A DNA stretch of 64,000 nt from positions 3,325-67,324 of the forward strand of contig JASMKH010000011.1 in the NCBI GenBank assembly GCA_030749435.1, written 5' to 3'. A model generated the notes under the pieces. The model made no database searches and was not told the DNA's origin. It saw only the letters and a list, made by a program, of their open reading frames with translations. Shown here in pieces: positions 1 through 64,000 of this stretch. The position numbers and the translations under genes were made by a program. This DNA comes from Phycisphaerales bacterium. GTDB lineage: Bacteria > Planctomycetota > Phycisphaerae > Phycisphaerales > SM1A02. Positions within the stretch are counted from its first letter, which is position 1; each line of letters opens with the position of its first letter.

Positions 1-558
1 GATGATCGGGGCGCCGATCGAGCGAGGCAGGTTGGGGTCGATGCCGTAGACCGCTGCAGGGCGGATCACGGTGAAGTGCAGATCGTGCGAGGCGGCAAGC
101 GCCCAGAGGTGGGACTCGAGGGCCGCTTTGCACGCGCCGTACAACCCCCCGGGCCGCGTGGGATGGGCGTGATCAATCAACCCGTTCCAGGCGGGGAGCA
201 TGGTGTGGTGGACCGCGACGGAACTGACGAAAACGACCGGGATGTTCGCAGAGGCCGCGAGATTGAAGAGTTCGATCGATGCCACGAGATTGGTGTCGAG
301 ATGCGCCGCAATGCGGCCATCGTGGATCAGGCCCCAGTTGACGGCGTTGTGAATCAAGGCATCGGCGCCCTCGAGCAGACCCTGATGCGACTCGCGGTCC
401 TCGGTCGATCCCTCGACGAATGCATCGACGGCGTTCCGGATGTGATCGCGTCTGCTCTGCGGGCGTACGAGTACACGTACCCGGTGCCCCTGATCGGCGA
501 GAAGTCGGGTTGTGACGGAGCCGATGAAGCCGCTGCCGCCGGTCATGGCAATGTTCAT
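1..558 (-). CDS. NAD-dependent epimerase/dehydratase (extended SDR); N-terminal 186 codons, 3' end runs off the window
   Basis: Minus-strand frame is open from ATG at 558 to base 1 (checked codon by codon). It is absent from the ORF track because there is no stop in the window. Translation MNIAMTGGSGFIGS... has Rossmann GxxGxxG and a later YGACK (YxxxK) motif. Confidence 0.8.
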   Translation of the reverse strand, partial: MNIAMTGGSGFIGSVTTRLLADQGHRVRVLVRPQSRRDHIRNAVDAFVEGSTEDRESHQGLLEGADALIHNAVNWGLIHDGRIAAHLDTNLVASIELFNLAASANIPVVFVSSVAVHHTMLPAWNGLIDHAHPTRPGGLYGACKAALESHLWALAASHDLHFTVIRPAAVYGIDPNLPRSIGAPII

Positions 559-608
559 GCCACCAGCGTATCGCGACCTCCCACACCTGTAGAATCCGGG
601 CCATCTTC

Positions 609-3600
609 ATGCCCCGATCGAACCGAATCCGACGCGTTCTCCGGTACTCGATCTGGGGTGGCCTTGCGATCGGCGTCATCCTGGCCCTGCTCGCGGCCCT
701 GCTGGTGTACCGGCCGACGACCTTTGCCTTCGTGCTCGAGCGATCGCTCGGGAAGATTATCGGCGGCGACGTCGAGATCGACCGTATCGCCTGGATGGAC
801 GGGGGGGACGTGGCGCTCGGTGGAATGAGCGTCCGCGTTCCGGGTCTCGATGGTCCGGCTGGCGAGGTGATCGTCATCGACGACATGACGCTGCGGTGGT
901 CGTACCGGCAGTGGGGCTTTCTGGCCGAAAGTCTGGTAATTCATGACGCGACGGTCCGCCTGGTCGAGCAGGGGGACTGGGAGTTGACGCTCGGCGGATT
1001 GCATCCGGATGGCGCCCGTGACATCACAGGGGGCATGTCCCCAGAGAGCGTGGCGGAGACCGCACTCGAGATCCCGAGGATCTCGATCGAGTCCATGCGG
1101 CTGGTCAGTGGTGAACTGGTCGAGGGTCACTATGGGGTGACCGGGGAAGCGACTTTCACCGGCGAGATATCACCGCTCGCCGATGACTCCGGCACCGCTA
1201 CGTTCTCGCTTCGGGAGAAGGGCCGGGGAGGGGCATCGTTCGCCGGCACCATCGATCCCGCCGATGAGCATCTCTTCGCCGCGGCAGAGGGCGTGTCGTT
1301 GGGGCCGGACTCACAGTCGCTGGTCCCGTTCCGGTCACTGCGCCGCATCGCACGGCAACTGGAACTCAAGGGCGAAGTGACGATCGAGATGTACATCGGC
1401 CGGAACACCGTGCCCTCGGCGTCGATGGATCTGCTCTCGCTGTCGCTTCGCTTGGACCCTGCCGTGTTCGGAGAGACAGACGGCACCGGGTTCTGGAAGA
1501 TGTACCGCAATGGCCAGGTCGATGCGGAAGCGGTGCCGCCGATCCTGTTCGTCGATTCCGGTTGGATGGAGTTCCGTGGCGACACTTTCAGGATCAGCGG
1601 CGCCGAGGGGTACATCGATGCTGGCGAGCGATGGATCGACGCCATCAAGCTTCCGTATCACGTTGACCTGGAGGTCTCCCAACTTCCAGACATCGGATCG
1701 ATGGACGACATGGAACAGGCGGCGGGCATCCTCGCCGGAGTGCCATTCGACCTGGAGGTCACCGCCCATGACTTCAGTTTCGAGCCGGATCGCGGCGCGG
1801 TCGTCCCGGCGGAGATGGCTCGGATTCTGAAGATGTTCGAGGTGAGCCAATGCGATGTGGACATGGCGTTGGTGCTCGGTCGGCAGGAGACCGGCGGAGC
1901 CGTTGAAGCAAGCGGCACGTTGAAACTGGCCGATGGGCGGGGGGCGTACGAGAACTTCCCGTATCCGCTCCACAATCTGAATGCGGAGATCAAGCTGCAG
2001 GGAGACGACATTCTCGTTGAGACGCTCAATGCGGAGGGCAGCGCGAATTCACAGGTCGGAATCACCGGCCGCGTCGAAGCGAGTCGCGGGATCGATCTGG
2101 CAGTTGGGATCTTTGCGGAAAACGTGCCGCTTGACGAGTACCTGCTGGATGCGGTGCCGCCCCGGGCGGAAGCGACGCTCCGCGAGGTGTTCAGCAGCGA
2201 GCACATCAATGAGCCGGCGAGTGAGTCGTCCCGGCACCAGCGGGTCGATCTGTCGCTGCTCGTCGAACAGCGTGAGATACCCGCTCCGCCGGGAGGCTCG
2301 GAGGACTACGAACTCAGCATCAGGGGCACGATCCCATTCGAGGATCTCCAGATAACCTGGGCCGAGTTTCCAGTCACGCTCGATTTGAAGAAGGGCTGGC
2401 TGCGATGGGCCGACGACATGATGTATCTGGAGCAGGAGGATGGCGAGCCCATCGCCATCGAGACGGCGCAGGGGGGCGGCCGGGGGACACTCGCTGGTGC
2501 CATCCACATCCCCGAGGGCGATGGTCCCGGCGGCGGGTGGATCGACTTCGCGGTTGAGGACGAGCAGATTGATACGAATCTGCTCGCGGCGCTGCATCAC
2601 GTCAGCCGCGGCGAAACCGAGCCGCTCAGCCAGGGTGGTCTGGACGGTCTGCTGGAGGCGTCGGGCCACATTCAGATCGACGGGACACAGGTCGACTACG
2701 ACGTCTCCACCATGCTTCGGCGGGGGTCGCTTGCGGTGACCCCCTCGTTGGTCACCATGGTCGGGCTGGACCTTGAGGGGCCGCTGGGTGGCATGGACCT
2801 GCTGCATCTGGACGGCTCGATTCAACTCAGCAGCGAGCGGGGGCTCGTGTTCAATCCGATGCTGGTTCGCGCCGGTGAGGTTGACGCGCAGATTGCCGGC
2901 ACATTGGATGGTGGCACGGGGTTGAAAGTGGATGCGACCGGGCTTCACGTCGGGCGGTGGGTGCTCGATTTCACTTCCACCCAGTGGCGAGACCGACTCT
3001 CCGAACTCTGGACGGTTCGGAATCCGGAGGGACACTTTGCCATCTCGGCGACTCTGACGCCGGATCCGCAAGCCCAAACGAGACTCGCCGCGCTTGAGAT
3101 TGTGGATCTCGACGTTGCGCTCGAGCCGACCCAGCGGGTTCTGCTTCGAGACGGTGCGATTCGAATTGCCGATGATGCGTTCGATTTCAACTCGGTTCGG
3201 TTCGCGGTGTTGGCGCCCGGGCAGGATGTCTCGAACATCGAAGTGCGGGGCACTGCCCATATGGGCGACGGGGAGTCCGACTTGAGGATCGACTCCGAGC
3301 ATCTTGAGGTGCAGACGCCGCTGTTTGGAGACGCCGTGGCGCTGCTCGCGGGGCCGGAGGGTGATGAGACGTGGCAGTCGCTGCAGCCCCGGGGCGTCGT
3401 TTCGATGCACGCGGCCTGGCAACGTGCTCGGAACCGGGACACTTGGGGTGTCGACATTCTGCCTCGGGAGGTGTCAGCCTTGTGGGGTGAGACGCGGCTG
3501 CACTTCGTTGACGGTGGGGGGAGCTTGCTTCGACTGCAGCCAGACGAGATTCGAATTGAGCGGCTCGCTGGATCGGCCAGCGAGATGGAGGTCGCTGTGG

Positions 3601-4637
3601 TCGGAGCGATGCGGTACGCGCCGAAGCGGATCTCGATCGGCGGTTCATGCTCGGGCAGCCTCGGATCGAAGCTGCTCAGAACACTGGCCGGCCCGGCCTG
3701 GAGCCGTGTTCTGGAGGACATCGAGTTCGCCGATCAGGGACTGACCCGCATCGACGGGCTTCACGTGGATCTGGAGGAAGGCGCGGGCGGGTGGTCCGGG
3801 GCACTGTCGGGCGAGATCGCCTTGAACGAGGCTGCACTGACAACCGGCATTCGCCTGACAAAGGTGTCTGCCGATGTTGAGGCGGCCATCGAGTTCGTCG
3901 ATGATCAACCCCTCATCGACCTGGTCGTTCGAAACGCCTGCGGTCTTGCGATCAAGGCGCCCTTCCGGGACATCCGGGGGAGAATCGTCACCGACGCCGA
4001 GCAGTCGACGCGGCTGATGCTCGACGACCTTGTCGGCGAGTTGGGCGGCGGACTCGTGGTTGTTGACGGCCTTGTCGATCCCGACGCATGGCAGGTGGGC
4101 ATCGCCGTGGCCAATGCCAGACTCGCGAAGCTCTTCCCCTCCCCCCCGGAAGCGTCTGGGGAGGCGCCGACCGGCGAAGTCGACGCCGCCCTGCATCTTC
4201 GAGGGCGGCCCGGGCACCCCGAGGCGCTTGCGGGAACCGGGTCATTCCGGGTCTCTTGTGGGCACCTTCGAACGCTGCCGGCACTGGTGGCGATCCAGCA
4301 GGTGATGCATCTCTCATCGCCGGTGGTCGGCGCGTTGTCCTTTGTCGATGTCGACTTCGTCATTCAGGGAGGAACGGCGATGCTGGAGACGATCATGCTC
4401 GCAAGCGGCCCGACCGGCCAGGGCGGGTTCAGTCTGGTCGGTGACGGGACGCTGGAGATCGAGACGATGCTCGTCGAGGCGGACCTGCGCCCGAGGGGGG
4501 CCTGGCCGATCGTGAGTGATGTCATCGGCGCGATTCAGGATCAGTTGTATGAGGTTCGGATGACCGGACACATCGGCGACCCGGAGGTCGGCTTTCAGGC
4601 GTTCCCGGGGCTGCTCGGCGGGGGCGGGGGCCGCTGA
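609..4637 (+). CDS. Large (1342 aa) membrane-anchored protein, possibly AsmA/TamB-like; function unknown
   Basis: Longest ORF in the region. N-terminal basic stretch plus TM helix (IWGGLAIGVILALLAALLVY), then a long non-repetitive body and a Gly-rich C-terminus. The AsmA/TamB resemblance rests on architecture only. Confidence 0.8.
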   Translation: MPRSNRIRRVLRYSIWGGLAIGVILALLAALLVYRPTTFAFVLERSLGKIIGGDVEIDRIAWMDGGDVALGGMSVRVPGLDGPAGEVIVIDDMTLRWSYRQWGFLAESLVIHDATVRLVEQGDWELTLGGLHPDGARDITGGMSPESVAETALEIPRISIESMRLVSGELVEGHYGVTGEATFTGEISPLADDSGTATFSLREKGRGGASFAGTIDPADEHLFAAAEGVSLGPDSQSLVPFRSLRRIARQLELKGEVTIEMYIGRNTVPSASMDLLSLSLRLDPAVFGETDGTGFWKMYRNGQVDAEAVPPILFVDSGWMEFRGDTFRISGAEGYIDAGERWIDAIKLPYHVDLEVSQLPDIGSMDDMEQAAGILAGVPFDLEVTAHDFSFEPDRGAVVPAEMARILKMFEVSQCDVDMALVLGRQETGGAVEASGTLKLADGRGAYENFPYPLHNLNAEIKLQGDDILVETLNAEGSANSQVGITGRVEASRGIDLAVGIFAENVPLDEYLLDAVPPRAEATLREVFSSEHINEPASESSRHQRVDLSLLVEQREIPAPPGGSEDYELSIRGTIPFEDLQITWAEFPVTLDLKKGWLRWADDMMYLEQEDGEPIAIETAQGGGRGTLAGAIHIPEGDGPGGGWIDFAVEDEQIDTNLLAALHHVSRGETEPLSQGGLDGLLEASGHIQIDGTQVDYDVSTMLRRGSLAVTPSLVTMVGLDLEGPLGGMDLLHLDGSIQLSSERGLVFNPMLVRAGEVDAQIAGTLDGGTGLKVDATGLHVGRWVLDFTSTQWRDRLSELWTVRNPEGHFAISATLTPDPQAQTRLAALEIVDLDVALEPTQRVLLRDGAIRIADDAFDFNSVRFAVLAPGQDVSNIEVRGTAHMGDGESDLRIDSEHLEVQTPLFGDAVALLAGPEGDETWQSLQPRGVVSMHAAWQRARNRDTWGVDILPREVSALWGETRLHFVDGGGSLLRLQPDEIRIERLAGSASEMEVAVVGAMRYAPKRISIGGSCSGSLGSKLLRTLAGPAWSRVLEDIEFADQGLTRIDGLHVDLEEGAGGWSGALSGEIALNEAALTTGIRLTKVSADVEAAIEFVDDQPLIDLVVRNACGLAIKAPFRDIRGRIVTDAEQSTRLMLDDLVGELGGGLVVVDGLVDPDAWQVGIAVANARLAKLFPSPPEASGEAPTGEVDAALHLRGRPGHPEALAGTGSFRVSCGHLRTLPALVAIQQVMHLSSPVVGALSFVDVDFVIQGGTAMLETIMLASGPTGQGGFSLVGDGTLEIETMLVEADLRPRGAWPIVSDVIGAIQDQLYEVRMTGHIGDPEVGFQAFPGLLGGGGGR

Positions 4638-4679
4638 CCGACTCGGAGGCCGATCGCTCGGGGTACAGTACGCCGTTCC

Positions 4680-5735
4680 ATGGACAGACAACCCCCCCGA
4701 CCGGATACGACCAGAGAAGGACTTCGCAGAGAGGTGGAGGCGTTCGTGCGTTCGCTCGCCCCCGAGGTTCCCGAAGACCGCAGAAGCCACGTCGAGGACA
4801 TGATGCGCACCGCCATCCGCCTCCTCGATGACGGAAGCGATGACGGACAACTGCGGCTGGTGAGTCGCGCCGTTCGCGAGATTCGGCACTCGTGGGTCCT
4901 GTTCAACCAGTACCGCGGAACCCGCAAGGTCACGATCTACGGTTCAGCCAGAACGCCCGAGGATCACTCGGACTACATCGCCGCCAGGGAGTTCAGCGGC
5001 CTGATGGCAGGCCACGACTGGATGACGATTACCGGTGCCGGCGACGGAATCATGAAGGCCGGACACGAGGGACCCAGTCGCGAGTCCATTTTCGGTTTGC
5101 GGATCAGGCTGCCGTTCGAGACGTCCGCGAACGCAGTCATCGAAGGTGACCCGAAGCTTGTGAGCTTTCGGTACTTCTTCACGCGGAAACTCATGTTCAT
5201 GGCGCACGCCGATGCGGTCGCGGTCTTCCCCGGCGGTTTTGGGACGATGGATGAGTTGTTCGAGTGCCTGACGCTGATTCAGACCGGCAAGTCCAACGTG
5301 ATTCCGGTGGTGCTGCTGGAGGGGGCCGGACGGACCTACTGGGAAGACTGGCTCGCCTTCATCACCGAGCACCTGTGCGACAACGAGTGGATCTCTCCGG
5401 AGGATCTCTCGCTGCTGCATATTGCCGAGAGCCCGGAGGATGCGGATCGCCACGTCCGGCTGTTCTATCGACGGTATCACTCGGCGCGGTACGTCGGCGC
5501 GACGTATGTGCTTCGACTCGTCACACCCCTGAGTGAGGCTCAGGTGGCCATGCTCGGTGAGGAGTTCGCCGATCTGGTCGACGCTGGTGAAATGCGGCAG
5601 TGCGATGCGCTCCCGGGGGAGACCGATCACCTCGACCTGCCTCGACTGGCCTTTGTCCACACGCGGCGGGGGTGGGGACGAGTTCGTGAGTTGATCGACC
5701 GAATCAACCTGCTTCCGCTCGACGGGTCATGTTGA
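4680..5735 (+). CDS. LOG-family / TIGR00730-type nucleotide 5'-monophosphate nucleosidase (PpnN-like)
   Basis: TIYGSAR..., ITGAGDGIMKAGHEG and the PGGFGTMDELFE (PGGxGTxxE) signature. Confidence 0.8.
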   Translation: MDRQPPRPDTTREGLRREVEAFVRSLAPEVPEDRRSHVEDMMRTAIRLLDDGSDDGQLRLVSRAVREIRHSWVLFNQYRGTRKVTIYGSARTPEDHSDYIAAREFSGLMAGHDWMTITGAGDGIMKAGHEGPSRESIFGLRIRLPFETSANAVIEGDPKLVSFRYFFTRKLMFMAHADAVAVFPGGFGTMDELFECLTLIQTGKSNVIPVVLLEGAGRTYWEDWLAFITEHLCDNEWISPEDLSLLHIAESPEDADRHVRLFYRRYHSARYVGATYVLRLVTPLSEAQVAMLGEEFADLVDAGEMRQCDALPGETDHLDLPRLAFVHTRRGWGRVRELIDRINLLPLDGSC

Positions 5736-6376
5736 CCCGTCTTGCTGCTGCGCTGTGTTTCGTCGCGGGGTGTGCTGTAGATCCCGGGCCACCCCCGAGC
5801 ACCAGCCCTGCCTTGTCACCGCAGCCAATGACCATACAAGTCGCCGGAGAAGGCACCGAGGTGCACGCGATACGGAGCGACGCCACGATCGGGGAGATTC
5901 ACCGTGCAGTGGTGCGATCGGCCGCGCGGCGACTGACCGGCGATGCTGATGAAGCGGTCGGTCTCGAACTGGCCGTTCTTGATGTCGAGGGCATCGATGC
6001 CATGATTCGAGCCCAGACCGGGGCCGATGTCACCGTCCCGGAGTGGCTGGGCATTCCCGTTCGTTGGCACCGCGTGGCAGCGGGACCGGCGTCGATGATT
6101 CTGGTGCGGTCCTGGCCGATGATCACCGAACTGGGGCCTCGCGCGGTCGTGGAGTACAAGGTGGTCACGAGTGATGGCGGGGCGGCGCACCGCGAACTTC
6201 TTCTCGTCCCGGGCCAGGCCGTGGTGCTCGTTCCCGGCGCAGCATCGTGGCCGGCAGATCCCGAACTGCAGGAACCTCCGTCCTCGCCAACGGCTGCGGC
6301 GATGGGCTGGTCGCACCGCCGATCAGAAGCCGTCATCGGGATGATCCTGCTCGTTCCCAGATTCGAGCCGCTGTGA
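5729..6376 (+). CDS. Hypothetical lipoprotein
   Basis: Signal peptide with lipobox (LCFVAGC). The ATG overlaps the upstream stop by 7 nt. Codon bias is consistent with coding. Confidence 0.65.
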   Translation: MLTRLAAALCFVAGCAVDPGPPPSTSPALSPQPMTIQVAGEGTEVHAIRSDATIGEIHRAVVRSAARRLTGDADEAVGLELAVLDVEGIDAMIRAQTGADVTVPEWLGIPVRWHRVAAGPASMILVRSWPMITELGPRAVVEYKVVTSDGGAAHRELLLVPGQAVVLVPGAASWPADPELQEPPSSPTAAAMGWSHRRSEAVIGMILLVPRFEPL

Positions 6377-6408
6377 TGGCCGAGCGGTTCGATCGATAGA
6401 ATGCATCG

Positions 6409-7359
6409 ATGCGACTGGAAGAGGAATCACGGAAGCAGGCTCCTGAACACGTGGGGTCCCGGCGACGACTCGCTGCGAAGCCCCTGAGTGGTCTGCCTCG
6501 GCTGCGACGCATTGGACCGGCGGGCGTCTGGCCGACCCTGCTGACGCTCGGGAATCTGGTCGCTGGCTTCGCGGCCATTCATTACGCAGCCAAGCCGGTC
6601 ACCGAGTCGGGTGTGTATGGACCTTGGGCGTGGAGCAGTCTGACGGTGGCGGCCTCATTGGTGCTGCTCGGTATCGTGCTCGACTCGTTCGATGGCGCGG
6701 TGGCAAGGTTGACCGACAGCGTGACCGAGATGGGCGGGCAACTCGACTCACTCGCGGACGTCGTGACCTTTGGCGTCGCGCCTGCATTCATCATGCTCAA
6801 CCTGCTCAGTCAGTATCTGGGATCGGCCGAACCGATCGTCAGCCCCGGCGCAGGACACGCGCTGGCCAAGTTCTGCTGGGCGATTGCCGCGATCTACGTG
6901 TGCTGCGGCGCGCTCCGACTCGCTCGATTCAATGTAGAGACGGCCAGCGGCCGCCTGGGGGACCATATGCAGTTCAGAGGCCTGCCCAGTCCCGGCGCGG
7001 CCGGTGCCATCGTCGGCCTGGTGCTGCTGCACGAGCACGTCGAGGCGATTCGGCAAGGTTCCGAATCTGCAGTACTCTCCGGGATTGCAGCGGCGGTGGT
7101 GCTTCTGGTGCCGCTCATCGTGCTGCTGGCGGCCATCATGATGGTCTCCGCGGTGCCCTATCCGCACATGGCGAACAAGTACCTGCGGGGGGCCCGGTCG
7201 TTCACGTATCTGGTCCGCGCCGCCATCGTGCTCTCATGCGCCATCTGGTGGCTTCAGGAGACATTGGCAATCGTGTTCCTGCTCTACGTCCTCTCGGGTC
7301 CGTACAGGCTGTGTATGGGCAGGTTCGGTACCGCTCAAGGTCAGGAGACTACTTCATGA
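6409..7359 (+). CDS. pssA: CDP-diacylglycerol--serine O-phosphatidyltransferase (CDP-alcohol phosphatidyltransferase family)
   Basis: DSFDGAVARL...GGQLDSLADVVTFGVAP matches the DGx2ARx7-8Gx3Dx3D motif with a PssA-type DSLAD..FG.AP tail. Multi-TM protein. Confidence 0.8.
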   Translation: MRLEEESRKQAPEHVGSRRRLAAKPLSGLPRLRRIGPAGVWPTLLTLGNLVAGFAAIHYAAKPVTESGVYGPWAWSSLTVAASLVLLGIVLDSFDGAVARLTDSVTEMGGQLDSLADVVTFGVAPAFIMLNLLSQYLGSAEPIVSPGAGHALAKFCWAIAAIYVCCGALRLARFNVETASGRLGDHMQFRGLPSPGAAGAIVGLVLLHEHVEAIRQGSESAVLSGIAAAVVLLVPLIVLLAAIMMVSAVPYPHMANKYLRGARSFTYLVRAAIVLSCAIWWLQETLAIVFLLYVLSGPYRLCMGRFGTAQGQETTS

Positions 7360-9023
7360 GTGTGCGTACCAGGTTCGCGCCAAGCCCGAGCGGCCACCTG
7401 CACGTCGGTGGGGCCCGCTCCGCGCTGTTCTGCTGGGCGTTTGCCGCCAATCACGGCGGGACGTTTCTGCTGCGGATCGAGGACACGGACCAAAAGCGGT
7501 CCAGTGATGCGGCAAGCAGAGGCTTCCTTGAAGACCTTGCATGGCTCGGGCTCGATTGGGATGAAGGGCCCCTGTGGCATGGCCGCGGTGGGGGCGAGAC
7601 CGGCCCGTATGAGCAGTCGAATCGGCTTGACATCTATGAGCAGTACCTGTCCCGGTTGGTCGCTGCCGGTCACGCGTACCACGCTTTCGAGACACCCGAA
7701 GAACTGGCCGAGGCTCGCCGACTTGCCAGAGCGGAGAAGCGAGCGTATCGCTACGATCGCGCGGCGCTCAATCTGGATCCGGACACGGTCGCTGCATGGC
7801 TCGCCGAGGGCCGTCCACACGTCGTGCGGTTCAGGGTCCCGGACGACTCGCCGATCATCATTCAGGACGCCGTACTTGGCGAAGTGCGTGTTGAACCTGG
7901 TGAACTCGAGGACTTCATCATTCGCAAGGCCGACGGGTTCCCGACCTATCACCTCGCGGTGGTCGTGGACGACCACCTCATGGGCGTCACCCACGTCATT
8001 CGTGGACAGGAACACCTGGCCAACAGTCCCAAGCATGCACTGCTGCAGGATGCACTCGGTTTCGATCGGCCGGTCTGGGCGCATGTGTCATTGATCTTCA
8101 ATCCGGATGGCTCGAAGATGTCCAAGCGGGACAAGGACAAGGCGCTCCGCGCCGAGGTGCGGACACGGGGTCTGGACTCGCCGCCGGAGGGCGCTGAGAT
8201 CGACGAGCAGCGCTGGGAGTCGTGGCTTGGCGACAAGACGGCCCAGTTGGAGACCGAGGAGGCCTCGCGGCTGGCTGGTGTTTTGGGGATTGACCTTCCC
8301 GCGATCAACGTCGATGACTTCCGACGTGCGGGCTATTTGCCCGAGGTGCTGCTGAACTACCTGGCCCTGCTTGGATGGTCACCCGGTGGTGATCGTGAGC
8401 AATTCGATCTGGCGTTCGTCCGGGAGAACTTCGGGCTCGATCGAATCATCAAGAGCCCTGCGAAGTTCGATCGCTCCAAGTTGCTTGCATTCAATCTGGA
8501 TGCGATTCAGGCAATGGACGACGATCAGTTCGTGGTGCGGCTCCATGCATTCTGTCAGGACTTTGAACCGATGTTTCTGGAGTCGATGACTCCGCATCAA
8601 TTCAAGTTGTTTGCGCGGGCCAACAAGGAGCGGAGCAAGACGTTCCGCGATCCTATTGAGTCGGGCCGTTTCTTCATCGAACAGGATGAGGTCATCACGT
8701 GGCCAGCGACCAAGGCGATCCGCAAGGCCCTCTGCAAGGGTGAGCCCTGTGGTTTTGACCGTCTCGCCGCGGTCCGCGATCTGCTCGCAAGCGCCGAGCC
8801 GTGGACGCCTGCGCATCTGGAGTCGATGCTGACCACATGGGCCGATGCCAATTGCGACGGTAACCTCGGCAAGATCGCGCAGCCGATTCGCGTCGCCGTC
8901 AGCGGCGGCCCGGTCAGTCCACCGATCTTCGATACGCTCGACATTCTGGGTCGCGATGCCGTGATCGCGAGGATCGACCGTTGCCTGGCTTCCCGTGGGG
9001 AACTCGAGGAGGCCGCTCTATGA
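7356..9023 (+). CDS. gltX: Glutamate--tRNA ligase
   Basis: Internal ATG at 7356 (ATGA overlap with the pssA stop) gives MSVRTRFAPSPSGHLHVGG (HIGH motif). KMSKR (KMSKS) motif is present. The 6624 start in the ORF track is an upstream extension overlapping pssA. Confidence 0.93.
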   Translation: MSVRTRFAPSPSGHLHVGGARSALFCWAFAANHGGTFLLRIEDTDQKRSSDAASRGFLEDLAWLGLDWDEGPLWHGRGGGETGPYEQSNRLDIYEQYLSRLVAAGHAYHAFETPEELAEARRLARAEKRAYRYDRAALNLDPDTVAAWLAEGRPHVVRFRVPDDSPIIIQDAVLGEVRVEPGELEDFIIRKADGFPTYHLAVVVDDHLMGVTHVIRGQEHLANSPKHALLQDALGFDRPVWAHVSLIFNPDGSKMSKRDKDKALRAEVRTRGLDSPPEGAEIDEQRWESWLGDKTAQLETEEASRLAGVLGIDLPAINVDDFRRAGYLPEVLLNYLALLGWSPGGDREQFDLAFVRENFGLDRIIKSPAKFDRSKLLAFNLDAIQAMDDDQFVVRLHAFCQDFEPMFLESMTPHQFKLFARANKERSKTFRDPIESGRFFIEQDEVITWPATKAIRKALCKGEPCGFDRLAAVRDLLASAEPWTPAHLESMLTTWADANCDGNLGKIAQPIRVAVSGGPVSPPIFDTLDILGRDAVIARIDRCLASRGELEEAAL

Positions 9024-9952
9024 GCACGCCGGCGACGCTGAGTGTTCTGCTTGATGGATTGATTGACTACGCCGGTCTGTTTCCTCCGGCGAATCTCGAC
9101 ATGCAGCCCATGGTCGATACCTATCGCCGAGTCATGCTCGATCCGCGAGGGTGGATGGTGGGGCGGGTCATTGTTCCGGTGAGCCGCCTTGAGGAGTTTG
9201 AACTCGCTGCGCAGGCCCTGCTTCCCGACGAAGAAGAGGCAGACCCATGGTGCATCTCCGCACTGGCGTCTCCATGCGGCTCCGATGGTCTGGCACCCGA
9301 CCTCGACGCGATCGCAAGGTTCAATGCGAGGCATTCGGAGGCAGGCGGCGGGAGCGCAGTCATCGATGTTGTCGAACTCAAGGGGACCGAAGCCAAGCTC
9401 ATCGACCAGGCATTGGACATGCTTCCCGACACGCTCTTTCCGTTCGTGGAGATTCCCCTCGACGATGATCCTCGCGGTTTGATTGCGGTTCTTGCCGGGT
9501 CAGAGGCAGCGGCCAAGATTCGAACTGGCGGTGTGACACCGGAGCTGTATCCGTCGAACTCGGCACTGGCCGCGTTCCTTTCGGCATCGGCGGCAGCAGG
9601 TGTCCCATTCAAGGCGACCGCCGGACTGCATCACCCACTGCCCAATGACAACGCGGCCGTCCCCGCGAGGCAGCAGGGGTTTCTGAATGTCTTCGTGGCA
9701 GCGGCGATGGCACTGCATCACGAGCTTGCCCCGGAGACGATTGAGGGGCTTCTCGAATCGGCTGATGTCGGTTCGTTCGACTTTGCCGAGGCAGCGGTGA
9801 GATTCGGCACTCATACCATCTCGCTTGAGGAACTCGAGGAGGCGCGGCTCGGTTTCGCAATCTCCTTCGGGTGCTGCAGCATCGATGAGCCGTGGGAGGA
9901 CCTGCAGGCGCTCGGCCTGCTAGGCGAGGAATCAAGGGAGCACGTTTCGTGA
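9020..9952 (+). CDS. Conserved-looking hypothetical protein, translationally coupled between gltX and fahA
   Basis: ATG at 9020 overlaps the gltX TGA (ATGA). Its TGA overlaps the fahA GTG (GTGA). Globular-looking, non-repetitive sequence with no motif I recognise. Confidence 0.75.
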   Translation: MSTPATLSVLLDGLIDYAGLFPPANLDMQPMVDTYRRVMLDPRGWMVGRVIVPVSRLEEFELAAQALLPDEEEADPWCISALASPCGSDGLAPDLDAIARFNARHSEAGGGSAVIDVVELKGTEAKLIDQALDMLPDTLFPFVEIPLDDDPRGLIAVLAGSEAAAKIRTGGVTPELYPSNSALAAFLSASAAAGVPFKATAGLHHPLPNDNAAVPARQQGFLNVFVAAAMALHHELAPETIEGLLESADVGSFDFAEAAVRFGTHTISLEELEEARLGFAISFGCCSIDEPWEDLQALGLLGEESREHVS

Positions 9953-11250
9953 CCAGTCTGGACGCAACGCATGACCCGGCTGCCCGCAGCTGGGTCGAAT
10001 CTGCCAACGAGGCGGGCTGCGACTTTCCGATTCAGAATCTGCCCTTCGGCGCTTTCTCGGGTGAGGGCGGTCAGGGGCGGATTGGTGTGGCGATCGGAAA
10101 CTGTGTGCTGGATGTGCCTGCGGCCATCGAGACGGAGTCGATTACGTTTGGTCCTGAGGTTGCCTGTGCGCTTTCGGCAGAGACGCTGAATGACTTCATG
10201 TCGCTCGGCCCTGCCGCCTGGAAGCGCGTGAGGGCCGCACTGTTTGCCATGCTTCACGAAGACGCGCCCCGGCAGGACCGACTGCTCCGGCCGATGGCCG
10301 AGACTTCCATGCGATTGCCTGCCGCGATCGGTGACTACACCGACTTCTACGCGGCCCGTCATCACGCGACCAACGTCGGCCGCATGTTTCGACCCGACGG
10401 CGAACCGCTCATGCCGAACTGGCTGCACCTGCCGGTCGGGTATCACGGTCGGGCGAGCAGCATCGTCGTCTCGGGCACCGACATTGTGAGGCCATACGGG
10501 CAGCTCCGGCCGGACGAGGGCCCGCCGGTGTTCGGTCCGTGCCAACTGCTCGACTACGAACTGGAGTTCGGCGCCTTTGTGGGTATCGGCAATGGGATGG
10601 GGACGCGGGTCGGCATTGGCGAAGCGAGCGAGCATCTGTTCGGAGTCGTGATTCTCAATGACTGGTCCGCCCGGGATGTGCAGAAGTGGGAGTATCAACC
10701 GCTCGGCCCGTTCAATGCCAAGAACTTTGCCAGCACGATCTCACCGTGGGTCGTCACGATGGAGGCATTGACGCCCTTCCGCGCCCACGGACCGGAGAGA
10801 GCCGCCGGTGACCCGCCGCTGCTGGACTACCTCACGCCCGCGCCCGGAAGCCGGGATTCGCTCGACGTTCAGGCGGAAGTGACGGTGTCATCAAAGGCGA
10901 TGCGCCGCGCTGGCACGCCGCCCATGCAACTCAGCCGTGGGACGCTTGCGGACCTCTCCTGGTCATTTGCCCAGATGCTGGCACACCACACAAGCACCGG
11001 CTGCCCGATGCATGCCGGCGACTTGCTTGGCAGCGGGACCGTCAGCGGTCCCGAAAAGAGCAGTCGCGGTTGCCTGCTGGAACTCACATGGCGCGGCACC
11101 GAGCCGATCGAGTTGCCGGACGGCACCCAGCGGAGGTTCCTCCAGGACGGCGATGAACTGACGATCAACGCGTGGTGCGAGTCGGACCGCGCTGCGCGAA
11201 TCGGTTTCGGTTCCTGCAGCGGTGTGATCCTCCCGCCGCAGGATTCCTGA
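9949..11250 (+). CDS. fahA: Fumarylacetoacetase
   Basis: N-terminal SWVESANEAGCDFPIQNLPFGAFS and a C-terminal FAH-fold region (GDLLGSGTVSG). Start placed at GTG 9949 (GTGA overlap); ORF track start 9892 is the alternative. Confidence 0.88.
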   Translation: MTSLDATHDPAARSWVESANEAGCDFPIQNLPFGAFSGEGGQGRIGVAIGNCVLDVPAAIETESITFGPEVACALSAETLNDFMSLGPAAWKRVRAALFAMLHEDAPRQDRLLRPMAETSMRLPAAIGDYTDFYAARHHATNVGRMFRPDGEPLMPNWLHLPVGYHGRASSIVVSGTDIVRPYGQLRPDEGPPVFGPCQLLDYELEFGAFVGIGNGMGTRVGIGEASEHLFGVVILNDWSARDVQKWEYQPLGPFNAKNFASTISPWVVTMEALTPFRAHGPERAAGDPPLLDYLTPAPGSRDSLDVQAEVTVSSKAMRRAGTPPMQLSRGTLADLSWSFAQMLAHHTSTGCPMHAGDLLGSGTVSGPEKSSRGCLLELTWRGTEPIELPDGTQRRFLQDGDELTINAWCESDRAARIGFGSCSGVILPPQDS

Positions 11251-11257
11251 ATGCTGC

Positions 11258-11620
11258 TCAGGGCGAGCCGGTCTGCATCAGGCAGTCCATTGGCGCTTCG
11301 TTGTAGAACGGGATACTCCAGGCACTCCCCCACGTCGCCTGCACTGCGCGGGTCGGTGGCCACGGGGTGCTGCCGTCACATGAACTCGTCCAGTTGGTGA
11401 GGACGGCCAGCAGGTCATCCGTGCCGACTACGCGGTCTCGGTTGCCGTCGCCCAGACAGTAGGGCTCCGACCACAGGTGAACAGGCCCTGAGCACTTTCG
11501 TCGACGGCCTGGCCGCCCACTGTGGAATCGATGCTCGGGGGCAGGTTGAGCGACCCGGTGAAGAAGTCCAGGCGGCAATCGCTGGCGGTCCGCAACCCAT
11601 CCGGTCGCAACAGGAGCGAT
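11258..11620 (-). pseudogene. Possible decayed remnant of a dockerin-like (GC-type dockerin?) anchored protein
   Basis: Two minus-strand frames carry fragments: ...CRLDFFTGSLNL... (ORF 11428..11697) and ...YCLGDGNRDRVVGTDDLLAVLTNWTSSC... (ORF 11258..11578, TTG start). There is no convincing start or RBS. It lies in a 370-nt gap after hmgA. Confidence 0.3.
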
Positions 11621-12838
11621 TCAGGAAGTGCCGACCGGATTGCCGACCGGAATCGGCTTCCAGTCCGCCCAGGACTCCGGGTAGTCGGCATCATCAATCT
11701 CCAGAGCCGCCGCCGTGGGGTAGAGCGGTCTGAAGGTATCGCACATGACGACGAGTTCGTCCGTGTAGGTCTGGTCGAGTGTGTTCTCGACGGTGCCAGG
11801 GTGCGGCCCGTGTGGGATGCCCTGGGGGTGCATCGTGATCGATCCCTCCGAGATGCCTCGCCGCGCGGTGTACTTGCTGTCGCAGTAGTACATCACTTCG
11901 TCGCTGTCGACATTACTGTGGTTGTAGGGGACCTTGATCGCTTCCGGATGGAAGTCGAGCATCCGTGGGCAGAAGGCGCATATGACGAAGCCGCCACCGG
12001 CGAACACCTGATGCGTCGGTGGGGGCATGTGGTGCTTCGCAACGATTGGGCTGAAGTCGTCTGCGTTGAAGCAGTAGGGGTAGTAGCAGCCGTCCCACCC
12101 GACGATATCGAGCGGGTGGTACGGATACGTGTATGAATGCACGCTGTTGACCGCCTTGATGCGGACCTCAAAGTCGCCCAACTCGTCGTAGGCCAGAGGC
12201 ATCTCCGGGATGCGAAGGTCGCGCTCGCAGTAGGGCGCATGCTCGAGAAACTGTGAGGTCTTCTCGGCGACGTAGCGTTTCGGGGGCAGTATGTGCGAGG
12301 CGTTGGCCGTCTCGATGCAGAGGAAGCGGTCGTTCGGCGCGTCCTCGTCTGTCGGGTCGAAGACCATTCGATAGATCGTCCCCTTGGGGATCACGACGAA
12401 GTCGTGGGGGCCGAACTTGAGCGTTCCGAACATTGTGTAGAGCATGCCCGTGCCGTGGTGAATGTAGAGGCACTCATCGCCCTGGCTGTTCTTGAAGTGG
12501 TAGTCCATGGGCTCGTTCGGCACGCAGATGCCGATTTCACAATCGGCATTCCCGAAGAGCACCGTCCGCCCCGTGATGGGGTCGCCCTTGGGCTTTCGGT
12601 CCATCGACTTGAGGTGGCGCATCCGCATGACGTTTGACTCGAGGTAATCAACCTTGGTCGAGTACTCGCACGTCCATCCTGTCACTTGGGTCGGCGGGTG
12701 GATGTGATACATCGTTGACGTCGGCCCGTCGAAGCCTTCGGTTCCGAAGACCTCTTCCGAATACAGCACGCCGTCAGGGCGCCTGAACTGAATGTGACGC
12801 TTCGGGGGAATCTCGCCGAGTGCGGTGTAGTAGGGCAT
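11621..12838 (-). CDS. hmgA: Homogentisate 1,2-dioxygenase
   Basis: MPYYTALGEIPPKRHIQF..., ...HMPPPTHQVF...FHPEAIKVPYNHSNVDSDEVMYY. Start taken at the MPYY Met (12838). Confidence 0.9.
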   Translation of the reverse strand: MPYYTALGEIPPKRHIQFRRPDGVLYSEEVFGTEGFDGPTSTMYHIHPPTQVTGWTCEYSTKVDYLESNVMRMRHLKSMDRKPKGDPITGRTVLFGNADCEIGICVPNEPMDYHFKNSQGDECLYIHHGTGMLYTMFGTLKFGPHDFVVIPKGTIYRMVFDPTDEDAPNDRFLCIETANASHILPPKRYVAEKTSQFLEHAPYCERDLRIPEMPLAYDELGDFEVRIKAVNSVHSYTYPYHPLDIVGWDGCYYPYCFNADDFSPIVAKHHMPPPTHQVFAGGGFVICAFCPRMLDFHPEAIKVPYNHSNVDSDEVMYYCDSKYTARRGISEGSITMHPQGIPHGPHPGTVENTLDQTYTDELVVMCDTFRPLYPTAAALEIDDADYPESWADWKPIPVGNPVGTS

Positions 12839-12939
12839 CCTCAACCTCCAAGTCCGGATTGTACAGAGGATCGTCCCCTTCACGGCGCATCTCCGCCGGG
12901 CATCGCATATCACGCCTTCGGGCGGATACGCTCTCCGGC

Positions 12940-14130
12940 ATGCTTCACATCGCTGTCGTCTCGACCTCTCGCGCCGACTGGGGGCACGTCGAACCCGTGC
13001 TCAGGGCAGTGCTGGCCAGAAACGGCTGTCGCGCCTCGCTGCTGGTGGGAGGGGCGCACATGGAGCCTCGGTTCGGCCAGACCGAGAAGGCCATCCAGGA
13101 GGCCGGATATGGCATCGAGGCCAGGATTCCCTTTCTGGCAGGGGACGACTCGGACCGCGGCATGGGCGAGGGGATTGGCCGGGCGGTTCTCGGATTCACC
13201 GAGGCGCTCGACCGGCTGCGGCCAGACCTGCTGCTGCTCATTGCCGATCGCTTCGAGATGCTGGCGCCGGCGGCCGCAGCGATGGCGCTTCGCATTCCAA
13301 TCGCGCATATCGAGGGCGGCGAGATCAGCGAAGGGGCGATCGATCAGCAGGTGCGTGATGCCCTCACCAAGATGAGCCACCTGCATCTGGTGCCCACGCA
13401 GGACGCTGCGGACCGCGTGATCGCGATGGGGGAGGAACCATGGCGTGTCCACGTAACGGGGGCGCCATCGCTCGATCACCTGCGGCTCGACGTGATTCCG
13501 CGCCGGGAGGGCGTGGAAGCGGCCGTCGGCATGGCGCTCGATCCCGCCCCCATTGTCGTGGCCTTTCATCCGACGACCATGCGCCGTGACACGGTGGACG
13601 AAGCGGTAGCCTTCTTTGAGGCGATCGAGCAGGCGACGTCGCCGCTGGTCTTCTGCTTTCCGAATGCCGACGCCGGGTACACACGCATCATCACGATGGC
13701 CGAAGGCATCTGCGACCGCCGAGACGACGCGGTGCTGAGGGTCAACCTCGATCACCTGCACTACTGGGGGCTGCTCCAGCACGCGGCGTGTCTGGCGGGG
13801 AACTCCAGCAGTGGCATCATGGAAGCCGCATCGCTCGAACTGCCCGTCGTCAATGTCGGCATCCGCCAGCAGGGCCGTACCCGCGCGGCAAACATCATCG
13901 ATGCGCCTGCGGAGAAAGGGGCCATTCAATCCGCGATTGCCGAGGCCACGGCACCATCGTTCCGCGCATCACTCACCGGGCTGGTGAATCCGTACGGTGA
14001 TGGCCACGCCGCCGAGGCGATCGTCGAGGCGCTCACCACACAGGCCTGGGGCCCGCAGATGCTGCTCAAGGCGTGCGGTGAGCAGGCAGCGCCCCCAATC
14101 GGTCACGCGATGGCTCCACAGCAGGCATGA
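12940..14130 (+). CDS. neuC: UDP-N-acetylglucosamine 2-epimerase (hydrolysing), NeuC-like
   Basis: MLHIAVVSTSRADWGH..., ADRFEMLAPAAAAMALRIPIAHIEGGEISEGAIDQQVRDALTKMSHLHL is typical of the NeuC/epimerase_2 family. Start at ATG 12940. Confidence 0.75.
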   Translation: MLHIAVVSTSRADWGHVEPVLRAVLARNGCRASLLVGGAHMEPRFGQTEKAIQEAGYGIEARIPFLAGDDSDRGMGEGIGRAVLGFTEALDRLRPDLLLLIADRFEMLAPAAAAMALRIPIAHIEGGEISEGAIDQQVRDALTKMSHLHLVPTQDAADRVIAMGEEPWRVHVTGAPSLDHLRLDVIPRREGVEAAVGMALDPAPIVVAFHPTTMRRDTVDEAVAFFEAIEQATSPLVFCFPNADAGYTRIITMAEGICDRRDDAVLRVNLDHLHYWGLLQHAACLAGNSSSGIMEAASLELPVVNVGIRQQGRTRAANIIDAPAEKGAIQSAIAEATAPSFRASLTGLVNPYGDGHAAEAIVEALTTQAWGPQMLLKACGEQAAPPIGHAMAPQQA

Positions 14131-14143
14131 CCGCCGGTGGTGG

Positions 14144-15337
14144 CTACAGGTTTCCGCGCCGCTCCTGCTCCAGTTCCAGCGACTCGAAGAGGGCCTTGAA
14201 GTTGCCCTTGCCGAAGGACTGACTCCCGCGGCGGCCGATGATCTCGAAGAAGAGCGTGGGGCGGTCCTGCAGCGGTTTGGTGAAGAGTTGCAGCAGGTAA
14301 CCCTGATCGTCGGCGTCGACGAGGATGCCGAGGTCCTTGATCCGCTCATGATCCTCGCGGACAGCATCGTGGCCGTGTTCGGTCAGCGTCCGGTCGACCC
14401 GACTCCAGACCGACTCGTAGTACTCGTCCGGAATGCGCAGGAAGTCCACGCCGCGGCGACGGAGCTCGGCGACCGATTCGACGCAGTCGTTGGTGCGGAA
14501 CGCGAGGTGCTGTACACCGGGAGTCATGTCGTGCCACTCCAGGTACTCCTGGATCTGGCTCTTCTTCTTTCCGACGGCTGGCTCGTTGATCGGAAACTTG
14601 ATGAGATTGTTGCCCGACGCCATGACCTTGGACATCAGCGCCGAGTGTTCGGTGGAGATGTCCTCGTCATCAAAGTGCTTGAACATCGCGAATCCGAGGG
14701 TGTTCTCGTACCAGGACACCCAGTGATTCATCTTTCCCTCGTCGACGTTGCCGACGCAGTGGTCCAGAAACATCAACCCACATGGATGCGCTCGGTTGTA
14801 CGTGTTCACCGAGAGGTCATCGACCCGCCGGAACCCTGGCTCGAAGTCGCCACCCTTCTTGACGTTGGCGATGTCATACTCGCCGGTTCGACTGACGAAC
14901 GAGTGAACCGCGCGGCCGTAGGTCTTGATGCCCGCCGTCGTGACGGTGCCCCGGTCATCGGAGATCGTGATGGGCTCGTATGCAGGTTCAGCGCCGTTGG
15001 CAATGGCCTGATTCCATGCGAGCTCGGCGTCGGCGACGGTGAACGCGATGTCCTTGACGCCGTCGCCGTATCGTTGAATCTCCTCGGAGGCGGGATCACG
15101 CTTGGACAGCGGCGTCTCCAGAAGCAGGCGTATATTGCCCTGTGTCAGCAGGTATCGCGCGCGGTCGCGACTTCCCGTCGTGAGGTCCGCCATCTGTTCG
15201 ATGATGAACCCGAATGTATGGGCGTAGAAGAAGGCTGCCTGCTTGGCGTTGCCGACGAAGAAGCGAACGTGATCGACATCGATCAGATCGAGCGGGTCGG
15301 CGGCGGTGTCCGCCTGCGAGAGGTGTGCAGTGGTCAT
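14144..15337 (-). CDS. hppD: 4-hydroxyphenylpyruvate dioxygenase
   Basis: IDHVRFFVGNAKQAAFFYAHTFGF, ...GVQHLAFRTNDCVESV..., and a C-terminal FGKGNFKALFESLELEQ typical of HPPD. Confidence 0.9.
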   Translation of the reverse strand: MTTAHLSQADTAADPLDLIDVDHVRFFVGNAKQAAFFYAHTFGFIIEQMADLTTGSRDRARYLLTQGNIRLLLETPLSKRDPASEEIQRYGDGVKDIAFTVADAELAWNQAIANGAEPAYEPITISDDRGTVTTAGIKTYGRAVHSFVSRTGEYDIANVKKGGDFEPGFRRVDDLSVNTYNRAHPCGLMFLDHCVGNVDEGKMNHWVSWYENTLGFAMFKHFDDEDISTEHSALMSKVMASGNNLIKFPINEPAVGKKKSQIQEYLEWHDMTPGVQHLAFRTNDCVESVAELRRRGVDFLRIPDEYYESVWSRVDRTLTEHGHDAVREDHERIKDLGILVDADDQGYLLQLFTKPLQDRPTLFFEIIGRRGSQSFGKGNFKALFESLELEQERRGNL

Positions 15338-15455
15338 GTCGTGGCTCCGTGTGGGGTCCCCCTTCCTGAACAGGGAACGCCCCGATGAGCCCTCCATGAT
15401 ACCGCAATCCAAATCGTCGCAACCCGGCGAATTGGTTCCGGCTCCTGTCGGTGGA

Positions 15456-15974
15456 TCAATACTTCAGGACGCTGTGAACCTGCCGAGGCGCGATTTTGGC
15501 GGCACCACCGAGCGAGCACAGTTCAATGAGCACGGTGATGCCGACGAGCTCACCGCCGAGGGCGTCGATGAGTTGGCAGCTCGCCTCCATGGTGCCGCCG
15601 GTGGCGATGAGGTCGTCCACCAGAAGCACCCGCTGCCCGGGAGAAACGGCGTCGGCGTGGATCTCAAGCGTGTCGCTGCCATACTCAAGGTCGTACGCGC
15701 GGGACTCGGTGGTCCCGGGAAGTTTCCCTGGCTTGCGGATGGGCACGAATCCCGCATTCAAGGCCCGGGCGAGCAGCGTGCCGAAGATGAAGCCGCGTGA
15801 TTCGGCACCTACAACAATGTCAATATCCGCGTGTCTGAACGGATTGACCATCAACTCGGCCGCGAGCGCGAGACCGGCACGGTCCCGAAGGAGCGGCGTG
15901 ATGTCGCGAAACAGCACCCCCTCCTGCGGGTAGTCGGAGATGTCGCGGACGAGCGAACGAAGGCGTTCCGGCAT
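15456..15974 (-). CDS. apt: Adenine phosphoribosyltransferase
   Basis: IRDISDYPQEGVLFRDITPLL, VVGAESRGFIFG, VLLVDDLIATGGT (PRPP-binding motif). Confidence 0.92.
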   Translation of the reverse strand: MPERLRSLVRDISDYPQEGVLFRDITPLLRDRAGLALAAELMVNPFRHADIDIVVGAESRGFIFGTLLARALNAGFVPIRKPGKLPGTTESRAYDLEYGSDTLEIHADAVSPGQRVLLVDDLIATGGTMEASCQLIDALGGELVGITVLIELCSLGGAAKIAPRQVHSVLKY

Positions 15975-16018
15975 GCAAGGCTCCTTCCAGTCGCCGGGGA
16001 TCGTAGAATGTGCCAGCC

Positions 16019-16336
16019 ATGTCTGCCAAGAAGACGACAGCAAAGATGGAGATCGTTGAGCCGCTGGGTCTGCGGGTCCTCCTCCGGAAGGATGAGGACC
16101 GCAAGACGACGAAGGCCGGCATCCACCTTCCGGACAAGATCGAGATTCCGACCATCACCGGGCGGGTGGTGGCCGTGAGCGGGCAGATCGAATCGGACGA
16201 CGATTGGCCGATCGCCCAATATGACAAGGTGCTGTTCAATCCGAAGCGGGCCGTTCCAGTCGACTTCGAGGGAGATAACCGGCTCTTCGTCGTTCCGGTC
16301 GAGGACATCGTCGCCGTCTTCCGTCGGGGTGGCTGA
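16019..16336 (+). CDS. groES: GroES-family co-chaperonin-like protein (no groEL adjacent)
   Basis: MEIVEPLGLRVLLRK...TKAGIHLPD...GRVVAVS...VVPVEDIVAVF follows the Cpn10 pattern. Possible starts are GTG 16010, ATG 16019 and ATG 16046. Confidence 0.7.
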   Translation: MSAKKTTAKMEIVEPLGLRVLLRKDEDRKTTKAGIHLPDKIEIPTITGRVVAVSGQIESDDDWPIAQYDKVLFNPKRAVPVDFEGDNRLFVVPVEDIVAVFRRGG

Positions 16337-16339
16337 GCG

Positions 16340-17665
16340 ATGATGCAGACCCTCGACCCGATGCCGGTGCCGGCGTGCGTCGGCCCGAGGCGCGTGACTA
16401 TTCGCGTGCCGGGGTCCAAGAGCATCTCATGCCGCGCCATCGTGTTGGCGTGCCTCGCCGAAGGCACCTCGCACCTGCGGGGACTGCTTCGGGGCGACGA
16501 CACCGATGCGCTTGCGAAGGCCTTGTCCAGTCTTGGCGTGGACATCGTGCTCGATGGATCGACTGCGACGATCGATGGAGGCGGCCCGCTTGTCGGAGGA
16601 GGTCGGACGCTCGACCTGGGGCATGGAGGAACACCGGCGCGGTTCATGTTGGCCGCCGCAAGCCTCGCCGAGGGCGACACCGTGATCGACGGCAGCGGGC
16701 GGCTCCGCGAACGGCCCATGAAGGACCTGATTGATCTGCTGACGACGCTCGGCGTGGAGGTGCAGGGCGAGGGCGATCACCTGCCGATTCGCGTGCGCGG
16801 CAACGTCTGGTGCCGGCGAACGCTCGACGTCGGCCGCACCGCCTCCAGCCAGTTTCTCTCGGCCTTGCTGCTTGTGGCGCCGCGGATGCCGGACGGCATT
16901 GAGTTGCGACTGACCGAGGCGCCGACCAGCGCGCCCTATCTGGCGATGACGATTGCGGAACTGCGGCGATGGGGCGTCGAAGTGAACACGGGATATGGCC
17001 ATGGGTTCGCCGCGACGATCAGCGTCACGCCTGGGGCGATCAGTCCCCACGATCGGTACATTCCGGCAGACGCCAGTTCGGCACTCTTCTGGGCGGTGGC
17101 GGCGGCCATCACTCCGGGGACGACGCTCCTCCTGCCTGGTGTTGCAATCGGTGAGGGCCAACCCGACGCCGCGGCATTCCCCGTGCTTGCTGAAATGGGA
17201 CTTCGTATCGAGCAGGTCGAAGGGGGCGTGAGACTCTTCTCACCGCTCACGCTTCGCTCGGTCGGTCTGATCGACTGCTGCAACATGCCCGATGCGGCGC
17301 CGGCACTGGCAGTCGCTGCATGCATGGCCGATGCGCCTACCAGGCTGACGGGGCTGGACACCCTCCGGAGCAAGGAATCCGATCGAATCGAGGCGATCGC
17401 CTCGGAACTCACTCGCGCCGGCGCGGGTGTGGAGGTGGCCGGGGACGATCTTCACATCATCCCCAGGCCGCTCCCCGAAACCCCGATCACCATGCAGGCC
17501 TGGCAGGACCACCGGATTGCCATGGCCATGGCGGTGCTGGGCCTCCGGCGGGGCGGCGTGTCAATCGCCGATCCTGGATGCGTGGCGAAGAGTTACCCCG
17601 CTTTCTGGGACGATCTGGCACACTTTGCCGCAGCGACGGGCAGCGGGGATACTGCGCAGCCATGA
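16340..17665 (+). CDS. aroA: 3-phosphoshikimate 1-carboxyvinyltransferase (EPSP synthase)
   Basis: VPGSKSISCRAIVLACLAEG, ...LGHGGTPARF..., ...SKESDRIEA..., DHRIAMAMAVLG. Confidence 0.92.
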   Translation: MMQTLDPMPVPACVGPRRVTIRVPGSKSISCRAIVLACLAEGTSHLRGLLRGDDTDALAKALSSLGVDIVLDGSTATIDGGGPLVGGGRTLDLGHGGTPARFMLAAASLAEGDTVIDGSGRLRERPMKDLIDLLTTLGVEVQGEGDHLPIRVRGNVWCRRTLDVGRTASSQFLSALLLVAPRMPDGIELRLTEAPTSAPYLAMTIAELRRWGVEVNTGYGHGFAATISVTPGAISPHDRYIPADASSALFWAVAAAITPGTTLLLPGVAIGEGQPDAAAFPVLAEMGLRIEQVEGGVRLFSPLTLRSVGLIDCCNMPDAAPALAVAACMADAPTRLTGLDTLRSKESDRIEAIASELTRAGAGVEVAGDDLHIIPRPLPETPITMQAWQDHRIAMAMAVLGLRRGGVSIADPGCVAKSYPAFWDDLAHFAAATGSGDTAQP

Positions 17666-19479
17666 GACCGTTCTGGCACATCGCGCGGCGGATGCTGATT
17701 CGGCGGGGCATGCTGATCTCGGCCTTGCTGCTGGCTTTCATCTCGGCGGCAGGGCTCGGGATCGGGCTGCTCAGCCTCGGCCCGATGCTCGAGCAGATCC
17801 TCCACCCGGAGACGGGCCATGGCCTGCGGGCCATGGCGGAAGAGGCCAACGCCGCCGGCGGTTTCTGGCACATCCCCGACGGGATCGTCGGCATGCTGCC
17901 AGCGGATCGGTTCAACGGCGTGCTGCTGCTGATTGTCGTCATCTGGTGCCTCACGATCCTGGGCGCGACGGCGAACTTCCTGCATCAGTACCTCAGCCAG
18001 ACGCTGGCGACGATCACCATCGCCGATGTGCGGAGGGATCTCTTCGACCACGTGCTGCGTCTTCCCCTCTCACGGGTGGCCGGGCAAGGGTCCAGCGAGT
18101 ACACCGCGCGGATCATTCGCGACACCGCCGGGCTTGAGGCGGGCTTCATTGGCTTGCTCGGCAAATCCGTCGCGCAGATCAGCAAGGGTGTGGCGGCACT
18201 TGTGGTCGCCGTCATCTTCGACTGGAAGATCGTTGTTGTTGCGTGCCTCGTCGCGCCGATTCTGGCAGTGACGCTTCGAAAGATAGCCAAGCGGATCCGC
18301 CGCGGGTCGCGAGGTTCGCTCGCCGCGCAGCAGGACCTCCTTCGACTGGCAGGCGAGCGGATTCAGGGATTGAGGGCCGTCAAGACCAGCACGGCAGAGC
18401 AGACTGCGGCCGAACAATTCGACGAAGCGAATGCTCGCGTTGTTCACAATGAACTTCGCATGCGGACCGCCAAGGCCATGAGCAGTCCGATCATGGAGAC
18501 GCTGGCGATCTTCGTGCTCGGATCGCTGGCGCTGCTGGCAGCCAACAGTATTCTGAGTGGAAGCCTTCCCTTCGAGCGATTCCTGCTCTCGGTCGGCGCA
18601 CTGGCAGTCGCAGGCGCATCATTCAGGCCCCTGGCAAACATCGTCAATGACATCAGCGCCGCGTCCGCCCCTGCGAAGCGGATTCTTGACGTGCTCGGCG
18701 AGTCGACCGAGCCAGACGGCAGCACGCCGCTTTCGCGGCACGAGGGACTGCTGGAACTGCGGTCCGTGTCGTTTGCCTATCCCGGCGCAGCCACGCCGTC
18801 GGTTCGGGACGTGAGCCTCACCGTGAGGTTTGGCGAACACGTCGCCGTTGTCGGTCCGAACGGATCTGGGAAGACGACGCTGCTCAGTCTGGTGCCCCGC
18901 CTGCTCGTGCCGACCAGCGGTGAAGTGCTGATCGACGGGCAGGACATCGCAGACGCACGCCTCACCGATCTGCGGCGACAGATTGCGGTCGTGACGCAGG
19001 AGCCGTTCATCATGCGCGGCACAATTGCTGAGAACATTGCGTTCGGAGTGCCGGATGCAAGCGATGCGGACATCCGGGAGGCTGCCAAGGCGAGCTGTGC
19101 GGCTGGCTTCATCGAGTCGCTGCCGAACGGCTATCAGTCGGTCATCGCGGAGCATGGAGCGACCCTCTCGGGTGGGCAGCGACAACGTCTCGCCATCGCG
19201 CGGGCGCTGCTCCGCAGTCCTTCAATCCTGATTCTTGATGAGGCCACCAGTCAGGTGGACAGTGAGTCGGAAGCGGCGATTGCCGAGGCCATCAGAGGCG
19301 TGAGCGACTGCACCGTGCTCGTGATTGCGCACCGCCTGACGACGGTGCTCGAGTGCAGTCGAATCGTCGTGATGGATGAAGGGGCCGTCGTGGACTGCGC
19401 TTCGCACGATGATCTGCTTGCCCGATGCAGCCTCTACGAGCGGCTCATCAGGACGCAGCTCGTGGCGGTGGAGTCGTGA
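17662..19479 (+). CDS. ABC transporter permease/ATP-binding fusion (MsbA/exporter type)
   Basis: ATG 17662 overlaps the aroA stop (ATGA). Six-TM N-domain, Walker A GPNGSGKTT, signature LSGGQRQR, Walker B ILILDEATS. Confidence 0.88.
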   Translation: MRPFWHIARRMLIRRGMLISALLLAFISAAGLGIGLLSLGPMLEQILHPETGHGLRAMAEEANAAGGFWHIPDGIVGMLPADRFNGVLLLIVVIWCLTILGATANFLHQYLSQTLATITIADVRRDLFDHVLRLPLSRVAGQGSSEYTARIIRDTAGLEAGFIGLLGKSVAQISKGVAALVVAVIFDWKIVVVACLVAPILAVTLRKIAKRIRRGSRGSLAAQQDLLRLAGERIQGLRAVKTSTAEQTAAEQFDEANARVVHNELRMRTAKAMSSPIMETLAIFVLGSLALLAANSILSGSLPFERFLLSVGALAVAGASFRPLANIVNDISAASAPAKRILDVLGESTEPDGSTPLSRHEGLLELRSVSFAYPGAATPSVRDVSLTVRFGEHVAVVGPNGSGKTTLLSLVPRLLVPTSGEVLIDGQDIADARLTDLRRQIAVVTQEPFIMRGTIAENIAFGVPDASDADIREAAKASCAAGFIESLPNGYQSVIAEHGATLSGGQRQRLAIARALLRSPSILILDEATSQVDSESEAAIAEAIRGVSDCTVLVIAHRLTTVLECSRIVVMDEGAVVDCASHDDLLARCSLYERLIRTQLVAVES

Positions 19480-20489
19480 CTCGAGGGGAGTCGCGGCGCG
19501 TACTGGCGCTGCTGCTCGTGGCGACCGTGTTCGTCGGCCTCATCCGCATGCTGCTTGACCGGGATCCATTGGCCGGTGGGCTCGGGCTGGCGTGGCCGGA
19601 CGCTCAGTGGCGGGCGTTTCGGATGACGGCCACCGCCACGGCCCTGCTGACCGGTGCCATGCTGGGGGTGGCTGGGATGCTTCTGCAGGCGGCGCTTCGC
19701 AATCCACTGGCCTCACCGTCGGTGCTCGGAGTGAGCAGCGGCGCGGGGTTGGGGGTGATGGCCGCGCTCTTCGCCTCGTACCACCTTGGCGTGGGCGCCC
19801 CTCCCTGGAGCGTTCCGGCGTTGGCAGGCGCGGCGACGGCCGTGCTGGTGGTGGTGTTGCTGGGGCGGCGGCATGGATGGCCGGATCCCGTGTCCACGAT
19901 TCTCGCTGGCGTGATCGTCGCAACGATGTGCGGCGCGGGCATGGTGCTGCTGCAGGGGCTGGTTCCGGACGGACTTCGTGGTCGCTTCCTTGCGTGGGCG
20001 CTTGGCACGGTGCCCGAACTTGTTCCACGCGGGGCAATCCCCGCGATGGCGGCGCTGCTGGGCGTTGGCGCACTGTGGAGCTGGATCAATCACGGCCGGC
20101 TTGATGCGCTTCTGCTGGACCACGCCAGCGCCGAAGCGATCGGCGCCCGGCCAGGTCCGGCGCGGCTCGGATGCCTGGTTCTCGCGGGCATTCTCACCGC
20201 GGTGACGGTCGCCATCTGTGGTCCGCTCGGATTCGTCGGGCTGGTGGCGCCGCACGTAGCGAGGCTGATGGTCGGTCCCGCGCACCGCACGCTCCTGCCA
20301 GCGACCCTGCTGTGCGGCGCGATGCTCGTGTGCGGCGCCGATGTGCTGCGGCAGGCGATCGACCTCGGCTCCGGGCGGTTGCCAGTCGGTGTGTTGACGA
20401 CGCTCGGAGGGGGCCCCCTGTTCCTGTGGCTGCTTCGCCGGGGCGCCGGATCTGACTGGAGGGGGGGCCGCGACGTTGCTTCAATGTGA
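19476..20489 (+). CDS. FecCD/BtuC-family ABC importer permease (iron-siderophore/cobalamin type)
   Basis: LRNPLASPSVLGVSSGAGLG and multiple TM helices. GTG 19476 overlaps the upstream stop (GTGA); ORF track start 19425 is the alternative. Confidence 0.82.
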   Translation: MTRGESRRVLALLLVATVFVGLIRMLLDRDPLAGGLGLAWPDAQWRAFRMTATATALLTGAMLGVAGMLLQAALRNPLASPSVLGVSSGAGLGVMAALFASYHLGVGAPPWSVPALAGAATAVLVVVLLGRRHGWPDPVSTILAGVIVATMCGAGMVLLQGLVPDGLRGRFLAWALGTVPELVPRGAIPAMAALLGVGALWSWINHGRLDALLLDHASAEAIGARPGPARLGCLVLAGILTAVTVAICGPLGFVGLVAPHVARLMVGPAHRTLLPATLLCGAMLVCGADVLRQAIDLGSGRLPVGVLTTLGGGPLFLWLLRRGAGSDWRGGRDVASM

Positions 20490-21234
20490 TCACATCGAAG
20501 TCCGCCGCGGCGCTTTCACGCTTGGCCCCGTGACCTGCGAGGCGCCGCCCGCCGCCATCACGGCCGTGGTGGGGCCCAACGCAAGCGGGAAGACGACCTT
20601 GTTGCATGCTGCGGCTGGGATTCTCGCGCCAACTGCCGGGCGTGTGTTCTGCGGCGGAGTGAACATGGTGGACATGCCGACCTCAGCGCGAGCCGCATCC
20701 GTCGTGCTGCTCCCGCAGCGACCGGCAGCCGATCTCCCGCTGGCCGTGGAGCGGCTGGTGGAACTGGGCTGCCTGCGAAGGGAGGGCGGGGCCGCCGCTG
20801 CACTGGTTGCAGAGGCCATCGAGCGATTTGGCCTTGAGGACCTGCGCGACCGTCCCGTCGCGTCGCTCTCGGCTGGTCAGGCGCAGCGAGCGCATCTGGC
20901 CCGGGTCTGGTCACAGCGCAGCAGCAACGCGGTGTTGGTCCTGGATGAGCCGACCGCGCCGCTCGATCATCGATGGGCCGGTCGGGTCTGGGCGATGCTT
21001 CACGAGCATGCCGGGGCGGGAGGGAGCGTGCTGGTGGCGGTCCACGACCTCGCGGTCGCCGCAGACGCTGCCGACGAGGCCTGGCTGCTTCGCGATGGAA
21101 CACTTGCCGCGTCCGGCCCGGGCGAGGCTGTGCTGCAACCCGAGCGGCTCGAGGAGGCATTTGAAGCCGGTTTCGAGTGGGCACCGCGGGGCGATGGCAG
21201 TCGCTGGCTGGTGCCGAGCACTTCCTCGGTCTGA
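20476..21234 (+). CDS. ABC transporter ATP-binding protein (FecE/BtuD-like)
   Basis: Walker A GPNASGKTT, LSAGQAQR signature, Walker B LVLDEPTAPLD. TTG start overlaps the permease end by 14 nt, so the start is uncertain. Confidence 0.85.
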   Translation: MLQCDHIEVRRGAFTLGPVTCEAPPAAITAVVGPNASGKTTLLHAAAGILAPTAGRVFCGGVNMVDMPTSARAASVVLLPQRPAADLPLAVERLVELGCLRREGGAAAALVAEAIERFGLEDLRDRPVASLSAGQAQRAHLARVWSQRSSNAVLVLDEPTAPLDHRWAGRVWAMLHEHAGAGGSVLVAVHDLAVAADAADEAWLLRDGTLAASGPGEAVLQPERLEEAFEAGFEWAPRGDGSRWLVPSTSSV

Positions 21235-21271
21235 CCGCGAGTCCGGCGGTTCCGGCTACACTCTGCTCGCA

Positions 21272-21700
21272 ATGGATCTGGGCGACATCATCATCATCGG
21301 CGGAGTCTTGCTGTCGGGAATCTTCAGCGCGATTGGTGCCAAGAAGAAGAAGGCTGCGTCTGCAAAGATGCGCACCGCCCTGGGTGATCAAGCGCGTTCT
21401 CTCAAACGCGCGGCGCCGATCAATCCTGCGGCAGCCCCTCAAGTCGCGACGGGACTTCCGAAGTCCGTGAAGATGCCCGCTGCGAGCCAGCCACGCACAC
21501 CCCCGTCGCTGGCCGAAGAAGCCGGGGAGGTCGGTCGCCTGAATCCTGCAGTCCCCGAACCTGCGTACGCCGGCACGCCGGAGGGGACCCGGCGGCGGGC
21601 TCGGTGGACATGGAAGCAGGCGGTCATCGCTCAGACGCTCCTGGGCCCACCGCGGGCACTCGAGGGGTGGCCAGGCGAGCGGGAACGTCACGGCCACTGA
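21272..21700 (+). CDS. Small hypothetical membrane protein
   Basis: Internal ATG gives MDLGDIIIIGGVLLSGIFSAIG (TM) followed by a KKKK stop-transfer. The rest is low-complexity. The upstream part of ORF 20807..21700 overlaps the ABC ATPase out of frame. Confidence 0.5.
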   Translation: MDLGDIIIIGGVLLSGIFSAIGAKKKKAASAKMRTALGDQARSLKRAAPINPAAAPQVATGLPKSVKMPAASQPRTPPSLAEEAGEVGRLNPAVPEPAYAGTPEGTRRRARWTWKQAVIAQTLLGPPRALEGWPGERERHGH

Positions 21701-21771
21701 AAGCAACACGATCGGGAGCGATCGCTGCACGATGGCGGCGGATCGATAGAAGATCGCTATACTCCCGCCCC

Positions 21772-22932
21772 ATGACGGCAGTGCGTGAGATGACTATCGG
21801 GGCCGAGGACCTCGCCCGGATCGAGTCGAGGTTGACCTCGGTTCGACAGGCGTTGGACGCCAAGGGTGTCCCGTCGCTGCTCGTCAGCGGCGAGGAGGAC
21901 GTTCGGTTCCTGGCCGGCTGCTTCGGGCACGACACACGCGTGCTGGTGACCAGCAGCCGGGCCGTGATCATCTCCGACCGCCGATACGAGGAGTACCTCG
22001 CGCCGTGGCAGGAGTGCGGCGCCTGTGAGGTCGCCATCTTCAATCGACCAGGGCAACTCGACCACATCGCCTCGGTGCTCGCGGACGAGGGGCTCGACAC
22101 CCTTGGCGTGCAGGCTGCCCACTTGACCCTCGATGCCAAGGCATCTCTTGAGTCGTCCTTGGGGGCGATTGAACTCTGCCCTGTCCATGGGCTCATTGCG
22201 ACGCTCCGAATGCGGAAGTCTCCCGACGAGATTGAGGCAATCGAGCGGGCCATTGCGGTGCAGACGGCAGCTCTGGATGCCACGCTGCAGGACCTGCGAA
22301 TCGGAATGCGGGAGGGCCAGGTCGCGGCGCGGTTGATCTACGAGATGCGGGTCCGAGGCGCCGAGGGCGAGGCCTTCGAGCCGATCGTCGCCAGCGGTCC
22401 CAATGCCAGTGTGATTCACCATGTGCCGGGCCGCCATCCAATTTCGCCGGGCGTGCTGCTGATCGATTGGGGGGCCCGGGTCGATGGGCTCTGTAGCGAC
22501 CTGACCCGGACGTTCTTTCTGGGAACGCCGGACGATGAGATGCGCCGCATCTATTCGGTCGTCGCCGAGGCCGAGCGTGCTGCGATCGATGCGTGCCGTG
22601 CCGGCACGCCGACCTCCGAAGTCGACGCTGCAGCACGGGAGATCATCGCAGCGGCGGGGTGGGGACCGCAGTTCGCGCACAGTGTCGGCCACGGGCTCGG
22701 GCGAGACGTGCATGAACGGCCGTTTCTGGGACGAGATGGCGAGGCGACCGTGCTGGAGCCTGGCATGGTCGTGACGATCGAGCCGGGCATCTACATTCCG
22801 GGCCGGGGCGGCGTCAGAATTGAAGACGACATACTTGTGACCGAGGACGGGCCGCGTGTGCTGTCCGAGGCTCTTGACTCAAGCCTGGATGCGGCCCTCC
22901 GCCCCGTCCCGGAAGGAGATGAGGCGCGATGA
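21772..22932 (+). CDS. M24-family Xaa-Pro aminopeptidase/dipeptidase
   Basis: Creatinase-like N-domain. C-domain metal ligands are in context (LLIDWGARVDGLCSDLTRT, HSVGHGLG..VHE, VVTIEPGIY, GGVRIEDD). Confidence 0.88.
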   Translation: MTAVREMTIGAEDLARIESRLTSVRQALDAKGVPSLLVSGEEDVRFLAGCFGHDTRVLVTSSRAVIISDRRYEEYLAPWQECGACEVAIFNRPGQLDHIASVLADEGLDTLGVQAAHLTLDAKASLESSLGAIELCPVHGLIATLRMRKSPDEIEAIERAIAVQTAALDATLQDLRIGMREGQVAARLIYEMRVRGAEGEAFEPIVASGPNASVIHHVPGRHPISPGVLLIDWGARVDGLCSDLTRTFFLGTPDDEMRRIYSVVAEAERAAIDACRAGTPTSEVDAAAREIIAAAGWGPQFAHSVGHGLGRDVHERPFLGRDGEATVLEPGMVVTIEPGIYIPGRGGVRIEDDILVTEDGPRVLSEALDSSLDAALRPVPEGDEAR

Positions 22933-23420
22933 TCGACATCCGCAAACTCAAAGAACTGGTCAAGCTGATGGTGCAGAACGATCTCACCGAGATGGATCTG
23001 CGGGACAGTGAGGAGCAGGTCACCCTGCAGCGGCCCAATCAGTTGGCCGCGCCGCAGGTGCTGCAGGCAGCGCCGCCGCCATCTGTTGCAGTGCCGCCGC
23101 CAGCGGCGGCCCCAGCCGCCGCGTCTGCCCCTGCGCCGGCGGCACCACCGGCTGCGAATGCGTCCTCGGGGCGCGAGGGGCTCGTGGCGATCGAGAGCCC
23201 GATGGTGGGAACCTATTACTCGGCCTCGTCCCCGGACGCCGACCCGTTCATCACCGTGGGCAAGGACGTCGGAGATGGCAGCGTCGTCTGCCTCATCGAG
23301 GCCATGAAGATCTTCAACGAGATCAAGTCGGAAGTCACTGGGACTGTCGTACAGATCCTCGTCAGCAACGGCGACGCGGTCGAGTTCGGTCAGGAACTGG
23401 TGCTGGTCAGACCTGCTTGA
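22929..23420 (+). CDS. accB: Acetyl-CoA carboxylase biotin carboxyl carrier protein
   Basis: Ala/Pro linker plus the EAMKIFNEI biotinylation motif. ATGA overlap with the upstream stop. Confidence 0.92.
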   Translation: MIDIRKLKELVKLMVQNDLTEMDLRDSEEQVTLQRPNQLAAPQVLQAAPPPSVAVPPPAAAPAAASAPAPAAPPAANASSGREGLVAIESPMVGTYYSASSPDADPFITVGKDVGDGSVVCLIEAMKIFNEIKSEVTGTVVQILVSNGDAVEFGQELVLVRPA

Positions 23421-23430
23421 GGGAAACGGT

Positions 23431-24795
23431 ATGTTCGAACGAATACTGATCGCCAATCGTGGCGAGATCGCGCTGCGTATCATCCGCGCGGCCCGCGAAT
23501 TGGGATGCGAGACAGTCTGCGTGTTTTCCGAAGCAGACCGCAACGGGCCCTGGCTGGAGCAGGCCGATCAGGCCATCTGCATCGGTCCCGGGCCCTCGGC
23601 CGAGTCCTATCTGAGAATCGACCGCATCATCTCCGCCGCCGAAACCTCGCACGCCGATGCGATTCATCCGGGATACGGCTTCCTGGCGGAGAATGCCCCC
23701 TTCGCCGAGGTCTGCCGTGACTGCAATATCGAGTTCATCGGGCCGAGCCCCGAGGCCATGGCGTTGCTGGGCGACAAGATCTCCTGTAAGCGCATGGCCC
23801 GTGAAGCCGGGACGCCGATCTTCCCCGGAAGCGAAGAGGCGATTGAGGATCCGGACGAGGCGCTGCAGGTGGCCAGAGAAATCGGATTCCCGGTGATCGT
23901 CAAGGCCGCAGCCGGCGGTGGGGGCCGTGGCATGCGAATCGCCCGCAACAACGATGATCTCGTGGAAGGGCTCGCCTCCGCGGCTCAGGAGGCGGCCGCC
24001 GCATTTGGAAACGGCGCGGTCTACGTGGAGAAGTTCCTGGAGCATGCCCGCCACGTCGAGGTCCAGTGCCTAGGCGATAAGCACGGGAATGCGGTGCATC
24101 TCTACAACCGGGACTGCACATCGCAGCGGCGGCATCAGAAGCTGATCGAGGAGGCGCCCGCGCCGGGCGTGGATCCGGAGATCCGAGACCGCGTATGCGA
24201 GTCGGCCGCGGCGATGCTTCGGAACGCCCGCTACAGCGGCGCGGCAACGGTCGAGTTCCTGATGGATCGCGATCAGCACTTCTACATGCTCGAAGTCAAC
24301 ACCCGCGTGCAGGTGGAGCACCCCGTCACCGAGGCGGTGACGGGCGTCGACATTGTCAAGGAGTCCATTCGCGTCGCTGCCGGAGCGCCGCTCTCGGTTG
24401 AGCAGCATGACATTGAACTGCGTGGCCACGCTATCGAATGCCGTGTGAACGCGGAGGATCCGGACAGGGGCTTCATGCCCCAGCCCGGTCTGGTCGAGCA
24501 ATTCGCGATTCCCGGCGGGATGGGTGTGCGGGTTGATACGCATGTCCGGGCCGGGTACCGGATTCCGCCAAACTACGATTCCATGATCGGCAAGTTGATC
24601 GTCCACGCCGGAGATCGCACCGAGGCCATCGCCCGGATGGACTCCGCGATCGGCGAGTTTCAGATCGGGCCGATCAAGACAACCCTGCCGCTGCACAAGC
24701 GGCTCATCGCAGCGGCGCCATTCGTGGAACACGACTTTGACATCCACTGGGTCGAGCGGTTGCTCGAAGACGCGGCGCCGGTCGCGGCCGATTGA
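23431..24795 (+). CDS. accC: Acetyl-CoA carboxylase biotin carboxylase
   Basis: MFERILIANRGEIALRIIRA..., GGGGRGMRI, EVNTRVQVEHPVTE. Confidence 0.95.
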   Translation: MFERILIANRGEIALRIIRAARELGCETVCVFSEADRNGPWLEQADQAICIGPGPSAESYLRIDRIISAAETSHADAIHPGYGFLAENAPFAEVCRDCNIEFIGPSPEAMALLGDKISCKRMAREAGTPIFPGSEEAIEDPDEALQVAREIGFPVIVKAAAGGGGRGMRIARNNDDLVEGLASAAQEAAAAFGNGAVYVEKFLEHARHVEVQCLGDKHGNAVHLYNRDCTSQRRHQKLIEEAPAPGVDPEIRDRVCESAAAMLRNARYSGAATVEFLMDRDQHFYMLEVNTRVQVEHPVTEAVTGVDIVKESIRVAAGAPLSVEQHDIELRGHAIECRVNAEDPDRGFMPQPGLVEQFAIPGGMGVRVDTHVRAGYRIPPNYDSMIGKLIVHAGDRTEAIARMDSAIGEFQIGPIKTTLPLHKRLIAAAPFVEHDFDIHWVERLLEDAAPVAAD

Positions 24796-24800
24796 TGACT

Positions 24801-24833
24801 GCCGCCGCGATCAGCGATAGCGCGGCGGCTTTG
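24801..24833. terminator. Possible bidirectional hairpin terminator between accC and the convergent cvpA-like gene
   Basis: gccgccgcg (24801-09) pairs with cgcggcggc (24821-29) over an 11-nt loop, followed by TTTG. It overlaps the last codons of the minus-strand gene. Confidence 0.4.
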
Positions 24834-26556
24834 CGGTGATGTTCTCGAAGAACCCGATGCGTTCATCGTCGAGCATGAGCCGGTCAAGTGAAACGCCCAC
24901 AGGCACGACGAAGATCAACGCGAACTGATTTGAGTCGCTCTTCGGGCGGTGCCGGATGTCGCTCCATCGGGAGATCGGAACGTTGTAGGAGATCGTCGTC
25001 TTCGCGTCGTTCTTGAGTTCAAACCCGTAGGGCGAATACTCGCCCCCCTGGGTGTCAATGAGCCGGATTTCGCCGTCGCCGCCCATGCGCCGGGCGAGTT
25101 TGGCAATGTCGGCCGATGTCCCCGGCCCCACCTTGATCTTGATGATGGCTTTGCTGTCATCCAGCTCGCGCGCCTGCCCGCCGTCTACCCTCGAGACCAG
25201 GCGCTCAATGCCATATCCGGACACCTTGAGTTTGCCCTTGCCGCGGGACTTGTTGCCGACCTGAGTGGCCTCGGCCCGGAGAATGCGGTTGCCCTGTTCA
25301 GAGAATTGCGGGGATCCGCCTCGGAAGTCACTGATGCTCGGCCTGGCGCCTCGCGGCAGGCCCGCCTTCATGTCCACCAGGCTGGAGATGTCGCCACCCC
25401 ACAGTTCGCCCGCTTCAGAGCCAGCCCCGACGGCACCGGTGTGCAGGCAGAATTCCTCCCATGATTCGTCATCTCTGGCATCGGGAAGATCGAACCGTGT
25501 GCCGCGGATCTGAATGAACCTCGGTTCAAAGGAATCGTCCGGCGCGTCGAACAGCAGTTGAAACTCAGCGTCGTTGCGACTTGTGCCGTAGAAGTATGGA
25601 TTCTCGGTGGAGAACTCGAAGAAGGCCTTGGCCGGTACGTTGGTCCCGTCCTCAGGATGCCTGGAGTAGGTGAGTTGGGACCAGAACTTCGGGTACCGAA
25701 TCACCGTGCCCTCGTCAGAGTCGCCGACGAGTCGAACCTGCGGACCTCCAATCGCGATGCTCCGCCGGACATCCATACCCTTCTTTTCGAAGGCCAGCGG
25801 CACCATCCACCAGTGGACGTCGTCAACCCCGATCGAACGAAGCGGTGGTGATACGGTGACGGTGCCGGGCGCCTGAAAGAGCTGCGTGGCCACGTACGGG
25901 TCCTCGGACTGCAGCCGGGTTCGCAGCAGCGTCGCCTGCCGGTCCAGGTGAGGATTCCAGTCGGCCATCGGTTTGCCACCGATGTCCGGGTGCAGCGATC
26001 CGGTGCTGAAGCGTTGGAACATCGAGGCGGTGAGCGTGTCCACCGGAATCCACAACTGCTTGGGATACTTTGCGCTGTCCTTGTCGGTGTCGCCCCGGGC
26101 ATCCTCCGCGGCGCTGGCTGCCTCGTGCACGTTGCCGCCGGAGTCGACGCCCCACCCTGTATGCCCGAGCGCGCCCGCAGGGATGTCGATGAACCCGGTG
26201 CCGATGACGAGCATTCCGGCGGTCACGACGCCGGAGGCGGCGCCGAAGACGGCTCCGCCAGTGAGGTCGGCTGCCCGCGGAATGCGGGTGTTGCCTCCCG
26301 CAACTTTGTCGGTAATGCTCCGGAAGAGCAGCAGGGCCCCCAAGAAGAGCAGCAGCAGGACCGAGCCGGGGATCAGACCGTTCCACTTGGACGGGCCGAG
26401 CAGCATGTCGAATCCAAGCGGCTCCCACAAGGCAAAGGCCACCGCGGCAGCGCAGACCACGCAGATGAAGTGCAGCAGCGCGCTGAAGAAGCCCTGATTG
26501 GACCACCAGTAGGCGATGAGGGCAATGACCAGAATGACGGCAACATTGATGACCAT
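24811..26556 (-). CDS. CvpA-family membrane protein with a large uncharacterised C-terminal domain
   Basis: MVINVAVILVIALIAYWW..FFSALLHFICVV..ALWEPLG is the CvpA-type 4-TM N-domain. About 400 aa of unassigned sequence follows. Start at Met 26556. Confidence 0.75.
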   Translation of the reverse strand: MVINVAVILVIALIAYWWSNQGFFSALLHFICVVCAAAVAFALWEPLGFDMLLGPSKWNGLIPGSVLLLLFLGALLLFRSITDKVAGGNTRIPRAADLTGGAVFGAASGVVTAGMLVIGTGFIDIPAGALGHTGWGVDSGGNVHEAASAAEDARGDTDKDSAKYPKQLWIPVDTLTASMFQRFSTGSLHPDIGGKPMADWNPHLDRQATLLRTRLQSEDPYVATQLFQAPGTVTVSPPLRSIGVDDVHWWMVPLAFEKKGMDVRRSIAIGGPQVRLVGDSDEGTVIRYPKFWSQLTYSRHPEDGTNVPAKAFFEFSTENPYFYGTSRNDAEFQLLFDAPDDSFEPRFIQIRGTRFDLPDARDDESWEEFCLHTGAVGAGSEAGELWGGDISSLVDMKAGLPRGARPSISDFRGGSPQFSEQGNRILRAEATQVGNKSRGKGKLKVSGYGIERLVSRVDGGQARELDDSKAIIKIKVGPGTSADIAKLARRMGGDGEIRLIDTQGGEYSPYGFELKNDAKTTISYNVPISRWSDIRHRPKSDSNQFALIFVVPVGVSLDRLMLDDERIGFFENITAKPPRYR

Positions 26557-26575
26557 GGCAGTGCCTCCTCCGGTC

Positions 26576-28234
26576 TCAGGCCTTGGTGGCCGGTGTCGCT
26601 GCTGATCGGCTGCGACCACCGCCGCCGAGTACCCGTGAGACTTCTTCCACAGAGGTGATTCCCGCCGCCGCTCGCTGCAATCCGACCTCCTGCAGCAGCA
26701 GCATCTTCTTGCGGCGGGCGTGCACCATCGCGGCCTTGAGATCGCCCGCAGCCAGGATCTCTCGGCACTCCTCGTCTACCGGGAAGACTTCGAAGAGCCC
26801 GGTCACACCGGTGTACCCGGTGCCGTTGCAGGTGGGGCACTCCTCGACCCGATTGCGAACCTGAACCTGCCCGCTTGCCTTGTACAGGGTTGTGCCGTCC
26901 GGGAAACCGAGTTTGCCGGGCTCGGCGGGGGTGTAGGGCTGCTTGCAGTCAGGGCACAGCACACGGACGAGCCGCTGACAAACAACAGCGCGGAGGGGCT
27001 TGGTGGCCAGGTCGACGTCTCCGGACAACTGGCACCAGGTTCGAATAGCTGCGGCCGCGCTGTCGGCGTTGAAGACCAGATACTGAAGCACGCCGTCTCG
27101 ACCTGCCCGGCACGCAGTCTGCACAGTCTCGGCGTCGATTGCCTCGGTCACGACCACATCGGGGTCGCGACGCAGGATCGACTGCAGGCTGGTGGCGAAG
27201 TCGAGATTGGGATTGGACGGATCCCACAACACATGGTCGACGCCCTCGAGCTGCTTGAGCGTCTTGCGCTCGAGAATCTTGAGGTTGCTCGTGTACGCGT
27301 CATGCTGCCCAAGCAGCGAGATGGCGGTCGTGGAGAGCCCCTGCCCCTTCGGCGCGGTCAGGAGGACGATGCCGTGGCGATTCTGAGGACTCAGGAACGC
27401 GTCCAGTCGCTCCCGCTGCCTCGGCAGCAGGCCGAGCGCGTCGATGGGCATGACGATTCTCGCTTCCTCGTCGATGTCCACACGAACAAACTGCCCCTTC
27501 GAGGATCCCGTCACGGTCACCGTGAGGACGTGTCGATCAGTCGGGGTGGAGACCGTGAATCGCCCGTACTGCGCGCGGCGGGTATCCGCAAGGTCCATGC
27601 CCGCGATCTGCTTGATCATGTTGACGATGGAAGCGCCTTCGTCAGCCGGGAGCGGCTCCTGAGCAGTTCGCACCGAGTGCACTGTGACTCCAGACGCGAG
27701 GCCCTTGGCACCAAGCGCCAGGTCGATACGGCTGGCACCCTGCAGAAACGCCAGCGACAGGAGCCCATCCAGTTGCAGGTAGGCCTCCTGCAGCGGGTCC
27801 TCCTGATCTGGAACCGGGACCTCGCCACCGGCACCGTGAAACACGAGCGTCGCCCCCTTTGATCGTTGGCGCCGCTTCTTCTTCTCGGCCTGTCCTTCGC
27901 CCTTGGCGAACAGCTTGAACTTGCGCGACTCGGGGACCTCGGCGTTTCGAATCCGCCAGTAAACCAGGATGGGCACGAGCAGCACGGCGGTGCCGGCGAC
28001 CCACGAGATGTAGAAGATGCCGGCGAAGAGCATCACGCCGAACCCGACGATGCCTGCCCCGAGGTTGATGAAGTTCCACTTGACGGGATTGAGCCGAAGC
28101 ACTCGCGCATCGGAGTCGATGTGGTTGCCGACCAGCCACGCCCAGCCGAGGAAAGTCGCCCAGATCAGGACGGGCTTCCACGGGCTCAGGAGAAAGACGG
28201 ACGTCTGTGCGAGTTCAGTCATGGGGGATGTCAT
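26576..28234 (-). CDS. GspE/PilB-family ATPase homologue, membrane-anchored, with degenerate Walker A and His box (probable pseudo-ATPase)
   Basis: ATG 28234 lies 4 nt after the pilT stop. The N-terminus has TM helices (VFLLSPWKPVLIWATFLGWAWL; LGAGIVGFGVMLFAGIFYISWVAGTAVLLVPILVY). The core is GspE-like (RRDPDVVV, CPDC...CPTCNGTGYTG), but Walker A reads TAPKGQGLST with no Lys. Confidence 0.8.
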   Translation of the reverse strand: MTSPMTELAQTSVFLLSPWKPVLIWATFLGWAWLVGNHIDSDARVLRLNPVKWNFINLGAGIVGFGVMLFAGIFYISWVAGTAVLLVPILVYWRIRNAEVPESRKFKLFAKGEGQAEKKKRRQRSKGATLVFHGAGGEVPVPDQEDPLQEAYLQLDGLLSLAFLQGASRIDLALGAKGLASGVTVHSVRTAQEPLPADEGASIVNMIKQIAGMDLADTRRAQYGRFTVSTPTDRHVLTVTVTGSSKGQFVRVDIDEEARIVMPIDALGLLPRQRERLDAFLSPQNRHGIVLLTAPKGQGLSTTAISLLGQHDAYTSNLKILERKTLKQLEGVDHVLWDPSNPNLDFATSLQSILRRDPDVVVTEAIDAETVQTACRAGRDGVLQYLVFNADSAAAAIRTWCQLSGDVDLATKPLRAVVCQRLVRVLCPDCKQPYTPAEPGKLGFPDGTTLYKASGQVQVRNRVEECPTCNGTGYTGVTGLFEVFPVDEECREILAAGDLKAAMVHARRKKMLLLQEVGLQRAAAGITSVEEVSRVLGGGGRSRSAATPATKA

Positions 28235-28238
28235 GGGT

Positions 28239-29396
28239 TCAGGAGATGCCCTTGAGTCGCATCTTGAGTTCCTCAGGTTTGGGCGTGGCATCCATGGCGA
28301 CGCGGTGGTGGATCCACTCCTCCTCGACCAGCCTGACGAGCGTCGAAGTGAAGTCGACCATGCCCTCTTCGTGGCTCTGCTTGATGATGTCGAGCAATTC
28401 GCCTTCCCGTCCCTCAAGAATGTACTTCTGGACCGAGGGCGTGCCCAGCAGGATCTCCAGGGCCGGAATCCGCGGCGTCGTGTCCGGATGCAGCGTCTTG
28501 AGCAACTTCTGGTAGATGATGGCTCGCATGTTGAATGCCAGCAACTTCCTGATCTGTGGTACCTCGCCCTCTTCAAAGAGGTCGTAAATCCGACCGAAGG
28601 TCTGCCAGGCGGAGGAAGCGTGAATGGTCCCGAAGACGACGTGACCGGTCTCCGCGGCACGGATCGCCGCCTCAAAGGTCTCCTTGTCACGCATTTCGCC
28701 GACGAGGACGACGTCCGGATCTTCACGCACCAGGGCCCGGAGGGCCTCGTTGAAACTCAGGCAGTCGATGCCGACTTCCCGCTGATTGATGGTCGCCTTG
28801 GCCTCGGTGAAGATGTACTCGATCGGATCTTCGATCGTCACGATGTGGCACCGGCGTCGTTCATTGACGTGCTGCAGCATGGCGGCAATCGACGTGCTCT
28901 TGCCGCTGCCGGTGACGCCTGCGAAGAGAATGAGCCCGTTGGCGGCCAGCGCCACCTCGCCCAGGAGTTCAGGTACGTGAAGGTCCTCGAAACGTTTGAT
29001 GTCCGAAGTGATGAGACGGCATGCGTACGAGACCTTGCCCCGGCTCATGAAGATGTTCACCCGGAAGCGATGTTCCTCGTCATAGTCGTAGGCGATGTCC
29101 ATCTGCCCGTGGGACGCGAAGATCTCATACTGGTACTCGTCGAGCACATCCTTGGCGACCTGATGGGTCTCGTCGTGGGTGACGTGCGCAGTGTCCAGTG
29201 GGCGAAGTTCGCCGCGAACGCGGATCCGCGGAGGTCCGTCGGCTTTGATGTGCAGATCGGATGCGGCGTAAGTGATACACGCCTTGAGAAACTTGCGGAA
29301 GAGCGTCTCGCCTGCGCCGGGTGTCGTGCCTTTGGCATGGTGGACGAGTCGGGCGTCCGGGAGCGGATTGGACACGATGATCACTCCTTCGAGCAT
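28239..29396 (-). CDS. pilT: Type IV pilus retraction ATPase PilT/PilU family
   Basis: ASDLHIKADGPPRIRV, Walker A GVTGSGKST, Walker B/Asp box DPDVVLVGEMRD, His box TGHVVFGTIHA. Confidence 0.88.
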   Translation of the reverse strand: MLEGVIIVSNPLPDARLVHHAKGTTPGAGETLFRKFLKACITYAASDLHIKADGPPRIRVRGELRPLDTAHVTHDETHQVAKDVLDEYQYEIFASHGQMDIAYDYDEEHRFRVNIFMSRGKVSYACRLITSDIKRFEDLHVPELLGEVALAANGLILFAGVTGSGKSTSIAAMLQHVNERRRCHIVTIEDPIEYIFTEAKATINQREVGIDCLSFNEALRALVREDPDVVLVGEMRDKETFEAAIRAAETGHVVFGTIHASSAWQTFGRIYDLFEEGEVPQIRKLLAFNMRAIIYQKLLKTLHPDTTPRIPALEILLGTPSVQKYILEGREGELLDIIKQSHEEGMVDFTSTLVRLVEEEWIHHRVAMDATPKPEELKMRLKGIS

Positions 29397-29474
29397 GCCC
29401 CCTCACAGCGGGGCTCTCGTTGGGCTTTGGAAGGGGCGATCGTACCATAGGACGCGCCTGGGGGCGAAGCGCGG

Positions 29475-29503
29475 TTGACACCCGCGGCCCGATGCCGCAT
29501 CAT
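29475..29503 (+). promoter_or_regulatory. Candidate sigma70-like promoter for guaB (TTGACA-17 nt-CATCAT)
   Basis: Perfect -35 hexamer at 29475-80. A 4/6 -10 match sits at 29498-503. The predicted TSS would coincide with ATG 29510. Promoter rules for this lineage are unknown. Confidence 0.25.
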
Positions 29504-29509
29504 CCGCAG

Positions 29510-30994
29510 ATGGAGCGTCTCTCGATCCCCGAAGGCATCACGTTCGACGATGTGCTGCTGGTTCCCCAGCGGAGCAACCTCACGCCGGATCAGGTCGATG
29601 TCTCGACACGCCTGACTCGTCGAATCTCCCTGCAACTCCCGCTCGTCTCCGCGCCCATGGACACCGTGACGGAGTCCCGGCTGGCGATCTCGTTGGCACA
29701 GGAGGGGGGCGTTGGCATCATCCACAAGAACCTCACGCCCGCGATGCAGGCAGCGGAAGTTGCCCGCGTCAAGCGAAGCCAGAACGGCATCATCACCGAC
29801 CCGGTCACGCTGAGCCCGGATGATTCTGTGCAACGGGCGATCGACTTGATGGAGTCACACCACGTCTCCGGGTTCCCGGTGACGCTCGACGGCACCGGAG
29901 GGGCCCGCGTTGCCGGAATCCTGACCCGGCGAGACATCAACTTCGTCGAGTCACCGCTCGATCGTGTCGGTGACGTCATGACGCCCCGGGAACGATTGGT
30001 GACCGCCGCCGCCGACATCAATCTGGCCGACGCAGAGTCACTCATGAGCCGTGGCAGAATCGAAAAACTGATTCTCGTCGATTCGGACGACGCCCTCGCA
30101 GGGCTCATCACGATGCGGGACATTGAGAATGTCCGCCGGCATCCGAACGCGTGCCGCGATGACCGTGGTCGGCTTCGAGCCGGCGCAGCCGTGGGCGTGC
30201 ACCAGATGGATCGGGTGGCAGCCCTCATTGCCGCCGATGTCGATGTGCTCGTCGTGGATACGGCCCATGGTCACTCTGAAAACGTGCTGCAGTCCGTCCG
30301 CGACATCAAGGCTGCCTACGACATCGACGTCATCGCTGGCAACATCGCCACGGGTGAGGCCGCCGAGGACCTCATCGAGGCTGGCGCCGATGCGGTCAAG
30401 GTCGGCATTGGCCCGGGAAGCATCTGCACCACGCGCATCGTTAGTGGGGTCGGCGTGCCGCAACTCACCGCGATTGCCAATGCCTGCGTGGCGTGCCAGG
30501 CCTCCGGCGTGCCGGTCATTGCCGACGGAGGTATTCGACAGAGCGGCGATGTCCCCAAGGCGATTGGCTTCGGGGCCTCTGCCGTTATGTTGGGATCACT
30601 GTTTGCGGGCATGGAAGAGAGTCCGGGCGAATTGGTGCTGCACGGCGGCCGACGCTACAAGACCTACCGCGGCATGGGCAGCATCGGCGCCATGGGTCGT
30701 GGCTCGGCCGATCGGTACGGGCAGGCCGGGGTCACCGAATCCACCAAACTGGTGCCCGAAGGGGTCGAAGGTCGGGTGCCGTATCGGGGCTCGCTGAGCG
30801 ACTTTGTCCATCAGATGATCGGGGGGTTGCGGGCCGCCATGGGCTACTGCGGATGTGAGACCGTCGAGGCGCTTCGCCAACGAGCGAGTTTCGTGCGGGT
30901 GAGCGGCGCTTCGCTGGTCGAGTCGCACGCGCACGACATCCAGATCACCAAGGAGTCGCCCAATTACACGACGTCCCCAAGGGGAAGCGAGTAG
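29510..30994 (+). CDS. guaB: IMP dehydrogenase
   Basis: [25 protein letters not shown] pair, [11 protein letters not shown] catalytic loop, [11 protein letters not shown] 29492 is the alternative start. Confidence 0.95.
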
Positions 30995-31049
30995 GCTGAC
31001 CTGACCCCGCGTCCGAGTTGGACGCCCGCCAAGTGGGTCGGGGAGTCTC

Positions 31050-32180
31050 ATGCCAACAGCCAACGCAACTCAGAACGCCGAGCCCCCGATGCCCACGCGG
31101 CGACGGGATCGGATTCTCATGTTGGGACGCCGCAAGGCCGGCAAGACGGTCTTCCTGGCGCGGCTCTATGAACAGGCATGGCGGGGCGGTGATGGACTGC
31201 ACATGCGGGCCGCCGAAGGCGCGATGCACGAACTGTGCATGGAAATCGTGGAGCAACTGCACCACGGCCAGTGGCCCGCCGCCACCGCGGGTTCGCTCTG
31301 CAGCGAGGTCGAGGTCACGTGGCTCGGCATGCAGGCCACCATGCTCATGCTCGACTACCCGGGCGAAGTGTTTCGCCAGGCATTCGTCGAAGGTGGGGGC
31401 GGCGCGCAGGCCGACGAGTTGATTGACCATCTCGACCATGCCGCTGCTGTGATCCTGCTCATTGACCCGGGCAATGTGCACGCGGGCTCCGCCCGCGAAG
31501 TGGTGGACGATGACTATGGAATGGTGCAGGCGGTGGACTACCTCCGCCGCAGCCCGGGCGGCACTCAAGTCCCCCTCGCCGTCGCGCTCACCAAGTGCGA
31601 CGAGCACGTGGGACTGGTTCGATCTGCCGGCGGGGCGCGGGGTTTCATCGAGTCGAAGATTCCGAACCTGACGCAGTACGGCGGCCGGATGCGCATTTTT
31701 GCGACGGCCGCGGTGCGGACCCGCGGCGATGCGCTCGGTCGTCCGGTCCCCAATACCCAGCACGAGCCAGCGGGCCTCTCCGACGCGTTGAAGTATTGCA
31801 TGAAGCACGTCGGCGCCGCCATGGCCCAAGCAGCGAGAAACAATCGGGAGGCGGCCCGCCGCGACGAGCTCAACAGGGCTGCCGCCCGTGACCGCCGCTT
31901 CGCCCAGCAGTCGTTTCGCAGGTGGGTCGGTTTTTGGGTGGCGATGGGGATCTTCGGTGTCGTCGTCATCGTCGTGGCATTGTTCGTTGCGTTCCGGGAG
32001 CCGCAGCCCACCGAGTCGATTGCACCTCCGGTCATGGCGCCGCCGGCTGAGGTGGTGCCAGTTCCAGAGCCTGAGCCAGTTCCAGAGCCAGAGCCAGTGC
32101 CCGAGCCCGAAGCCACCGAGGATCCGGGACCGCGTATCGGCAAACTCAAGCCTTCCACTGCTGGCGGAAGCGAACCGTGA
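31050..32180 (+). CDS. Membrane-anchored Ras-like small GTPase (locus gene A)
   Basis: G1 GRRKAGKT (31125-31148), G3 DYPGE, G4 TKCD. C-terminal TM WVGFWVAMGIFGVVVIVVALFVAF, then a (PVPEPE)3 tail. GGGAG sits 5 nt upstream of the ATG. Confidence 0.85.
   Translation: MPTANATQNAEPPMPTRRRDRILMLGRRKAGKTVFLARLYEQAWRGGDGLHMRAAEGAMHELCMEIVEQLHHGQWPAATAGSLCSEVEVTWLGMQATMLMLDYPGEVFRQAFVEGGGGAQADELIDHLDHAAAVILLIDPGNVHAGSAREVVDDDYGMVQAVDYLRRSPGGTQVPLAVALTKCDEHVGLVRSAGGARGFIESKIPNLTQYGGRMRIFATAAVRTRGDALGRPVPNTQHEPAGLSDALKYCMKHVGAAMAQAARNNREAARRDELNRAAARDRRFAQQSFRRWVGFWVAMGIFGVVVIVVALFVAFREPQPTESIAPPVMAPPAEVVPVPEPEPVPEPEPVPEPEATEDPGPRIGKLKPSTAGGSEP
32058..32111 (+). repeat. 3 x 18-nt in-frame tandem repeat encoding (PVPEPE)3 in the GTPase tail
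   Basis: ccagttccagagcctgag / ccagttccagagccagag / ccagtgcccgagcccgaa. Confidence 0.8.
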
Positions 32181-33871
32181 TCTTCGAGACGCACCTCATG
32201 GGTTCCGATGGGGGCTATGGGGAGCGGGCGTGGTCGGCCGGACTGAGTGAGCGAGAACGCCAGGCCCTTCGGGACGTCGATCTTGGACATCCCAACGTGC
32301 GCACACTTGAACTCGGATCGGTCATGCTGTTCGGTCGGCCCCTCCCGGCCGGGCGAATCGCAGTGACGGCATGCGTTGCCGGGCCGAACGATGAAGCCGG
32401 ACGGCGGACTGTCGAGTTCCGGTCCATCGTCATGGCACGAGCGGACTGGACCTGCCGCGCTCGGCACGACCCCCCGCAACTGCTCGACGCTGCGCTCTGG
32501 GAAGATCCGTCCTTCGAGCAGGGCCGGACGCTCAATGTCTCGCCGGGGACGGTTGATGAGGCCGATCCCTGCAGCGACGCCCGCCTGCTGGCAGCCGCGG
32601 TGCGGCTGGGCGTGGGGCCGATTCATCTGGTCCACGGCCCGCAGACCCACGCGGCCATGCTGGGCATGCTGAGCGCACTGTCCGATCATGAGGCCGGCAA
32701 TCTGCGATGGGGCCTTCGGCTCAATCGCCCGTCCGCCGATCTTGACGTGGCAACGCTCGACCCGGCAGCACCCACCGGCGGTGTCAGCCGCACAACGCTC
32801 AAGGCGCTCCGACACATCGTGGACGAAGCACGGGAGGAGGCTGCCCTCCATGCCTCCGGTGCGGACGCTGCAGCCAGTGGCAGCGACCTTCCCCGCGGCG
32901 GCCGCGGGTTGCGCGTGGCGAGCGGGGTGCTGATCGCACTGGCAGTGGTGCTGACCGGTTGGTTGATTTCGGCGCGTTGGCAGGATGCCCCGGTTCCGCC
33001 GCCAACCGACCCGCCCGCCCCGCACCTTCCGACCACCGTGCCGAGCCCGCCAGTCACCTCGAGGACCTCGCCGAAACCTCACCCCCCGCGGCCGCCCGCA
33101 GATCCGCAGCCACCACCGGACCCGGTTCCAGCAGCGCCGCCCAACTCGTCCACACCCTCCGAGCAGGAGGCCCCCCCAACGCCGGATCCCGCTGTTCCGA
33201 CGCCTGCGCCGCCCGAGATCCCGAGCGATCCGCGAGTCGTGGCCGATGCAATCGGGGCCTTCAACCGCGATGCATTCGATTGGTGCGAGCACGCCGCCAT
33301 GGGCACCCTGACCCGGTCGGTGCGTCGGCATTGCATCGATGCCGCCATCACCGAGTTCTACGACTCCACATCCGGGTGGACTGCCCAACTCGGCGATTCG
33401 TACCAGATGCCGGACGAACTCTCACTCTGCACCCTTCTCGAACGAGCACAACGCGCCGATGCACTCTTTGAGTGGATGGGCGGGGGGACTACGCCCCCAT
33501 GGGCCGACCTTGATGAGACGATGGAATGGCTCCGCGACATCCCCGAACGCCCGCAGTCGGTGTGGCTCGGGCAGGTGAACGATCGCATCACGGCCCTCCA
33601 GGACTGCCAGCGCAAACTGGCGACCTTCACCAAGTTCCTCGCCGCGGTGCAGACCCCGTGGCGTCACGCGCCGCAGGCACCGTGCTCGCTCGAGACGGCC
33701 GCCAGAGAACTCGCCTCCTACCAGGCCCCATGTGCGCCGGAAGCCGTCGCGCTGATCGCTGATCCGCCGGGCACCAGATGGCCCCTGCGAGACCTGCCAC
33801 TCAACTCGGTGGCGAAATCCTGGACATTTCTGCAACAACAACGCGATGCTGTGACGAACCCCAGAGAGTGA
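32177..33871 (+). CDS. Bitopic protein: cytoplasmic N-domain (paralogous to gene H), TM, Pro-rich spacer, Cys-containing C-domain (locus gene B)
   Basis: GTG 32177 overlaps the gene A TGA (GTGA). TM is VASGVLIALAVVLTGWLISA. About 90 aa of P-rich linker follows. The C-terminal ~200 aa contains 6 Cys. Confidence 0.8.
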   Translation: MIFETHLMGSDGGYGERAWSAGLSERERQALRDVDLGHPNVRTLELGSVMLFGRPLPAGRIAVTACVAGPNDEAGRRTVEFRSIVMARADWTCRARHDPPQLLDAALWEDPSFEQGRTLNVSPGTVDEADPCSDARLLAAAVRLGVGPIHLVHGPQTHAAMLGMLSALSDHEAGNLRWGLRLNRPSADLDVATLDPAAPTGGVSRTTLKALRHIVDEAREEAALHASGADAAASGSDLPRGGRGLRVASGVLIALAVVLTGWLISARWQDAPVPPPTDPPAPHLPTTVPSPPVTSRTSPKPHPPRPPADPQPPPDPVPAAPPNSSTPSEQEAPPTPDPAVPTPAPPEIPSDPRVVADAIGAFNRDAFDWCEHAAMGTLTRSVRRHCIDAAITEFYDSTSGWTAQLGDSYQMPDELSLCTLLERAQRADALFEWMGGGTTPPWADLDETMEWLRDIPERPQSVWLGQVNDRITALQDCQRKLATFTKFLAAVQTPWRHAPQAPCSLETAARELASYQAPCAPEAVALIADPPGTRWPLRDLPLNSVAKSWTFLQQQRDAVTNPRE

Positions 33872-33873
33872 CC

Positions 33874-36207
33874 ATGTCGATCGGTCTGCGACATCTCGAC
33901 CGCGCAGTGCTCAGTTGCGGCCTGCTCACGCTCGCCCTCGGGTGCCAGTCCCCGCAGCAGGCCACCGAAGCCGCTGCCGACGAGACGCCGGTTCGAGACC
34001 CGAGGCCCGACGGGCGCGACGAAACGCGATGGGCGCAGCGGCAACGACCGGCCCCGAGCGCCACCTTGCCGAACAGCCAACTGTGGGCGGATGCATCATC
34101 CCCTACGCCGACCGGACGACCCTCGCCACCGCAGCGAACTGACGCCTCGGCAGCGGCACCCCCCCCGGATTCCCCCCCGGATTCCCCCCCGGATTCCCCC
34201 CCGGATTCCCCCCCGGAGTCCCCCTCGGAATCTCCCTCGGAATCTCCCTCGGAATCTCCCCCGGAATCCCCCCCGCAATCAACACCCCCCCCGGAGTCCC
34301 CCCAGCAGTCAACACCCCCCCGGGACGCCGCCCCGCCAGTCGATCCCCAGCAGCAGTCCCAATCACCACCGACCCGCACGCAGCCATCTGCGGCGACATC
34401 CGAAGACCTCCCGTCACCGGAGCGCCAGCCCCCCGCAACGTGTGATGGCGGTAGTGAGTCGGGAAGCGGTGGCGTTCCATCGGCCGGGGCGAATGACGCG
34501 CAGCCATCCACGTCTGCGCCGCAAGGCGCGACCTCGCAGGCAGGGGGTGACCCCAGCGATGAACCTGCCGCGGATCCCGGACGATCGCGGCAACTCGAAT
34601 CGCTCGAGGTGGCGGAGGGGGAGACCATCTCGCAGCGCCGCCCGGGTGGCCTCGACTCAAACGCCAGCCCCACCCCGCCAGAGGGGTCCGAGGCCGGTCC
34701 GGCACGTGAGGAGGGCGCCCAAGGCGATTTGGATGGCCACACGATGGAGCCGCAGGGCCTGCTTGAGGCGGCAAGGGCCGAGGGCCCCGACCAGTCACGC
34801 CCTGAGTGGGCCGTGTCGCCCGAAGCGACAACTCCGCCCGAGCCCGGGGCAGGGGGTGGCCCCTCGGGTGATCAGACCGGCAGCAGCGACGGGGACGCGG
34901 GCGGTTCGGACGGGTCGGGGGGGGCCGCGATGGAGGACGCTTCCGGTCGATCCGCCAGGGCCAGCCAGTCGGATGCACTCGAGCACACCGCCGGGACAAG
35001 TACCGCCGAGGGCGAGATCGAGGGCACACAGCCGCCGGAGCCGGCAGACGCCCAGGTGGAGGCTTCTGCCGCAGAGACCGCGCAGGCCGCCGGTGAGCGG
35101 CCCATCGACGTGGCCGCAGCCGCTGCTGCAGCGGCCGCCGCAGTGGAGAACGCGAGGAACTTCCACGCCGCCTTCAGCGCCGACCCGGGAGTCACCGACA
35201 CCGGTGACGATCTCGTTTCCAGAGGTGAGCACTTTGAGCCGTGGCACCGCGAGGTCCGCGGCGTCTGGGAACTCGTCTCGGTCACCGATGCCGATGAGGA
35301 CTTCATTCCCGGCGGCGCCACGCGTCGCTTGATCGGGATCGATCCCGTGCAGCGCGAACTCAACGCCTACATGGCCACCGGTGGGCGGTCCCGGGAGTGG
35401 CAGTCACTTGCATTCGAGGCGGCGTTTCGCAAAGCGCAGGTGGAGATCAGACCACTCGCCGATCGCCCCTCCGCGCTGGGTGAGCACAGCGGACTCCATC
35501 CCGCTGCAGTCGAGGTGCCCTGCGAGACCGCTTGGGCGAGGGAGGGAAGGTTTCTGCATCTCGCAGGTGGGGTCTACGCTCCGGGAGATCCCGAAGAAGT
35601 CGTCCAGATCATGGAGGCGCCGGATGTCACCCCGACTCCGACCACGCCCCTGGCCGGGCCTCTGGACCATGGGGCCGGTGGCGCATCGGCCGCATCTCCG
35701 ACGGTCGACTTCTTCGGTGTGCAGTCGCATGGTCGTTTCGTCGCCTACATCCTCGATGTGTCGCGATCCATGCGGGGTCGCATGGCTCGCCTGCAGGGGG
35801 AACTCGAAGCATCGCTCACATCGCTTCCGAGAAACGCGAGATTCGTGGTGCTTCCGTTCAACAGCACACTGCTCAAACTGCAGCCGCAATGGACCTTGGC
35901 CAGTCAGGGAAATACACGACGGGTTGGACGGGCGCTTGCCGACGTCGCGGCTGGAGGGGGGACCGATCCTGCCGAGGCCTTCGAGTGGGCGTTTCGAACC
36001 CTCGACCCCCGACCGGATGAGATCTACTTCATGACCGACGGCGCCGTCGAAGAGAGTCGCCAGTTGCTCAAGCGGCTTCGCACCTTGAATGCAGGAAGTG
36101 GGAAGACCCGAATCCACGCCATCGGACTGGGGCTCAATGCTGAAATCGGTTTCCTGAAGGCGGTGGCGGGGGACCATGGCGGTCGGTTCGTGCACGTCAC
36201 GCAGTGA
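33874..36207 (+). CDS. Lipoprotein with >400-aa acidic disordered linker and C-terminal von Willebrand factor A domain (locus gene C)
   Basis: ATG 33874 lies 2 nt after the gene B stop. Lipobox is LTLALGC. PPDS/PSES repeats are present. The vWA domain has an intact MIDAS: DVSRS (D at 35755), GGTD and MTDG. Confidence 0.85.
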   Translation: MSIGLRHLDRAVLSCGLLTLALGCQSPQQATEAAADETPVRDPRPDGRDETRWAQRQRPAPSATLPNSQLWADASSPTPTGRPSPPQRTDASAAAPPPDSPPDSPPDSPPDSPPESPSESPSESPSESPPESPPQSTPPPESPQQSTPPRDAAPPVDPQQQSQSPPTRTQPSAATSEDLPSPERQPPATCDGGSESGSGGVPSAGANDAQPSTSAPQGATSQAGGDPSDEPAADPGRSRQLESLEVAEGETISQRRPGGLDSNASPTPPEGSEAGPAREEGAQGDLDGHTMEPQGLLEAARAEGPDQSRPEWAVSPEATTPPEPGAGGGPSGDQTGSSDGDAGGSDGSGGAAMEDASGRSARASQSDALEHTAGTSTAEGEIEGTQPPEPADAQVEASAAETAQAAGERPIDVAAAAAAAAAAVENARNFHAAFSADPGVTDTGDDLVSRGEHFEPWHREVRGVWELVSVTDADEDFIPGGATRRLIGIDPVQRELNAYMATGGRSREWQSLAFEAAFRKAQVEIRPLADRPSALGEHSGLHPAAVEVPCETAWAREGRFLHLAGGVYAPGDPEEVVQIMEAPDVTPTPTTPLAGPLDHGAGGASAASPTVDFFGVQSHGRFVAYILDVSRSMRGRMARLQGELEASLTSLPRNARFVVLPFNSTLLKLQPQWTLASQGNTRRVGRALADVAAGGGTDPAEAFEWAFRTLDPRPDEIYFMTDGAVEESRQLLKRLRTLNAGSGKTRIHAIGLGLNAEIGFLKAVAGDHGGRFVHVTQ
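34159..34325 (+). repeat. 12-nt periodic tandem repeats with iterated C7-C8 tracts inside the vWA lipoprotein gene
   Basis: (ccccccggattc)x4, ccccccggagtc, (ccctcggaatct)x3, and related units. Two ~24-nt ...gcaRtcaacaccccccc units follow. Encodes PPDSx4, PPES, PSESx3... Confidence 0.9.
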
Positions 36208-36215
36208 TCGGTCCG

Positions 36216-37136
36216 CTACTGCGCAATGGAGGTGCCATGACGTATCGCGTCGTTGTACCTGAGCGTGGGTGAGGCGAGGATCGGTTCGACGTTGTGCTCG
36301 AACCCGCGCTCAACGACGAGTCGCCTCGCGGCGTGAAACTTCTCGAACGAGTCCGGCGTCACCCGGAACGAAATGAACTGCGATCGCGGTTCCAACTGAT
36401 CGAGCAGCGTTCCGATTGCCCGCAAGTCGTTGTCGGTCTCCATCGGCAGGCCGCCGTCCGGCCGAAGCTGGAGGCTGCGATCGATCCGCCGACCTCCCGT
36501 CCGAAACTCGCACGTTCCGTGGTCCTCGAAGGTGGAGGCGTCCGGATCGACCGCCTGCACATTCCAGGTGGACCAGAACCGGCACCGATCACCGATGGGA
36601 TTCGGCGTCAGTTTCCAGTCGGACCAGTCATTGACCAGATACAGGCGGTCATTTGTGAGATACACCTGAACCGGAATGCGATGCTCGATGGCGTGCCTGC
36701 GCGGCGTCCGCAGCGGAATCGTCTGCTTGTCCTTCGCGTCCTGCACCTGCCGCGTGAGGCTGCGGATGCGGGCTTGGCGGGCTTCCAGTTCACCCTCGGA
36801 ATCTGAGGCGCGGAGGTTGTCGCGGAAGCGGTCGATCAATCCGCCGAGTTCCAGCTTGATGCTCAGCATGCGTTCCATTTCACCACGCGTTCGCTCGCGG
36901 GCGGTGCGAAGCGTCATGTCGGCATCCTGCTCGATCGACTCGATGGCCAACCGCAGTCTGGCCGCCTCGAGCGATCGTTCGGGCGTCCGGGCTTCCATCG
37001 CGTCGATCGTTCGTTCGCCTCGCGCCGCGGCCAACACCGCCGCCAGCACGGCGATGAAGATCACCATGCCGAACATATTGCAGATCGTGTCGAGCAGAAG
37101 GTCAAGGCTCGACTCGTGCTCACTGGAGCGTCTCAT
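36216..37136 (-). CDS. ExbD/TolR-topology protein: N-terminal TM with conserved Asp, coiled coil, C-terminal domain (locus gene D)
   Basis: ATG 37136 overlaps the gene E TGA (ATGA). MRRSSEHESSLDLLLDTICNMFGMVIFIAVLAAVLAA has Asp16 at 37089-91. A heptad-like helical segment follows, then a Trp-rich C-domain. Confidence 0.8.
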   Translation of the reverse strand: MRRSSEHESSLDLLLDTICNMFGMVIFIAVLAAVLAAARGERTIDAMEARTPERSLEAARLRLAIESIEQDADMTLRTARERTRGEMERMLSIKLELGGLIDRFRDNLRASDSEGELEARQARIRSLTRQVQDAKDKQTIPLRTPRRHAIEHRIPVQVYLTNDRLYLVNDWSDWKLTPNPIGDRCRFWSTWNVQAVDPDASTFEDHGTCEFRTGGRRIDRSLQLRPDGGLPMETDNDLRAIGTLLDQLEPRSQFISFRVTPDSFEKFHAARRLVVERGFEHNVEPILASPTLRYNDAIRHGTSIAQ

Positions 37137-37909
37137 GGCTCCGACCTTCGGCCGGGGAACTGGCCCGTCGTGCTTGAGTCTTCGGAGATGAGGTCGATGC
37201 CGACGGCGACATCCGAGAACCGCGGGTCCCGGTCGATCTTCCGCATGATCGCCTGCCATGCGGCGAAGCCCGACGGTTTGATGCTGAGAAGCAGGTGCGT
37301 GGGCCTGGACGTCGAGGCGGTGAGCCACGCCTCGAGCGCGGCTGTCGCGATCTGCTCGGGTGTTCCGGTTCGCATCCGCGGGGCGATCCGCGGGTCGGTC
37401 CTCGAGAGCACGACGCGACCACCCATCAACTCCGTGACGAGCGCGTCGCTGTCGTCGTCTGCGACGAGGTAGGAGATCTGCCGCCGACGTTTGATTGCTT
37501 CAAGTTCACCTTGAAGCTGGCCCTCTCGGGTCGCCAGCCTGTCCAACTCGGCGAGGTCTCCGCGTCGCAGCGAGTTCGCGGCCTGCGTCTGCAGGGACTC
37601 CAGTTCCCATCGCCGCGACTCGACCAGCCCAGCTTCCAACTCCAGTGCGGCCTGGAGTTGCTCGAGTTCCGCCAGAATCACATCCCGGCCGGGCCGCGCC
37701 TGGAGTTCTTCGAGCCGGGCGCGGAGTGACTCGACCGCTTCCTCCGAGTCCTCGGAGTACACGGCGGCGACCGCCTGTGAAGTGCGTTTGCCAATGCTCA
37801 GCAGCAGCACGAGCGTGATGATCAGCACGACCCCGATCGTTCCGATCATGACGTCCTGAAACGAGAAGAAACTGATCGGCGCCGCGCGACCCGCCCGCCG
37901 CCGGCTCAT
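37133..37909 (-). CDS. ExbD/TolR-topology protein with long coiled coil (locus gene E)
   Basis: ATG 37909 overlaps the gene F TGA (ATGA). ISFFSFQDVMIGTIGVVLIITLVLLL resembles the ExbD 'IDVMLVLLIIF' segment, with Asp19 at 37853-55. An E/L/Q/R-rich coiled coil follows. Confidence 0.8.
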   Translation of the reverse strand: MSRRRAGRAAPISFFSFQDVMIGTIGVVLIITLVLLLSIGKRTSQAVAAVYSEDSEEAVESLRARLEELQARPGRDVILAELEQLQAALELEAGLVESRRWELESLQTQAANSLRRGDLAELDRLATREGQLQGELEAIKRRRQISYLVADDDSDALVTELMGGRVVLSRTDPRIAPRMRTGTPEQIATAALEAWLTASTSRPTHLLLSIKPSGFAAWQAIMRKIDRDPRFSDVAVGIDLISEDSSTTGQFPGRRSEP

Positions 37910-38796
37910 GCCGGTTCGTCCGGGGCCACCCTGACATGCGCCGTGATGTTGCGAGCGGCGTACTGCCGGCAGTCGTCGAGGAGCCGTTCGTCGCTCCGCC
38001 GTACGAATGTCAGGCTCAAGTGCAGCAGCAGGGCGGCAATGAGCCCCTCGCCGGTCGTGACAAAGGCCGTGTCGAGCCCGGCGATGACGTCAGTGAGCCG
38101 GTCGGTCAACCCGCCCATCGTGGCGTCACTTGACTCGAGCACGCCTCCGAACCCGGAGATGGCCTCGGTCAGACCGATGATGGTTCCGATGAATCCGAGG
38201 ACCGGGATGGCCCAGATGAGCCCACGGACGACCGTGTAGCCGCTGTCCATGGCATCCTCATCGGCTTCGGCCGCCGACTTGAGCATTTCATCCAGATCGG
38301 CGATTCGCCCAATGTTGCGGATCGACTTGAGCGCAATCACGACGCGGTCGAGCAGCAGAAAGCGATGCGGTTCGTCGACACCATGTTCGATCGAGTCAAT
38401 CACCCGGTCCACGGTCCGTACCGAGAGCGTGAAGCCAGCGTCAGAGGGCACAAACCGAAGCCGAAGTGCGGCCCGCTGCGCCGCAACCTTGCCAGCCTTG
38501 AGCAGCAGGATGGCAGCTGCCCAGCACGAGAGCAGCATGATGGGAATGGGGATGCCTGAGAATCCGGTGAGGTACTCCCAGACGACCGCGCCCCATCCCG
38601 TCCCCCGCACTGCCCAGGCGGTGGCATAGACCACGCCCATGAATGCAAGTCCGACAACCATCGAGGCACTTGAAGATGGCGTTGTGAAGCGCCCGGAGGG
38701 CAGGCCGAGTCGCCTCTCGGGATCGAGCGAGGCGTACGAAAGAACTCGAATGGGCTGCTGGTCCCAGGCCGCCGGCGGTGGTGCTGATCCCGTCAT
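37906..38796 (-). CDS. MotA/TolQ/ExbB-family proton-channel protein (locus gene F)
   Basis: ATG 38796 overlaps the gene G TGA (ATGA). Three TM helices. C-terminal signature WAIPVLGFIGTIIGL...GLDTAFVTTGEGLIAALLL. Confidence 0.85.
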   Translation of the reverse strand: MTGSAPPPAAWDQQPIRVLSYASLDPERRLGLPSGRFTTPSSSASMVVGLAFMGVVYATAWAVRGTGWGAVVWEYLTGFSGIPIPIMLLSCWAAAILLLKAGKVAAQRAALRLRFVPSDAGFTLSVRTVDRVIDSIEHGVDEPHRFLLLDRVVIALKSIRNIGRIADLDEMLKSAAEADEDAMDSGYTVVRGLIWAIPVLGFIGTIIGLTEAISGFGGVLESSDATMGGLTDRLTDVIAGLDTAFVTTGEGLIAALLLHLSLTFVRRSDERLLDDCRQYAARNITAHVRVAPDEPA

Positions 38797-41642
38797 GGCG
38801 CTACGAAGATAATCGCTGGAGCATGGGGCATGTTGCCAGGCCATGGCATTGACCCTGAGGCGTCGGAGGTATCGATGCGATGGAATCGCCAGCCCAGCGG
38901 TGCTCGCAGCAACACTTCGGCGGGCTGGTCGGCTCCGTCAGGCATGTCCATGGCTGCAACGTGCGGATTCTCGGAGTCCGGTCGAAGCAGGCCGCCGATG
39001 ATGCGAGGCTTCACGGCCTCGGAGAGTTCAGCCACTTCCCTTCGCCACGCCTGCCGGATCTCGTCGGATGATGGGGCGGCGTGCGGCGCATGCAGCGCCT
39101 GGCGGCGCACTTCATGCTGCGTTGGCGCGGCAGCCTTCGGCGCCAGTTTGACCCAATCGGCGGTGGTGGCACTCGGGGCTGGCGCCGAGAGTGTGTCCAA
39201 CCAATGCGCCCCGGCTTCAGCAATGCCCTCAGGCAAGGGCACGGCCGGGCTGCGCAGTGTGCTCCATACCGTGCGAAGAATGGCGAGCACGAGGAGCGGG
39301 TCCTGCTCATTGCACTGTTCAACAGCCTGCAGCAACGCTGCGGCCGCTTCGGGACTGCGGCTCCCTCTCCACGCTTCCAGCCCGCGGTGCAGGGCGGCGA
39401 CCGCGGGGGGCGGACTCGGTTCGACGCCGGCGAACATCACCCGCTGCGCCTCGTGTGTGAGGGGCTCAAGGTGGGATGCCGGAACTCGAAGATCCTGGCG
39501 GGACTCCAGACGCCGCCAGGAATGACCGGCCCGCTTCAGATAGTGGTACCCCGTTGGAGTCTCGGCGCGGTACAGATCGAGGAGCCCCGAGTCCTCAAGC
39601 GCCGCTTCGAGCGGGTCAAGATGGCGGGCGTCCTGCATGGCCGATGCGATGCGAACAAGCCGCTCGGCGGCGGATCGATACGGCGAGTGCATGCCGTGGG
39701 CGTCCAGATGTGACTGCAGGCTTGTCTTGGCGCCACCCACGAGCGGCAACTGGGGCGGCCCATCGGTGGACCACAATTGGGCCTCGGCGATTCCAGAGAG
39801 GCGCGATCGCCAGTCCTCGACAGCCCTGGCCGCCGAGGCGGCCTCGGCCGCGAGACCCCACTTCGCCCGGTCGCCCGCGTTGATGACGTCCGGATACTCG
39901 GAGATCAGCGTGTCCCACGCGCGAGCCCACATCGACTCGGTCGTCGGAACGTGGCTGAGTACCTTCAGGGCTCGTTGACCCTCCAGGAGGCGGTCGACCC
40001 TGGTCGTGGCGAGTGACCGCAACGTCGTGACGCGATGCTCCAGTGATTCGAGCCGCTGCTGCGTTGTGATCTCATCGGCGGCGGGCCGCAGGCGGATCGC
40101 CGCCAGCAGGCGAGCTGCCTCGCGGGCCTCGGCGAGACGGGCGGTCCAACCAGCCAGATCCCCAGGAAGGGGGTTGGGCTCCTTGAACAGCAACTCGATG
40201 GATGCCAACTCCTCCAGACGGGCGGTTCGCTCCTGTTGCAGCAGGGCCGTGCGGTGTGCCGTGGCCTGCTCGAGGGCCGCGTCGCTGGCCGCGTGCAGCG
40301 GTGGTGGAAGATCCGGCTGCACCCGGCGGAGCAGCGCGATGGCCGACTGGACGGATGCGAGCGAGTCGGCCTCACGCTCCAGCATCGACGTGGCTCGAAG
40401 GAGGGCGTCCTCCGCAGCAGTTCGACGGACGGCAAGGGTCTCGGATGCCCGCCCGATGGCGGCCCGGTGCGAAGCGATCTCAGCGACCTCCGTGAGGTGG
40501 GCTCGCTCGGCCTCAGCCCAGCAGTCCAGCGCCTCCGGGAGCCGGTCGGTCTGCAGCGCCGCAGCCATGCAATCCGAGAGGTACGTAATGGTTCGTGCTC
40601 GCTCAAGGCTCTGATGTCTGACGAATATGATCACCGCCAGTGCCGAGGCCACCGCGACGATGGCCAACGCGCCGACTGTGAATCGGCGGGCGCGGGCTCG
40701 CCGCTCCTCCGCGATTCGGTGGGCCACGCGGGTCTCGACGGTCCGCGGGATGGCAGCCCCGGCCTCGATCGCGGCGGCGTAGCGGCGTTCGATTCCATGC
40801 ACGGGCTCGAGTTCATCCAGCGACCGAACGAGGTCGATCACCAGATTGGCCTTGGCATCGACGCGGTCCCTGCGATCCTGATCGGCCTCGAGCCAACTTA
40901 GAACTCCTCGAATGGCGATGTCGGAGCCGCCACCGGATGCTTCGGCCTGCGTGCGCCACTGCTGCACGAGCTCGGCAGCGGCCCCTGCATCCATGGCGGC
41001 CCACGCCAGATGCAACGCACGTTCGATGGCATCGAGGCGGCTGCCGGCTGCTTGGCGGGCAAGGTCCGCCATCGCATCGTCCAACTGATGCAGGAGGTGC
41101 TGGCCGCTGGCGGTGAGGAACTCCATCCGCTGTGCCTGCCTGGACATTTCGGCAATGGCACGCTCGTCTCCAGACCCAAGGCAACGCTCCACTTCAGTTG
41201 ACCACAGTGCAACGGCCGCCTGTTCCAGCGGCTCGTGCACTCGTTTCCAAAGCGGGTTGTTGGGCTCGAGCAGCCGCAGGGCCCGTGCGGCAGCGAGACG
41301 CGCTGGGAGCGGCCGATCTTCCAGATTGGCCAGCGTCCACTGATCGACCTCGTCGCGGTGCAGCTGCCCGGTTGCGGGGATTCTGGCCAGCGCTTCGAGA
41401 GAAGGGGTGGCAGGGAGTCTCAAGCCGGACGGAAGTGGCTGCCCCGACTCGTGCAGGGTCAGGCACAGCCCAATGATGTTGCCCGCGTCGGCATTGAGCG
41501 CCGCTGCTGCGATGGCGTCCCCGCGAACCGCCCATGTGGCGCACCATGCGAGCGATCGGGAGACAGCCTCGGCTGCGGCCCGCAGCGTCACTTCGTCATC
41601 GGGCTGGCGCATCGCCGCTCGGAGTGTCTCGGCCTGATTCAT
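38793..41642 (-). CDS. 949-aa all-helical bitopic membrane protein (locus gene G)
   Basis: ATG 41642 overlaps the gene H TGA (ATGA). A single TM (FTVGALAIVAVASALAVIIFV, 40618-40680) splits a ~320-aa N-part from a ~600-aa C-part. Both parts are A/L/R/E-rich and helical. No catalytic motif seen. Confidence 0.8.
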   Translation of the reverse strand: MNQAETLRAAMRQPDDEVTLRAAAEAVSRSLAWCATWAVRGDAIAAAALNADAGNIIGLCLTLHESGQPLPSGLRLPATPSLEALARIPATGQLHRDEVDQWTLANLEDRPLPARLAAARALRLLEPNNPLWKRVHEPLEQAAVALWSTEVERCLGSGDERAIAEMSRQAQRMEFLTASGQHLLHQLDDAMADLARQAAGSRLDAIERALHLAWAAMDAGAAAELVQQWRTQAEASGGGSDIAIRGVLSWLEADQDRRDRVDAKANLVIDLVRSLDELEPVHGIERRYAAAIEAGAAIPRTVETRVAHRIAEERRARARRFTVGALAIVAVASALAVIIFVRHQSLERARTITYLSDCMAAALQTDRLPEALDCWAEAERAHLTEVAEIASHRAAIGRASETLAVRRTAAEDALLRATSMLEREADSLASVQSAIALLRRVQPDLPPPLHAASDAALEQATAHRTALLQQERTARLEELASIELLFKEPNPLPGDLAGWTARLAEAREAARLLAAIRLRPAADEITTQQRLESLEHRVTTLRSLATTRVDRLLEGQRALKVLSHVPTTESMWARAWDTLISEYPDVINAGDRAKWGLAAEAASAARAVEDWRSRLSGIAEAQLWSTDGPPQLPLVGGAKTSLQSHLDAHGMHSPYRSAAERLVRIASAMQDARHLDPLEAALEDSGLLDLYRAETPTGYHYLKRAGHSWRRLESRQDLRVPASHLEPLTHEAQRVMFAGVEPSPPPAVAALHRGLEAWRGSRSPEAAAALLQAVEQCNEQDPLLVLAILRTVWSTLRSPAVPLPEGIAEAGAHWLDTLSAPAPSATTADWVKLAPKAAAPTQHEVRRQALHAPHAAPSSDEIRQAWRREVAELSEAVKPRIIGGLLRPDSENPHVAAMDMPDGADQPAEVLLRAPLGWRFHRIDTSDASGSMPWPGNMPHAPAIIFVAP

Positions 41643-42463
41643 GGCTCGATTCCATTCCAGAGAATCAGCGCCAGCACCGCCACCAGGCCGATGATCACCA
41701 TCGGGATGATCCACGCGCGGCGCCGCTCCGGTGGTTCCAGTGAGAGAACCGCCGCCTCACCGGCTTCGGTGGCCGGCGCCTCGCGGGTATCCGCGGGCTC
41801 CGCTTCGGCCAGGTCCAGTACGCTCGCCGCGGCGGTTGGCTGTGACTCGGCCGAAAGGAGTCGCACCAGCACGCCATCGGTGAACGCCGCACCGCCGAGC
41901 AGGAAGGTGAGGTCCCATTGACGCTCGAGTGGAATCGCCTGTTCAAGTTGCCGCAACGCCTCGATCGCGTCGACGTCACGTGGGAGTCGGGCGATGAAGC
42001 CTGTCCCACGCAGCACGAGCGAGGCGAGGTGGTTGGCCCAGCGATCGTCGAGCGGGCCCGCGGGCGGGGCACCGACGCTGGCAGGCAGCCGAGGCATGTC
42101 ATGTCGGTCTGTGCCCGACCGCGAGGTGAGAAACCAGCCACTCTGCAGCAGCGACACCGGTCCGTAGTCGGGACGTTCGCCTGCCGGCAGCACCAGATGG
42201 TGCGCCACCCGACCGGGTCGATCGCCGGCTGCCCCGGGCGTGCGGGAGATTCGGGTCAACACGGAGTGCCAACCGCCCTCGATTCTCAGTGATCGATGGG
42301 CCACCAGCGGCGGCGTGTCGACAGGGGGGCTCATCACAAGCCCGGATCTGGCCTCAAGCGTTGCGGCATCCTCGGCCGAGAGATGCGGGCTCTTCCACAC
42401 CGTCGCAAAGCCGGGGACGCCTGCGGCGGTTTGGGCGGACCAGGTATGAATCAACTCATGCAT
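41639..42463 (-). CDS. Tail-anchored protein with an N-domain paralogous to gene B (GAP1-N-like?) (locus gene H)
   Basis: ATG 42463 overlaps the gene I end by 8 nt (ATGCATGA). MHELIHTWSAQTAAGVPGFATVWKSPHLS ... GDRPGRVAHHLVL. C-terminal TM AWIIPMVIIGLVAVLALILW. Confidence 0.8.
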   Translation of the reverse strand: MHELIHTWSAQTAAGVPGFATVWKSPHLSAEDAATLEARSGLVMSPPVDTPPLVAHRSLRIEGGWHSVLTRISRTPGAAGDRPGRVAHHLVLPAGERPDYGPVSLLQSGWFLTSRSGTDRHDMPRLPASVGAPPAGPLDDRWANHLASLVLRGTGFIARLPRDVDAIEALRQLEQAIPLERQWDLTFLLGGAAFTDGVLVRLLSAESQPTAAASVLDLAEAEPADTREAPATEAGEAAVLSLEPPERRRAWIIPMVIIGLVAVLALILWNGIEP

Positions 42464-43160
42464 GGGCAGCGGTGTCCTCGCGGAGGCCGGTTGCCAGGAG
42501 CAGTGCCGCGGCCATCGCTTCGGGTCCCTCTTCGACTTCGATGGCGCCGGAGTCGAGTGTGCCGCACCGCGCCAACGTCACGCGATTCGTGATCGAGATC
42601 AGCGGCGGTGGCGGCTGGCCCGACGCGGCCAGTTGAAGCGTGGTCGTTCCGGGCCGGGCAGGGGGGGCGTCAGTGCCTGCGCCAGCGAGCACGACCTCGG
42701 GCCCTCGGGGCGTGTCGGTCGTCGTCAGAAACACCGTGCGGTGCGACCCATCCGGAAAGGCAAGCATGCAGGCGGCGATATCAAGATCGGCCGTGGGCTG
42801 CGCGGCTGCAACCTGTGAGAGGATGATCTCCAGCGTGCTCAACCGCTGGCGGGCATGCGCGATCAGTTTGGTGCGGGTTGACGCGGCGTCGTCTCCAGTG
42901 AGTCGCACCAGGCCCGTCGCTGCGCTCGACCAGAGGCACTCGGGCCACGCTCGCCGGCATGCGGGGCAGGCCGGCTGAGGCGACCTGCCACCATCGGGAT
43001 CGACCGGGCAGCCGCCAGCATCGAACCGGGTGGGCATGAATCGCAGTTGCTGGTCCGATCCGAGCACCGGATCTCCGATGAGCGACGCCGAGGTCGCGAT
43101 GAATCGCGAATCGGTCGAGGACCCGCAGAATCCGCACCAGGGGCACGTGAAGTTCCTCAT
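42456..43160 (-). CDS. Cytoplasmic Zn-ribbon protein, possibly a degenerate (P-loop-less) GTPase-like paralogue (locus gene I)
   Basis: Start at ATG 43160; the longer ORF to 43220 would overlap tRNA-Arg. CPWCGFC ... CPAC Cys pairs. GLVRLTGDDAASTRT aligns loosely with the P-loop region of gene A but lacks GK[ST]. Confidence 0.7.
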   Translation of the reverse strand: MRNFTCPWCGFCGSSTDSRFIATSASLIGDPVLGSDQQLRFMPTRFDAGGCPVDPDGGRSPQPACPACRRAWPECLWSSAATGLVRLTGDDAASTRTKLIAHARQRLSTLEIILSQVAAAQPTADLDIAACMLAFPDGSHRTVFLTTTDTPRGPEVVLAGAGTDAPPARPGTTTLQLAASGQPPPPLISITNRVTLARCGTLDSGAIEVEEGPEAMAAALLLATGLREDTAAHA

Positions 43161-43213
43161 GGGCACCAGTCTACGGTGAGGCGCCCGCGGCAGCGCTCTT
43201 GAAGTGACCGCGA

Positions 43214-43287
43214 CGTCCACGGCAGGACTCGAACCTGCAACCTTCGGCTTCGGAGGCCGACGCTCTATCCAATTGAGCTACGTGGAC
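43214..43287 (-). tRNA. tRNA-Arg (anticodon CCG)
   Basis: Hand-folded cloverleaf: acceptor GTCCACG/CGTGGAC, D-arm GCTC..GAGC, anticodon stem TCGGC/GCCGA with loop CTCCGAA, T-arm GCAGG-TTCGAGT-CCTGC, discriminator G. CCA is not encoded. Confidence 0.9.
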
Positions 43288-43450
43288 CGAAGCGAGGAGT
43301 GTACCCGTGGCTCGCCGCAGGAGGGTGCGACGCTTTCGGGCTCGCGGCGGCAATCGCCGAGGCGGGGCACGTCCGGATCGAAGCCCCAAACCACGCTGCG
43401 GTAGTATCTCGCCGGTGACCGATTCGAACCAGCCGGAACAGACTGCAGCG

Positions 43451-45037
43451 ATGCTCCGCCTCACGAGCGTTCGCGGACCCACTGTGCCCGCAGTGGAAGT
43501 GACCCGATCCGGCGGTGTCATCGGTCGCAGTTCGGCCTGCGAGGTGCGGCTGGTTGACGCCACGGTCTCGCGGCGGCATGCCGAGATTCGCTATCTGGGT
43601 GACCGGTGGATGCTGGTCGACCTCGGAGGCGCGAACGGCACGTGGCTCAATGATGTCCGGCTCGATGCCGAAACGGCAACGCCGCTGGCGCCCGGCGACC
43701 GAATCGGGGTCGGACCATGGGTGTTGCGGGTGGGCTCCTGGGCACCAACGACCATCGCCATGGCCGATGCGGATGCAAGCGAGGATGCGGCACTGATCCA
43801 GCCGCTGCAGCCCGATGCTGCCGGACAACTCGCGCACCACCGCCTTCAACTGGTGATCGACTGTGCCGGACGGATCAATGAGGCAGTGGACGAGCGGGAT
43901 CTGGCCCAGTCCCTGCTTGAGTCCGTGATCGAGGGAACGGGCTACTGCCGCGCGGCGCTCGTTCGTCTGGCTGGCGATGAAGAGGGTGTCGAGGTCCTCG
44001 GACGCCGCTCAAGCGATGACGGGCCCCCCGACCAATTCAGTCGAACACTCGTGACGCGGGCCTCGGCTGGCGAGTTTGTGACGCTTGCGGGCCAGCAGAC
44101 GGCGGACTGGGGCAGGAGCATCGCCGACCTGGCGATCCATTCGGCCATGTGCTGCCCGGTCCAGGTGGACGATCAGGTGGCGGCATGCCTGTACCTCGAC
44201 GCGCGAGGCAGCGAGGATCGGGTTGCCGACGACGCCGCTGGATTCTGCTACGCCCTGGCCAAGCTCGGCGGGCTCGCCATCGCCAACCTGCGACGACGAT
44301 CGATGCAGGACCGGCAGCGAGAGATGGACGCCGAGATGGCCGCCGCTCGCGAGGCCCAGCAACTGATGGTGCCGCTCAAACCAGCGGAACTCGTCGGGTT
44401 GGACTATGCAGTCGAGTTTCACCCGGGCCGGGTCGCCTCGGGCGATCTCTTCGATGTGGTGGAACTCTCGGGCGGTCGCATTGCGGTGATGCTTGGAGAC
44501 GTGTCGGGCAAGGGCGTGGGCGCCGCCATCCTCATGGCTGCTGCGCAGGCCTTTCTTCACTCGGCCCTGAGCCGGCACGAGCACCCGAATGACGCGGTGG
44601 CGGAGTTGAATGACTTCGTGAGGGAGCGAAGTGCGGCCAACCGATTCCTGACGCTGTGGGTGGGCGTCTTTCATCCCGGGGGAACCCTGGAGTATGTGGA
44701 CGCGGGCCACGGGTACTGGGCCCACTGCCGGGCGGGCGGAGCCGAAATCCATTCCGCCGCGGTCTCGCCCCTGGTCGGCGCTCTGGAGGACATCGAGTTC
44801 GTGGCGACGAAGATCGACGTGACCTCCGGCGACCGCATTGTGCTGATGACAGACGGCGTGCCCGAGCAGCCCGATCGCGAAGGGGCGCCGTTTGGGCTCG
44901 ACCGAATCCTCGAGGTGCTCGAGCGGACGCGGACATGCCAGGAGGATGTGCTTGAGTTACTCGCGGCGGTTCGGGCGTGGGCGGGGTCCGATGCGCTCGC
45001 CGATGACACGACCGTTGCGAGTGTGGCAGCCCGGTGA
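43451..45037 (+). CDS. FHA-GAF-PP2C (SpoIIE-type) serine/threonine phosphatase
   Basis: FHA: GVIGRSSACEVRLVDATVSRRHAEI...LVDLGGANGTWLN. Central GAF-like region. PP2C/SpoIIE: GDLFDVV..., MLGDVSGKGVGAAILMA, DAGH, LMTDGV. Start at ATG 43451 is uncertain. Confidence 0.85.
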   Translation: MLRLTSVRGPTVPAVEVTRSGGVIGRSSACEVRLVDATVSRRHAEIRYLGDRWMLVDLGGANGTWLNDVRLDAETATPLAPGDRIGVGPWVLRVGSWAPTTIAMADADASEDAALIQPLQPDAAGQLAHHRLQLVIDCAGRINEAVDERDLAQSLLESVIEGTGYCRAALVRLAGDEEGVEVLGRRSSDDGPPDQFSRTLVTRASAGEFVTLAGQQTADWGRSIADLAIHSAMCCPVQVDDQVAACLYLDARGSEDRVADDAAGFCYALAKLGGLAIANLRRRSMQDRQREMDAEMAAAREAQQLMVPLKPAELVGLDYAVEFHPGRVASGDLFDVVELSGGRIAVMLGDVSGKGVGAAILMAAAQAFLHSALSRHEHPNDAVAELNDFVRERSAANRFLTLWVGVFHPGGTLEYVDAGHGYWAHCRAGGAEIHSAAVSPLVGALEDIEFVATKIDVTSGDRIVLMTDGVPEQPDREGAPFGLDRILEVLERTRTCQEDVLELLAAVRAWAGSDALADDTTVASVAAR

Positions 45038-45098
45038 GTGACGCCGGGAGCGGGCGCCGGCTCGGTATGATGCCACCCATCGCTTTGAGGGAGCCCCG

Positions 45099-45854
45099 AT
45101 GAGACTGTTGAAGTTCTATCAGACCGCCGTCGGCAAGAAGGTCGTCGTGGCAGTGACCGGGGTGGTGCTGTTTCTGTTTTTGATCGCGCACATGGCAGGG
45201 AACTTCAAGGTCTTCGCGGGCCCGGGAGTCATCGACGAGTATGCGCTGCACCTTCGAACCATGCTTGAGCCCATCTTCGGGTGGGCCGGTGTGTTGTGGA
45301 TCATGCGAGCGGTGTTGCTGGCTTGCGTGCTTGCCCACATCATCACGGTGGCCCTGCTGATCCGCCAGAACAGGAAGGCGCGACCGCACAAGTACCACCG
45401 GCATCACCTGCAGGCATCGACGCTGGCCGCGCGGCTCATGCAGGTCTCGGGCGCGGTGATTCTCGTGTTCATCGTGCTGCACATCCTGCAATTCACGACC
45501 GGCACGGTGCAGCCGGCGCCGGTGCTATTTCACGAGGAGGGCGGCCACATGATGGCCGAGGTCTACCGCAACCTCCATGCGGCCTTCTCGTTGTGGTGGG
45601 TGGCGGCCCTCTACATCTTCGTCATGGCCTGCATCTGCGTCCATCTGTATCACGGAGGGTGGTCCTTTCTGCAGACCCTGGGCGCCGACAATCAGGATCG
45701 CAACCGGTGTTTCCGGATCTGGGCGATCGTGCTGGCACTCGGACTCTTCATCGGGTTCTCTTCCGTGCCCTTCTGCTTCTGGACCGGCATGCTGCCTCCT
45801 CCCGCCGCGGATGAGGTCGCCCACACGCCTGCCACTTCGACGGAGGGTCACTGA
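45099..45854 (+). CDS. sdhC: Succinate dehydrogenase/fumarate reductase cytochrome b subunit (b558 family)
   Basis: [30 protein letters not shown], five TM helices, position upstream of sdhAB. Confidence 0.85.
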
Positions 45855-45856
45855 CC

Positions 45857-47770
45857 ATGCTTGAACTCGACGCCAGTATTCCGGAGGGGGACATTCGCGA
45901 GAAGTGGCGCAACCATCTGGAGCACGTCAAGCTCGTGGGGCCGCGAAACCGTCCGAAGTACGACATCGTCGTCGTGGGCACGGGCCTGGCCGGGGCTGCG
46001 GCGGCCTCGTCGCTCGCAGCGCAGGGCTACCGCGTGCACGTGATGTGCTTTCAGGATTCGTCGCGGCGTGCCCACTCCATCGCCGCGCAAGGCGGCATCA
46101 ACGCGCCAAAGAACTACCGCAATGACGGCGACGGTGTGTACCGGCTGTTCTACGACACGCAGAAGGGCGGCGACTTCCGGGCGCGCGAGGCCAACGTGTG
46201 GCGTCTCGCCGAGGTCGCGACTGGCATCATTGACCAGTGCGCGGCGCAGGGGGTGCCCTTTGCCAGGGAGTACGGTGGTCAGTTGGCCAACCGCTCCTTC
46301 GGTGGGGTCCTCGTGGAGCGGACGTTCTATTGCCGTGGTCAGACCGGCCAGCAACTCATGCTCGGGGCCTACCAGGCCCTCCACCAGCAGGTCGCCGCGG
46401 GCAATGCAGTCATGTACCCGCGAACTGAGTTGCAGGATGTCGTCAACATCGACGGGCGGTGCCGTGGTGTCGTCTATCGCTGCCTGCAGACCGGTGAGAT
46501 TCGGAGCATCGCGGCGGACGCAGTCGTTCTGGCTACCGGTGGCTACGGCAACGTCTTCTTTCAGAGTACGAACGCCTTCAACTGCAACGTCACGGCCGCC
46601 TGGAGGGCCCACAAGCGGGGGGCTGGGTTCGCCAATCCCTGCTACGTCCAGATCCACCCGACGTGCATTCCAGTGAGCGGAGACTTTCAGTGCAAACTGA
46701 CGCTCATGAGCGAGTCACTTCGGAACGACGGTCGCGTCTGGGTGCCGAAAAAACCGGGTGACACGCGACGTCCCGAGCAGATTCCAGAGGACGAACGGTA
46801 CTACTACCTTGAAGAACGCTATCCATCCTTCGGCAACCTGGTGCCCCGCGATGTCGCAGCCCGCAACGCCAAGTACGTATGCGATGAGGGGCTTGGTGTG
46901 GACGGCAAGCGGCAGGTCTACCTCGACTTCGCGGATGCTATTCGGGACCGGGGCGAGAACGTGATCGGCGAGCGGTACGGCAATCTCTTCGACATGTACG
47001 AGGAGATCACGACCGACTCGCCGTACAAGGTTCCCATGAGAATTTTCCCGGCCGTCCACTACTGCATGGGCGGTCTCTGGGTTGACTACAACCTGATGAC
47101 CAACATCCCGGGCCTCTACGCGATCGGCGAAGCAAACTTCTCCGACCACGGCGCGAACCGTCTCGGGGCGAGCAGTCTGATGCAGTGCCTGGCCGACGGC
47201 TACATGATCCTCCCGCAAACGATCAACGACAGCCTGCACGACATCTATATGGACAAGGTGACGACGGACCATCCCGCATTTGCGGCACACGAGCAGTCGG
47301 TCCGTGACCACATTGCCGGGTTGATGGCGCGGCGAGGCAGTCGGTCACCCATGGCGATCCACAAGGAACTCGGTGAGGTCATGTGGCACCATTGCGGGAT
47401 GGCTCGGACTGCCGAAGGGCTCACGGAGGCGATGGGGAAGATCGATTCCCTGAAGCACGCCTGCGAGCATGACATGGTTGTTCCGGGTCGCGCCGACACC
47501 ACGAATCAGGCGCTCGAGCGGGCAGGTCGTCTCGGCGACTTCCTCGATCTGGCCCATCTCATGTGCCGGGATGCCCTGGAGCGGGACGAGTCCTGCGGAT
47601 GCCACTTCCGCGAGGAGCATCAGACCGATGACGGAGAAGTGGTCCGGAACGACGAAGCGTTTGGCAACGTTGCGGTCTGGGAGTGGAAGGGCGAGGGATC
47701 GCCGCACGAGAAGACCACGGAGGCCTTGTCGTTCGATGCGTTGCCGCTGATGACCAGGAGTTACAAGTGA
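45857..47770 (+). CDS. sdhA: Succinate dehydrogenase/fumarate reductase flavoprotein subunit
   Basis: [28 protein letters not shown] (FAD-linking His), [10 protein letters not shown]. Confidence 0.95.
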
Positions 47771-48546
47771 TGCGGGTCATTCTTCATGTATGGCGGCAGG
47801 ATGGCCCGGAGGCCAGCGGCGGCTTTGAACGGCACGAACTCTCGGCCGTTGAGCCCGACATGTCCTTTCTTGAGATGCTCGACACGCTCAACGAACAATT
47901 GATCTCAAACGGTCACGATCCGGTGACCTTTGACAGCGACTGCCGCGAGGGAATCTGCGGCGCATGTTCATGCGTGATCAATGGCCGGCCGCATGGTCCG
48001 GGACACAAGTCGACGACGTGTCAGATTCGGATGCGCGCCTTTTGCGACGGCGACGAGATCTGGATCGAGCCGTTTCGGAGCGGCGCCTTTCCGGTGGTCA
48101 AGGATCTCATGGTGGATCGAACGGCGTTCGATCGCATCATTGAGGCGGGCGGCTACATCTCGACGCACAGCGGCCCCAAGCCCGAGCCCAACGCGTCGCT
48201 CGTTCCCCATTCGATCGCCGAGGAAGCGATGGACGCCGCCGAGTGCATCGGATGCGGGGCTTGCGTGGCGGCCTGCCCCAACGCCGCGGCCATGCTGTTC
48301 ACAGCCGCCAAGGTCTCGCACCTGGGCCTCCTGCCGCAAGGTCAGCCCGAGCGTTGGAAGCGAGCGCGGTCCATGGTCGAGAAGATGGATGAGGAAGGCT
48401 TCGGCGCGTGCACCAATTTCGCCGAGTGCCAGGACGCCTGCCCGAAGGGTGTGTCGATCCGCTTCATTGGACGCATGAACCGCGACTACATGAAAGCTGC
48501 CTTGTGCGAGCCCGAGACGCGACAGGGGCCACTCAAGGCGCACTGA
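47770..48546 (+). CDS. sdhB: Succinate dehydrogenase/fumarate reductase iron-sulfur subunit
   Basis: ATG 47770 shares 1 nt with the sdhA TGA. Cys clusters CREGICGACS, CIGCGACVAACP, CTNFAECQDACPKG. Confidence 0.93.
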   Translation: MRVILHVWRQDGPEASGGFERHELSAVEPDMSFLEMLDTLNEQLISNGHDPVTFDSDCREGICGACSCVINGRPHGPGHKSTTCQIRMRAFCDGDEIWIEPFRSGAFPVVKDLMVDRTAFDRIIEAGGYISTHSGPKPEPNASLVPHSIAEEAMDAAECIGCGACVAACPNAAAMLFTAAKVSHLGLLPQGQPERWKRARSMVEKMDEEGFGACTNFAECQDACPKGVSIRFIGRMNRDYMKAALCEPETRQGPLKAH

Positions 48547-48994
48547 CCTCAGCGGGGGGTTTGGCCCGCACGCGGACTTCAAGCCGGGGCGGGGGCGAGA
48601 CGCTTCCGTTGATCGGCGGGAGGCGTCCGGTTGACCAGTCGGTGGCCCCGGCCACACTCACGCTGCCCGCCTGCAGCGTCAGGTGCAATGGGGCGTATCC
48701 CTGGGCGGTCACCGTGAGTTCATTGGGACGGTTTCCTGCCAGCACGATGGCAACGGCGCCGTCGGCCCCGGACTCGAATCGGCCGGCCGGGGGATCGGCC
48801 CATGGTGAGATGGGGGGCTGCAGCACACTGAGGCCGGTCGTTCGGACTGCAGCCCCGGCGATCGGAGCGCCGGTTCGGGCGTCCCGCACCTCCAGATCGG
48901 CTGCCAGCGGCGAGGAACCGGCCAGGCACCCTCCAAGCAGCCACACCGCAGCCCCTGTCGTCGCGGCCCGGATCACCATTGCGGTTCTGCTCAT
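48533..48994 (-). CDS. Hypothetical lipoprotein (carboxypeptidase-regulatory-like beta domain?)
   Basis: Signal peptide plus lipobox (VWLLGGC). Short beta-rich body. Converges on sdhB with a 14-nt overlap. Confidence 0.6.
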   Translation of the reverse strand: MSRTAMVIRAATTGAAVWLLGGCLAGSSPLAADLEVRDARTGAPIAGAAVRTTGLSVLQPPISPWADPPAGRFESGADGAVAIVLAGNRPNELTVTAQGYAPLHLTLQAGSVSVAGATDWSTGRLPPINGSVSPPPRLEVRVRAKPPAEVSAP

Positions 48995-49019
48995 CGGCTC
49001 ACCTACGCTGTCGCACCAA

Positions 49020-49106
49020 CGGTGGGGGCGGGATTCGAACCCGCGATACGCCGAAACGTATACCGGTTTTCAAGACCGGCGCATTCAACCGCTCTGCCAC
49101 CCCACC
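49020..49106 (-). tRNA. tRNA-Ser (anticodon UGA), class II with long variable arm
   Basis: GGTGGGG TG GCAG AGCGGTTGAA TGC G CCGGT CTTGAAA ACCGG, long variable arm, GCGGG TTCGAAT CCCGC, CCCCACC, G. Confidence 0.9.
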
Positions 49107-49195
49107 TGATTGGAACATGCATCGTACCAAGGCTTCCCGGTATCCTGCCCCGGTCGCGGAACGACCCGGCCACCACGTGCGGAAGGAAACCGATT

Positions 49196-49555
49196 ATGCA
49201 CATAGAACTGATCGCTCTTGGCGCAGCAACCTGCCTCCTGGCGGGTTGTCATCAGCCGCTGGATACGAGCGGGCTGCCTGGGCAGGAAGCAGCGCTTGCT
49301 GCCGAAGGCGCCGCGGACATGCGCGGCCAGGACGGTACCGCCGGAGATCCGAATCTGGCCTCGATCGACGGCGACGACCACACAGCATCGGACCCGTTCG
49401 ATCCGGATCCGTTCATCACCAGGGAGCGGATCGACCGGGCCGCCGATCTGGATGAGTCCGATCTGGCGCCGGGAGCGTCCACGCTCGAGCCTGGTCCTGA
49501 TTCCCCAACGGGGGATCCCATGGACCAGCCCGGCGTCAATGTGCAGGACGAATAG
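49196..49555 (+). CDS. Small acidic lipoprotein, hypothetical
   Basis: ATG 49196 is preceded by GGAAGGAAAC. MHIELIALGAATCLLAGC lipobox. D/P-rich remainder. Confidence 0.6.
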   Translation: MHIELIALGAATCLLAGCHQPLDTSGLPGQEAALAAEGAADMRGQDGTAGDPNLASIDGDDHTASDPFDPDPFITRERIDRAADLDESDLAPGASTLEPGPDSPTGDPMDQPGVNVQDE

Positions 49556-49561
49556 CGCCGC

Positions 49562-50440
49562 TCAAAGACGCGCTGCGCCAAACACGCCACTGCTGTCGCC
49601 ATGCGCGGCGGGCACCAGTCGCGTCCGAATCGAGTCACTGAACACCAGATCCGTCCACCTCGCCGGCACGTCGGTGTAGATCGACGCGATCGCATTGAGC
49701 CCGCCGCCGACGACAATGACTTCGGGATCAAGAATGTCGATAATGACCGCCGTAGCCCGTGCCAGGCGATCGACCCATGACCGCATGACGGGCGACTCGG
49801 GATGCGCACGAGCGATGGCAGTGGCCCGCAGCGGCTCGCCTCCGATCTCGATCCATTCTCGCTCAAGTGCAGGACCAGCGAGCCACGTCTCGAGGCATCC
49901 GCGGCGGCCACACCAGCAGGTCGGCCCGGGCGACTCGGCAGGCGTTGGCCACGGCAGTGGCATGTGGCCCCATTCGCCCGAAACTCCATTGGCACCGACC
50001 ACCAATGTGCCGTCGATGACGACGCCGCCGCCCACGCCCGTTCCAAGGATGATGGCGAAGACTGAGGCGGCACCTTTCGCCGCGCCGTCCAATGCTTCCG
50101 AGAGTGCCAGGCAGTTGGCGTCGTTGGCGAGCCTGACCTCACGTGAGAGTGCACGCGTGAGATCCTCGCGAAGCGAGCGGCCGTTCAGCACCGTTGAGTT
50201 GCAGTTTCGCATGAGCCCGCCGTGGGGCGAGGGGCTTCCCGGAACGCCGATTCCGACGTGCTCGCCGCCGCCCCCGGCCTCGGCTTCGGTCGCCGCGACC
50301 AGGGAAGCAATCGCGGCAATGATGTCGTCATACGCGCCGTCTGGCGTCGGGACACGATTCCGCGCCAGCACGTGGTCCTCGCGGTCGAGTACAACAGCCT
50401 CGATCTTTGTTCCGCCGAGATCGACACCGGTTCGCATCAC
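49562..50440 (-). CDS. nagK: ROK-family sugar kinase, N-acetylglucosamine kinase-like
   Basis: GVDLGGTKIE, RLANDANCLALSEA, ILGTGVGGG, GEWGH, and the Zn motif CWCGRRGCLE. Close in pattern to E. coli NagK as I recall it. Confidence 0.8.
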   Translation of the reverse strand: MMRTGVDLGGTKIEAVVLDREDHVLARNRVPTPDGAYDDIIAAIASLVAATEAEAGGGGEHVGIGVPGSPSPHGGLMRNCNSTVLNGRSLREDLTRALSREVRLANDANCLALSEALDGAAKGAASVFAIILGTGVGGGVVIDGTLVVGANGVSGEWGHMPLPWPTPAESPGPTCWCGRRGCLETWLAGPALEREWIEIGGEPLRATAIARAHPESPVMRSWVDRLARATAVIIDILDPEVIVVGGGLNAIASIYTDVPARWTDLVFSDSIRTRLVPAAHGDSSGVFGAARL

Positions 50441-50491
50441 GGCACTGTACTTTCCCGATGCCTCGGGGCCTTCTTGAACGGAGTGAGCACC

Positions 50492-52162
<1,671 letters not shown>

Positions 52163-53614
52163 TTACCCGGCTTGCAGGCCCGATGCGGCTCGCGCATCGC
52201 GCAGCGCCGCTTTGACGCGGGCGTTCGCGGGCCATTGCCGTGAGAGCCGCTCAAGCGGCTCAACGGCCTGATCCGGACGGTTGAGCAGGATTGCGGTCCT
52301 GGCCATGCGATCATTCACGTAGGGGGGCGTCCAGATGCCCCAACGGTGAAGCCACTGGAGTTCTCGCATGAGTTGGTATCCGGCCTCAACCGAGCCGGCG
52401 TGGCCCGCTTCGACGTGCGGCCACAGGTGGTGGCCCCGCTGCTCGTGAATCCTGACGACGCTGCTGTGCAGCGTGAAGGCCAGAAACGCAGCAGCCAGGA
52501 CCGAGGCGACCCATCCGGCGGGGCCGATGCGGCCGGCCCGCTTCAGTTGGAACGGCTTGAGTCTGAGGTCCCGCCGCCGGAGGGTGTGAACGATCAGAAT
52601 CGTGGCCCACCCGGCGAGGATGCCCAGGGCGGCGGCCAGCAGCAGCGGGATCTGCCCGTAGAGGCTTCGAAAGGCGAAGAACCCGAGTACGCCCACCGCC
52701 AGCGCCAGCAGTTCCTCGCCCCAGGTGAAGTCATACCGGCGATGCCGCGAGGCGGCGGACCAGGACCGCCATCCCGAGGGGCGGGCCCAGCCCCAGTGAA
52801 GCGCCCCCTGTGGGCATGCCGAGACGCAGTCGAGGTCCTTGAGACACGATGGACTGACCACAGCGCCGAACCGCTTGATCTCCTCGTGTACCCGGATGTC
52901 AGAGGAGCAGGCGGCGGTGCAGGTGCCGCAGGAAACGCAGTCGGCACCCGGATCCAGCCTGATGCGGCTCGGGGCGAGTCGGTCCGCGAGGCTGAAGACC
53001 GCGCCGTACGGGCAGACGTAGCGGCAGAAGGACCTGCTCCCGAGCAGGTACACGATGAGACCACCGCAGACGAGGAAGGTCAGGATCGTGATTCCCGGGC
53101 CGGGCAGGTTTCGGAGGAAGTCTGCCGTGATGAGCGAGCCGAATCCTTCTGCGTCGGTTGAAAGGAAGAGCTCCGGGAAGGGGCGGCCCGCTGCGAGCCG
53201 CTCCACCTGCGGCCAGATGAACATGGCCCCCATCACTGCCAGCGGCCCCAGGAGCAGCAGGCGGCTCCGAACGGGCTTCGGTTTGATGTGCACCTTCTCC
53301 AGAAGCCAGGCCGCGAGATCCTGAAGGGCCAGGACGTGGCACCCCCAGGAGCAGAAGAAGCGACCGAACACGAGCGACGAGAGGACGATGAGTCCCATGA
53401 AGATGAACCCGACGGTCACGATGCCGAGTTCCAGCGTGAACATCGCTTCGTTGAGTTCGAGCGGGGCGAGGGTCTCGCCCAGCAGGAGCCAGGTGGCGAT
53501 GTGGATGGCGATGACCAGATGCACCAGAATGAGCACCACGGCGCGTCGCCGGCCGTACCGCTTGGGGCGACGGGCGGGGGGTGGCTCGCAGGGGGCAGGG
53601 GTGTGGGGGACCAT
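52163..53614 (-). CDS. Membrane-bound 4Fe-4S ferredoxin-type protein (NapH/MauN-like) with C-terminal helical-repeat domain
   Basis: FFCSWGCH, FCRYVCPYG, CVSCGTCTAAC, CVSACPQGAL, plus several TM helices. Its stop codon abuts the ettA stop with 0 nt between them. Confidence 0.8.
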   Translation of the reverse strand: MVPHTPAPCEPPPARRPKRYGRRRAVVLILVHLVIAIHIATWLLLGETLAPLELNEAMFTLELGIVTVGFIFMGLIVLSSLVFGRFFCSWGCHVLALQDLAAWLLEKVHIKPKPVRSRLLLLGPLAVMGAMFIWPQVERLAAGRPFPELFLSTDAEGFGSLITADFLRNLPGPGITILTFLVCGGLIVYLLGSRSFCRYVCPYGAVFSLADRLAPSRIRLDPGADCVSCGTCTAACSSDIRVHEEIKRFGAVVSPSCLKDLDCVSACPQGALHWGWARPSGWRSWSAASRHRRYDFTWGEELLALAVGVLGFFAFRSLYGQIPLLLAAALGILAGWATILIVHTLRRRDLRLKPFQLKRAGRIGPAGWVASVLAAAFLAFTLHSSVVRIHEQRGHHLWPHVEAGHAGSVEAGYQLMRELQWLHRWGIWTPPYVNDRMARTAILLNRPDQAVEPLERLSRQWPANARVKAALRDARAASGLQAG

Positions 53615-53757
53615 ATTGGATCTGCGCGTCCAGTATGACCGGGGGGCCGGGTTGTGCAACCGGAACGAAGGCGGATTTGGAGGATTGAGGAGGGTTCGGT
53701 TCAGTCTGGTACGGCCCTGCCCGATGCGGGAGGGTGATCCCGCTGGAGTTCCGAGTC

Positions 53758-54567
53758 ATGCCATCACGAGCCTTCGCCTTGCTGACCGCTGTGTTGCTGG
53801 CAGTCCCTGCAGTTGCTTGCGGGGCCGCCACCGAGGCGGATCAGCTGCGGCTTCGTTCCAGTGCCGAGACCGGTGACTTGCGGGCGATGCGGGGGCTGGC
53901 AGCCCGTCTGCTGGAGACCGGGCAGACCGCCGCGGCCGAGGAAGCCGGCGACTGGCTCGCAGCGGCGGTCGATCAGGGCGATGCCGAGGCCATGCATCAA
54001 CTCGCCTGCCTGCGATTCTCGGGCCGCGATGGGCAACGTGACTTCCGGGCCGCGGTGTCCCTGTGGCAGGCGGCCGCCTCACTGGGACACGCCGATGCGA
54101 TGTACAACCTGGCCGTGTGCTACCGAGATGCCCGCGGCACCTTCCGCAGCGCGTTGCGGGCCTCGATGTGGTTTCGGCTCGCCGCCGAGCAGGGCCAGGT
54201 GGAGGCGATGACCGCCTGGGGCCGGTGCCTCTTTGACGGTGTCGGGACCCAGTATGACGAGCAGGCCGCGACCGAGTGGTGGACGCGAGCGGCCCGGGCG
54301 GGCGAGGTGGAGGCCATGGTTGCCCTGGCGGTCGCTGCCCAGACCGGTCGCGGGCTGCCACGGGACGACCGAGCCGCCGCCGGGTGGTGGAGGCGGGCCG
54401 CCGATGCAGGGAATCGAGCCGCCATGGTGGTGCTCGCGGCCCACTATGAAGTGGGGCGGGGGCTCCAGCAGGACGCCCAGGCAGCCAGCACGTGGTACCG
54501 CCAGGCCCGGCGGGCCGAGACGCCCGCCACCGTGGCGGGCGGCCTGGTGCTGGCCCTTCCCGAATAG
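53758..54567 (+). CDS. Secreted Sel1-like (TPR-family) repeat protein
   Basis: Signal peptide MPSRAFALLTAVLLAVPAVA. Repeated ...GDAEAMHQLA...G..RD...A..W...AA..G.. units (at least 5). Confidence 0.82.
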   Translation: MPSRAFALLTAVLLAVPAVACGAATEADQLRLRSSAETGDLRAMRGLAARLLETGQTAAAEEAGDWLAAAVDQGDAEAMHQLACLRFSGRDGQRDFRAAVSLWQAAASLGHADAMYNLAVCYRDARGTFRSALRASMWFRLAAEQGQVEAMTAWGRCLFDGVGTQYDEQAATEWWTRAARAGEVEAMVALAVAAQTGRGLPRDDRAAAGWWRRAADAGNRAAMVVLAAHYEVGRGLQQDAQAASTWYRQARRAETPATVAGGLVLALPE

Positions 54568-54615
54568 CCCCGATCAGGTGGCGTCGACCCCCGGGGTTGT
54601 TACCATTCGCGGCTC

Positions 54616-54687
54616 GGCCCCGTCGTCTAGCGGCTAGGACGTGAGGTTCTCATCCTCAAAACAGGAGTTCGATTCTCCTCGGGGTCA
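54616..54687 (+). tRNA. tRNA-Glu (anticodon CUC)
   Basis: GGCCCCG TC GTCT AGCGGCTA GGAC G TGAGG TTCTCAT CCTCA AAAC AGGAG TTCGATT CTCCT CGGGGTC A. CCA is not encoded. Confidence 0.88.
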
Positions 54688-54695
54688 TTGCATCG

Positions 54696-54725
54696 GCAAG
54701 GCCGCCCCCAGGCGGGCGGCCTTGC
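54696..54725 (+). terminator. Strong hairpin immediately 3' of tRNA-Glu (12-bp perfect stem, no U-tract)
   Basis: gcaaggccgccc - ccaggc - gggcggccttgc. Confidence 0.45.
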
Positions 54726-55021
54726 TCCTCGGCCCCGCAGACGCCGTATCCTTCTGTCCCCCAGAGGTTTCCAGGTCCAGTCTGGAAGTGCCTCGGTGGC
54801 AGGCAGCGAAGCCGCTTGGCGGGTCGGTGGGGGCCGTGGGGGGGGAAGAATCCCCCCAAAAATTGAATTTCGTGGGTTGACGAGGCGGCAGATCAACTAC
54901 AGTGGCTGGCGGAAGCGGCGCCCCACGCAATGCGCTGGGCGATTTACAGGAGATGTCCGAGGCGTTGAGGCGCCGAGGATGAAGGATTCTTTCCCGCCAT
55001 TGGTGGGAGGAGAAAAAGCAG

Positions 55022-55693
55022 ATGAAAGCAACGATTATGCTTGGGGCCGCTGGCGCGCTGACGCTCGCCGGCATCACCCAAGCGTCCCCGTTTGGGGGCT
55101 TTACTTTCGAGTCGCTTGGCGATGCTGGCTACGGCGAGACCTATCGCTTGTATGTCAACATGGAGGCCGGCACTCGGATCGATGCTGTTTTCGGCAACTC
55201 GGTCGGCTCCCTGTCGATCGGCTTGCAGGACGGCATGAACTTTTATCAGAATGGGCTTGGTGGACCGACTTCAACGTCGATCAACAGCGCATTCTTCCCG
55301 CTGGCTCCATCGCTTGAATTCGACAGCTACGTCACGGTCGGCGCGCTCTACGCCAACGGGGCGCCATTCGCTGAGAACAAGCTGTTGGATATCGGTATCG
55401 ATTTCGCCTCGTTTGAAGCTGGTGGCGAGCTCGCGACCAACAACGGTTCGTGGTTCGTGACCCCGGCGGATGCGCAGGGTGAAGAGCTCGGTGGCATGGT
55501 CCTGATCGGCCAGTTCACCGTCATTGGTGGCTCCGGCAACGGCGCCGCTGATCTCACCGGCCAGATCAGCATCCAGGGTAAGGATGTTGACGGCAACACC
55601 TTCCAGGAACTCGGTATCACTTGGGTACCTGCTCCTGGCGCGTTGGCCCTTCTCGGCCTCGCCGGCCTCGCCGGTCGCCGACGTCGTCGCTGA
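55022..55693 (+). CDS. PEP-CTERM sorting-domain secreted protein
   Basis: GGAGGAG RBS. Signal peptide MKATIMLGAAGALTLAGITQA. C-terminal VPAPGALALLGLAGLAGRRRRR, which is a VPAP variant of the PEP motif followed by a TM and an Arg cluster. Confidence 0.88.
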   Translation: MKATIMLGAAGALTLAGITQASPFGGFTFESLGDAGYGETYRLYVNMEAGTRIDAVFGNSVGSLSIGLQDGMNFYQNGLGGPTSTSINSAFFPLAPSLEFDSYVTVGALYANGAPFAENKLLDIGIDFASFEAGGELATNNGSWFVTPADAQGEELGGMVLIGQFTVIGGSGNGAADLTGQISIQGKDVDGNTFQELGITWVPAPGALALLGLAGLAGRRRRR

Positions 55694-55751
55694 ATGCGAT
55701 GACATGATCTTGTCCCTCTTCTGGGACAGTGGTATCCCCACGCAACTCTGG

Positions 55752-55787
55752 CTCCGCCGCAGTTCAACTGCGGCGGAGTTCTTTTTT
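55752..55787 (+). terminator. Rho-independent terminator downstream of the PEP-CTERM gene
   Basis: ctccgccgcag - ttcaa - ctgcggcggag (11-bp perfect stem) followed by TTCTTTTTT. Confidence 0.8.
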
Positions 55788-55961
55788 GGTGGCCCCCGCA
55801 GGGGGGCCCTCGGCGCAGCCGACTGAGGGGGTGCGCTGTCCTCACCGCTCCCCCGCCTGCGGGGGAGCTGTCGGCGAAGCCGACTGTGGGGGTGCCGCGC
55901 TCCAAAACCGCTCCCCCGCCTGCGGGGGAGCTGTCGGCGAAGCCGACTGAGGGGGTGCCGC
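55788..55961 (+). repeat. Three tandem copies of a ~55-63-nt double-hairpin unit (REP-like intergenic repeat)
   Basis: Copies 2 and 3 (55844-55898, 55907-55961; period 63) are near-identical: accgctcccccgcctgcgggggagctgtcggcgaagccgactgNgggggtgccgc. Copy 1 (55788-55836) is diverged. Each copy has a G/C hairpin (55791-808, 55847-68, 55910-31), and copies 2 and 3 also carry a tcggc-gaa-gccga hairpin, which is disrupted in copy 1 (tcggcgcagccga). Confidence 0.85.
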
Positions 55962-56080
55962 TGGACTGCCGGGAGTTGCTCCCCCCACAAGTGGGGGGAC
56001 GGCTTTGGAAGGGGGCCGCGGGGCAGGCGGTTCTTGGTCTGGTTGACCGATATCCTTCAGGTTGGGCTTCAGAAGGCCCG

Positions 56081-56977
56081 ATGGAGGGAGTCGGGCCCGC
56101 AGACATGATGGACCGTGTGACCACCTTCAACAAGCTTCGCTCGGCCCTGGCCCCGGCGGTTCGGCCGATCCTCGAGTACGTGCCGCCCGTTCGGTGGGCT
56201 GCAATGTGGTGGTTGGGCAGGCGGCAGCCCTCGGAGGTGGTGGTGGATGGACTTGCCTACGCGGTGCACCCAGCCGACTTCGGGGTGACCTTTGAAATCG
56301 CTCGCACGGGCGATTACGAACCCGCTACCAGGTCGGCCTGCCTCGAACTTCTTGAGCCGGGCATGACTTTCGTGGACATCGGCGCTCACGTGGGACTCTT
56401 CGCGGTGCCGGCAGCCATGGCCGTCGGGCCCGAGGGCCATGTGCACGCCTTCGAGCCAGACCCGGACAACCGCGCACTGCTTGAGCGAAACGTCGCCCGG
56501 CACACGTGCGGAAACGTCGAGGTGCATCCGGAAGCCGTGGCAGCGGCGCCCGGCTCGCTGACGCTGGCGCGATCACGTTACAACACGGGTGATCATCGAT
56601 TGGTGGAGGGGCCATCGCGCGGCGGCGTGTCGGTCGATGTGATCGCCCTGGCGCCGTGGCTTGCAACTCGCGGCATCACGCCTGATGTCATCAAGATGGA
56701 TGTGCAGGGCGCCGAGCCGCTGGTGATTCGGGGCATGTCCGACTTCCTTGAAGGAGATCTCGCCCTCGCCTTGCTGATGGAGTTTGCCCCAGCCATGCTT
56801 CGCAGCGCCGGGACCGACCCGTCGAACTTGCTCGCGGACCTGGTGTCCCACGGTTTCGACCTCGAACTGATCGACGAGCGAACCGGTCTTCGGTCACAGG
56901 CGAGTGTCGCCGACATCATGTCGGCGTGTCCGGCGCACGGGTACGTCAACCTGCTTGCGAGGCGGGGCGGCCAATGA
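56081..56977 (+). CDS. FkbM-family SAM-dependent methyltransferase
   Basis: FVDIGAHVGLFAV...GHVHAFEPDPDN...L..N, typical of FkbM. Start is uncertain (ATG 56081, 56105 or 56108). The ORF track start 55886 runs through the repeat array. Confidence 0.8.
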   Translation: MEGVGPADMMDRVTTFNKLRSALAPAVRPILEYVPPVRWAAMWWLGRRQPSEVVVDGLAYAVHPADFGVTFEIARTGDYEPATRSACLELLEPGMTFVDIGAHVGLFAVPAAMAVGPEGHVHAFEPDPDNRALLERNVARHTCGNVEVHPEAVAAAPGSLTLARSRYNTGDHRLVEGPSRGGVSVDVIALAPWLATRGITPDVIKMDVQGAEPLVIRGMSDFLEGDLALALLMEFAPAMLRSAGTDPSNLLADLVSHGFDLELIDERTGLRSQASVADIMSACPAHGYVNLLARRGGQ

Positions 56978-58395
56978 CATCACTGTGTTGCGATCACGAG
57001 GTGCGGCGGGATCGCCTCTGGGCGATCGCCGCGATGGCGTTGGTGCTCGCAGCCACTTTGGGCCTGCGTTGGACGACTGATATCGCGGCGAAACCACCAA
57101 CCTTCGATGAGCGGTGGATTACGCGGCCCATCGCTGACCTGATGCGGCGGGGGTGGACGGTTGAGACAGCCATCGACTTTCAGGAGGCGAAGGGGCCCGG
57201 GATGATCTGGCCCTACGCCGCGATCGGGCAGCTGCTGGTCGTGGATCCGAACGAAGTCGCCCCGGTCGATCCGGCCGACGCCAGTGCCGAGGTCTGGACC
57301 TCGCCGACGCCCGGCGGCCCACACCCCGCGCCACCCCAGATGCTCTCGGTACTCCGAGTTCTGTCCATGGTGTGCTTCGTGATCTCCATCATCCCGCTGC
57401 TCATGCTCGCGCAGGCTGCAGGGATCCGAGGCCCTCCGATGGTCCTTGTGGCGGCTGGCTATCTCGTGCTGCCGTACGCCGCTGTGCTGGGCCAACTGGC
57501 GATGGGAGAGGCTTCCTTTGTCCTGCTCTCTCTGATGCTCTGGGCAGTGGTTGTGCTGGGATGCGGCGAAGGCAATCGGACCCGGCATCCCGTCGCGGGA
57601 CCGATTCTGGCAGGCATCCTGATGGTGGTACTGCTGCACAGCCGCCCGCATGCGGCTGCCTTCGCGCCAGCCATCTGCATTGTGACCTGGCAGCGTGAGT
57701 CGTGGCGGTGCTGGCCCTGGGTGCTGGCCATGGTCATGGCCGTGCTGCTTCGGATCCCGCTTTGGGTGCGTTGGGGCGGCCTGGTGAGCAGCGACTTCCA
57801 GAACCTGCACGGGCTGGGCTTCCGACTGGAGAGCCTGACCTATCTCGCAGCCGCGCTCTCGCCGCTGCTCGGCGCCTTTTTGGTGGCATGGCTTCTCGAT
57901 CAGGGTCGGCGGACGCTGCGATGGATGCCGCTGACAGGAGTCGGGCTTGGGTGCCTGCTCGGCGTGTTGGCATCGCCGGACCTCACGCCAATGGAGGGCC
58001 TCGATCTGGACAGGCAATTCAATCACTACGCAGGGATTGCTTCGACGGCGACTCGGCAACTGTCGGCGGGCTCCGGCATCCCTTCGGCGGTCATCCTGTC
58101 GGCGGCCTCGGCCATCGGGCTGGGCGGGCTGGGCGCCTTTGCTGCCATGGCGTACCAACACTCGGTCCGGGGTGCACTTGGCATGTTGCTGCGATTGCAG
58201 GTGCTAACCCTCGTCTGGGGGCTGCTGCTCTACACGCTGACCCGCGGCGCGGTCTTCGATCGCTATCTGTTGGTCTGGATCGGTGTGTTGCCGGTGGCGT
58301 GGACCGGGCTGCTGCCGCGATGGCTCGCCTGCATCCAGATCGCCGGTTTGGCCTTCGTGGCCGCCTGGTCCGCCAGCACGTGGCTGATGGCCTGA
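56974..58395 (+). CDS. Polytopic membrane protein, possibly a GT-C-fold glycosyltransferase (ArnT/PMT-like)
   Basis: ATGA overlap with the methyltransferase stop. At least 10 predicted TM helices with a loop after TM1. The functional call is weak and rests on architecture only. Confidence 0.7.
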   Translation: MTSLCCDHEVRRDRLWAIAAMALVLAATLGLRWTTDIAAKPPTFDERWITRPIADLMRRGWTVETAIDFQEAKGPGMIWPYAAIGQLLVVDPNEVAPVDPADASAEVWTSPTPGGPHPAPPQMLSVLRVLSMVCFVISIIPLLMLAQAAGIRGPPMVLVAAGYLVLPYAAVLGQLAMGEASFVLLSLMLWAVVVLGCGEGNRTRHPVAGPILAGILMVVLLHSRPHAAAFAPAICIVTWQRESWRCWPWVLAMVMAVLLRIPLWVRWGGLVSSDFQNLHGLGFRLESLTYLAAALSPLLGAFLVAWLLDQGRRTLRWMPLTGVGLGCLLGVLASPDLTPMEGLDLDRQFNHYAGIASTATRQLSAGSGIPSAVILSAASAIGLGGLGAFAAMAYQHSVRGALGMLLRLQVLTLVWGLLLYTLTRGAVFDRYLLVWIGVLPVAWTGLLPRWLACIQIAGLAFVAAWSASTWLMA

Positions 58396-58404
58396 TGGCA
58401 GCGA

Positions 58405-58854
58405 TCAGTCGGGCATCACGATGCCGGGGCCCGATTTCGCATCGGGGGCATCGGCTGGCTGTGTCACCTGCTGCGCGATCAACTGGGTGACCTGGACAAA
58501 CCTGGCTCTCAACTCGGTCAAGACGGTTGCGACTTCCCTGGCCTCATCGTCGGTGAGGTTTCCGGAGGTCTTCTCTTCGAGCACAGCAAGCAGGTCGATC
58601 GCAAACTTGGCGCCATCCAGATCGATGAGTACGCCCTTGCCGGACTCGTCCGGAACCGCGCCCAGACCCATGACCGCCTGCGAGGCGAGAATGCCGACGA
58701 GCCCCTGAAAGTTCGCTGGTGGCAACTTCTTGGGGTCTGAAGCCGCCGAAGCCTCTTTGTCCCGCTCGGCTGCAGCGAGCTTCTCCTTCTCGGCCTGCGC
58801 TTCGGCCTTCCAGTCGGAGTCGATGTGGATCTGTGGTGAATCGTCGGGTGTCAT
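58405..58854 (-). CDS. DUF1844-like acidic protein
   Basis: Start at ATG 58854 (MTPDDSPQIHIDSDWK...). LPPANFQGLVGILASQAVMGLG...IDLLAVLEEKTSGNLTDDE matches my recollection of DUF1844. Confidence 0.7.
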   Translation of the reverse strand: MTPDDSPQIHIDSDWKAEAQAEKEKLAAAERDKEASAASDPKKLPPANFQGLVGILASQAVMGLGAVPDESGKGVLIDLDGAKFAIDLLAVLEEKTSGNLTDDEAREVATVLTELRARFVQVTQLIAQQVTQPADAPDAKSGPGIVMPD

Positions 58855-58926
58855 GGCTTCTCCTCGGTGGTGCCGAACGGCAGGATTGCCAGTATAGGGA
58901 TCCCCCTGCGGTATCATCGCGGCACG

Positions 58927-60150
58927 ATGCGAAGCGAGGCATGGATGACGGTGGCGATCGGGGGGCTCTTGGGTCTTCTTGCGGGCTGCGGTCCGGAGGG
59001 CGTTTCGGGGCCTGCGTTGGCGACGGCCGACTTCTCCGACCAGACCCGCGTGACCGAGCAGCGACCGAGCAGGGACGCAGCCGAAGCAGTGCTGGCCGAG
59101 TCCGGGCTGATGGCGGAGCCGCCGATTCGATACATCACACGAGATGAGCTGGAGCTCGAGACGTTCTTCGACGTCAGCAGTACCGTCGGGCACCGCGTCT
59201 ACGTTGACAGCCTGATCGGCCAGGTGAACGGCCGGCCCATCTATGCGGATGAAGTGCTGGCGCCGCTGATGGACCGGTTGAATGCAACGTATCGTGACGA
59301 GCCCTACCAGTCCTTTCGAGGGCAGCTCGTGGAGCTCGTGATTGGCCAGCTCCGAGCCGTCATCATCAACGAGTTGATTGTGGCCGAATCTCGAGCGGCG
59401 CTCAGTACCGAGCAACAGGGTGGTCTGCTCGCCTTCATGAGCCAGTTGCGTGAGGACGCGGTTCGGAAACGCGGCGGGGTTCAGCATGAAGCGGAGCGAC
59501 AACTTCTGGAAGAGGAAGGCAAGACGATCGATGAGTACATGGATGCCGAGCGGCAGAAACTGCTGATCGGGGAACTCCTCCGTGAGAAGATCTCACCCCA
59601 TACGCTCGTGTCGTGGCGAGACATCGAGCGGGCCTACCGGTCGCGGCTCAGAGAGTTTCAACCGGCCGCTACCGTGACGCTTGGGCGGATTCGACTCCGC
59701 ACCGAAGGGAATGAAGACCGGATTCTCCTGCTGGATCGCGAGTTGAAGGCCGGTGAACCGTTTGAGGTGGTCGCCGAGCAGGCGGGCATGAAGGAGTCTG
59801 GCGTCTGGGAGACTTTCACCATGCCCGAGGGCGGTCTGGAGGCACTGCCGCTCGCGGAGTTCTACAGGCCACACATCGCCGACCTTGGCCCGGGCGATAC
59901 CTCGAACGCCTTTGAGCGTGGCAGTTGGACGATCTGGGTGTCGGTCATTGATGTGCACCAACCTCCGCACCGCTCGCTGGACGATCCCGATGTGCAGCGA
60001 CAACTGCAGCAGCAACTCGCAATTGCCCGCGGCCAGGAGGAGGAGGCCCGCTTCATTGGTCGTGTGCTGCAGCGGGGGATCTACGACGATATGGAGACGA
60101 TGGCCAGGCGTGCCGTCGACATCGCATCCTCCCGCTTTCCTCAGCGGTGA
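58927..60150 (+). CDS. SurA-N-like periplasmic chaperone lipoprotein (hypothetical)
   Basis: MRSEAWMTVAIGGLLGLLAGC lipobox. The helical region IYADEVLAPLMDRL...LVELVIGQLRAVIINELIVAE resembles the SurA N-domain. No clear parvulin motif. Confidence 0.7.
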   Translation: MRSEAWMTVAIGGLLGLLAGCGPEGVSGPALATADFSDQTRVTEQRPSRDAAEAVLAESGLMAEPPIRYITRDELELETFFDVSSTVGHRVYVDSLIGQVNGRPIYADEVLAPLMDRLNATYRDEPYQSFRGQLVELVIGQLRAVIINELIVAESRAALSTEQQGGLLAFMSQLREDAVRKRGGVQHEAERQLLEEEGKTIDEYMDAERQKLLIGELLREKISPHTLVSWRDIERAYRSRLREFQPAATVTLGRIRLRTEGNEDRILLLDRELKAGEPFEVVAEQAGMKESGVWETFTMPEGGLEALPLAEFYRPHIADLGPGDTSNAFERGSWTIWVSVIDVHQPPHRSLDDPDVQRQLQQQLAIARGQEEEARFIGRVLQRGIYDDMETMARRAVDIASSRFPQR

Positions 60151-60530
60151 TACGCAACCGAGACCGCAGACGCATCTGGAAACGCGGCGAGCGTGCAGCG
60201 CGTCGCTGGATGCGCATTCGCGGGTGGCGGATTCTCGGTCGAAATGTGCGGATCGGCCGCGACGAACTTGACATCGTGGCGATTCCTCGAAGGGGGAAGG
60301 TGCTGGCCATTGTCGAGGTGAAGGCGACTGGCGGATCACGAAGCACACTCCATCGAGTAGATGTTCCCAAGCAGCGGCGGGTTGCTCGCGCTGCCGAGCG
60401 TCTGCCCCGTGGGTGGCGGCGGGGACGGCGACTGCGATTTGACGTGGCCTGTGTTGAGGTCGGAAGGTGGCGATGCCGCGTTCGGCTCATGGAGGCTGCG
60501 TTTGATGACTCGCGTCCGCGAATCCGATGA
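60147..60530 (+). CDS. YraN-family (UPF0102) endonuclease-like protein
   Basis: GERAARRWMRIRGWRILGRNVRIGRDELDIVA...LAIVEVK fits the YraN pattern (GE..A..yL...G..il.rN.r...gEiDii...v.VEVK). GTGA overlap with the upstream stop. Confidence 0.8.
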   Translation: MIRNRDRRRIWKRGERAARRWMRIRGWRILGRNVRIGRDELDIVAIPRRGKVLAIVEVKATGGSRSTLHRVDVPKQRRVARAAERLPRGWRRGRRLRFDVACVEVGRWRCRVRLMEAAFDDSRPRIR

Positions 60531-60800
60531 AGCGTGGAGCCATCCCCTGACGCATCGGGCGCCTCCTGCAGGCTGCCCCAGTGGGCGGCGTGAGGCGTTG
60601 GGCAGTGCATTCCGTTGCCACCGGGATCGGACTTGCTGCCCTCGGACTGGGATCGGTCGCTGCGGAGACTTCGCCTCTGATCGAGGCGCTCCATCGGGAC
60701 GCCATTGACGAGCAGGGCCTCCGCTTCGGTGGACCGCTGTCGGTGCCGCTGGCCCCGCAGTGGCATCGCCCGGTAGACGGGCAGACTCGACATCGCCTCT

Positions 60801-61832
60801 TCAGGCCTCGGGAAGAATCCTTGCCTCTTGTGGCGGGGGCGGCGCCGCTCCCGCGATCGCTGCTGCAATTCGGGGGCCGTGGTCATGGCTCGTCTCGATG
60901 TAGGCCTTGAATCGCTGCTGGGTGCCGGCGATGGCCGTCCCCGCGACGAAGACCCCGGCCACATCGGTCTCCAGAGTTTCCGGGTTGTGTGAAGGGGCAC
61001 CCTGAGGCTCGGTGAGCGTGACTCCGAAGAGCCTGAAGAGCGCGTCATCCTGCTCATACCCGATCTGGAGAATGACATCGTCGGCGTCGATGTCGGTGGT
61101 GGCGCCCGTCGCCATGTGTTCCACGCGAGCAATGCCCGGCTCAATGGACACGACTCTCGAGGATCGATGCGCGGTGATCTTGCCCTCCTCGATGAGCGCC
61201 ATCACTTCCGGTCGAAGCCAGTACTTGACCCGCTCGTGGATCTCCTCTTCCCGCAGGCACAGCGTGACCTCGGCATGGACTCGCCAGCACCGCAGCGCCG
61301 ACTCGACCGCCGAGTTCTTGCCGCCGACGATGAGTACGCGGCGTCCGAAGAACCGATGGGGATTGCCGAGGTGGGAGGTGACGTGCGGCAGGTCCTCCCC
61401 GGGCACGCCGAGCGTCCGAGGTCGATGCGTGCCGCCACAGGCCAGCACCACTTTGCTGGCATGGACATGGTGTCGACGCCCCGACAGCTCCTCCATGGTG
61501 ACGGAAAACCCTTCGCTCGAGGGTTCGGCAGCGACCACTCGATGAAACGTCTGAACGGGAAGATCCCTCGTGATGGCAACGCTTCGCAGGTAGGCGAGGT
61601 ACTCCTCGCCGGTGATCTTCTCCTGAGTGGGCACCGGAAGGTCCACACCAGCGATGGCAATGCGTTCGGGGGAACTGAAGAATCGCGTCGCTGGCGGGAA
61701 CAGCCGCGCGATGGTCTCCCCTACGGCACCGGCATCGACGTGAAGCGTGTCCTGGCAGGCAGATCGAACGTGCCAGGCGACTTCAAGGCCGATCGGGCCA
61801 GCACCGACAATGAGAACCTCACATGACTTCAT
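60801..61832 (-). CDS. FAD/NAD(P)-dependent pyridine nucleotide-disulfide oxidoreductase, YpdA-like
   Basis: VLIVGAGPIGLEVA, ...FFSSPERIAIAGVDLP..., second Rossmann VLIVGGKNSAVESA. Confidence 0.8.
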   Translation of the reverse strand: MKSCEVLIVGAGPIGLEVAWHVRSACQDTLHVDAGAVGETIARLFPPATRFFSSPERIAIAGVDLPVPTQEKITGEEYLAYLRSVAITRDLPVQTFHRVVAAEPSSEGFSVTMEELSGRRHHVHASKVVLACGGTHRPRTLGVPGEDLPHVTSHLGNPHRFFGRRVLIVGGKNSAVESALRCWRVHAEVTLCLREEEIHERVKYWLRPEVMALIEEGKITAHRSSRVVSIEPGIARVEHMATGATTDIDADDVILQIGYEQDDALFRLFGVTLTEPQGAPSHNPETLETDVAGVFVAGTAIAGTQQRFKAYIETSHDHGPRIAAAIAGAAPPPPQEARILPEA

Positions 61833-61869
61833 CGGCGTAGACTACTGTCCCGCGAAGGAGCGAGCCCGG

Positions 61870-63237
61870 ATGGTGTGTGTGCTGACGACCTTGTGTGTTC
61901 CGCTGGTAACAGGGGCCGGGAATCCGCTGCTGGCTCCCGAGTTGCTGCGGCGTGACCTCCCGGTCATTATCCAGCAGATGCAGTTGGATCAGGAGCAGCG
62001 GGCGGTGCTGGATCTTGTGTTCGCTGAGTACCTTGATGCGTTTGAAGATGCCCGGGGGGAGACGATTGCCGCGATCGATGCGATCGAGCCTGAGTCCCTG
62101 CACGACGCATGGCGGGGGACAGACTGGTCCGCGCAGCACGCAGCCTGGGCGGAGGCCAGATCGGCTGCCGCCGCAATCGAAGATGCCGCTGAGGCGACGG
62201 CCTGGCTCGACTACCACCGGCAGCTCGCCCGGGAAGAGTTCGATGGCATCCTTCAGCGGCAGCCGCCGCCGCAGCCTTCGCTGCGGACCGAGCTACTCGA
62301 CGACTGGCGAGAGACGCGTCTGCGGTTGCGTCAGGGCCTGCTGAGCGACATCGAGTTGGTCATCCCTCCCGATCAGACAGCGCGGTGGGATCGGGTCGAG
62401 TGGGCGATCAGGCGTCAACGCACTCCCTTCGCCGGAGTTCTTGCAGGCGAGAACGTGGATCTCGGCGGACTCGTTCGCCGACAGTTCGCTCAGGAGCCTG
62501 CGGTTTTGGGTTCGCTCGCGGCCGATCTGAGTGCTTATGAGCGCGCGTGGGCGGAGGCCGCGGGGAAACGAGATGAAGTGCTCACGGGTCTGCATGCCCG
62601 AAGGCTGGATGCAGAAGAGCGGGGGGACCGGCTTGAACTTCTGAAGGTGGCGCAGGCGGAGGTCGCGTCTCGGCTGCTGGTTCGAGATGTGAATCTGGCC
62701 TGGTTCGACCGCCTGGGGGGCAAACTTCCGGCGGACGCATTGATCGAGTATCAGCGTCGATTCAACGAGGCCATGCATCCGGACATCTTTCTCTCGTCGC
62801 AGCCGGCCCGCGTCAGCGCGTGGCTGCTTGAGCAGCCGGATCTTCCCGAGGATGTCCGGCAGGGCGTCGTGGCACTCCGGGTTCGGTTCGGGGGTCCGAG
62901 ACTGCGTGCCGCTGCGAACGAACGCGGGGCCGAGCGGGCAACAGCGGGGCGGGCGTTGATCTCGAACGCGGAGCAGCGCGCCATGGCGGAGGTGTTCGGC
63001 CCGACGGCGCTCTTTCGGCTGACCGAGTCGCCCCAGGACGCGGCCCAGCGGAGGGCTGCTTCGTTCGCCGATCGCCGGCAGCAGTTGGATGTGTCGTGGA
63101 TGGGGCAACTGCGATCGCTGCTTGGGACGGAGGGCTGGGCTGCGCTTCCGACCGAAGTGCGACTTCCTCCGAAGTCCATTCGCGGTGTGATGCTGGATGA
63201 GGACGGCGAGCCGCTTCGGTTCGTTCCGACTGAATAG
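61870..63237 (+). CDS. Secreted helical hypothetical protein (paralogue of the next gene)
   Basis: Start at ATG 61870 (MVCVLTTLCVPLVTGAG signal-like). A/R/E-rich helical sequence. Shares segments with the downstream partial ORF. Confidence 0.7.
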   Translation: MVCVLTTLCVPLVTGAGNPLLAPELLRRDLPVIIQQMQLDQEQRAVLDLVFAEYLDAFEDARGETIAAIDAIEPESLHDAWRGTDWSAQHAAWAEARSAAAAIEDAAEATAWLDYHRQLAREEFDGILQRQPPPQPSLRTELLDDWRETRLRLRQGLLSDIELVIPPDQTARWDRVEWAIRRQRTPFAGVLAGENVDLGGLVRRQFAQEPAVLGSLAADLSAYERAWAEAAGKRDEVLTGLHARRLDAEERGDRLELLKVAQAEVASRLLVRDVNLAWFDRLGGKLPADALIEYQRRFNEAMHPDIFLSSQPARVSAWLLEQPDLPEDVRQGVVALRVRFGGPRLRAAANERGAERATAGRALISNAEQRAMAEVFGPTALFRLTESPQDAAQRRAASFADRRQQLDVSWMGQLRSLLGTEGWAALPTEVRLPPKSIRGVMLDEDGEPLRFVPTE

Positions 63238-63261
63238 CGATCATCTGATACGGAGTCATTC

Positions 63262-64000
63262 ATGGTTCGATGCCTGAGTCTTCTGATGGTGTGCATGGTC
63301 GCGACGAACGCTTCAGCGGCGACGACGCTCCCCGGATATCGGCCACAGACGATTGGCGTGGCCGAGGTTGACCCGCAGGACCTGAGAACACTCGTCTCCC
63401 TGCTCGGCCTGCGTGGTGATGAGGTGAAGGCTGCACATGCAGCACTCACGACATATTGCGATGCAATCAAGCAGGGCGGTGCAGAGGCACGCGCCGACAT
63501 TGCCGCGACGCAGCCGGAGGGTGCGGTGGAGGCGGCGAACAATGAAGTGCGCCGAACACAGGCGATGGAAGCGGTGCGAGAGGGAATTGAAGCCCGGCGT
63601 CGTGCCGGTGAATTCGCAGGTGACGATGCGGCGCTTCGTGAAGCCTTGCAGGAGGCGGCTCGCGAGGCGCAGGAGGAACTTGACCGGTCCATTTCTGAGG
63701 GGGACCGCCTCCCCGGGTGGGGCGAGTCGTTTCAGACGCAGGCCTCCAGGCTCGCGCAGTGGTACGACGATCGGGAGGTCCTTGGTCACAGGTTGCGAGC
63801 CGAACTGATGGCCATTGCAGGCGAGGATCGCCAAGCGGCCCTCGATCGATGGTGGGCCGAGTCGGCGGTTCGGCGGGCGATGAAGCGTGGGCGACTGAGC
63901 GCGGAGGCATTTGATCCCGCTTCCGCACTGGATTCGAACACCCTGGCATCGTCGCCTCTGCTCCTTGATGCGTACGCGCACTGGCTTCAGCGTCACGCCC
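63262..64000 (+). CDS. Secreted helical hypothetical protein, 5' part (runs off the window)
   Basis: ATG 63262 gives MVRCLSLLMVCMVATNASAATT (signal peptide). The frame is open to the window end, so it is not in the ORF track. High third-position GC. Confidence 0.65.
   Translation, partial: MVRCLSLLMVCMVATNASAATTLPGYRPQTIGVAEVDPQDLRTLVSLLGLRGDEVKAAHAALTTYCDAIKQGGAEARADIAATQPEGAVEAANNEVRRTQAMEAVREGIEARRRAGEFAGDDAALREALQEAAREAQEELDRSISEGDRLPGWGESFQTQASRLAQWYDDREVLGHRLRAELMAIAGEDRQAALDRWWAESAVRRAMKRGRLSAEAFDPASALDSNTLASSPLLLDAYAHWLQRHA

Follow-up and report, generated by a model that had tools for sequence, protein, structure and literature searches.

Nine genes in two convergent operons of a Phycisphaerales bacterium may together encode a GTPase-gated, ion-driven machine that spans the cell envelope. 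We tentatively read the cluster as the Phycisphaerae form of a GAP1-N2-type DO-GTPase system that is permanently coupled to a divergent MotA/ExbB-type motor, an interpretation that falls somewhat short of an even chance but leads those considered. We infer the mechanism and the envelope role from the predicted domains, the synteny of all nine genes and a core shared with a distant one-operon variant.

Organization of the locus

Coordinates are positions in the window, a 64,000-nt stretch of Phycisphaerales bacterium contig JASMKH010000011.1 (GCA_030749435.1). An earlier note had claimed a tightly packed, convergent nine-gene locus between guaB (29420-30994; IMPDH, E 2.5e-158) and tRNA-Arg(CCG) (43214-43287), and all nine open reading frames were confirmed where it had placed them, with A-B-C on the plus strand and I-H-G-F-E-D on the minus strand. 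With refined starts, A and B overlap by GTGA and the ATG of C starts 3 nt past the B stop codon. The genes of the minus-strand operon are translationally coupled: I and H overlap by 8 nt, H abuts G, G abuts F if F starts at M17, and ATGA overlaps join F to E and E to D. The convergent stop codons of C and D lie 8 bp apart. By a hydropathy scan, I lacks transmembrane (TM) helices and F has three or more; A, B, D, E, G and H have one each (A, 297-315; B, 247-265; G, 323-341; H, 250-268). The domain families proposed for testing (DO-GTPase1/2, GAP1-N2, VWA, MotA_ExbB) were all found by Pfam search.

GTPase and GAP1 proteins

Pfam, sequence motifs and the TM scan identify A (31050..32180, plus strand, 376 aa) as a tail-anchored DO-GTPase. 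It scored 33.1 bits for DO-GTPase2 and 31.8 bits for DO-GTPase1, both exceeding the gathering score of 27. Its intact P-loop (GRRKAGKT), Glu-containing Walker B motif (DYPGE) and TKCD do not vary among 22 orthologues. After the C-terminal TM helix comes a short periplasmic tail rich in Pro and Glu, for which an 18-nt tandem repeat codes. The GTPase motifs and the C-terminal helix had been recognized correctly beforehand, but the PVPEPE tail is lineage-specific and unconserved in orthologues. A search for a relative of A with a solved structure found none. B (32177..33871, plus strand, 564 aa) is bitopic, with a divergent GAP1-N2-like cytoplasmic N-domain, supported by hhalign and by a Pfam match under the cut-off of 24 (16.8 bits, E 0.007), then the TM helix, a Pro-rich spacer and a periplasmic C-domain that is hypervariable among orthologues. 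This layout is as first described; the six Cys of the C-domain are not kept in orthologues.

H (41639..42463, minus strand, 274 aa) is a tail-anchored GAP1 protein whose GAP1-N2 domain (residues 2-126) scored 35.6 bits in Pfam against a cut-off of 24. It had been called a paralogue of the B N-domain; the relationship is a remote one, seen on hhalign of the N-domain profiles (82.6%, E 9.7e-6) but not as any BLASTP similarity. Orthologues of H combine GAP1-N2 with GAP1-M and are longer (median 360 aa, up to ~870 aa with GAP1-M), and GAP1-M/C is not detectable in the H of the window. I (42456..43160, minus strand, 234 aa from M21) was aligned with ~40 orthologues, which are ~400 aa long, carry GxPxxGKS, LYDNAGEHF and (S/T)KAD, and match DO-GTPase2. 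Here the P-loop has degenerated (GDDAASTRTK in place of GAPGSGKS) and the Walker B / NKxD region has been lost. Judged from this alignment, I is the remnant of a second DO-GTPase (ZnR-DO-GTPase) with the Zn-ribbon alone retained. Its earlier description as a cytoplasmic Zn-ribbon protein holds for the Zn-ribbon and the lack of a TM helix, but misses the decayed GTPase. I/H and A/B are paralogous GTPase/GAP1 pairs, matching a "double GTPase" theme.

Motor-like subunits, scaffold and lipoprotein

F (37906..38844 on the minus strand, start at 38796 or 38844, 296-312 aa) is a channel subunit of the MotA/ExbB/TolQ family, as had been proposed: MotA_ExbB scored 41.6 bits in Pfam, above the cut-off of 22.9. 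A 4-TM MotA-like topology is predicted, and the alignment revealed invariant threonines in TM3 (GT) and TM4 (TT). F matched no TolQ, ExbB or MotA family in NCBIfam, its profile matched no PDB sequence, and its ZorA matches were weak.

E (37133..37909, minus strand, 258 aa; alignment and AF2 model) and D (36216..37136, minus strand, 306 aa from M65; alignment) have TolR/ExbD-like topology. E has a basic N-terminus, a TM helix with Asp19 (FSFQDVM), long helices over ~100 aa and, at the C-terminus, a domain of beta-beta-beta-alpha-beta-alpha-beta fold (AF2 pLDDT 74.9 overall, 80-96 in the C-domain). Its TM motif resembles FIDVM of ExbD and LLDVL of TolR. The E family has 1022 representatives, the best 150 of which are similar in length except for a few fragments. 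D has an N-terminal TM helix bearing an invariant Asp (LLLDTICNxFG, a motif found in distant loci too) and a coiled coil, and its C-terminal domain contains conserved Cys and Trp residues. The invariant Asp lies at the cytoplasmic end of the TM helix in both proteins, and hhalign indicates that they are paralogous (96.6%, E 5e-10). Topology, gene position and the TM Asp agree with the ExbD/TolR assignment in the earlier note, but all ExbD/TolR/MotB profile tests and the fold comparison failed. ExbD/MotB Pfam matches occurred in 0/54 D/E orthologues scanned, no Pfam family matched D in 27 orthologues, and the E and D profiles found nothing past coiled-coil noise among PDB sequences. E matched ZorB weakly and in the TM region only (E 0.013). 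The nearest Foldseek neighbours of its C-domain were ribosomal uS11 and RNase-H-like folds, and no ExbD/TolR structure appeared in the top 50 matches.

G (38793..41642, minus strand, 949 aa) is a bitopic scaffold on AF2 modelling (pLDDT 80.4) and hydropathy, with a ~320-aa cytoplasmic helical domain, one TM helix and a ~600-aa periplasmic alpha-solenoid. It had been described as all-helical and bitopic; the model is mostly helical but includes beta elements at 691-711 and 881-947. Pfam, NCBIfam and PADLOC gave no match for G, and Foldseek none at E<=1e-3, the best being TPR/HEAT-type solenoids. The G family is nevertheless present in all cluster types (hhalign 100%, E 6e-50, and 99.7%).

C (33874..36207, plus strand, 777 aa from M33) was assigned as a vWA lipoprotein by Pfam and alignment. 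Its signal ends in LTLALG/C, and an h-region followed by G/A/S-Cys recurs in orthologues with a callable start. A disordered, acidic and Pro-rich linker of ~450 aa, with a 12-nt repeat present ten times, leads to a conserved ~170-aa pre-domain and a C-terminal vWA domain (VWA_3, E 9e-12). The MIDAS is intact (DxSxS...GGT...TDG) and at least 90% conserved. Signal, VWA_3 match and MIDAS conservation thus agree with the lipoprotein, >400-aa acidic linker and vWA/MIDAS domain claimed for C.

Conservation and genomic context

Synteny was assessed by searching 84 related loci with the nine proteins (tblastn), and nearly all those of sufficient length had the same gene order and strands. I-H-G-F-E-D faces C-B-A in dozens of planctomycete genomes, and most loci keep the two operons convergent, their stop codons separated by a few bases, as F identity falls from 85% to ~45%. 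Chance juxtaposition had been named in advance as fatal to the idea of one system; both operons proved syntenic across many genomes. Relatives of F occur in 532 stretches from species-representative genomes. The order sdhA / FHA-PP2C / cluster / guaB / pilT is stable across genomes with 74-88% identical GuaB, and the best-conserved cluster proteins in this context are F (62-85%) and A (42-83%). G, H, B and I retain just 28-38% identity where GuaB is 74% identical. On this comparative evidence the locus descends vertically and is not island-like.

A distant one-operon variant has a ZnR-GTPase, GAP1-N2, G, MotA, E, D and a vWA protein in common with the window cluster. It includes GYF-trypsin genes, lacks A and B, and carries its own vWA gene inside the operon. 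The occurrence of a vWA protein in each of the two cluster types suggests that it is a core member. Accessory genes vary among loci (trypsin, GYF-trypsin, an extra 409-aa gene), and some genomes hold two paralogous clusters.

Proposed mechanism and alternatives

In the favoured scheme, a membrane-tethered switch would sit at the cytoplasmic face, comprising A as the intact GTPase, I as its decayed Zn-ribbon paralogue, and H and B as GAP1-N2 partners. F would assemble as a pentamer enclosing an E/D heterodimer, on the model of the 5:2 motors ExbBD, TolQR and MotAB, and ion flow via the Asp/Thr pathway would drive E/D movement. The nucleotide state of A, and ancestrally of I too, may gate motor assembly or activation; the GAP1-N2 domains in H and B, together with the cytoplasmic domain of G, could read or impose that state. 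From there, the E/D coiled-coil stalks and the G periplasmic solenoid would transmit work to the adhesin-like C lipoprotein at the outer envelope, a long flexible tether with a MIDAS-competent vWA head. All findings fit the earlier prediction, in which a GTPase switch in the cytoplasm is combined with a stator-like unit in the inner membrane and a MIDAS head in the periplasm. An ion-driven motor is suggested by the E/D paralogy, the invariant TM Asp, the F TM threonines and translational coupling; the failure of D and E in ExbD/TolR/MotB profiles and the uS11/RNase-H-like neighbours of the E C-domain argue against it.

A cellular envelope function, which may be regulated adhesion, surface translocation or outer-membrane tethering, is favoured over a defence island because of vertical inheritance in the stable sdhA-to-pilT context, the missing defence-island and mobile-element signs (flanks, effector domains, viral contigs), and the precedents of vWA outputs in PVC bacteria, as set out in a section of PMC12204202, and of Agl-Glt logic (PMC11135422, PMC9946355). 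Set against this role, the DO-GTPase and GAP1-N2 Pfam families were defined as conflict-system components.

The strongest competitor, possible but clearly less probable, is an envelope-surveillance system for conflict or defence, the role that Kaur et al. proposed for DO-GTPase/GAP1 systems. Phage attack or envelope damage would be detected by the variable extracytoplasmic parts (B C-domain, C vWA head, G periplasmic solenoid), and a signal relayed through the membrane to the GAP1-N2 domains would then toggle the GTPase. F/E/D might then act as a Zorya-like mechanosensor or an unplugged proton leak leading to abortive infection, with trypsin-like proteases as the output in other variants. Besides the family definitions, the weak ZorA (F) and ZorB (E) matches fit such a system. 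The hypervariable B periplasmic domain, the fast divergence of G, H, B and I, the loss of the I GTPase in some lineages, the variable accessory genes including trypsins, and double clusters (one MAG holds two cluster types) fit an arms race equally with relaxed constraint. Flanking genes in seven independent contexts are transport or metabolic rather than defence genes, except for one N6_Mtase/Eco57I-domain gene at a single locus (L001). No PADLOC system rose above noise, and Pfam, NCBIfam and PADLOC revealed no recognizable toxic effector (nuclease, pore-former, protease) in the window cluster. The F family is essentially absent among 2.9 million viral contigs, the chromosomal position among housekeeping genes is stable across a clade, and F and A are better conserved than the rest of the cluster, a pattern atypical of defence sensors. 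Kaur et al., moreover, offer the conflict role only as a prediction (PMC7159879).

It is improbable that two separate modules, an I-H-G-F-E-D GTPase-motor and an A-B-C GTPase/GAP1 plus vWA lipoprotein set, are mere neighbours, their adjacency kept by common descent or co-regulation rather than physical assembly. One locus (L086) speaks for this and against a single machine, having I-H-G-F-E-D with no A-B-C operon within 10 kb to either side. In other lineages A-B lies upstream in the same orientation, or a trypsin gene separates A-B from I, and the distant variant dispenses with A and B altogether. The convergence retained in most loci over this range of F identity (85% to ~45%), the paralogy of the I/H and A/B pairs and the vWA protein common to both cluster types argue for the single machine. 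Least probable by far is a divergent but otherwise conventional system of Ton or Tol-Pal type, serving to import nutrients or tether the outer membrane, beside which the GTPases would lie incidentally: F is in the MotA_ExbB family, two TolR-like subunits recall ExbB-ExbD1-ExbD2 clusters, and the Pro-rich spacers of A and B gave weak low-complexity TonB/GltJ matches, but membership is largely refuted by Pfam and NCBIfam, with no TonB, TolA, TolB, Pal, OmpA-like domain or TonB-dependent receptor in the cluster, no TolQ/ExbB/TolR/ExbD match in NCBIfam, no SHLS/His motif in any TM helix by eye on the translations, and GTPase and GAP1 genes translationally coupled and co-conserved in the same operon.

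Comparison with known systems

The GTPase-gated envelope machine favoured here resembles the 5:2 motors (ExbB-ExbD, TolQ-TolR, MotA-MotB, ZorA-ZorB) in the Pfam family of F, in the invariant threonines of its last two TM helices, and in the translationally coupled single-pass genes just downstream, with their basic N-terminus and TM Asp (FQDVM / LLDT). Unlike these motors, E and D carry ~100-aa helical stalks and unassigned C-domains, with no ExbD/MotB/OmpA match in Pfam, and F has no long ZorA-like tail. ZorC/D, TonB, TolA, Pal and a peptidoglycan-binding domain are all missing. Pfam, NCBIfam and PADLOC searches bore out the earlier statement that no OmpA/peptidoglycan-binding, TonB, Pal or nuclease/effector domain is present, and NCBIfam and PADLOC upheld the exclusion of Tol-Pal, Ton, flagellar, Agl/Glt, GldLM and Zorya membership.

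Calling the system undescribed was an overstatement. A section of a 2025 study already predicts, in PVC bacteria, sets of a TolQ-like gene, two heterologous TolR-like genes and a vWA protein as the motor output (PMC12204202). Compared by description only, these sets and our cluster share the PVC superphylum and a purely predicted status. The vWA proteins described there are anchored in the inner membrane, either by a TM helix of TonB/TolA type that carries an SHLS/His motif or by a transpore helix that bears Asp; C instead is a lipoprotein from a convergent operon, with neither anchor. That section of PMC12204202 names no GTPase or GAP1 genes.

Agl-Glt of Myxococcus xanthus combines a TolQR-like PMF motor, the MglA GTPase switch, the ZnR/GYF protein GltJ, which reads MglA, and CglB, a vWA/MIDAS outer-membrane lipoprotein adhesin (PMC11135422, PMC9946355). 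The likeness is by functional analogy only: a motor, small GTPase, Zn-ribbon protein and vWA lipoprotein, Pro-rich bitopic periplasm-spanning proteins, and GYF domains in the distant variant. There is no homology, and a DO-GTPase is not MglA. In NCBIfam no Glt, Cgl or Agl family matched, the GltJ matches being low-complexity (16 bits versus a cut-off of 450).

The closest precedent for the GTPase core is the DO-GTPase plus GAP1-N2 pair that Kaur, Burroughs, Iyer and Aravind (2020, eLife 9:e52696) placed at the heart of predicted GTPase-centric conflict systems (PMC7159879). Both have a DO-GTPase whose Walker B motif contains Glu; in both, one GTPase bears an N-terminal Zn-ribbon and a second, paralogous one has a TM helix at its C-terminus. 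They further share a GAP1-N2 gene directly downstream, frequent TM anchoring, associated vWA proteins and planctomycete occurrence. The GYF/trypsin genes of the distant variant match the GYF-trypsin genes that they noted in planctomycetes. In contrast, no FNIII-repeat protein was detected in the window cluster, the tubulin, HSP70/GrpE and kinase/PP2C themes are all missing, H has no detectable GAP1-M/C, and the locus appears vertically inherited, not island-like. The main text and one supplementary file of PMC7159879 make no mention of a MotA/ExbB protein, two TolR-like subunits or the G solenoid; here these proteins are the invariable partners of the GTPase core.

Organization of the cluster

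Nine ORFs sit between guaB (29420-30994) and tRNA-Arg(CCG) (43214-43287), with A, B and C on the plus strand and I, H, G, F, E and D on the minus strand. With start codons reassigned (C to M33, D to M65, G to M25, I to M21 and possibly F to M17), the genes were found to abut or overlap by 4-8 nt, six of them being translationally coupled, and the convergent stop codons of the two operons lie 8 bp apart. This confirmed the ORFs, strands and tight packing of the nine-gene convergent two-operon locus proposed in the earlier note. By hydropathy scan, I has no transmembrane (TM) helix, F has several, and A, B, D, E, G and H have one each. E and G are 100% identical to the NCBI MAG proteins QF561_04555 and QF561_04565, respectively. 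The window, part of a genome from an uncultured member of the Phycisphaerales (Planctomycetota), has a G+C content of about 65%. Promoter and terminator scanning gave background-level signals only, and Rfam returned three tRNAs only.

Upstream of guaB are two minus-strand ORFs with T2SSE domains (PilB/PilT-type secretion ATPase; 26576-28726 and 28239-29396). Because their listed coordinates overlap, one of the two starts must be miscalled. In related loci the PilT-like ORF is 81-90% identical, and it belongs to the conserved neighbourhood.

Putative switch proteins A, B, H and I

Protein A exceeds the gathering score (27) of two Pfam families, DO-GTPase2 (33.1 bits) and DO-GTPase1 (31.8 bits). 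Its GTPase motifs and tail-anchor TM helix are invariant among orthologues, including the Walker B glutamate motif DYPGE in 22 of them. The Pro-rich tail noted earlier is present here but limited to the window's subclade; this Pro/Glu segment is encoded by an in-frame tandem repeat (32057-32107, 18 nt x 2.8) yielding PEPVPE repeats. A PDB profile search returned no solved structure related to A.

GAP1-N2 (PF20013) was matched by H at 35.6 bits (cut-off 24), directly downstream of I with an 8-nt overlap, and by B, downstream of A, at a sub-threshold 16.8 bits. BLASTP of H against B was empty, so a profile comparison was needed. Alignment of the H and B N-domain profiles (hhalign, 82.6%) supported their suggested relationship as that of remote paralogues, at profile level only. 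Neither H nor B of the window has a GAP1-M or GAP1-C match in Pfam. GAP1-M is present in the orthologue from L084, a related planctomycete locus (E 3.9e-14), with weak or faint matches in those from L003 and L087. The periplasmic domain of B is hypervariable; the six cysteines recorded in it are present here but unconserved in orthologues.

Protein I (42456-43160, minus strand) has no Pfam match and was compared with L001:4739-5902 and about 40 other loci. Most orthologues are ~400 aa long and combine a Zn-ribbon with a complete DO-GTPase (GAPGSGKS, LYDNAGEHF, (S/T)KAD). In the window and its close relatives the Zn-ribbon is retained, the P-loop is degenerate and the Walker B / NKxD region is lost. 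Products of the marine subclade are 234-241 aa long, and 90-180 aa in L007, L011, L017-21, L028 and L033. By these alignments, I is a decayed gene product: across the marine subclade to which the window belongs, the GTPase half has degenerated or been lost. Its description as a Zn-ribbon protein was therefore correct but incomplete, as orthologue comparison makes it also a remnant DO-GTPase. Retention of the Zn-ribbon while the GTPase half decays suggests that the ribbon has a function independent of GTP hydrolysis. The ancestral state comprises two paralogous GTPases, one with a Zn-ribbon and a full GTPase domain (I) and one with a C-terminal TM helix (A).

Putative motor proteins F, E and D

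F matches MotA_ExbB (PF01618) at 41.6 bits (cut-off 22.9) and falls within no NCBIfam TolQ, ExbB or MotA model. D and E have no Pfam family, and none of 54 E/D orthologues (27 of each) matched the ExbD or MotB Pfam families. Each protein carries an invariant aspartate at the cytoplasmic end of its TM helix, D19 in E (FSFQDVM) and D16 in D (LLLDTICNxFG), and both residues are kept in near and distant loci. E and D are paralogous (hhalign 96.6%, E 5e-10). The E family has 1022 representatives, the best 150 being similar in length save a few fragments.

PDB profile searches of E, D and F gave coiled-coil noise or nothing. Aligning the E and D profiles to the E. coli ExbD sequence gave no significant match and recovered the FxDVM motif only, in an alignment of 11 residues (hhalign, E 0.056). 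In the predicted structure of E, the TM helix is accompanied by three long helices and by a C-domain modelled with confidence as beta-beta-beta-alpha-beta-alpha-beta. The closest Foldseek matches were ribosomal uS11 and RNase-H-like folds, and neither ExbD nor TolR appeared within the top 50. The order of elements in the C-domain appears to match that of the ExbD/TolR fold, and serves as a lead only. The ExbD/TolR topology noted for D and E was upheld, with an aspartate in each TM helix, but neither protein was recognisable as ExbD or TolR by profile or fold (Pfam, PDB profiles, Foldseek).

Solenoid G and lipoprotein C

G, a 949-aa bitopic protein, has no Pfam family. Its model (pLDDT 80) shows an alpha-solenoid on either side of the membrane together with small beta elements, so that the all-helical character assigned earlier needs qualifying. 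Foldseek found no significant neighbour for this model, returning generic TPR/HEAT solenoids only. C matches VWA_3 (E 9e-12) and has a conserved MIDAS; orthologues with a callable start also carry its lipoprotein signal. The linker of C is variable and repeat-encoded (34160-34336; 12 nt x 10 and 30 nt x 2.6, in frame, yielding SPPD/SPSE). In-frame repeats in the disordered spacers of A and C could allow length variation. Overall, Pfam bore out the predicted families DO-GTPase (A), GAP1-N2 (H), VWA (C) and MotA_ExbB (F), with B below threshold.

Conservation and inheritance

Hundreds of close F relatives were found, every one of them under the name Planctomycetes or Phycisphaerae. Among 185,579 species-representative genomes, 532 stretches encode an F relative. 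The best 80 of these come from marine and freshwater metagenomes and either carry a Planctomycetota label or group with that phylum. Some cluster-bearing records (L006, L049, L053, L063 and others) carry the MAG labels Isosphaeraceae, Singulisphaera, Klebsiella or Bacteroidia. Since these loci fall among sequences of Phycisphaerae, the labels look like mis-assigned taxonomy or contamination of the bins.

Co-occurrence was surveyed by tblastn of all nine proteins against the loci found in the scan. The order I-H-G-F-E-D followed by convergent C...B-A was recovered in nearly every sufficiently long locus and holds down to about 45% F identity, and precomputed Pfam annotation agrees with it on independent contigs. 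On this recurrent synteny, the idea that the two operons lie together by chance was rejected. Layout variants have A-B upstream in the same orientation, an inserted trypsin-like protease gene, or an extra gene between B and C. No A-B-C operon was found in L086 within the 10 kb on either side.

A one-operon type was found at 40-46% F identity. Its order is ZnR-DO-GTPase, full-length GAP1 (N2 + M, about 870 aa), a ~1000-aa protein and GYFx2-TM, followed by MotA, GYF-trypsin, GYF-vWA, E-like and D-like proteins. Profile alignment identifies the ~1000-aa protein as a homologue of G (hhalign 100%, E 6e-50), and the E-like and D-like proteins retain the same TM motifs. One MAG (JAKVBU01) carries a copy of each type, two-operon and GYF one-operon (L018 and L082). 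Two motor clusters also occur on different contigs of single MAGs in L022/L023, L039/L058 and L050/L059. Both types have ZnR-GTPase, GAP1-N2, G, MotA, E and D in common, along with a vWA protein, and these parts define the conserved core. The type seen in the window adds A and B to this core, as a second GTPase/GAP1 pair that is anchored in the membrane.

At least one flanking gene of the window recurs in twelve related loci, of which five (L007, L017-L020) share both flanks in the order sdhA / hypothetical / FHA-PP2C / cluster / guaB / pilT-like ATPase. Identity of L017 to the window is 83% for SdhA and 74% for GuaB in the flanks. Within the cluster it is highest for F (65%) and A (58%), followed by I (38%), C (37%), D (35%), E (34%), H (30%), B (29%) and G (28%). 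In six other contexts the flanks are transport, glycoside-hydrolase, mechanosensitive-channel, Bat-operon or metabolic genes, and one N6_Mtase/Eco57I-domain gene flanks L001. No F family member was found in viral contigs (IMG/VR) beyond one weak generic MotA match. Conserved context and flanks, with absence from viral contigs, indicate a vertically inherited chromosomal system rather than a mobile island. A mobile island beside the tRNA was rejected, given the conserved context and a G+C content, in and around the cluster, that does not depart from the range seen elsewhere in the window.

Just past tRNA-Arg, divergent from the I operon, is a gene for an FHA + SpoIIE/PP2C phosphatase (43307-45037, plus strand). 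The adjacency is seen in the marine clade (L005, L007, L011, L014, L017-21, L057) and not in other clades. This gene was rejected as a system member, being kept only in the clade that shares the whole neighbourhood. A kinase/PP2C theme is described for other GAP1-N2 systems in PMC7159879; a regulatory link to the cluster is conceivable but unsupported. Mechanosensitive channel genes lie directly upstream of the I-type GTPase gene in three loci (L001:2976-4571, L088:3138-4574, L086:251-4333), as MscL + DUF481 in two and a large MscS-like protein in the third. This may be coincidence or hint at a membrane-tension link. In a freshwater lineage, a Bat-type operon (BatD and two VWA proteins; L087:16180-20867) lies a few kb past the cluster's own vWA gene.

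Proposed mechanism and role

The analysis directly supports co-conservation of a membrane-tethered GTPase/GAP1 module, a channel with two Asp-bearing partners, a solenoid and a MIDAS lipoprotein. In the mechanism that we propose, F5:(E/D) would form an ion-driven motor gated by the nucleotide state of A, and ancestrally also of I. That state would be read through the GAP1-N2 domains of H and B together with G's cytoplasmic domain, and the E/D stalks and the periplasmic solenoid of G would deliver work to C.

We infer throughout, and tentatively favour, a role of the cluster in the cell envelope, in adhesion, translocation or outer-membrane tethering. Arguments for such a role are vertical inheritance, non-defence flanks, the lack of a toxic effector, and a parallel in Agl-Glt (PMC11135422, PMC9946355). 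It is further favoured by predicted vWA force transducers that adjoin TolQ/TolR-like genes in PVC bacteria, as described in PMC12204202. The main rival is the conflict-system function proposed for DO-GTPase/GAP1 systems by Kaur et al. 2020. Fast-evolving extracytoplasmic parts, the decay of I, accessory proteases and paralogous cluster copies support conflict; set against the inheritance, flanks and missing effector that favour the envelope, we consider it rather unlikely. Were the cluster a lineage-specific defence after all, it would still represent a new, Zorya-like use of a stator unit.

A bolder form of the envelope role, which we regard as doubtful, is that the cluster represents an unrecognised machine class, a 5:2-type ion motor, inherited vertically for a basic envelope process, with its assembly or output gated by two dedicated membrane-tethered GTPases and their GAP1 partners. 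Candidate processes are outer-membrane constriction or tethering, and surface adhesion or translocation via the vWA lipoprotein. Planctomycetota have been reported to lack FtsZ, and their envelope biology is poorly understood. If such a class exists, DO-GTPase/GAP1 "conflict systems" would become regulators of envelope or cytoskeletal machines. The findings bear on 5:2 motors, bacterial GTPases and planctomycete envelopes, with the functional reading conjectural throughout.

Comparison with known systems

The GTPase/GAP1-N2 core falls within the GAP1-N2 DO-GTPase systems that Kaur et al. predicted (PMC7159879). DO-GTPases are of the TRAFAC clade and have a conserved Walker B glutamate, which is present in A, and H follows I as a GAP1-N2 gene downstream of a GTPase. 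Their pairing of a ZnR-GTPase with a C-terminal-TM GTPase is found in the ancestral state, I of the window being without P-loop and Walker B. Of the N, M and C domains that make up their GAP1 proteins, Pfam matched only N2 in the window's H and B (below threshold in B), with M matched in some orthologues. Their FNIII component had no Pfam match in the nine proteins or the L084 variant.

Partners characteristic of Tol-Pal, Ton, Agl/Glt and Zorya were unmatched in Pfam, NCBIfam and PADLOC, in keeping with the earlier exclusion of these systems. The nine proteins gave only sub-threshold PADLOC matches in TM regions (ZorA E 3.9e-5, ZorB E 0.013) and no ZorC-G. F is about 300 aa long, compared with 461-780 positions in ZorA models, and the cluster is without the long C-terminal ZorA tail. 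The set that defines Zorya, namely a long-tailed ZorA, a ZorB whose domain binds peptidoglycan, and the effectors ZorC/D or ZorE/F/G, is not encoded by the cluster. Pfam and NCBIfam gave no genuine match to TonB, TolA, Pal, TolB or a TonB-dependent receptor; TonB NCBIfam hits (15 bits, cut-off 448) reflect Pro-rich low complexity. Inspection of the translated sequences by eye found no histidine, such as the one in the SHLS motif of TonB/TolA, in any TM helix. No homologues of AglRQS, MglA, GltA-K or CglB were found, GltJ NCBIfam matches (16-17 bits, cut-off 450) lying in low-complexity regions, and the resemblance to Agl-Glt is functional only.

The earlier note had called the system undescribed. 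Its core had already been predicted, but coupling of GTPase/GAP1 to a motor and to G is not described in the main text or one supplementary file of Kaur et al. (PMC7159879). Literature searches on the combination or its Pfam accessions gave nothing relevant beyond that paper. What appears new is the combination of motor and GTPase, within kinds of system that are known but purely predicted. Known from one computational paper only, the DO-GTPase/GAP1-N2 pair gains an invariable motor partner in one lineage, and this MotA/ExbB-type partner gives a loosely defined "conflict system" a mechanism that can be tested. The cluster would be a second example of GTPase + motor + vWA-lipoprotein logic, taken as independent of Agl-Glt because no homology was found. 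As in the 5:2 MotA/ExbB/TolQ motors, a MotA_ExbB channel (F) is accompanied by single-TM Asp partners (E and D), which differ in not being recognisable as ExbD, TolR or MotB by profile or fold. The motor is in the MotA_ExbB superfamily, outside Ton, Tol, Mot and Zorya as defined by their other parts, and would extend the growing family of 5:2 motors (Ton, Tol, Mot, Gld, Agl, Zor) by one that a GTPase regulates.

Follow-up and report, generated by a model that had tools for sequence, protein, structure and literature searches.

A membrane-anchored DO-GTPase and its probable GAP1-N2-like partner at a conserved locus of the Phycisphaerae

The protein that concerns us here, the product of gene A, is a TRAFAC GTPase of the DO-GTPase/GAP1 family. 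Its family membership, its fold, the conservation of its motifs, its anchor and its linkage to particular genes are all directly supported. From these we conclude, with fair confidence, that it is the GTP-binding switch subunit of a membrane-embedded system of the DO-GTPase/GAP1-N2 type, with the product of the next gene, B, as its partner. The family itself is a computational prediction (Kaur, Burroughs, Iyer and Aravind, eLife 2020, PMC7159879), and the same paper gives a switch model for it; our searches of the literature and the PDB found no structure or biochemistry of any DO-GTPase/GAP1 system. What is new is a subfamily from Planctomycetota (Phycisphaerae) that holds a fixed chromosomal position and whose linked genes encode a vWA/MIDAS lipoprotein, a second GAP1-N2 protein, a decayed zinc-ribbon GTPase and a MotA/ExbB protein with two proteins that are ExbD-like by motif. 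The genes lie as follows in the window, by which we mean the whole stretch of 64,000 nucleotides that was analysed.

31050..32180, plus strand: gene A, tail-anchored DO-GTPase, 376 aa (open reading frame, Pfam, 97 homologues, AlphaFold, Foldseek)
32177..33871, plus strand: gene B, putative bitopic partner, 564 aa (weak Pfam GAP1-N2 match, PF20013 matches of relatives, model, position after A)
33874..36207, plus strand: gene C, predicted lipoprotein (MSIGLRHLDRAVLSCGLLTLALGC); a long Pro/Ser/acidic linker precedes a vWA domain with MIDAS (DVSRS) at the C-terminus (VWA_3, 9.3e-12); the ATG start at 33874 is placed by the signal peptide
36216..37136, minus strand: second single-pass protein, invariant Asp in its N-terminal TM helix (SLDLLLDTICNMFG) (14-locus alignment); start placed from conservation and from its 4-nt overlap with the gene upstream
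37133..37909, minus strand: single-pass protein of 258 aa, invariant Asp in its N-terminal TM helix (SFFSFQDVM), then a coiled coil (14-locus alignment)
37906..38796, minus strand: MotA/ExbB/TolQ-family proton-channel protein (PF01618, 1.3e-10)
38793..41642, minus strand: helical protein of about 950 aa with a TM helix in mid-protein (orthologues at the same position in many loci)
41639..42463, minus strand: second GAP1-N2 protein, 274 aa, C-terminal TM helix (PF20013, 35.6 bits)
42456..43160, minus strand: zinc-ribbon protein, 234 aa, decayed second DO-GTPase paralogue (aligns to the N-terminus of zinc-ribbon DO-GTPases)

The GTPase and its anchor

Gene A is a real gene and not a chance reading frame in GC-rich DNA, as its 97 homologues (E<=1e-37 in the homologue search), its invariant motifs and an AlphaFold core with pLDDT above 90 (87.3 for the whole model) attest; the exact product has no record in the contig index. 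Its parts are these.

31125-31148, plus strand: G1 or P-loop GRRKAGKT, residues 26-33, including K32 (G26, R27, G31 and K32 invariant, T33 nearly so)
31284..31286, plus strand: T79 in WPAAT, candidate switch-I (G2) threonine (W75, P76 and T79 invariant)
31353-31367, plus strand: G3 or Walker B DYPGE, residues 102-106, with the family-hallmark Glu E106 (D102, Y103, G105 and E106 invariant)
31590-31601, plus strand: G4 TKCD, residues 181-184, guanine-specificity motif [NT]KxD (K182 and D184 invariant, T181 nearly so)
31776..31922, plus strand: cytoplasmic stalk helix, residues 243-291, which runs on into the TM helix (AlphaFold model)
31923..31994, plus strand: C-terminal TM anchor WVGFWVAMGIFGVVVIVVALFVAF, residues 292-315 (Kyte-Doolittle, homologue comparison)
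31995..32177, plus strand: low-complexity tail of Pro and acidic residues, 316-376, predicted to be extracytoplasmic and confined to the close clade (model, homologue comparison)
32058-32111, plus strand: PVPEPE three times over, residues 337-354 (sequence)

Conservation was read from an alignment of 59 sequences at 32-72% identity, in which G26, G31, K32, T79, D102, Y103, G105, E106, K182 and D184 never vary. A first-pass annotation had described the reading frame, the P-loop, DYPGE, TKCD, the hydrophobic helix, the threefold PVPEPE and a short basic end (...GPRIGKLKPSTAGGSEP), and every one of these is where it had been seen. It had also read A as a P-loop GTPase with G1, G3 and G4 intact and with Glu in the place of the catalytic Gln after DxxG. 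Both points hold, and the protein belongs to the TRAFAC class; the Glu is E106, present in 59 of 59 sequences, and a conserved Walker-B Glu is described for the DO-GTPases (PMC7159879). T79 is a candidate for the G2 threonine: in the AlphaFold model it sits just before the beta2-beta3 hairpin, whose strands (84-91 and 94-101) run into D102 of the DxxG motif.

Where the annotation went astray was in calling the protein Ras-like. Among Pfam models the sole matches at E<=0.1 are DO-GTPase2 (33.1 bits) and DO-GTPase1 (31.8 bits), families PF19993 and PF19975 taken together, which stand only 5-6 bits over the cut-off of 27 and each cover part of the model; no Ras, Arf or Roc model matches at E<=0.1, and the Glu at the Gln position likewise sets A apart from the Ras family. 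Most of the 97 homologues carry both DO-GTPase annotations in precomputed records. TKCD gives a weak profile match to the NKCD region of HRas. The 50 Foldseek matches listed for the model are GTPases without exception, with Arl1/Arf1/Arl3, EF-Tu, eEF1A/eEFSec, G-alpha, EngB, NRAS, YcjX and an EGOC (Rag/Gtr) chain among them; the likeness to Ras-type GTPases is at the level of fold only (E about 1e-5 to 1e-6, target-normalised TM-score 0.6-0.68). A profile search of PDB sequences with the A family returned nothing below E=0.37, so that A has no solved relative by sequence. Neither profile nor structure comparison placed the protein in a P-loop family outside the GTPases, and on its motifs and structural neighbours we rejected a SIMIBI or other non-GTPase P-loop protein.

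The membrane anchor, too, had been correctly recognized. A single helix runs from residue 243 to 315 in the model, with pLDDT above 95 to about residue 310, and its membrane part reaches a Kyte-Doolittle maximum of 3.0 over 19 residues. A TM helix lies in the C-terminal half of 93 of the 97 homologues, and in 92 it closes or nearly closes the protein at its C-terminal end. Lys and Arg number 3.0 on average in the 15 residues that precede the helix, against 0.6 after it (93 homologues), a positive-inside bias that supports the predicted topology of one C-terminal TM helix, N-in/C-out. As a design it is less unusual than the annotation supposed: DO-GTPases anchored by TM segments, C-terminal helices included, GAP1 partners bearing TM segments and a membrane-proximal role have all been reported (PMC7159879).

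Gene B and the genes beside it

Gene B starts at a GTG that overlaps the TGA stop of A by 4 nt (GTGA). The overlap is conserved in loci L004 and L007 as well, and B stands directly 3' of A in 78 of the 79 loci that have more than 700 nt after A, which is the place that a GAP1 gene takes in a DO-GTPase system when the two are not fused. Its product, 100% identical to a protein of a Phycisphaerales MAG, begins with a divergent GAP1-N2-like cytoplasmic domain (residues 1 to about 200), crosses the membrane at 247-269 and continues through a Pro-rich linker into an all-alpha domain (352-560) predicted to be periplasmic. The GAP1-N2 identity comes from transitive Pfam matches of relatives. The match of B itself (E=0.007, 16.8 bits) falls below the cut-off of 24, and similarly weak matches were given by 2 of the 4 orthologues scanned and by the B protein of L084. 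A search with full-length B was swamped by the Pro-rich region (1 match). The N-domain alone, run against a representative library, found 196 relatives, and 23 of 65 relatives match PF20013 at E<=1e-3, the best at 1.9e-9. Alignment of the B family with the bona fide GAP1-N2 protein of the window is colinear and weak (hhalign probability 12.5%, E=0.0023). The N-domain is modelled at pLDDT above 90 and may have a two-lobed alpha/beta fold of longin/DENN-like type; structure comparison pairs it best, though weakly, with TagF and with the longin domain of Lst4, at Foldseek E-values of 0.005-0.04. Pfam detected neither GAP1-M nor GAP1-C in B or in the 274-aa protein, and GAP1-M was seen only in the L071 relative. 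An fn3 domain occurs in 1 of 65 B relatives and was found neither in C (E<=0.1) nor in the protein of about 950 aa (E<=0.01) nor in the other locus proteins scanned.

Gene C has the DxSxS signature in 25 of 25 orthologue reading frames. A PROSITE-type lipobox pattern falls within the first 120 residues of the raw stop-to-stop frame in 19 of these 25, a few of which may be spurious because such frames include upstream sequence.

On the opposite strand lie a second GAP1-N2 gene and the remains of a second GTPase gene. The 274-aa protein is a bona fide GAP1-N2 protein, matching PF20013 over profile positions 3-136 of 139 at 35.6 bits against a cut-off of 24. The zinc-ribbon protein beside it aligns to the N-terminus of zinc-ribbon DO-GTPases of 412-415 aa in L084 and L071 (30-32 bits on PF19993), which are the second DO-GTPases of those loci; in the window the P-loop has gone from GAPxxGKS to GDDAASTR, Walker B is lost and the C-terminal half is missing. 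Its paralogy with A comes from the shared Pfam family and motif alignment: hhalign found no similarity between the A family and the 234-aa protein, and a weak one (E=0.025) between the A family and the second GTPase of L084. Two paralogous GTPases occur in 38% of DO-GTPase systems and N-terminal zinc ribbons in 60% (PMC7159879); A has no such ribbons.

The protein of about 950 aa belongs to no Pfam family. The two single-pass proteins may be called ExbD/TolR-like by motif only: neither has an ExbD or TolR match in Pfam, and a PDB profile search with the alignment of the 258-aa protein, the one of the pair so searched, gave coiled-coil noise and no ExbD/TolR. Of the 39 loci that have at least 9 kb downstream, 27 encode a MotA homologue no more than 10 kb from A. 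The module of second GAP1-N2 protein, zinc-ribbon GTPase and MotA stays linked across rearrangement, being convergent with A-B in 23 loci and co-directional in 6.

A working model and its rivals

How might such a pair work? In the model that we favour, the TRAFAC domain of A (residues about 20-240) would sit in the cytoplasm on a stalk helix of about 50 residues that enters the C-terminal anchor, and A would be co-expressed with B through the 4-nt overlap of stop and start. The N-domain of B, a divergent GAP1-N2, is predicted to be the direct partner and regulator of the GTPase. B would span the membrane once, placing its Pro-rich linker and all-helical domain in the periplasm alongside the co-operonic vWA/MIDAS lipoprotein C. 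By binding and hydrolysing GTP, A would switch the A-B membrane complex between conformations or states of assembly, and in hydrolysis the invariant Glu106 is the likely residue to activate water. This switching would couple events sensed at the envelope to a cytoplasmic or membrane output. The pair would act beside the second GAP1-N2 protein, the decayed zinc-ribbon GTPase and the MotA/ExbB channel with its two ExbD-like subunits. To the Pro-Glu tail the model gives secondary importance, as a lineage-specific, disordered, acidic spacer in the periplasm.

The first-pass annotation had put that tail at the centre, proposing a Ras-like A coupled directly to the periplasmic parts of B and C. On this reading the Pro-Glu stretch would touch those parts, in effect as a rigid spacer of the TonB type. 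There is something to be said for it: the positive-inside bias predicts the tail outside the cytoplasm, B and C both have Pro-rich linkers and domains in the periplasm, a MotA/ExbB channel is nearby, and a Pro/acidic tail, 22-59 residues long, is present in all 14 of the closest relatives whose sequence still includes the part beyond the helix. These 14, at 54-77% identity, are also the only homologues with tails of that length, and their tails cannot be aligned and show no sequence conservation; 3 more distant homologues have Pro-rich tails of 16-26 residues devoid of acidic residues. About 74 of the 93 homologues with a TM helix end 0-9 residues past it, most of them 0-2, and such short-tailed or tail-less homologues keep the A-B pairing and often the MotA linkage too. 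The PVPEPE stretch is itself young, an 18-nt tandem repeat (32057-32107, 2.8 copies, 90% matches), and the tail is modelled as disordered (pLDDT 45-64) with no globular end domain. NCBIfam TonB models do match A (E=0.015), but over the TM helix and Pro-rich stretch only and at 13-15 bits against cut-offs of 315-448, so the matches reflect composition only; we discarded them as low-complexity artefacts, along with the GltJ matches (16-17 bits against 450). Because the tail is not conserved and most homologues end at the helix, coupling through it is unlikely as the core mechanism, and we regard the whole proposal as improbable. The coupling of A to B is better explained by contacts in the cytoplasm and membrane, given the gene overlap and the near-constant adjacency of the two genes. 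A different doubt is whether A turns over GTP at all, or is a dead enzyme or a P-loop protein for another nucleotide (an ATPase, say) that serves as a membrane scaffold only. Glu does stand in place of the canonical Gln, and the plain decay of the second paralogue tells us that loss of activity does occur in this system. Yet the nucleotide-binding motifs of A, K182 and D184 for guanine specificity among them, are invariant in the 59 sequences, the Glu is the norm of the family and not a lesion (PMC7159879), and the structural neighbours listed are all GTPases. We think this reading very improbable indeed.

The switch that we favour could serve more than one end. It may be that A and B detect an invader at the envelope and, acting as a threshold switch dependent on GTP, set free an effector that differs between loci (the vWA protein in this one, a trypsin-like protease in others), perhaps with MotA/ExbB as an envelope sensor in the manner of Zorya. 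DO-GTPase/GAP1 systems have been placed among conflict systems, with planctomycete versions coupled to trypsin (PMC7159879), and the third gene of our loci does differ between clades: in most it encodes vWA, in L001, L060 and L071 a trypsin-like protease, and L003 and L007 lack it. The periplasmic domain of B evolves fast (only L006 and L009 were matched by a query with this C-terminal domain), ZorA is weakly matched by the MotA protein, a reverse transcriptase is encoded some 9 kb downstream in L001 and L002, and in L060 a large serine recombinase lies 2.3 kb from the A-B-trypsin genes. A scan of viral contigs gave one match, in IMG/VR; its length and match equal those of L060, so it is probably the same contig. 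Against immunity, PADLOC found no defence-system match for A, B or C, no toxin or nuclease effector can be recognised in the system, the window is uniform in its GC content and a plasmid search found no match. The same housekeeping neighbours (biotin carboxylase, two T2SSE ATPases and IMPDH) surround it in relatives down to about 45% identity, a synteny that points to long vertical inheritance rather than a mobile island. Immunity is possible and, in our judgement, doubtful. The stable position and the linkage that survives rearrangement would suit instead a trans-envelope machine, GTPase-regulated and driven by the proton-motive force (PMF), that remodels the envelope or serves adhesion or surface movement. 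Its likeness to the Agl-Glt focal-adhesion apparatus of Myxococcus would be one of analogy and not of homology, and the parts of that apparatus may each find a counterpart in the window: the GTPase A, the zinc-ribbon protein, B, MotA/ExbB with the two TM-Asp proteins, and the lipoprotein C. The analogy is all there is on this side, since comparison of sequences and profiles showed no homology to Glt or Agl proteins, the GltJ matches being low-complexity and the ExbD/TolR likeness coming from a motif that neither HMM nor PDB searches support. No outer-membrane beta-barrel partners were identified, and 8 of 39 loci have no MotA module within 10 kb of A-B. We know of no report of gliding for these uncultured MAG lineages, and a machine of this kind is a suggestion to which we would lend only limited belief.

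A bolder version takes the nine genes of the locus, about 12 kb (31050-43160), as one undescribed machine of the Phycisphaerae. It would comprise two DO-GTPase/GAP1-N2 pairs, with one GTPase active and tail-anchored and the other decayed to a zinc-ribbon adaptor, a MotA/ExbB5-(ExbD-like)2 proton motor, the coiled-coil membrane protein of about 950 aa and the vWA/MIDAS lipoprotein, with the GTP state gating PMF-driven force or signal across the envelope. We put it forward tentatively, believing it somewhat less readily than we doubt it.

Known systems and the meaning of the locus

The published DO-GTPase/GAP1-N2 systems (PMC7159879) are the nearest comparison. They share with ours a TRAFAC GTPase with a conserved Walker-B Glu, a GAP1-type gene directly downstream, and membrane segments in the GTPase as well as in GAP1, some of them C-terminal TM helices. 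Planctomycetes are among their hosts, accessory genes contain vWA or trypsin domains, and in related loci there is a second paralogous GTPase with zinc ribbons. They differ in that A has a C-terminal TM helix only, without four N-terminal TM helices and zinc ribbons, that B has only the divergent GAP1-N2-like domain with GAP1-M and GAP1-C undetected, that their rapidly evolving FNIII-repeat protein was not found here, and that the second GTPase has decayed in this genome. Mobile neighbourhoods with highly variable effector components are described for them; here the third gene differs between clades, and the locus is fixed in a housekeeping neighbourhood. The conserved MotA/ExbB gene and the two ExbD-like genes receive no mention in PMC7159879.

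With MglA/MglB and Agl-Glt of Myxococcus xanthus the possible parallels are a GTPase switch, a bitopic adaptor bearing a zinc ribbon, a TolQ/ExbB-type motor with a TolR-like pair and a vWA lipoprotein. In that bacterium GltJ is a zinc-ribbon membrane adaptor with a TM helix, a disordered periplasmic stretch and a C-terminal domain (PMC11135422), AglRQS is a TolQ/ExbB-type pentamer with a heterodimeric TolR-like pair (PMC11761067) and CglB is a vWA outer-membrane lipoprotein adhesin (PMC9946355). MglA, unlike A, is a soluble protein of another family, with a catalytic site of the Gln type; the likeness is architectural only. TonB-ExbB-ExbD offers another: a single TM helix leads into a periplasmic stretch that is acidic and rich in Pro, and an ExbB-family channel and ExbD-like TM-Asp proteins are encoded nearby. 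TonB has its TM helix at the N-terminus and ends in a globular TonB_C domain, whereas A has a cytoplasmic GTPase and no C-terminal domain; by architecture B is more TonB-like than A.

Other GTPases are held at membranes by comparable means. Among eukaryotic and organellar proteins, Toc33/34, Miro, GIMAPs and SR-beta each place a cytosol-facing GTPase on a membrane through a single terminal TM helix, and Toc34 and the GIMAPs dimerise there in a nucleotide-dependent way. They belong to families unrelated to that of A; to our knowledge they do not occur in bacteria and have no partner of the GAP1 type. FeoB is bacterial and, like A, has its G-domain covalently joined to a membrane domain. That membrane domain is a polytopic transporter, and FeoB belongs to another TRAFAC family; A has one TM helix and no transport domain.

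What, then, does the locus mean? DO-GTPase/GAP1 is a large family known from computational prediction, and the Phycisphaerae subfamily is a stripped-down, experimentally tractable case of it: one intact GTPase on a single TM anchor and one bitopic partner. Through conserved linkage, the MotA/ExbB-type channel and the vWA lipoprotein suggest a concrete hypothesis of what DO-GTPases regulate, and the locus makes one ask if mobile immunity is the role of all members of the family. If all nine genes do form one machine, its role would be adhesion or surface movement, as in Agl-Glt, or envelope surveillance, as in Zorya, and DO-GTPase/GAP1 modules would be regulators of stator-type motors and not stand-alone immune switches. 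For planctomycete cell biology, the analysis identifies a conserved envelope-spanning module.

Family, fold and membrane anchor of gene A

Gene A is a real gene. Recomputing its reading frame, motifs, hydrophobic helix and repeat returned every coordinate that the first-pass annotation had assigned to them:

31050..32180 (+), gene A open reading frame, 376 aa
31125-31148 (+), GRRKAGKT, A residues 26-33
31353-31367 (+), DYPGE, A residues 102-106
31590-31601 (+), TKCD, A residues 181-184
31923-31994 (+), hydrophobic stretch WVGFWVAMGIFGVVVIVVALFVAF, A residues 292-315, Kyte-Doolittle 19-residue maximum 3.0
32058-32111 (+), three PVPEPE units, A residues 337-354

The protein ends in a short, K/R-containing terminus. 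It has 97 homologues at E<=1e-37, nearly all of them from Phycisphaerae/Planctomycetota MAGs. An alignment of 59 sequences (32-72% identity) leaves G26, R27, G31, K32, W75, P76, T79, D102, Y103, G105, E106, K182 and D184 invariant, with T33 and T181 nearly so. Some MAGs hold two copies of A: JASMMN01 (loci L014 and L015, 62% and 68% identity to the query) and JBMSXH01 (the more divergent L040 and L051, 47% and 40%). Either true paralogy or a mix of strains may lie behind this. Several MAG records carrying a Phycisphaerae-type locus (L010, L013, L018, L064, L066 and others) are titled Isosphaeraceae, Klebsiella sp. or Chitinophaga pinensis, titles that are probably taxonomic mislabels or binning errors because the synteny of the locus is conserved.

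The protein had been described as a small Ras-like GTPase. The GTPase half of that description stands on motifs and fold; the Ras half does not, since Pfam assigns A to DO-GTPase2 (PF19993, 33.1 bits) and DO-GTPase1 (PF19975, 31.8 bits), each with a cut-off of 27, and neither a Ras, Arf or Roc model nor any further one for GTPases matches at E<=0.1. An AlphaFold model built from the family alignment (mean pLDDT 87.3, pTM 0.75) has a GTPase core at residues ~21-240 with pLDDT above 90, in which a beta-hairpin (84-91/94-101) runs into D102 as in TRAFAC GTPases. The PDB matches that Foldseek listed for it are GTPases without exception: Arl1, Arf1, Arl3, EF-Tu, eEF1A/eEFSec, G-alpha, EngB, NRAS, YcjX and an EGOC (Rag/Gtr) chain, at E 3e-6 to 6e-5 and target-normalised TM-scores up to 0.68. 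A PDB profile search with the family found no sequence-related solved structure (best E=0.37). A thus falls among GTPases and not in a non-GTPase P-loop family, so GTP binding is its expected activity, as first proposed.

DO-GTPases were defined by Kaur, Burroughs, Iyer and Aravind (eLife 2020, PMC7159879). They often occur as two paralogues, frequently with N-terminal zinc ribbons or TM segments, and the gene for "GTPase-associated protein 1" (GAP1) comes after that of the GTPase. Planctomycetes are among the hosts of the GAP1-N2 type, in which the GTPase may bear a TM helix at its C-terminus and GAP1 is often fused to C-terminal TMs (PMC7159879). The Glu that takes the place of Gln after DxxG is indeed there in A, as the invariant E106, but that paper already describes both this substitution and TM anchoring for DO-GTPases, so a membrane-wired GTPase with Glu for Gln is a published family trait and not the oddity it had seemed. 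Our literature search found no experimental paper on the family.

The predicted C-terminal helix has fared well. Of the 97 homologues, 93 carry a strongly hydrophobic helix in their C-terminal half, 92 of them at the very end, and about 74 of the helix-bearing proteins stop 0-9 residues past it, most of them 0-2; the family is tail-anchored. Across the 93, the 15-residue flanks average 3.0 K+R before the helix versus 0.6 after it, a bias that fits an N-in/C-out orientation and hence the extracytoplasmic tail first suggested. In the model a single unbroken helix from 243 to 315 forms a ~50-residue stalk plus the TM segment, and the tail is disordered. Pro/acidic tails of 22-59 residues are confined to 14 close relatives at 54-77% identity, and Pro-rich tails of 16-26 residues that lack acidic residues occur in three homologues further away. 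One tail cannot be aligned with another, and in the window the PVPEPE unit is encoded by a tandem repeat of 18 nt in 2.8 copies. We conclude that the tail serves as a disordered, acidic spacer specific to this lineage, which may matter locally. The proposal that it couples A directly to the periplasmic parts of B and C, the next two genes downstream, is not supported: with the helix kept and the tail unalignable, absent from most relatives and, in its PVPEPE part, a young repeat, it is unlikely to be the conserved coupling route.

Predicted partners encoded by genes B and C

32177..33871 (+), gene B, GTG start, 4-nt overlap with the TGA of A
32177-32800 (+), GAP1-N2-like N-domain of B
33874-36207 (+), gene C, start at ATG 33874 very likely

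The A/B overlap recurs in L004 and L007. Running phmmer on six-frame ORFs from 84 non-redundant related loci, 79 of them with more than 700 nt after A, placed a B-type N-domain directly 3' of A in 78. Conservation in B resides in the N-terminal ~200 residues, where H6, S10, G13, Y14, R54, G59, D72, R76, T78, W108 and G179 are invariant among 65 relatives. This N-domain matches Pfam GAP1-N2 weakly (16.8 bits, E=0.007); two of four B orthologues scanned do so similarly, from the same profile start position, and the B of L084 comparably. Among the 65 relatives, found by an N-domain-only search, 23 match PF20013 (GAP1-N2) at E<=1e-3 (best 1.9e-9), and comparing the B family's profile directly with that of the bona fide GAP1-N2 protein in the window gives a colinear, if weak, match. 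On these grounds we read the N-domain as a divergent form of GAP1-N2; neither GAP1-M nor GAP1-C could be detected in B.

In the model of B (pLDDT 79 overall, above 90 for the N-domain), the N-domain folds confidently into two alpha/beta lobes, residues 247-269 form a TM helix, the Pro-rich linker after it is disordered and the periplasmic domain, 352-560, is entirely helical. PDB matches to the N-domain are weak even at the top of the list, where TagF of the T6SS (E=0.005) is followed by another TagF (E=0.03) and, at E=0.04 with probability 0.99, by the longin domain of Lst4; a Lokiarchaeal Roadblock-Longin protein and GATOR1 rank lower. One lead from the modelling is that GAP1-N2 may sit within the longin/roadblock/DENN-like class of GTPase regulators.

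The product of C begins with a lipobox-bearing signal peptide (…LTLALGC), continues through a long Pro/Ser/acidic linker and ends in a vWA domain (VWA_3, 9e-12). Within the linker's ~400 low-complexity residues, a tandem repeat at 34160-34280 (12 nt x10) encodes (D/E)SP(P/S) units. Of 25 orthologues examined, all retain the MIDAS DxSxS and 19 a lipobox-type pattern.

The convergent operon and a second GTPase pair

Ending 9 nt past C is a convergent, translationally coupled operon (36216-43160, -), whose six genes overlap by 4 to 8 nt:

42456-43160 (-), zinc-ribbon protein, 234 aa, operon gene 1
41639-42463 (-), GAP1-N2 protein, 274 aa, ending in a TM helix; PF20013 35.6 bits against a threshold of 24
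38793-41642 (-), ~950-aa helical/coiled-coil protein with a mid-protein TM, operon gene 3
37906-38796 (-), MotA/ExbB-family protein (PF01618, 1.3e-10)
37133-37909 (-), single-pass protein with a TM Asp (SFFSFQDVM), invariant across 14 loci
36216-37136 (-), single-pass protein with a TM Asp (SLDLLLDTICNMFG), invariant across 14 loci

In both single-pass proteins the Asp lies in the N-terminal TM helix, the signature of 5:2 stator plug subunits such as ExbD, TolR and MotB; an ExbD/TolR-type identity was confirmed neither by Pfam nor by a PDB profile search with the family of the 258-aa protein (37133-37909).

In two distant relatives, L071 and L084 (36-39% identity to A), these genes are co-stranded with A-B, in the order A, B, trypsin-like protease (L071 only), zinc-ribbon DO-GTPase, GAP1-N2 (with GAP1-M in addition in L071), ~1000-aa coiled-coil protein and MotA. 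Their zinc-ribbon DO-GTPases are intact (L084 15181-16416, L071 14691-15935; 412-415 aa, PF19993 30-32 bits). The window's 234-aa protein aligns with the N-terminus of this second GTPase but no longer has its P-loop (GDDAASTR in place of GAPxxGKS) or its Walker B motif, and the C-terminal half is missing, all of which mark it, by alignment, as a decayed remnant. The ancestral system therefore had two DO-GTPase/GAP1-N2 pairs, and A is the sole intact GTPase left in this genome. Where the sequence reaches at least 9 kb beyond A (39 loci), a MotA homologue occurs in 27 loci and at least one gene of the second-pair/MotA module in 31; the module is convergent with A in 23 loci and co-directional in 6. 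Linkage that survives rearrangement argues for a functional connection of A-B with the MotA module. The paper that defined DO-GTPases and GAP1 makes no mention of MotA, ExbB or TolQ (PMC7159879).

Directly upstream of the zinc-ribbon gene lies a tRNA-Arg(CCG) (43214-43287, -) and, beyond it and divergent, an FHA-GAF-PP2C (SpoIIE-type) phosphatase (43307-45037, +); one theme among actinobacterial GAP1-N2 systems is partnership with PP2C and kinases (PMC7159879). On the other side, 24811-29396 (-) encodes a protein of 602 aa in which a weak CvpA/Colicin_V domain is recognised, then two T2SSE-family ATPases (GspE/PilB-like and PilT-like), with no other pilus or secretion genes adjacent. In relatives this trio adjoins IMPDH and gene A in conserved synteny.

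Biological role

What might such a system do? We give about equal weight to a conflict system and an envelope machine, and hold each doubtful, because signs of a resident neighbourhood and of mobility are both present. Conflict would suit the gene after A-B, which varies by clade (vWA, trypsin or none), and the large serine recombinase 2.3 kb upstream of an A-B-trypsin trio at L060 (5816-7477, -), seen also at L089. IMG/VR lists as viral a 19,077-bp contig that is probably L060 itself, since size and match agree; an integrated element next door, or a mistaken viral classification, could account for this. A reverse transcriptase (RVT_1) ~9 kb downstream of such a trio in L001 (~20794-21041) and L002 (15558-16065, with an HTH gene ahead) may be part of a DGR or retron. 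Against mobility, relatives down to ~45% identity keep the biotin carboxylase, CvpA-like protein, two T2SSE ATPases, IMPDH, A-B-C and convergent operon together, window GC is uniform (0.62-0.70), a plasmid search found no match and PADLOC assigns A, B and C to none of its models.

The envelope reading draws on a part-by-part analogy with Myxococcus Agl-Glt: the GTPase MglA, GltJ, the AglR5-AglQ/S motor and CglB (PMC11135422, PMC11761067, PMC9946355). GltJ combines a zinc ribbon, TM, disordered periplasmic stretch and C-terminal domain (PMC11135422), and CglB is a vWA lipoprotein (PMC9946355). The likeness is one of analogy; no homology of the window's proteins to Agl-Glt proteins was found. 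GltJ and TonB HMM matches were rejected as compositional. That the whole is a GTPase-gated, PMF-driven trans-envelope machine is a tentative idea, which we would sooner bet against.

In molecular terms we are considerably more confident, far more than in any specific role. A is probably a tail-anchored, cytoplasm-facing GTP switch that would bind the GAP1-N2 domain of B at the inner membrane face, with B and the lipoprotein C supplying the periplasmic side. The nucleotide it holds, GTP or GDP, would shift the conformation or assembly of an A-B-C complex, linked in this lineage to the second GAP1-N2 module and the MotA/ExbB channel, and E106 is likely to be the catalytic residue. Family, fold, motifs, anchor and gene linkage are shown by the data, and the A-B contact, the part played by E106 and the direction and output of signalling are inferred. 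Beyond the published family traits, what is new is a subfamily that is tail-anchored only and confined to Planctomycetota, in which the GAP1 partner is reduced, the second GTPase has decayed, the chromosomal position is fixed and the association with both a MotA/ExbB stator-type module and a vWA lipoprotein is conserved.

Follow-up and report, generated by a model that had tools for sequence, protein, structure and literature searches.

A MotA/ExbB-family channel gene and two paralogous, aspartate-bearing partners that look like a heterodimer-axle motor in GTPase-linked loci of PVC bacteria

Flagella, TonB uptake, the Tol-Pal system, gliding and the Zorya defence all run on ion-driven motors of the 5:2 type, and so far every variant added to the class has revealed a new use of membrane energy outside the cytoplasm. 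Do three overlapping minus-strand genes in a marine Phycisphaerales genome, here called F, E and D, encode another such motor, and if so, what would it be connected to? The preliminary description of the window (the whole 64,000-nucleotide stretch of DNA that was analyzed) had read F as a MotA/ExbB-type channel and E and D as two different ExbD-like partners in a 5:2-type motor. This reading is supported by the analysis reported here, with the stoichiometry, the insertion of the partners into the pore and the ion dependence proposed by analogy to known motors. The genes and residues of interest are the following.

F, 37906..38796, minus strand: MotA/ExbB/TolQ-family channel subunit, 296 aa, four predicted TM helices (PF01618, hydropathy)
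F Thr205 codon, 38182..38184, minus strand: equivalent of ExbB T148 and TolQ T145
F Thr248 codon, 38053..38055, minus strand: equivalent of ExbB T181 and TolQ T178
E, 37133..37909, minus strand: 258 aa, single-pass, N-in, predicted helical stalk to about residue 145 and alpha/beta head at 157-240
E Asp19 codon (GAC), 37853..37855, minus strand: invariant in 120 family representatives
D, 36216..37136, minus strand: 306 aa, paralogue of E, predicted helical stalk to about residue 138 and alpha/beta head at 148-305
D Asp16 codon (GAC), 37089..37091, minus strand: invariant in 42 family members
G, 38793..41642, minus strand: 949 aa, bitopic, TM helix at 323-341 (hydropathy)
GAP1-N2 domain protein, 41639..42463, minus strand: 274 aa, C-terminal membrane anchor (Pfam PF20013, E 1.1e-8)
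Zinc-ribbon protein, 42456..43160, minus strand: about 234 aa, start revised owing to an overlapping tRNA
DO-GTPase, 31050..32180, plus strand: 376 aa, opens the convergent operon (Pfam DO-GTPase1/2, about 1e-7)
564-aa protein, 32177..33871, plus strand: weak GAP1-N2-like N-domain, TM helix, Pro-rich linker and periplasmic C-domain
vWA lipoprotein, 33874..36207, plus strand: lipobox LALG|C and C-terminal vWA domain with a DxSxS motif (Pfam VWA_3, E 9.3e-12)

All four junctions from the GAP1-N2 gene to D (GAP1-N2/G, G/F, F/E and E/D) are 4-nt ATGA start/stop overlaps, which fixes the true gene starts of F, E and D. The vWA gene is convergent, its 3′ end lying 9 bp from that of D. The peptides first quoted for this locus are reproduced by translation of the minus-strand ORFs, and both aspartate codons are GAC at the positions originally given.

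By its sequence, F is a MotA/ExbB/TolQ-family protein. The Pfam model MotA_ExbB (PF01618) matches residues 181-290 with 41.6 bits against a curated cut-off of 22.9 (E 1.3e-10), and the F homologue in another locus, L069, matches the same model at 1.1e-10. The pore motifs are PVLGFIGT(205) and TAFVTT(248). In an alignment of 77 family members with E. coli ExbB and TolQ, P198, G201, T205 and T248 of F correspond to P141, G144, T148 and T181 of ExbB, and each is kept in 77/77 relatives; the position of the acidic ExbB residue E176 is not conserved in the F family in this alignment. The MotA_ExbB signature claimed for F is thus confirmed both by the Pfam score and by the pore residues. Searches from other directions gave the following results: jackhmmer started from E. 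coli ExbB picks up the F family, the only PDB sequences matched by the F profile are those of TolQ, and the ZorA models of PADLOC match F weakly and in the TM part of the models only.

The two partners share a basic N-terminus (MxRRR) that, together with hydropathy, indicates an N-in orientation, and in both an Asp lies 1-2 residues ahead of the hydrophobic core. In E, the N-terminus MSRRR is followed by SFFSFQD(19)VM in the TM helix, and Asp19, along with F15, F17 and Q18, is invariant in 120 representatives whose identity to E is only 18-47%. The corresponding motif of D is SLDLLLD(16)TICNMFG (SLDLLLDTICNxFG in the family), with Asp16 invariant in 42 members at identities down to 23%. Hydropathy and the family alignments therefore agree with the earlier placement of an Asp at the start of a single TM helix in each protein, and the loss of this residue among orthologues, which had been named as grounds for giving up the idea, is seen in none of the 120 E-family and 42 D-family sequences. 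An invariant Asp at the same depth in two paralogous TM helices, encoded beside a MotA/ExbB gene with a Thr ring, is the hallmark of a pore partner.

Family alignments and models indicate that D and E are paralogous over their whole length, each consisting of an Asp-bearing TM helix, a helical stalk of about 100-150 residues and an alpha/beta head. The two are about 15% identical, profile-profile alignment puts both Asp residues in line and the heads are homologous (hhalign E 6.6e-8). Both families are unannotated, with members labeled "hypothetical protein" and assigned to no Pfam family. AlphaFold2 models contain one long N-terminal helical region (D 10-138, E 15-145) followed by a confident alpha/beta domain. 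In the monomer models the stalk is broken into three to four helices, and it may fold back instead of forming one long coiled coil. The preliminary description had given each protein a long coiled coil followed by a distinct C-terminal domain; the order of a helical region and then a folded domain holds, but the two C-domains are related to each other. In Phycisphaerae, Cys185 and Cys209 co-occur in an insert of the D head, a pair that fits a periplasmic location. The Pfam models for ExbD, MotB, OmpA and TonB are matched by neither D nor E nor any of 176 relatives (42 + 14 + 120) at E<=1, in keeping with the original view that no OmpA/PG-binding or TonB-like domain is present.

Direct similarity of D and E to ExbD or MotB is weak at the sequence level. 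No NCBIfam or PDB-sequence match ties either protein to ExbD, TolR or MotB, and jackhmmer from E. coli ExbD and TolR recovered neither D nor E. Three ZorB (MotB-like) models of PADLOC are matched by 23, 16 and 15 of the 120 E-family members, with a best E value of 3.8e-5, and where coordinates are visible these matches are in register (residues 13-67 of the window E against ZorB 16-72, and 14-76 of family member P0283 against 19-80). A profile of the first 48 residues of the E family found just two PDB matches at E<=10, one of which is the MotB-related chain 8vvn_B, aligned Asp to Asp at an E value of 2.5. ExbD itself was compared by hhalign with a profile built from 78 ExbD relatives from a metagenome scan; a first profile, made of enterobacterial sequences of >=85% identity, had given the method almost no power. 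Residues 217-280 of D are collinear with ExbD 61-128, a marginal result (P = 0.003, probability 10%), nothing significant was found between the E head and the ExbD periplasmic domain, and the N-termini of D and E align with the ExbD profile in register but without significance (E 0.1-0.3). Likeness of the TM segments to ExbD, TolR or MotB, which the preliminary description had also made decisive, is therefore present in part: E is linked weakly, through the ZorB models and 8vvn_B, while no D-family member matches a ZorB model and D is connected through its homology to E.

For the heads, the order of secondary structure elements in the AlphaFold2 models is compatible with the beta-beta-alpha-beta-alpha-beta domain of ExbD/TolR. 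Among the top 50 Foldseek matches of the heads there is no ExbD/TolR; they are uS11 or have RNase H-like folds, and a search with the full-length D model returned nothing significant. The uS11, NTPDase and ROK folds matched by the E model share an RNase H-like motif and were taken as a likeness of topology, not of descent. The motifs had at first suggested a plain ExbD domain for each head; this guess was dropped, the hhalign evidence being marginal for D and giving no support for E. Full-length D and E profiles returned only coiled-coil noise from PDB sequences, and the SMC-, JetC- and LmuB-type matches that dominate Pfam and PADLOC scans of the two families were likewise set aside as coiled-coil matches.

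The linkage of the three genes is near-absolute. F-E-D is found in about 74 loci of Planctomycetota, Verrucomicrobiota and Lentisphaerae; F lies upstream of E in 74/74 and D directly downstream of E in 71/74, and an E relative is present in at least 346 species. The stalks of D and E range from 115 to 171 residues and co-vary in length (r = 0.97 over 54 loci, kinship ignored), with a mean difference of 0.7 +/- 4.6 residues and about six or seven distinct length classes. These lengths were taken from alignment-anchored markers; an earlier regex marker, a poor one, had given r = 0.38. Such covariation supports a D/E heterodimer, and the heterodimeric rotor proposed in the preliminary description thus gains independent support from constant adjacency, translational coupling and matched stalks. 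On the alignments and models, the axle looks like an obligate D/E heterodimer whose periplasmic stalks match in length and whose head domain is new.

We think it probable, by analogy, that F, E and D form an ion-driven motor of the MotA/ExbB/TolQ class, with F5 around one D and one E, coupled to a periplasmic partner under a GTPase switch. Five F subunits would ring one D/E heterodimer in a proton- or ion-driven assembly, and the pore of this ring would house the N-terminal TM helices of both partners next to each other. There, D16 and D19 would face the invariant F residues Thr205 and Thr248, and alternating protonation would turn or cycle F relative to D/E, a step proposed because of the analogy with ExbBD, TolQR and MotAB. 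The length-matched stalks, reaching about 105 residues past the membrane in this genome (at most about 15 nm fully extended), would end in paired homologous alpha/beta heads in place of an OmpA or TonB domain. The operon order (ZnR-GTPase, GAP1, G, F, E, D), with the vWA protein nearby, suggests a motor that is not free-standing. Membrane energy would be coupled to the vWA lipoprotein or to the periplasmic domains of G or the 564-aa protein, and a cytoplasmic GTPase switch would control the motor; here we infer both the direction in which force or information passes and the role (envelope mechanics/adhesion versus phage defence). A precedent for a heterodimeric pore insert exists in the predicted AglR5:AglQ:AglS complex, in which a TolQ-like ring holds a heterodimer of two TolR-like proteins (PMC11761067).

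The same genes could instead encode two separate homodimeric motors, in which F pentamers hold either D2 or E2 and differ in their periplasmic heads. Canonical ExbD, TolR and MotB are homodimers, and the strong divergence of D and E (about 15% identity) could reflect separate partners. This arrangement is nonetheless unlikely, given that each locus has one F gene, that D and E are invariably found side by side with their translation coupled, and that the covariation of their stalks would be hard to explain if the stalks never paired.

What the motor would be connected to is best approached through its neighbours. G, which is translationally coupled to F and lies upstream in 43/44 loci, has about 320 cytoplasmic and about 600 periplasmic residues and no known domain, with no TPR or other Pfam match in 16 members. 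The next protein upstream has a homologue in L069 that matches both GAP1-N2 (3.6e-29) and GAP1-M (1.3e-15). In jackhmmer searches the zinc-ribbon protein connects with the gene heading the operon in 37/44 loci, and its 446-aa homologue in L069 matches DO-GTPase2 at E 2.5e-4. Other PVC bacteria have a ZnR-DO-GTPase at the start of the operon, and the protein here seems to be a shortened relative of that GTPase. On the plus strand, the DO-GTPase ends in a C-terminal TM helix and an (E/V)P-rich periplasmic tail with weak compositional matches to TonB and GltJ. The vWA lipoprotein, whose gene is present in 45/67 related loci, has a signal peptide and a low-complexity linker of about 600 aa ahead of its vWA domain. 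A periplasmic location for the vWA head and for the C-domains of G and the 564-aa protein, as first suggested, fits the lipobox, hydropathy and charge pattern. Planctomycetia variants of the locus also encode GYF/ZnR membrane proteins.

A GAP1-N2 protein and a DO-GTPase thus occur together in the window, a feature of the systems described by Kaur et al. 2020 (PMC7159879), in which GAP1-N2 genes (with GAP1-M in relatives here) and DO-GTPase genes likewise head the operon. Those authors placed both domains in conflict systems, some of which carry SLATT effectors that form pores, and noted a planctomycete association with GYF proteins (PMC7159879). MotA, ExbB and TolQ are not mentioned in their main text, nor are these or ExbD in one supplement (PMC7159879). 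The present loci differ in that the F-E-D-G block is constant, not variable, and in that no FNIII-repeat protein was detected: fn3 was matched by none of nine window proteins and by no L069 protein. As judged from gene content and domain matches, F-E-D is the constant core of the PVC version of GAP1-N2/DO-GTPase systems. Both this membership and the paralogy of D and E had gone unnoticed in the preliminary description.

Kinship with conflict systems brings up a second alternative, a depolarizing abortive-infection effector in which F, E and D form a plugged channel that a GAP1/DO-GTPase sensor opens after infection and that performs no mechanical work. It would account for the GAP1-N2 and DO-GTPase domains in the operon, some of whose conflict systems carry SLATT pore effectors (PMC7159879), for the weak ZorA/ZorB matches and for an integrase 2 kb downstream of the locus in Planctomicrobium. 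Effectors vary among relatives in the framework of Kaur et al., however, whereas F-E-D is constant across three phyla. The chromosomal neighbours IMPDH, FHA-PP2C and succinate dehydrogenase are kept in Phycisphaerales MAGs whose E is only 43% identical, unlike the surroundings of a mobile defence island, and a simple leak needs neither long length-matched stalks nor conserved heads, all of which makes such an effector quite improbable. It is more improbable still that D and E are membrane-anchored coiled-coil scaffolds beside the channel, docking outside like TolA/TonB, with the Asp serving for packing and F acting alone or with an unlinked partner: this would suit the absence of significant direct ExbD or MotB homology and the unrelated folds matched by the heads in Foldseek, but the Asp is invariant in two paralogous TM helices across phyla next to an F with the Thr ring, neither the window nor about 84 loci contain a canonical ExbD, TolR or MotB gene, and neither the window nor about 80 loci hold any other candidate partner.

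Returning to the motor reading, comparison with known systems helps to place F-E-D. With ExbB-ExbD and TolQ-TolR it shares a PF01618 channel protein with the same P/G/T...T pore motif, N-in single-pass partners that are encoded directly downstream and whose TM helix has an Asp at its cytoplasmic end, and a D head that is marginally ExbD-like. In contrast to those systems, it has two unlike partners where they have a homodimer, a helical stalk (100-150 residues) separating TM helix from head, a channel protein with four predicted TM helices (MotA-like) instead of three, no Pfam ExbD match, no TonB, TolA or Pal genes and a link to a GTPase. Zorya ZorA-ZorB is likewise a MotAB-type unit outside motility, and the TM segment of the E family finds its best matches in ZorB models and 8vvn_B. 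In Zorya, however, it is ZorA that bears the long coiled-coil tail, which is cytoplasmic, whereas in the present unit the B-type subunits carry the stalk, which is periplasmic; F, at 296 aa, has no long ZorA tail, an OmpA-like domain and ZorC/ZorD are absent, and PADLOC matched none of the neighbouring proteins. We do not count the locus as Zorya.

PVC loci with vWA force transducers were also considered. Passages of a recent study (MBE 2025, PMC12204202) describe a vWA protein with a TonB-like TM helix, an SHLS/His motif and a TPR gene. Compared with these described features, the vWA protein here is a lipoprotein without the SHLS/His motif, a lipobox is present and a conserved His absent in the vWA proteins of Phycisphaerae, and no TPR model matches G in 16 members. 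The term "coiled-coil" is absent from the main text of that study, and section 8 and passages of its supplement make no mention of a GTPase (PMC12204202). For want of these defining features the present locus was not assigned to that group, and the two sets may overlap.

A striking parallel in inventory is the Agl-Glt machinery of Myxococcus. Each combines a GTPase in a regulatory role, membrane proteins bearing ZnR and GYF domains (here in the Planctomycetia variants), Pro-rich bitopic proteins, an FHA protein nearby and a vWA lipoprotein (CglB there, the 809-aa protein here). This likeness lies in the inventory, and the NCBIfam matches to GltJ and GltG are at the level of domains and far below cut-offs. 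The GTPase is MglA there and the DO-GTPases here, AglQ and AglS are without long stalks, and the carriers are Myxococcota as opposed to PVC bacteria. It is possible, if doubtful, that the PVC set (ZnR-DO-GTPase, GAP1, G, F, E, D, the vWA lipoprotein, the Pro-rich bitopic proteins and, in Planctomycetia, GYF/ZnR membrane proteins) is a GTPase-gated, ion-driven trans-envelope machine and a counterpart of Agl-Glt focal adhesions, in which F5:D:E would pull or turn a periplasmic stalk tied to a surface-exposed vWA adhesin.

Taken together, F-E-D looks, from its sequences, like a new heterodimer-axle variant of ion-driven 5:2 motors. Two features of its design would be unusual, namely a heterodimeric axle with length-matched stalks and a new head, and the hard-wiring of the motor to a GTPase/GAP1 switch. 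As a motor, F-E-D would provide a concrete mechanism at the membrane for the GAP1-N2 systems of Kaur et al. Planctomicrobium sp. SH661, a cultured carrier with a complete genome, offers an entry point to the envelope biology of PVC bacteria. If the trans-envelope machine proposed above is real, a branch of the "GTPase-centric conflict systems" would turn out to serve the mechanics of the envelope, for example in gliding, adhesion or the remodelling of the surface, in bacteria with a poorly understood envelope biology.

The window, about 65% G+C and from a marine Phycisphaerales MAG, contains a minus-strand operon of six genes that runs from the tRNA-Arg(CCG) side to 36216 and a second operon that converges on it, with 9 bp between their ends.

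Features of the two operons
43214-43287, minus strand: tRNA-Arg(CCG), immediately 5' of the six-gene operon
42456-43160, minus strand: zinc-ribbon protein (start corrected)
41639-42463, minus strand: GAP1-N2 domain protein
38793-41642, minus strand: G, a 949-aa bitopic protein
37906-38796, minus strand: F, channel protein (Pfam MotA_ExbB)
37133-37909, minus strand: E, a 258-aa single-pass protein
36216-37136, minus strand: D, a 306-aa single-pass protein
31050-32180, plus strand: DO-GTPase (second operon)
32177-33871, plus strand: 564-aa protein with a weak GAP1-N2-like domain (second operon)
33874-36207, plus strand: vWA protein (second operon)

Because the tRNA overlaps the naive GTG start of its ORF, the zinc-ribbon protein was started at the ATG at 43160. 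At the GAP1-N2/G, G/F, F/E and E/D junctions the next ATG overlaps the preceding TGA (ATGA); these overlaps therefore settle the true starts and imply translational coupling. NCBI labels E (QF561_04555) and D (QF561_04550) each as "hypothetical protein." Divergent from the operon lies a gene for an FHA and PP2C (SpoIIE-type) phosphatase (43307-45037, plus strand), a position kept in two other Phycisphaerales loci (L002, L003). It may be part of the system because FHA/PP2C components are known in other GAP1-N2 themes and an FHA domain occurs in GltG of the Agl-Glt machine.

The MotA/ExbB signature assigned to F in the preliminary description is borne out by a Pfam match above threshold (E 1.3e-10). 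To locate the pore residues, we made an alignment of 77 F-family sequences taken at related loci and of the E. coli ExbB and TolQ references, entered by hand (ExbD entered in this way was 99% identical to database entries). In it, ExbB P141, G144, T148, and T181 fall on F P198, G201, T205, and T248, each kept in 77/77. The threonines encircle the partner's Asp in ExbB, TolQ, and MotA, as PMC12204202 also notes. Four TM helices are predicted for F, the second and third joined by a cytoplasmic loop as in MotA, and TolQ was the sole PDB match of the family profile (E 0.16).

The peptides quoted earlier for D and E were found in the translations, and 37853-37855 and 37089-37091 both read GAC (Asp). 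Each protein starts with a basic MxRRR and places its Asp 1-2 residues ahead of the hydrophobic core, a pattern that predicts an N-in orientation and puts the Asp where the helix meets the cytoplasm. ExbD D25, TolR D23, and MotB D32 are likewise found at the cytoplasmic edge of an N-in TM helix. AlphaFold2 models made from family alignments have helices over residues 15-145 of E followed by a beta-beta-beta-alpha-beta-alpha-beta domain at 157-240 (pLDDT 74.9), and helices over 10-138 of D followed by a confident alpha/beta domain at 148-305 (pLDDT 81.6). A word-indexed search returned only 14 E relatives, with D19 kept in all having an N-terminus. An exhaustive profile search with E returned 1022 cluster representatives at E<=1e-3, 203 of these at E<=1e-10; the best 150 listed are almost all full-length matches of ~230-295 aa, with a few short fragments. 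In the E family alignment (n=120, 18-47% identity to E), the sole invariant columns are F15, F17, Q18, and D19, within the motif S[LF]F[SA]FQD[IV]. The D family (42 relatives, identity down to 23%) has the motif SLDLLLDTICNxFG, with L11, L14, L15, D16, T17, C19, N20, and F22 invariant. The Asp is thus conserved in the orthologues of both proteins.

D and E had been described as two different partners. They are different proteins, but they are not unrelated: profile-profile comparison of the families gave E 1.8e-9 with D19 of E aligned on D16 of D, and the N-terminal segments (E 8.5e-6) and C-terminal domains (E 6.6e-8) also matched separately. D and E are paralogues of one architecture and one origin. 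Beside its Asp, D carries invariant Thr17, Cys19, and Asn20 (DTICN, residues 16-20; 37080-37091, minus strand), a polar face unusual among ExbD/TolR helices; in E, the residue preceding the Asp is an invariant Gln18 instead. The two helices may have non-equivalent roles in the ion path. In an insert of the D head, Cys185 and Cys209 are both present or both absent among relatives, which fits a periplasmic disulfide. Extra ORFs labeled E-like or D-like by jackhmmer lie past the DO-GTPase gene at four loci (L018 17736-18710, L031 17999-19021, L047 18732-19760, and L080 19671-20591) and may be coiled-coil false positives or further paralogues.

Neither protein has a convincing Pfam, NCBIfam, or PADLOC family, and these scans found no OmpA, MotB, TonB, or ExbD domain, in agreement with the earlier statement that OmpA- and TonB-like domains are missing; Pfam does not place D or E in its ExbD family. 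The proposed likeness of their TM segments to ExbD/TolR/MotB was weakly borne out, for E. Residues 13-67 of E match positions 16-72 of a PADLOC ZorB (MotB-like) model (E 0.013), and three ZorB models were matched by 23, 16, and 15 of 120 E-family members (best E 3.8e-5). In the one member whose coordinates were inspected, residues 14-76 align in register with ZorB 19-80 (E 3e-4). A profile of the first 48 residues of E had two matches at E<=10 among PDB sequences, one being the MotB-related chain 8vvn_B, with SFQDimtsviGi on SFSDLMSGLLVIF (E 2.5, alone not significant). Against an ExbD profile of 78 metagenomic relatives, the E N-terminus aligned in register (PISFFSFQDVM on INVTPFIDVML) without significance. 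In the same ExbD comparison the D head gave a collinear alignment on residues 61-128 (E 0.003, probability 10%). No D-family member matched a ZorB model. Foldseek of the heads gave uS11 and RNase H-like folds as nearest rather than TolR or ExbD. The similarity to known Asp-bearing partners is weak but consistent, and that D and E would work like ExbD/MotB is argued from the invariant Asp, topology, gene position, and the resemblance of E to ZorB.

When one genome per species was scanned, an E relative turned up in at least 346 species. The best 80 of these are all from PVC bacteria and span Phycisphaerae, Planctomycetia (the complete Planctomicrobium sp. SH661 genome among them), Verrucomicrobiota (e.g., Prosthecobacter), and one Lentisphaerae MAG. 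Neighbors were tabulated by jackhmmer seeded by window proteins, at loci with enough flank.

Neighbors of E at related loci
D immediately 3' of E: 71/74 loci with sufficient flank
F 5' of E: 74/74 loci (adjoining in 66; GYF or vWA genes between in 8)
G: 43/44 loci with at least 9 kb upstream
GAP1-N2 protein: 41/44 loci with at least 9 kb upstream
Zinc-ribbon/GTPase-like first gene: 37/44 loci with at least 9 kb upstream
vWA gene within the locus: 45/67

The Planctomicrobium operon reads DO-GTPase2-like (E 2.5e-4), GAP1 (GAP1-N2 3.6e-29, GAP1-M 1.3e-15), G, double-GYF protein, zinc-ribbon membrane protein, MotA_ExbB (1.1e-10), E, and D. In their PVC form, the GAP1-N2/DO-GTPase systems described by Kaur et al. 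2020 (PMC7159879) have F-E-D as an invariable membrane core. That study noted GYF proteins in planctomycete systems; MotA, ExbB, and TolQ are absent from its text, and these and ExbD from one supplement. In Planctomycetia, GYF-domain membrane proteins and a zinc-ribbon membrane protein are inserted around F (L001 4333-9146, L004 4939-9942, L069 6850-9013), and one inserted GYF protein carries a squalene-cyclase/prenyltransferase-like periplasmic domain. At L001 an HSP70 gene is convergent on D.

The earlier idea of a D/E heterodimer gains from the stalks, measured from the TM Asp to a conserved stalk-end residue (D19-Y147 in E, D16-P145 in D). In the window the two spans are 128 (E) and 129 (D) residues. 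Across 54 non-identical loci they range over 121-169 (E) and 115-171 (D) and correlate at Pearson r = 0.97, phylogenetically uncorrected, differing on average by 0.7 +/- 4.6 residues. Several distinct length classes co-vary (~115/122, 128/129, 139/140, 153/149, and 171/160-169), which argues against a single inherited event. A two-stranded heterodimeric stalk predicts stalks of matched length, obligate joint occurrence, and coupled translation, three features that would not be expected of D2 and E2 acting separately.

G has a predicted ~320 cytoplasmic residues, one TM helix, and ~600 periplasmic residues, and the GAP1-N2 protein is predicted to be tail-anchored. In the 564-aa protein, a Pro-rich linker joins the TM helix to a C-terminal domain. 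In the DO-GTPase (31050-32180, plus strand), a C-terminal TM helix precedes an (E/V)P-rich tail, VPEPEPVPEPEP, with weak compositional matches to the Pro-rich regions of TonB and GltJ; it is unusual for a cytoplasmic GTPase to bear a rigid periplasmic spacer of the TonB type. The vWA protein, starting at 33874, has a lipoprotein signal (LALG|C). Such lipoboxes also occur in Phycisphaerae relatives, and the Planctomycetia vWA proteins are shorter and TM-anchored. Between lipobox and vWA domain (34090-34330, plus strand) runs a Pro/Ser/Glu/Asp-rich repeat, SPPDSPPDSPPDSPPESPSESPSESPSE..., and at the equivalent position freshwater Phycisphaerae relatives carry extended runs of (GS)n or (GGAS)n, which makes this linker a hypervariable low-complexity spacer. 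The periplasm is a plausible meeting place for these proteins, with putative contacts.

Kaur et al. 2020 (PMC7159879) read GAP1-N2 systems as conflict systems. The L002 and L003 Phycisphaerales MAGs have the same flanks as the window (29420-45037), IMPDH on one side and, on the opposite one, FHA-PP2C followed by succinate dehydrogenase, with E only ~43% identical. The constant F-E-D-G block and flanks kept at this identity argue against a typical mobile defense island, and the flanks point to long vertical inheritance. A contrary case is a tyrosine integrase 2 kb downstream in Planctomicrobium (L069 13610-14770). The closest functional analogue found is the Myxococcus Agl-Glt machine, in which AglR5 is predicted around an AglQ/AglS heterodimer, accompanied by the GTPase MglA, the FHA protein GltG, the vWA lipoprotein adhesin CglB, and the bitopic GltJ, which combines ZnR+GYF with a Pro-rich linker (PMC11761067). 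Those domain types also surround F-E-D in the window and in Planctomycetia. Matches to the Glt models stay at the domain level and score far under family cut-offs. The vWA force-transducer loci described in PMC12204202 may partially overlap with the present locus; the window vWA protein has a lipobox whereas theirs have an SHLS/His helix, and G lacks a TPR match.

F's family membership and pore residues, the invariant Asp residues, the D/E paralogy, the linkage, and the stalk covariation are established. The overall stator-like reading holds up, and the predicted motor mechanism is well motivated. F5 would form the ion path, with the D and E helices inside the pore and each Asp turned to the Thr ring. 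Ion flow would make the parts rotate or cycle relative to each other. The stalk and heads of D/E would grip a periplasmic partner, and gating or output would pass via the F cytoplasmic face together with the cytoplasmic parts of G, GAP1, and the GTPases. We infer the pore insertion, 5:2 stoichiometry, ion dependence, head partners, and biological role. F-E-D is a predicted new version of the 5:2 motor class, with a heterodimeric, stalked, non-peptidoglycan-binding axle, and this unannotated motor, with its obligate GTPase/GAP1 coupling, is widespread in PVC bacteria.
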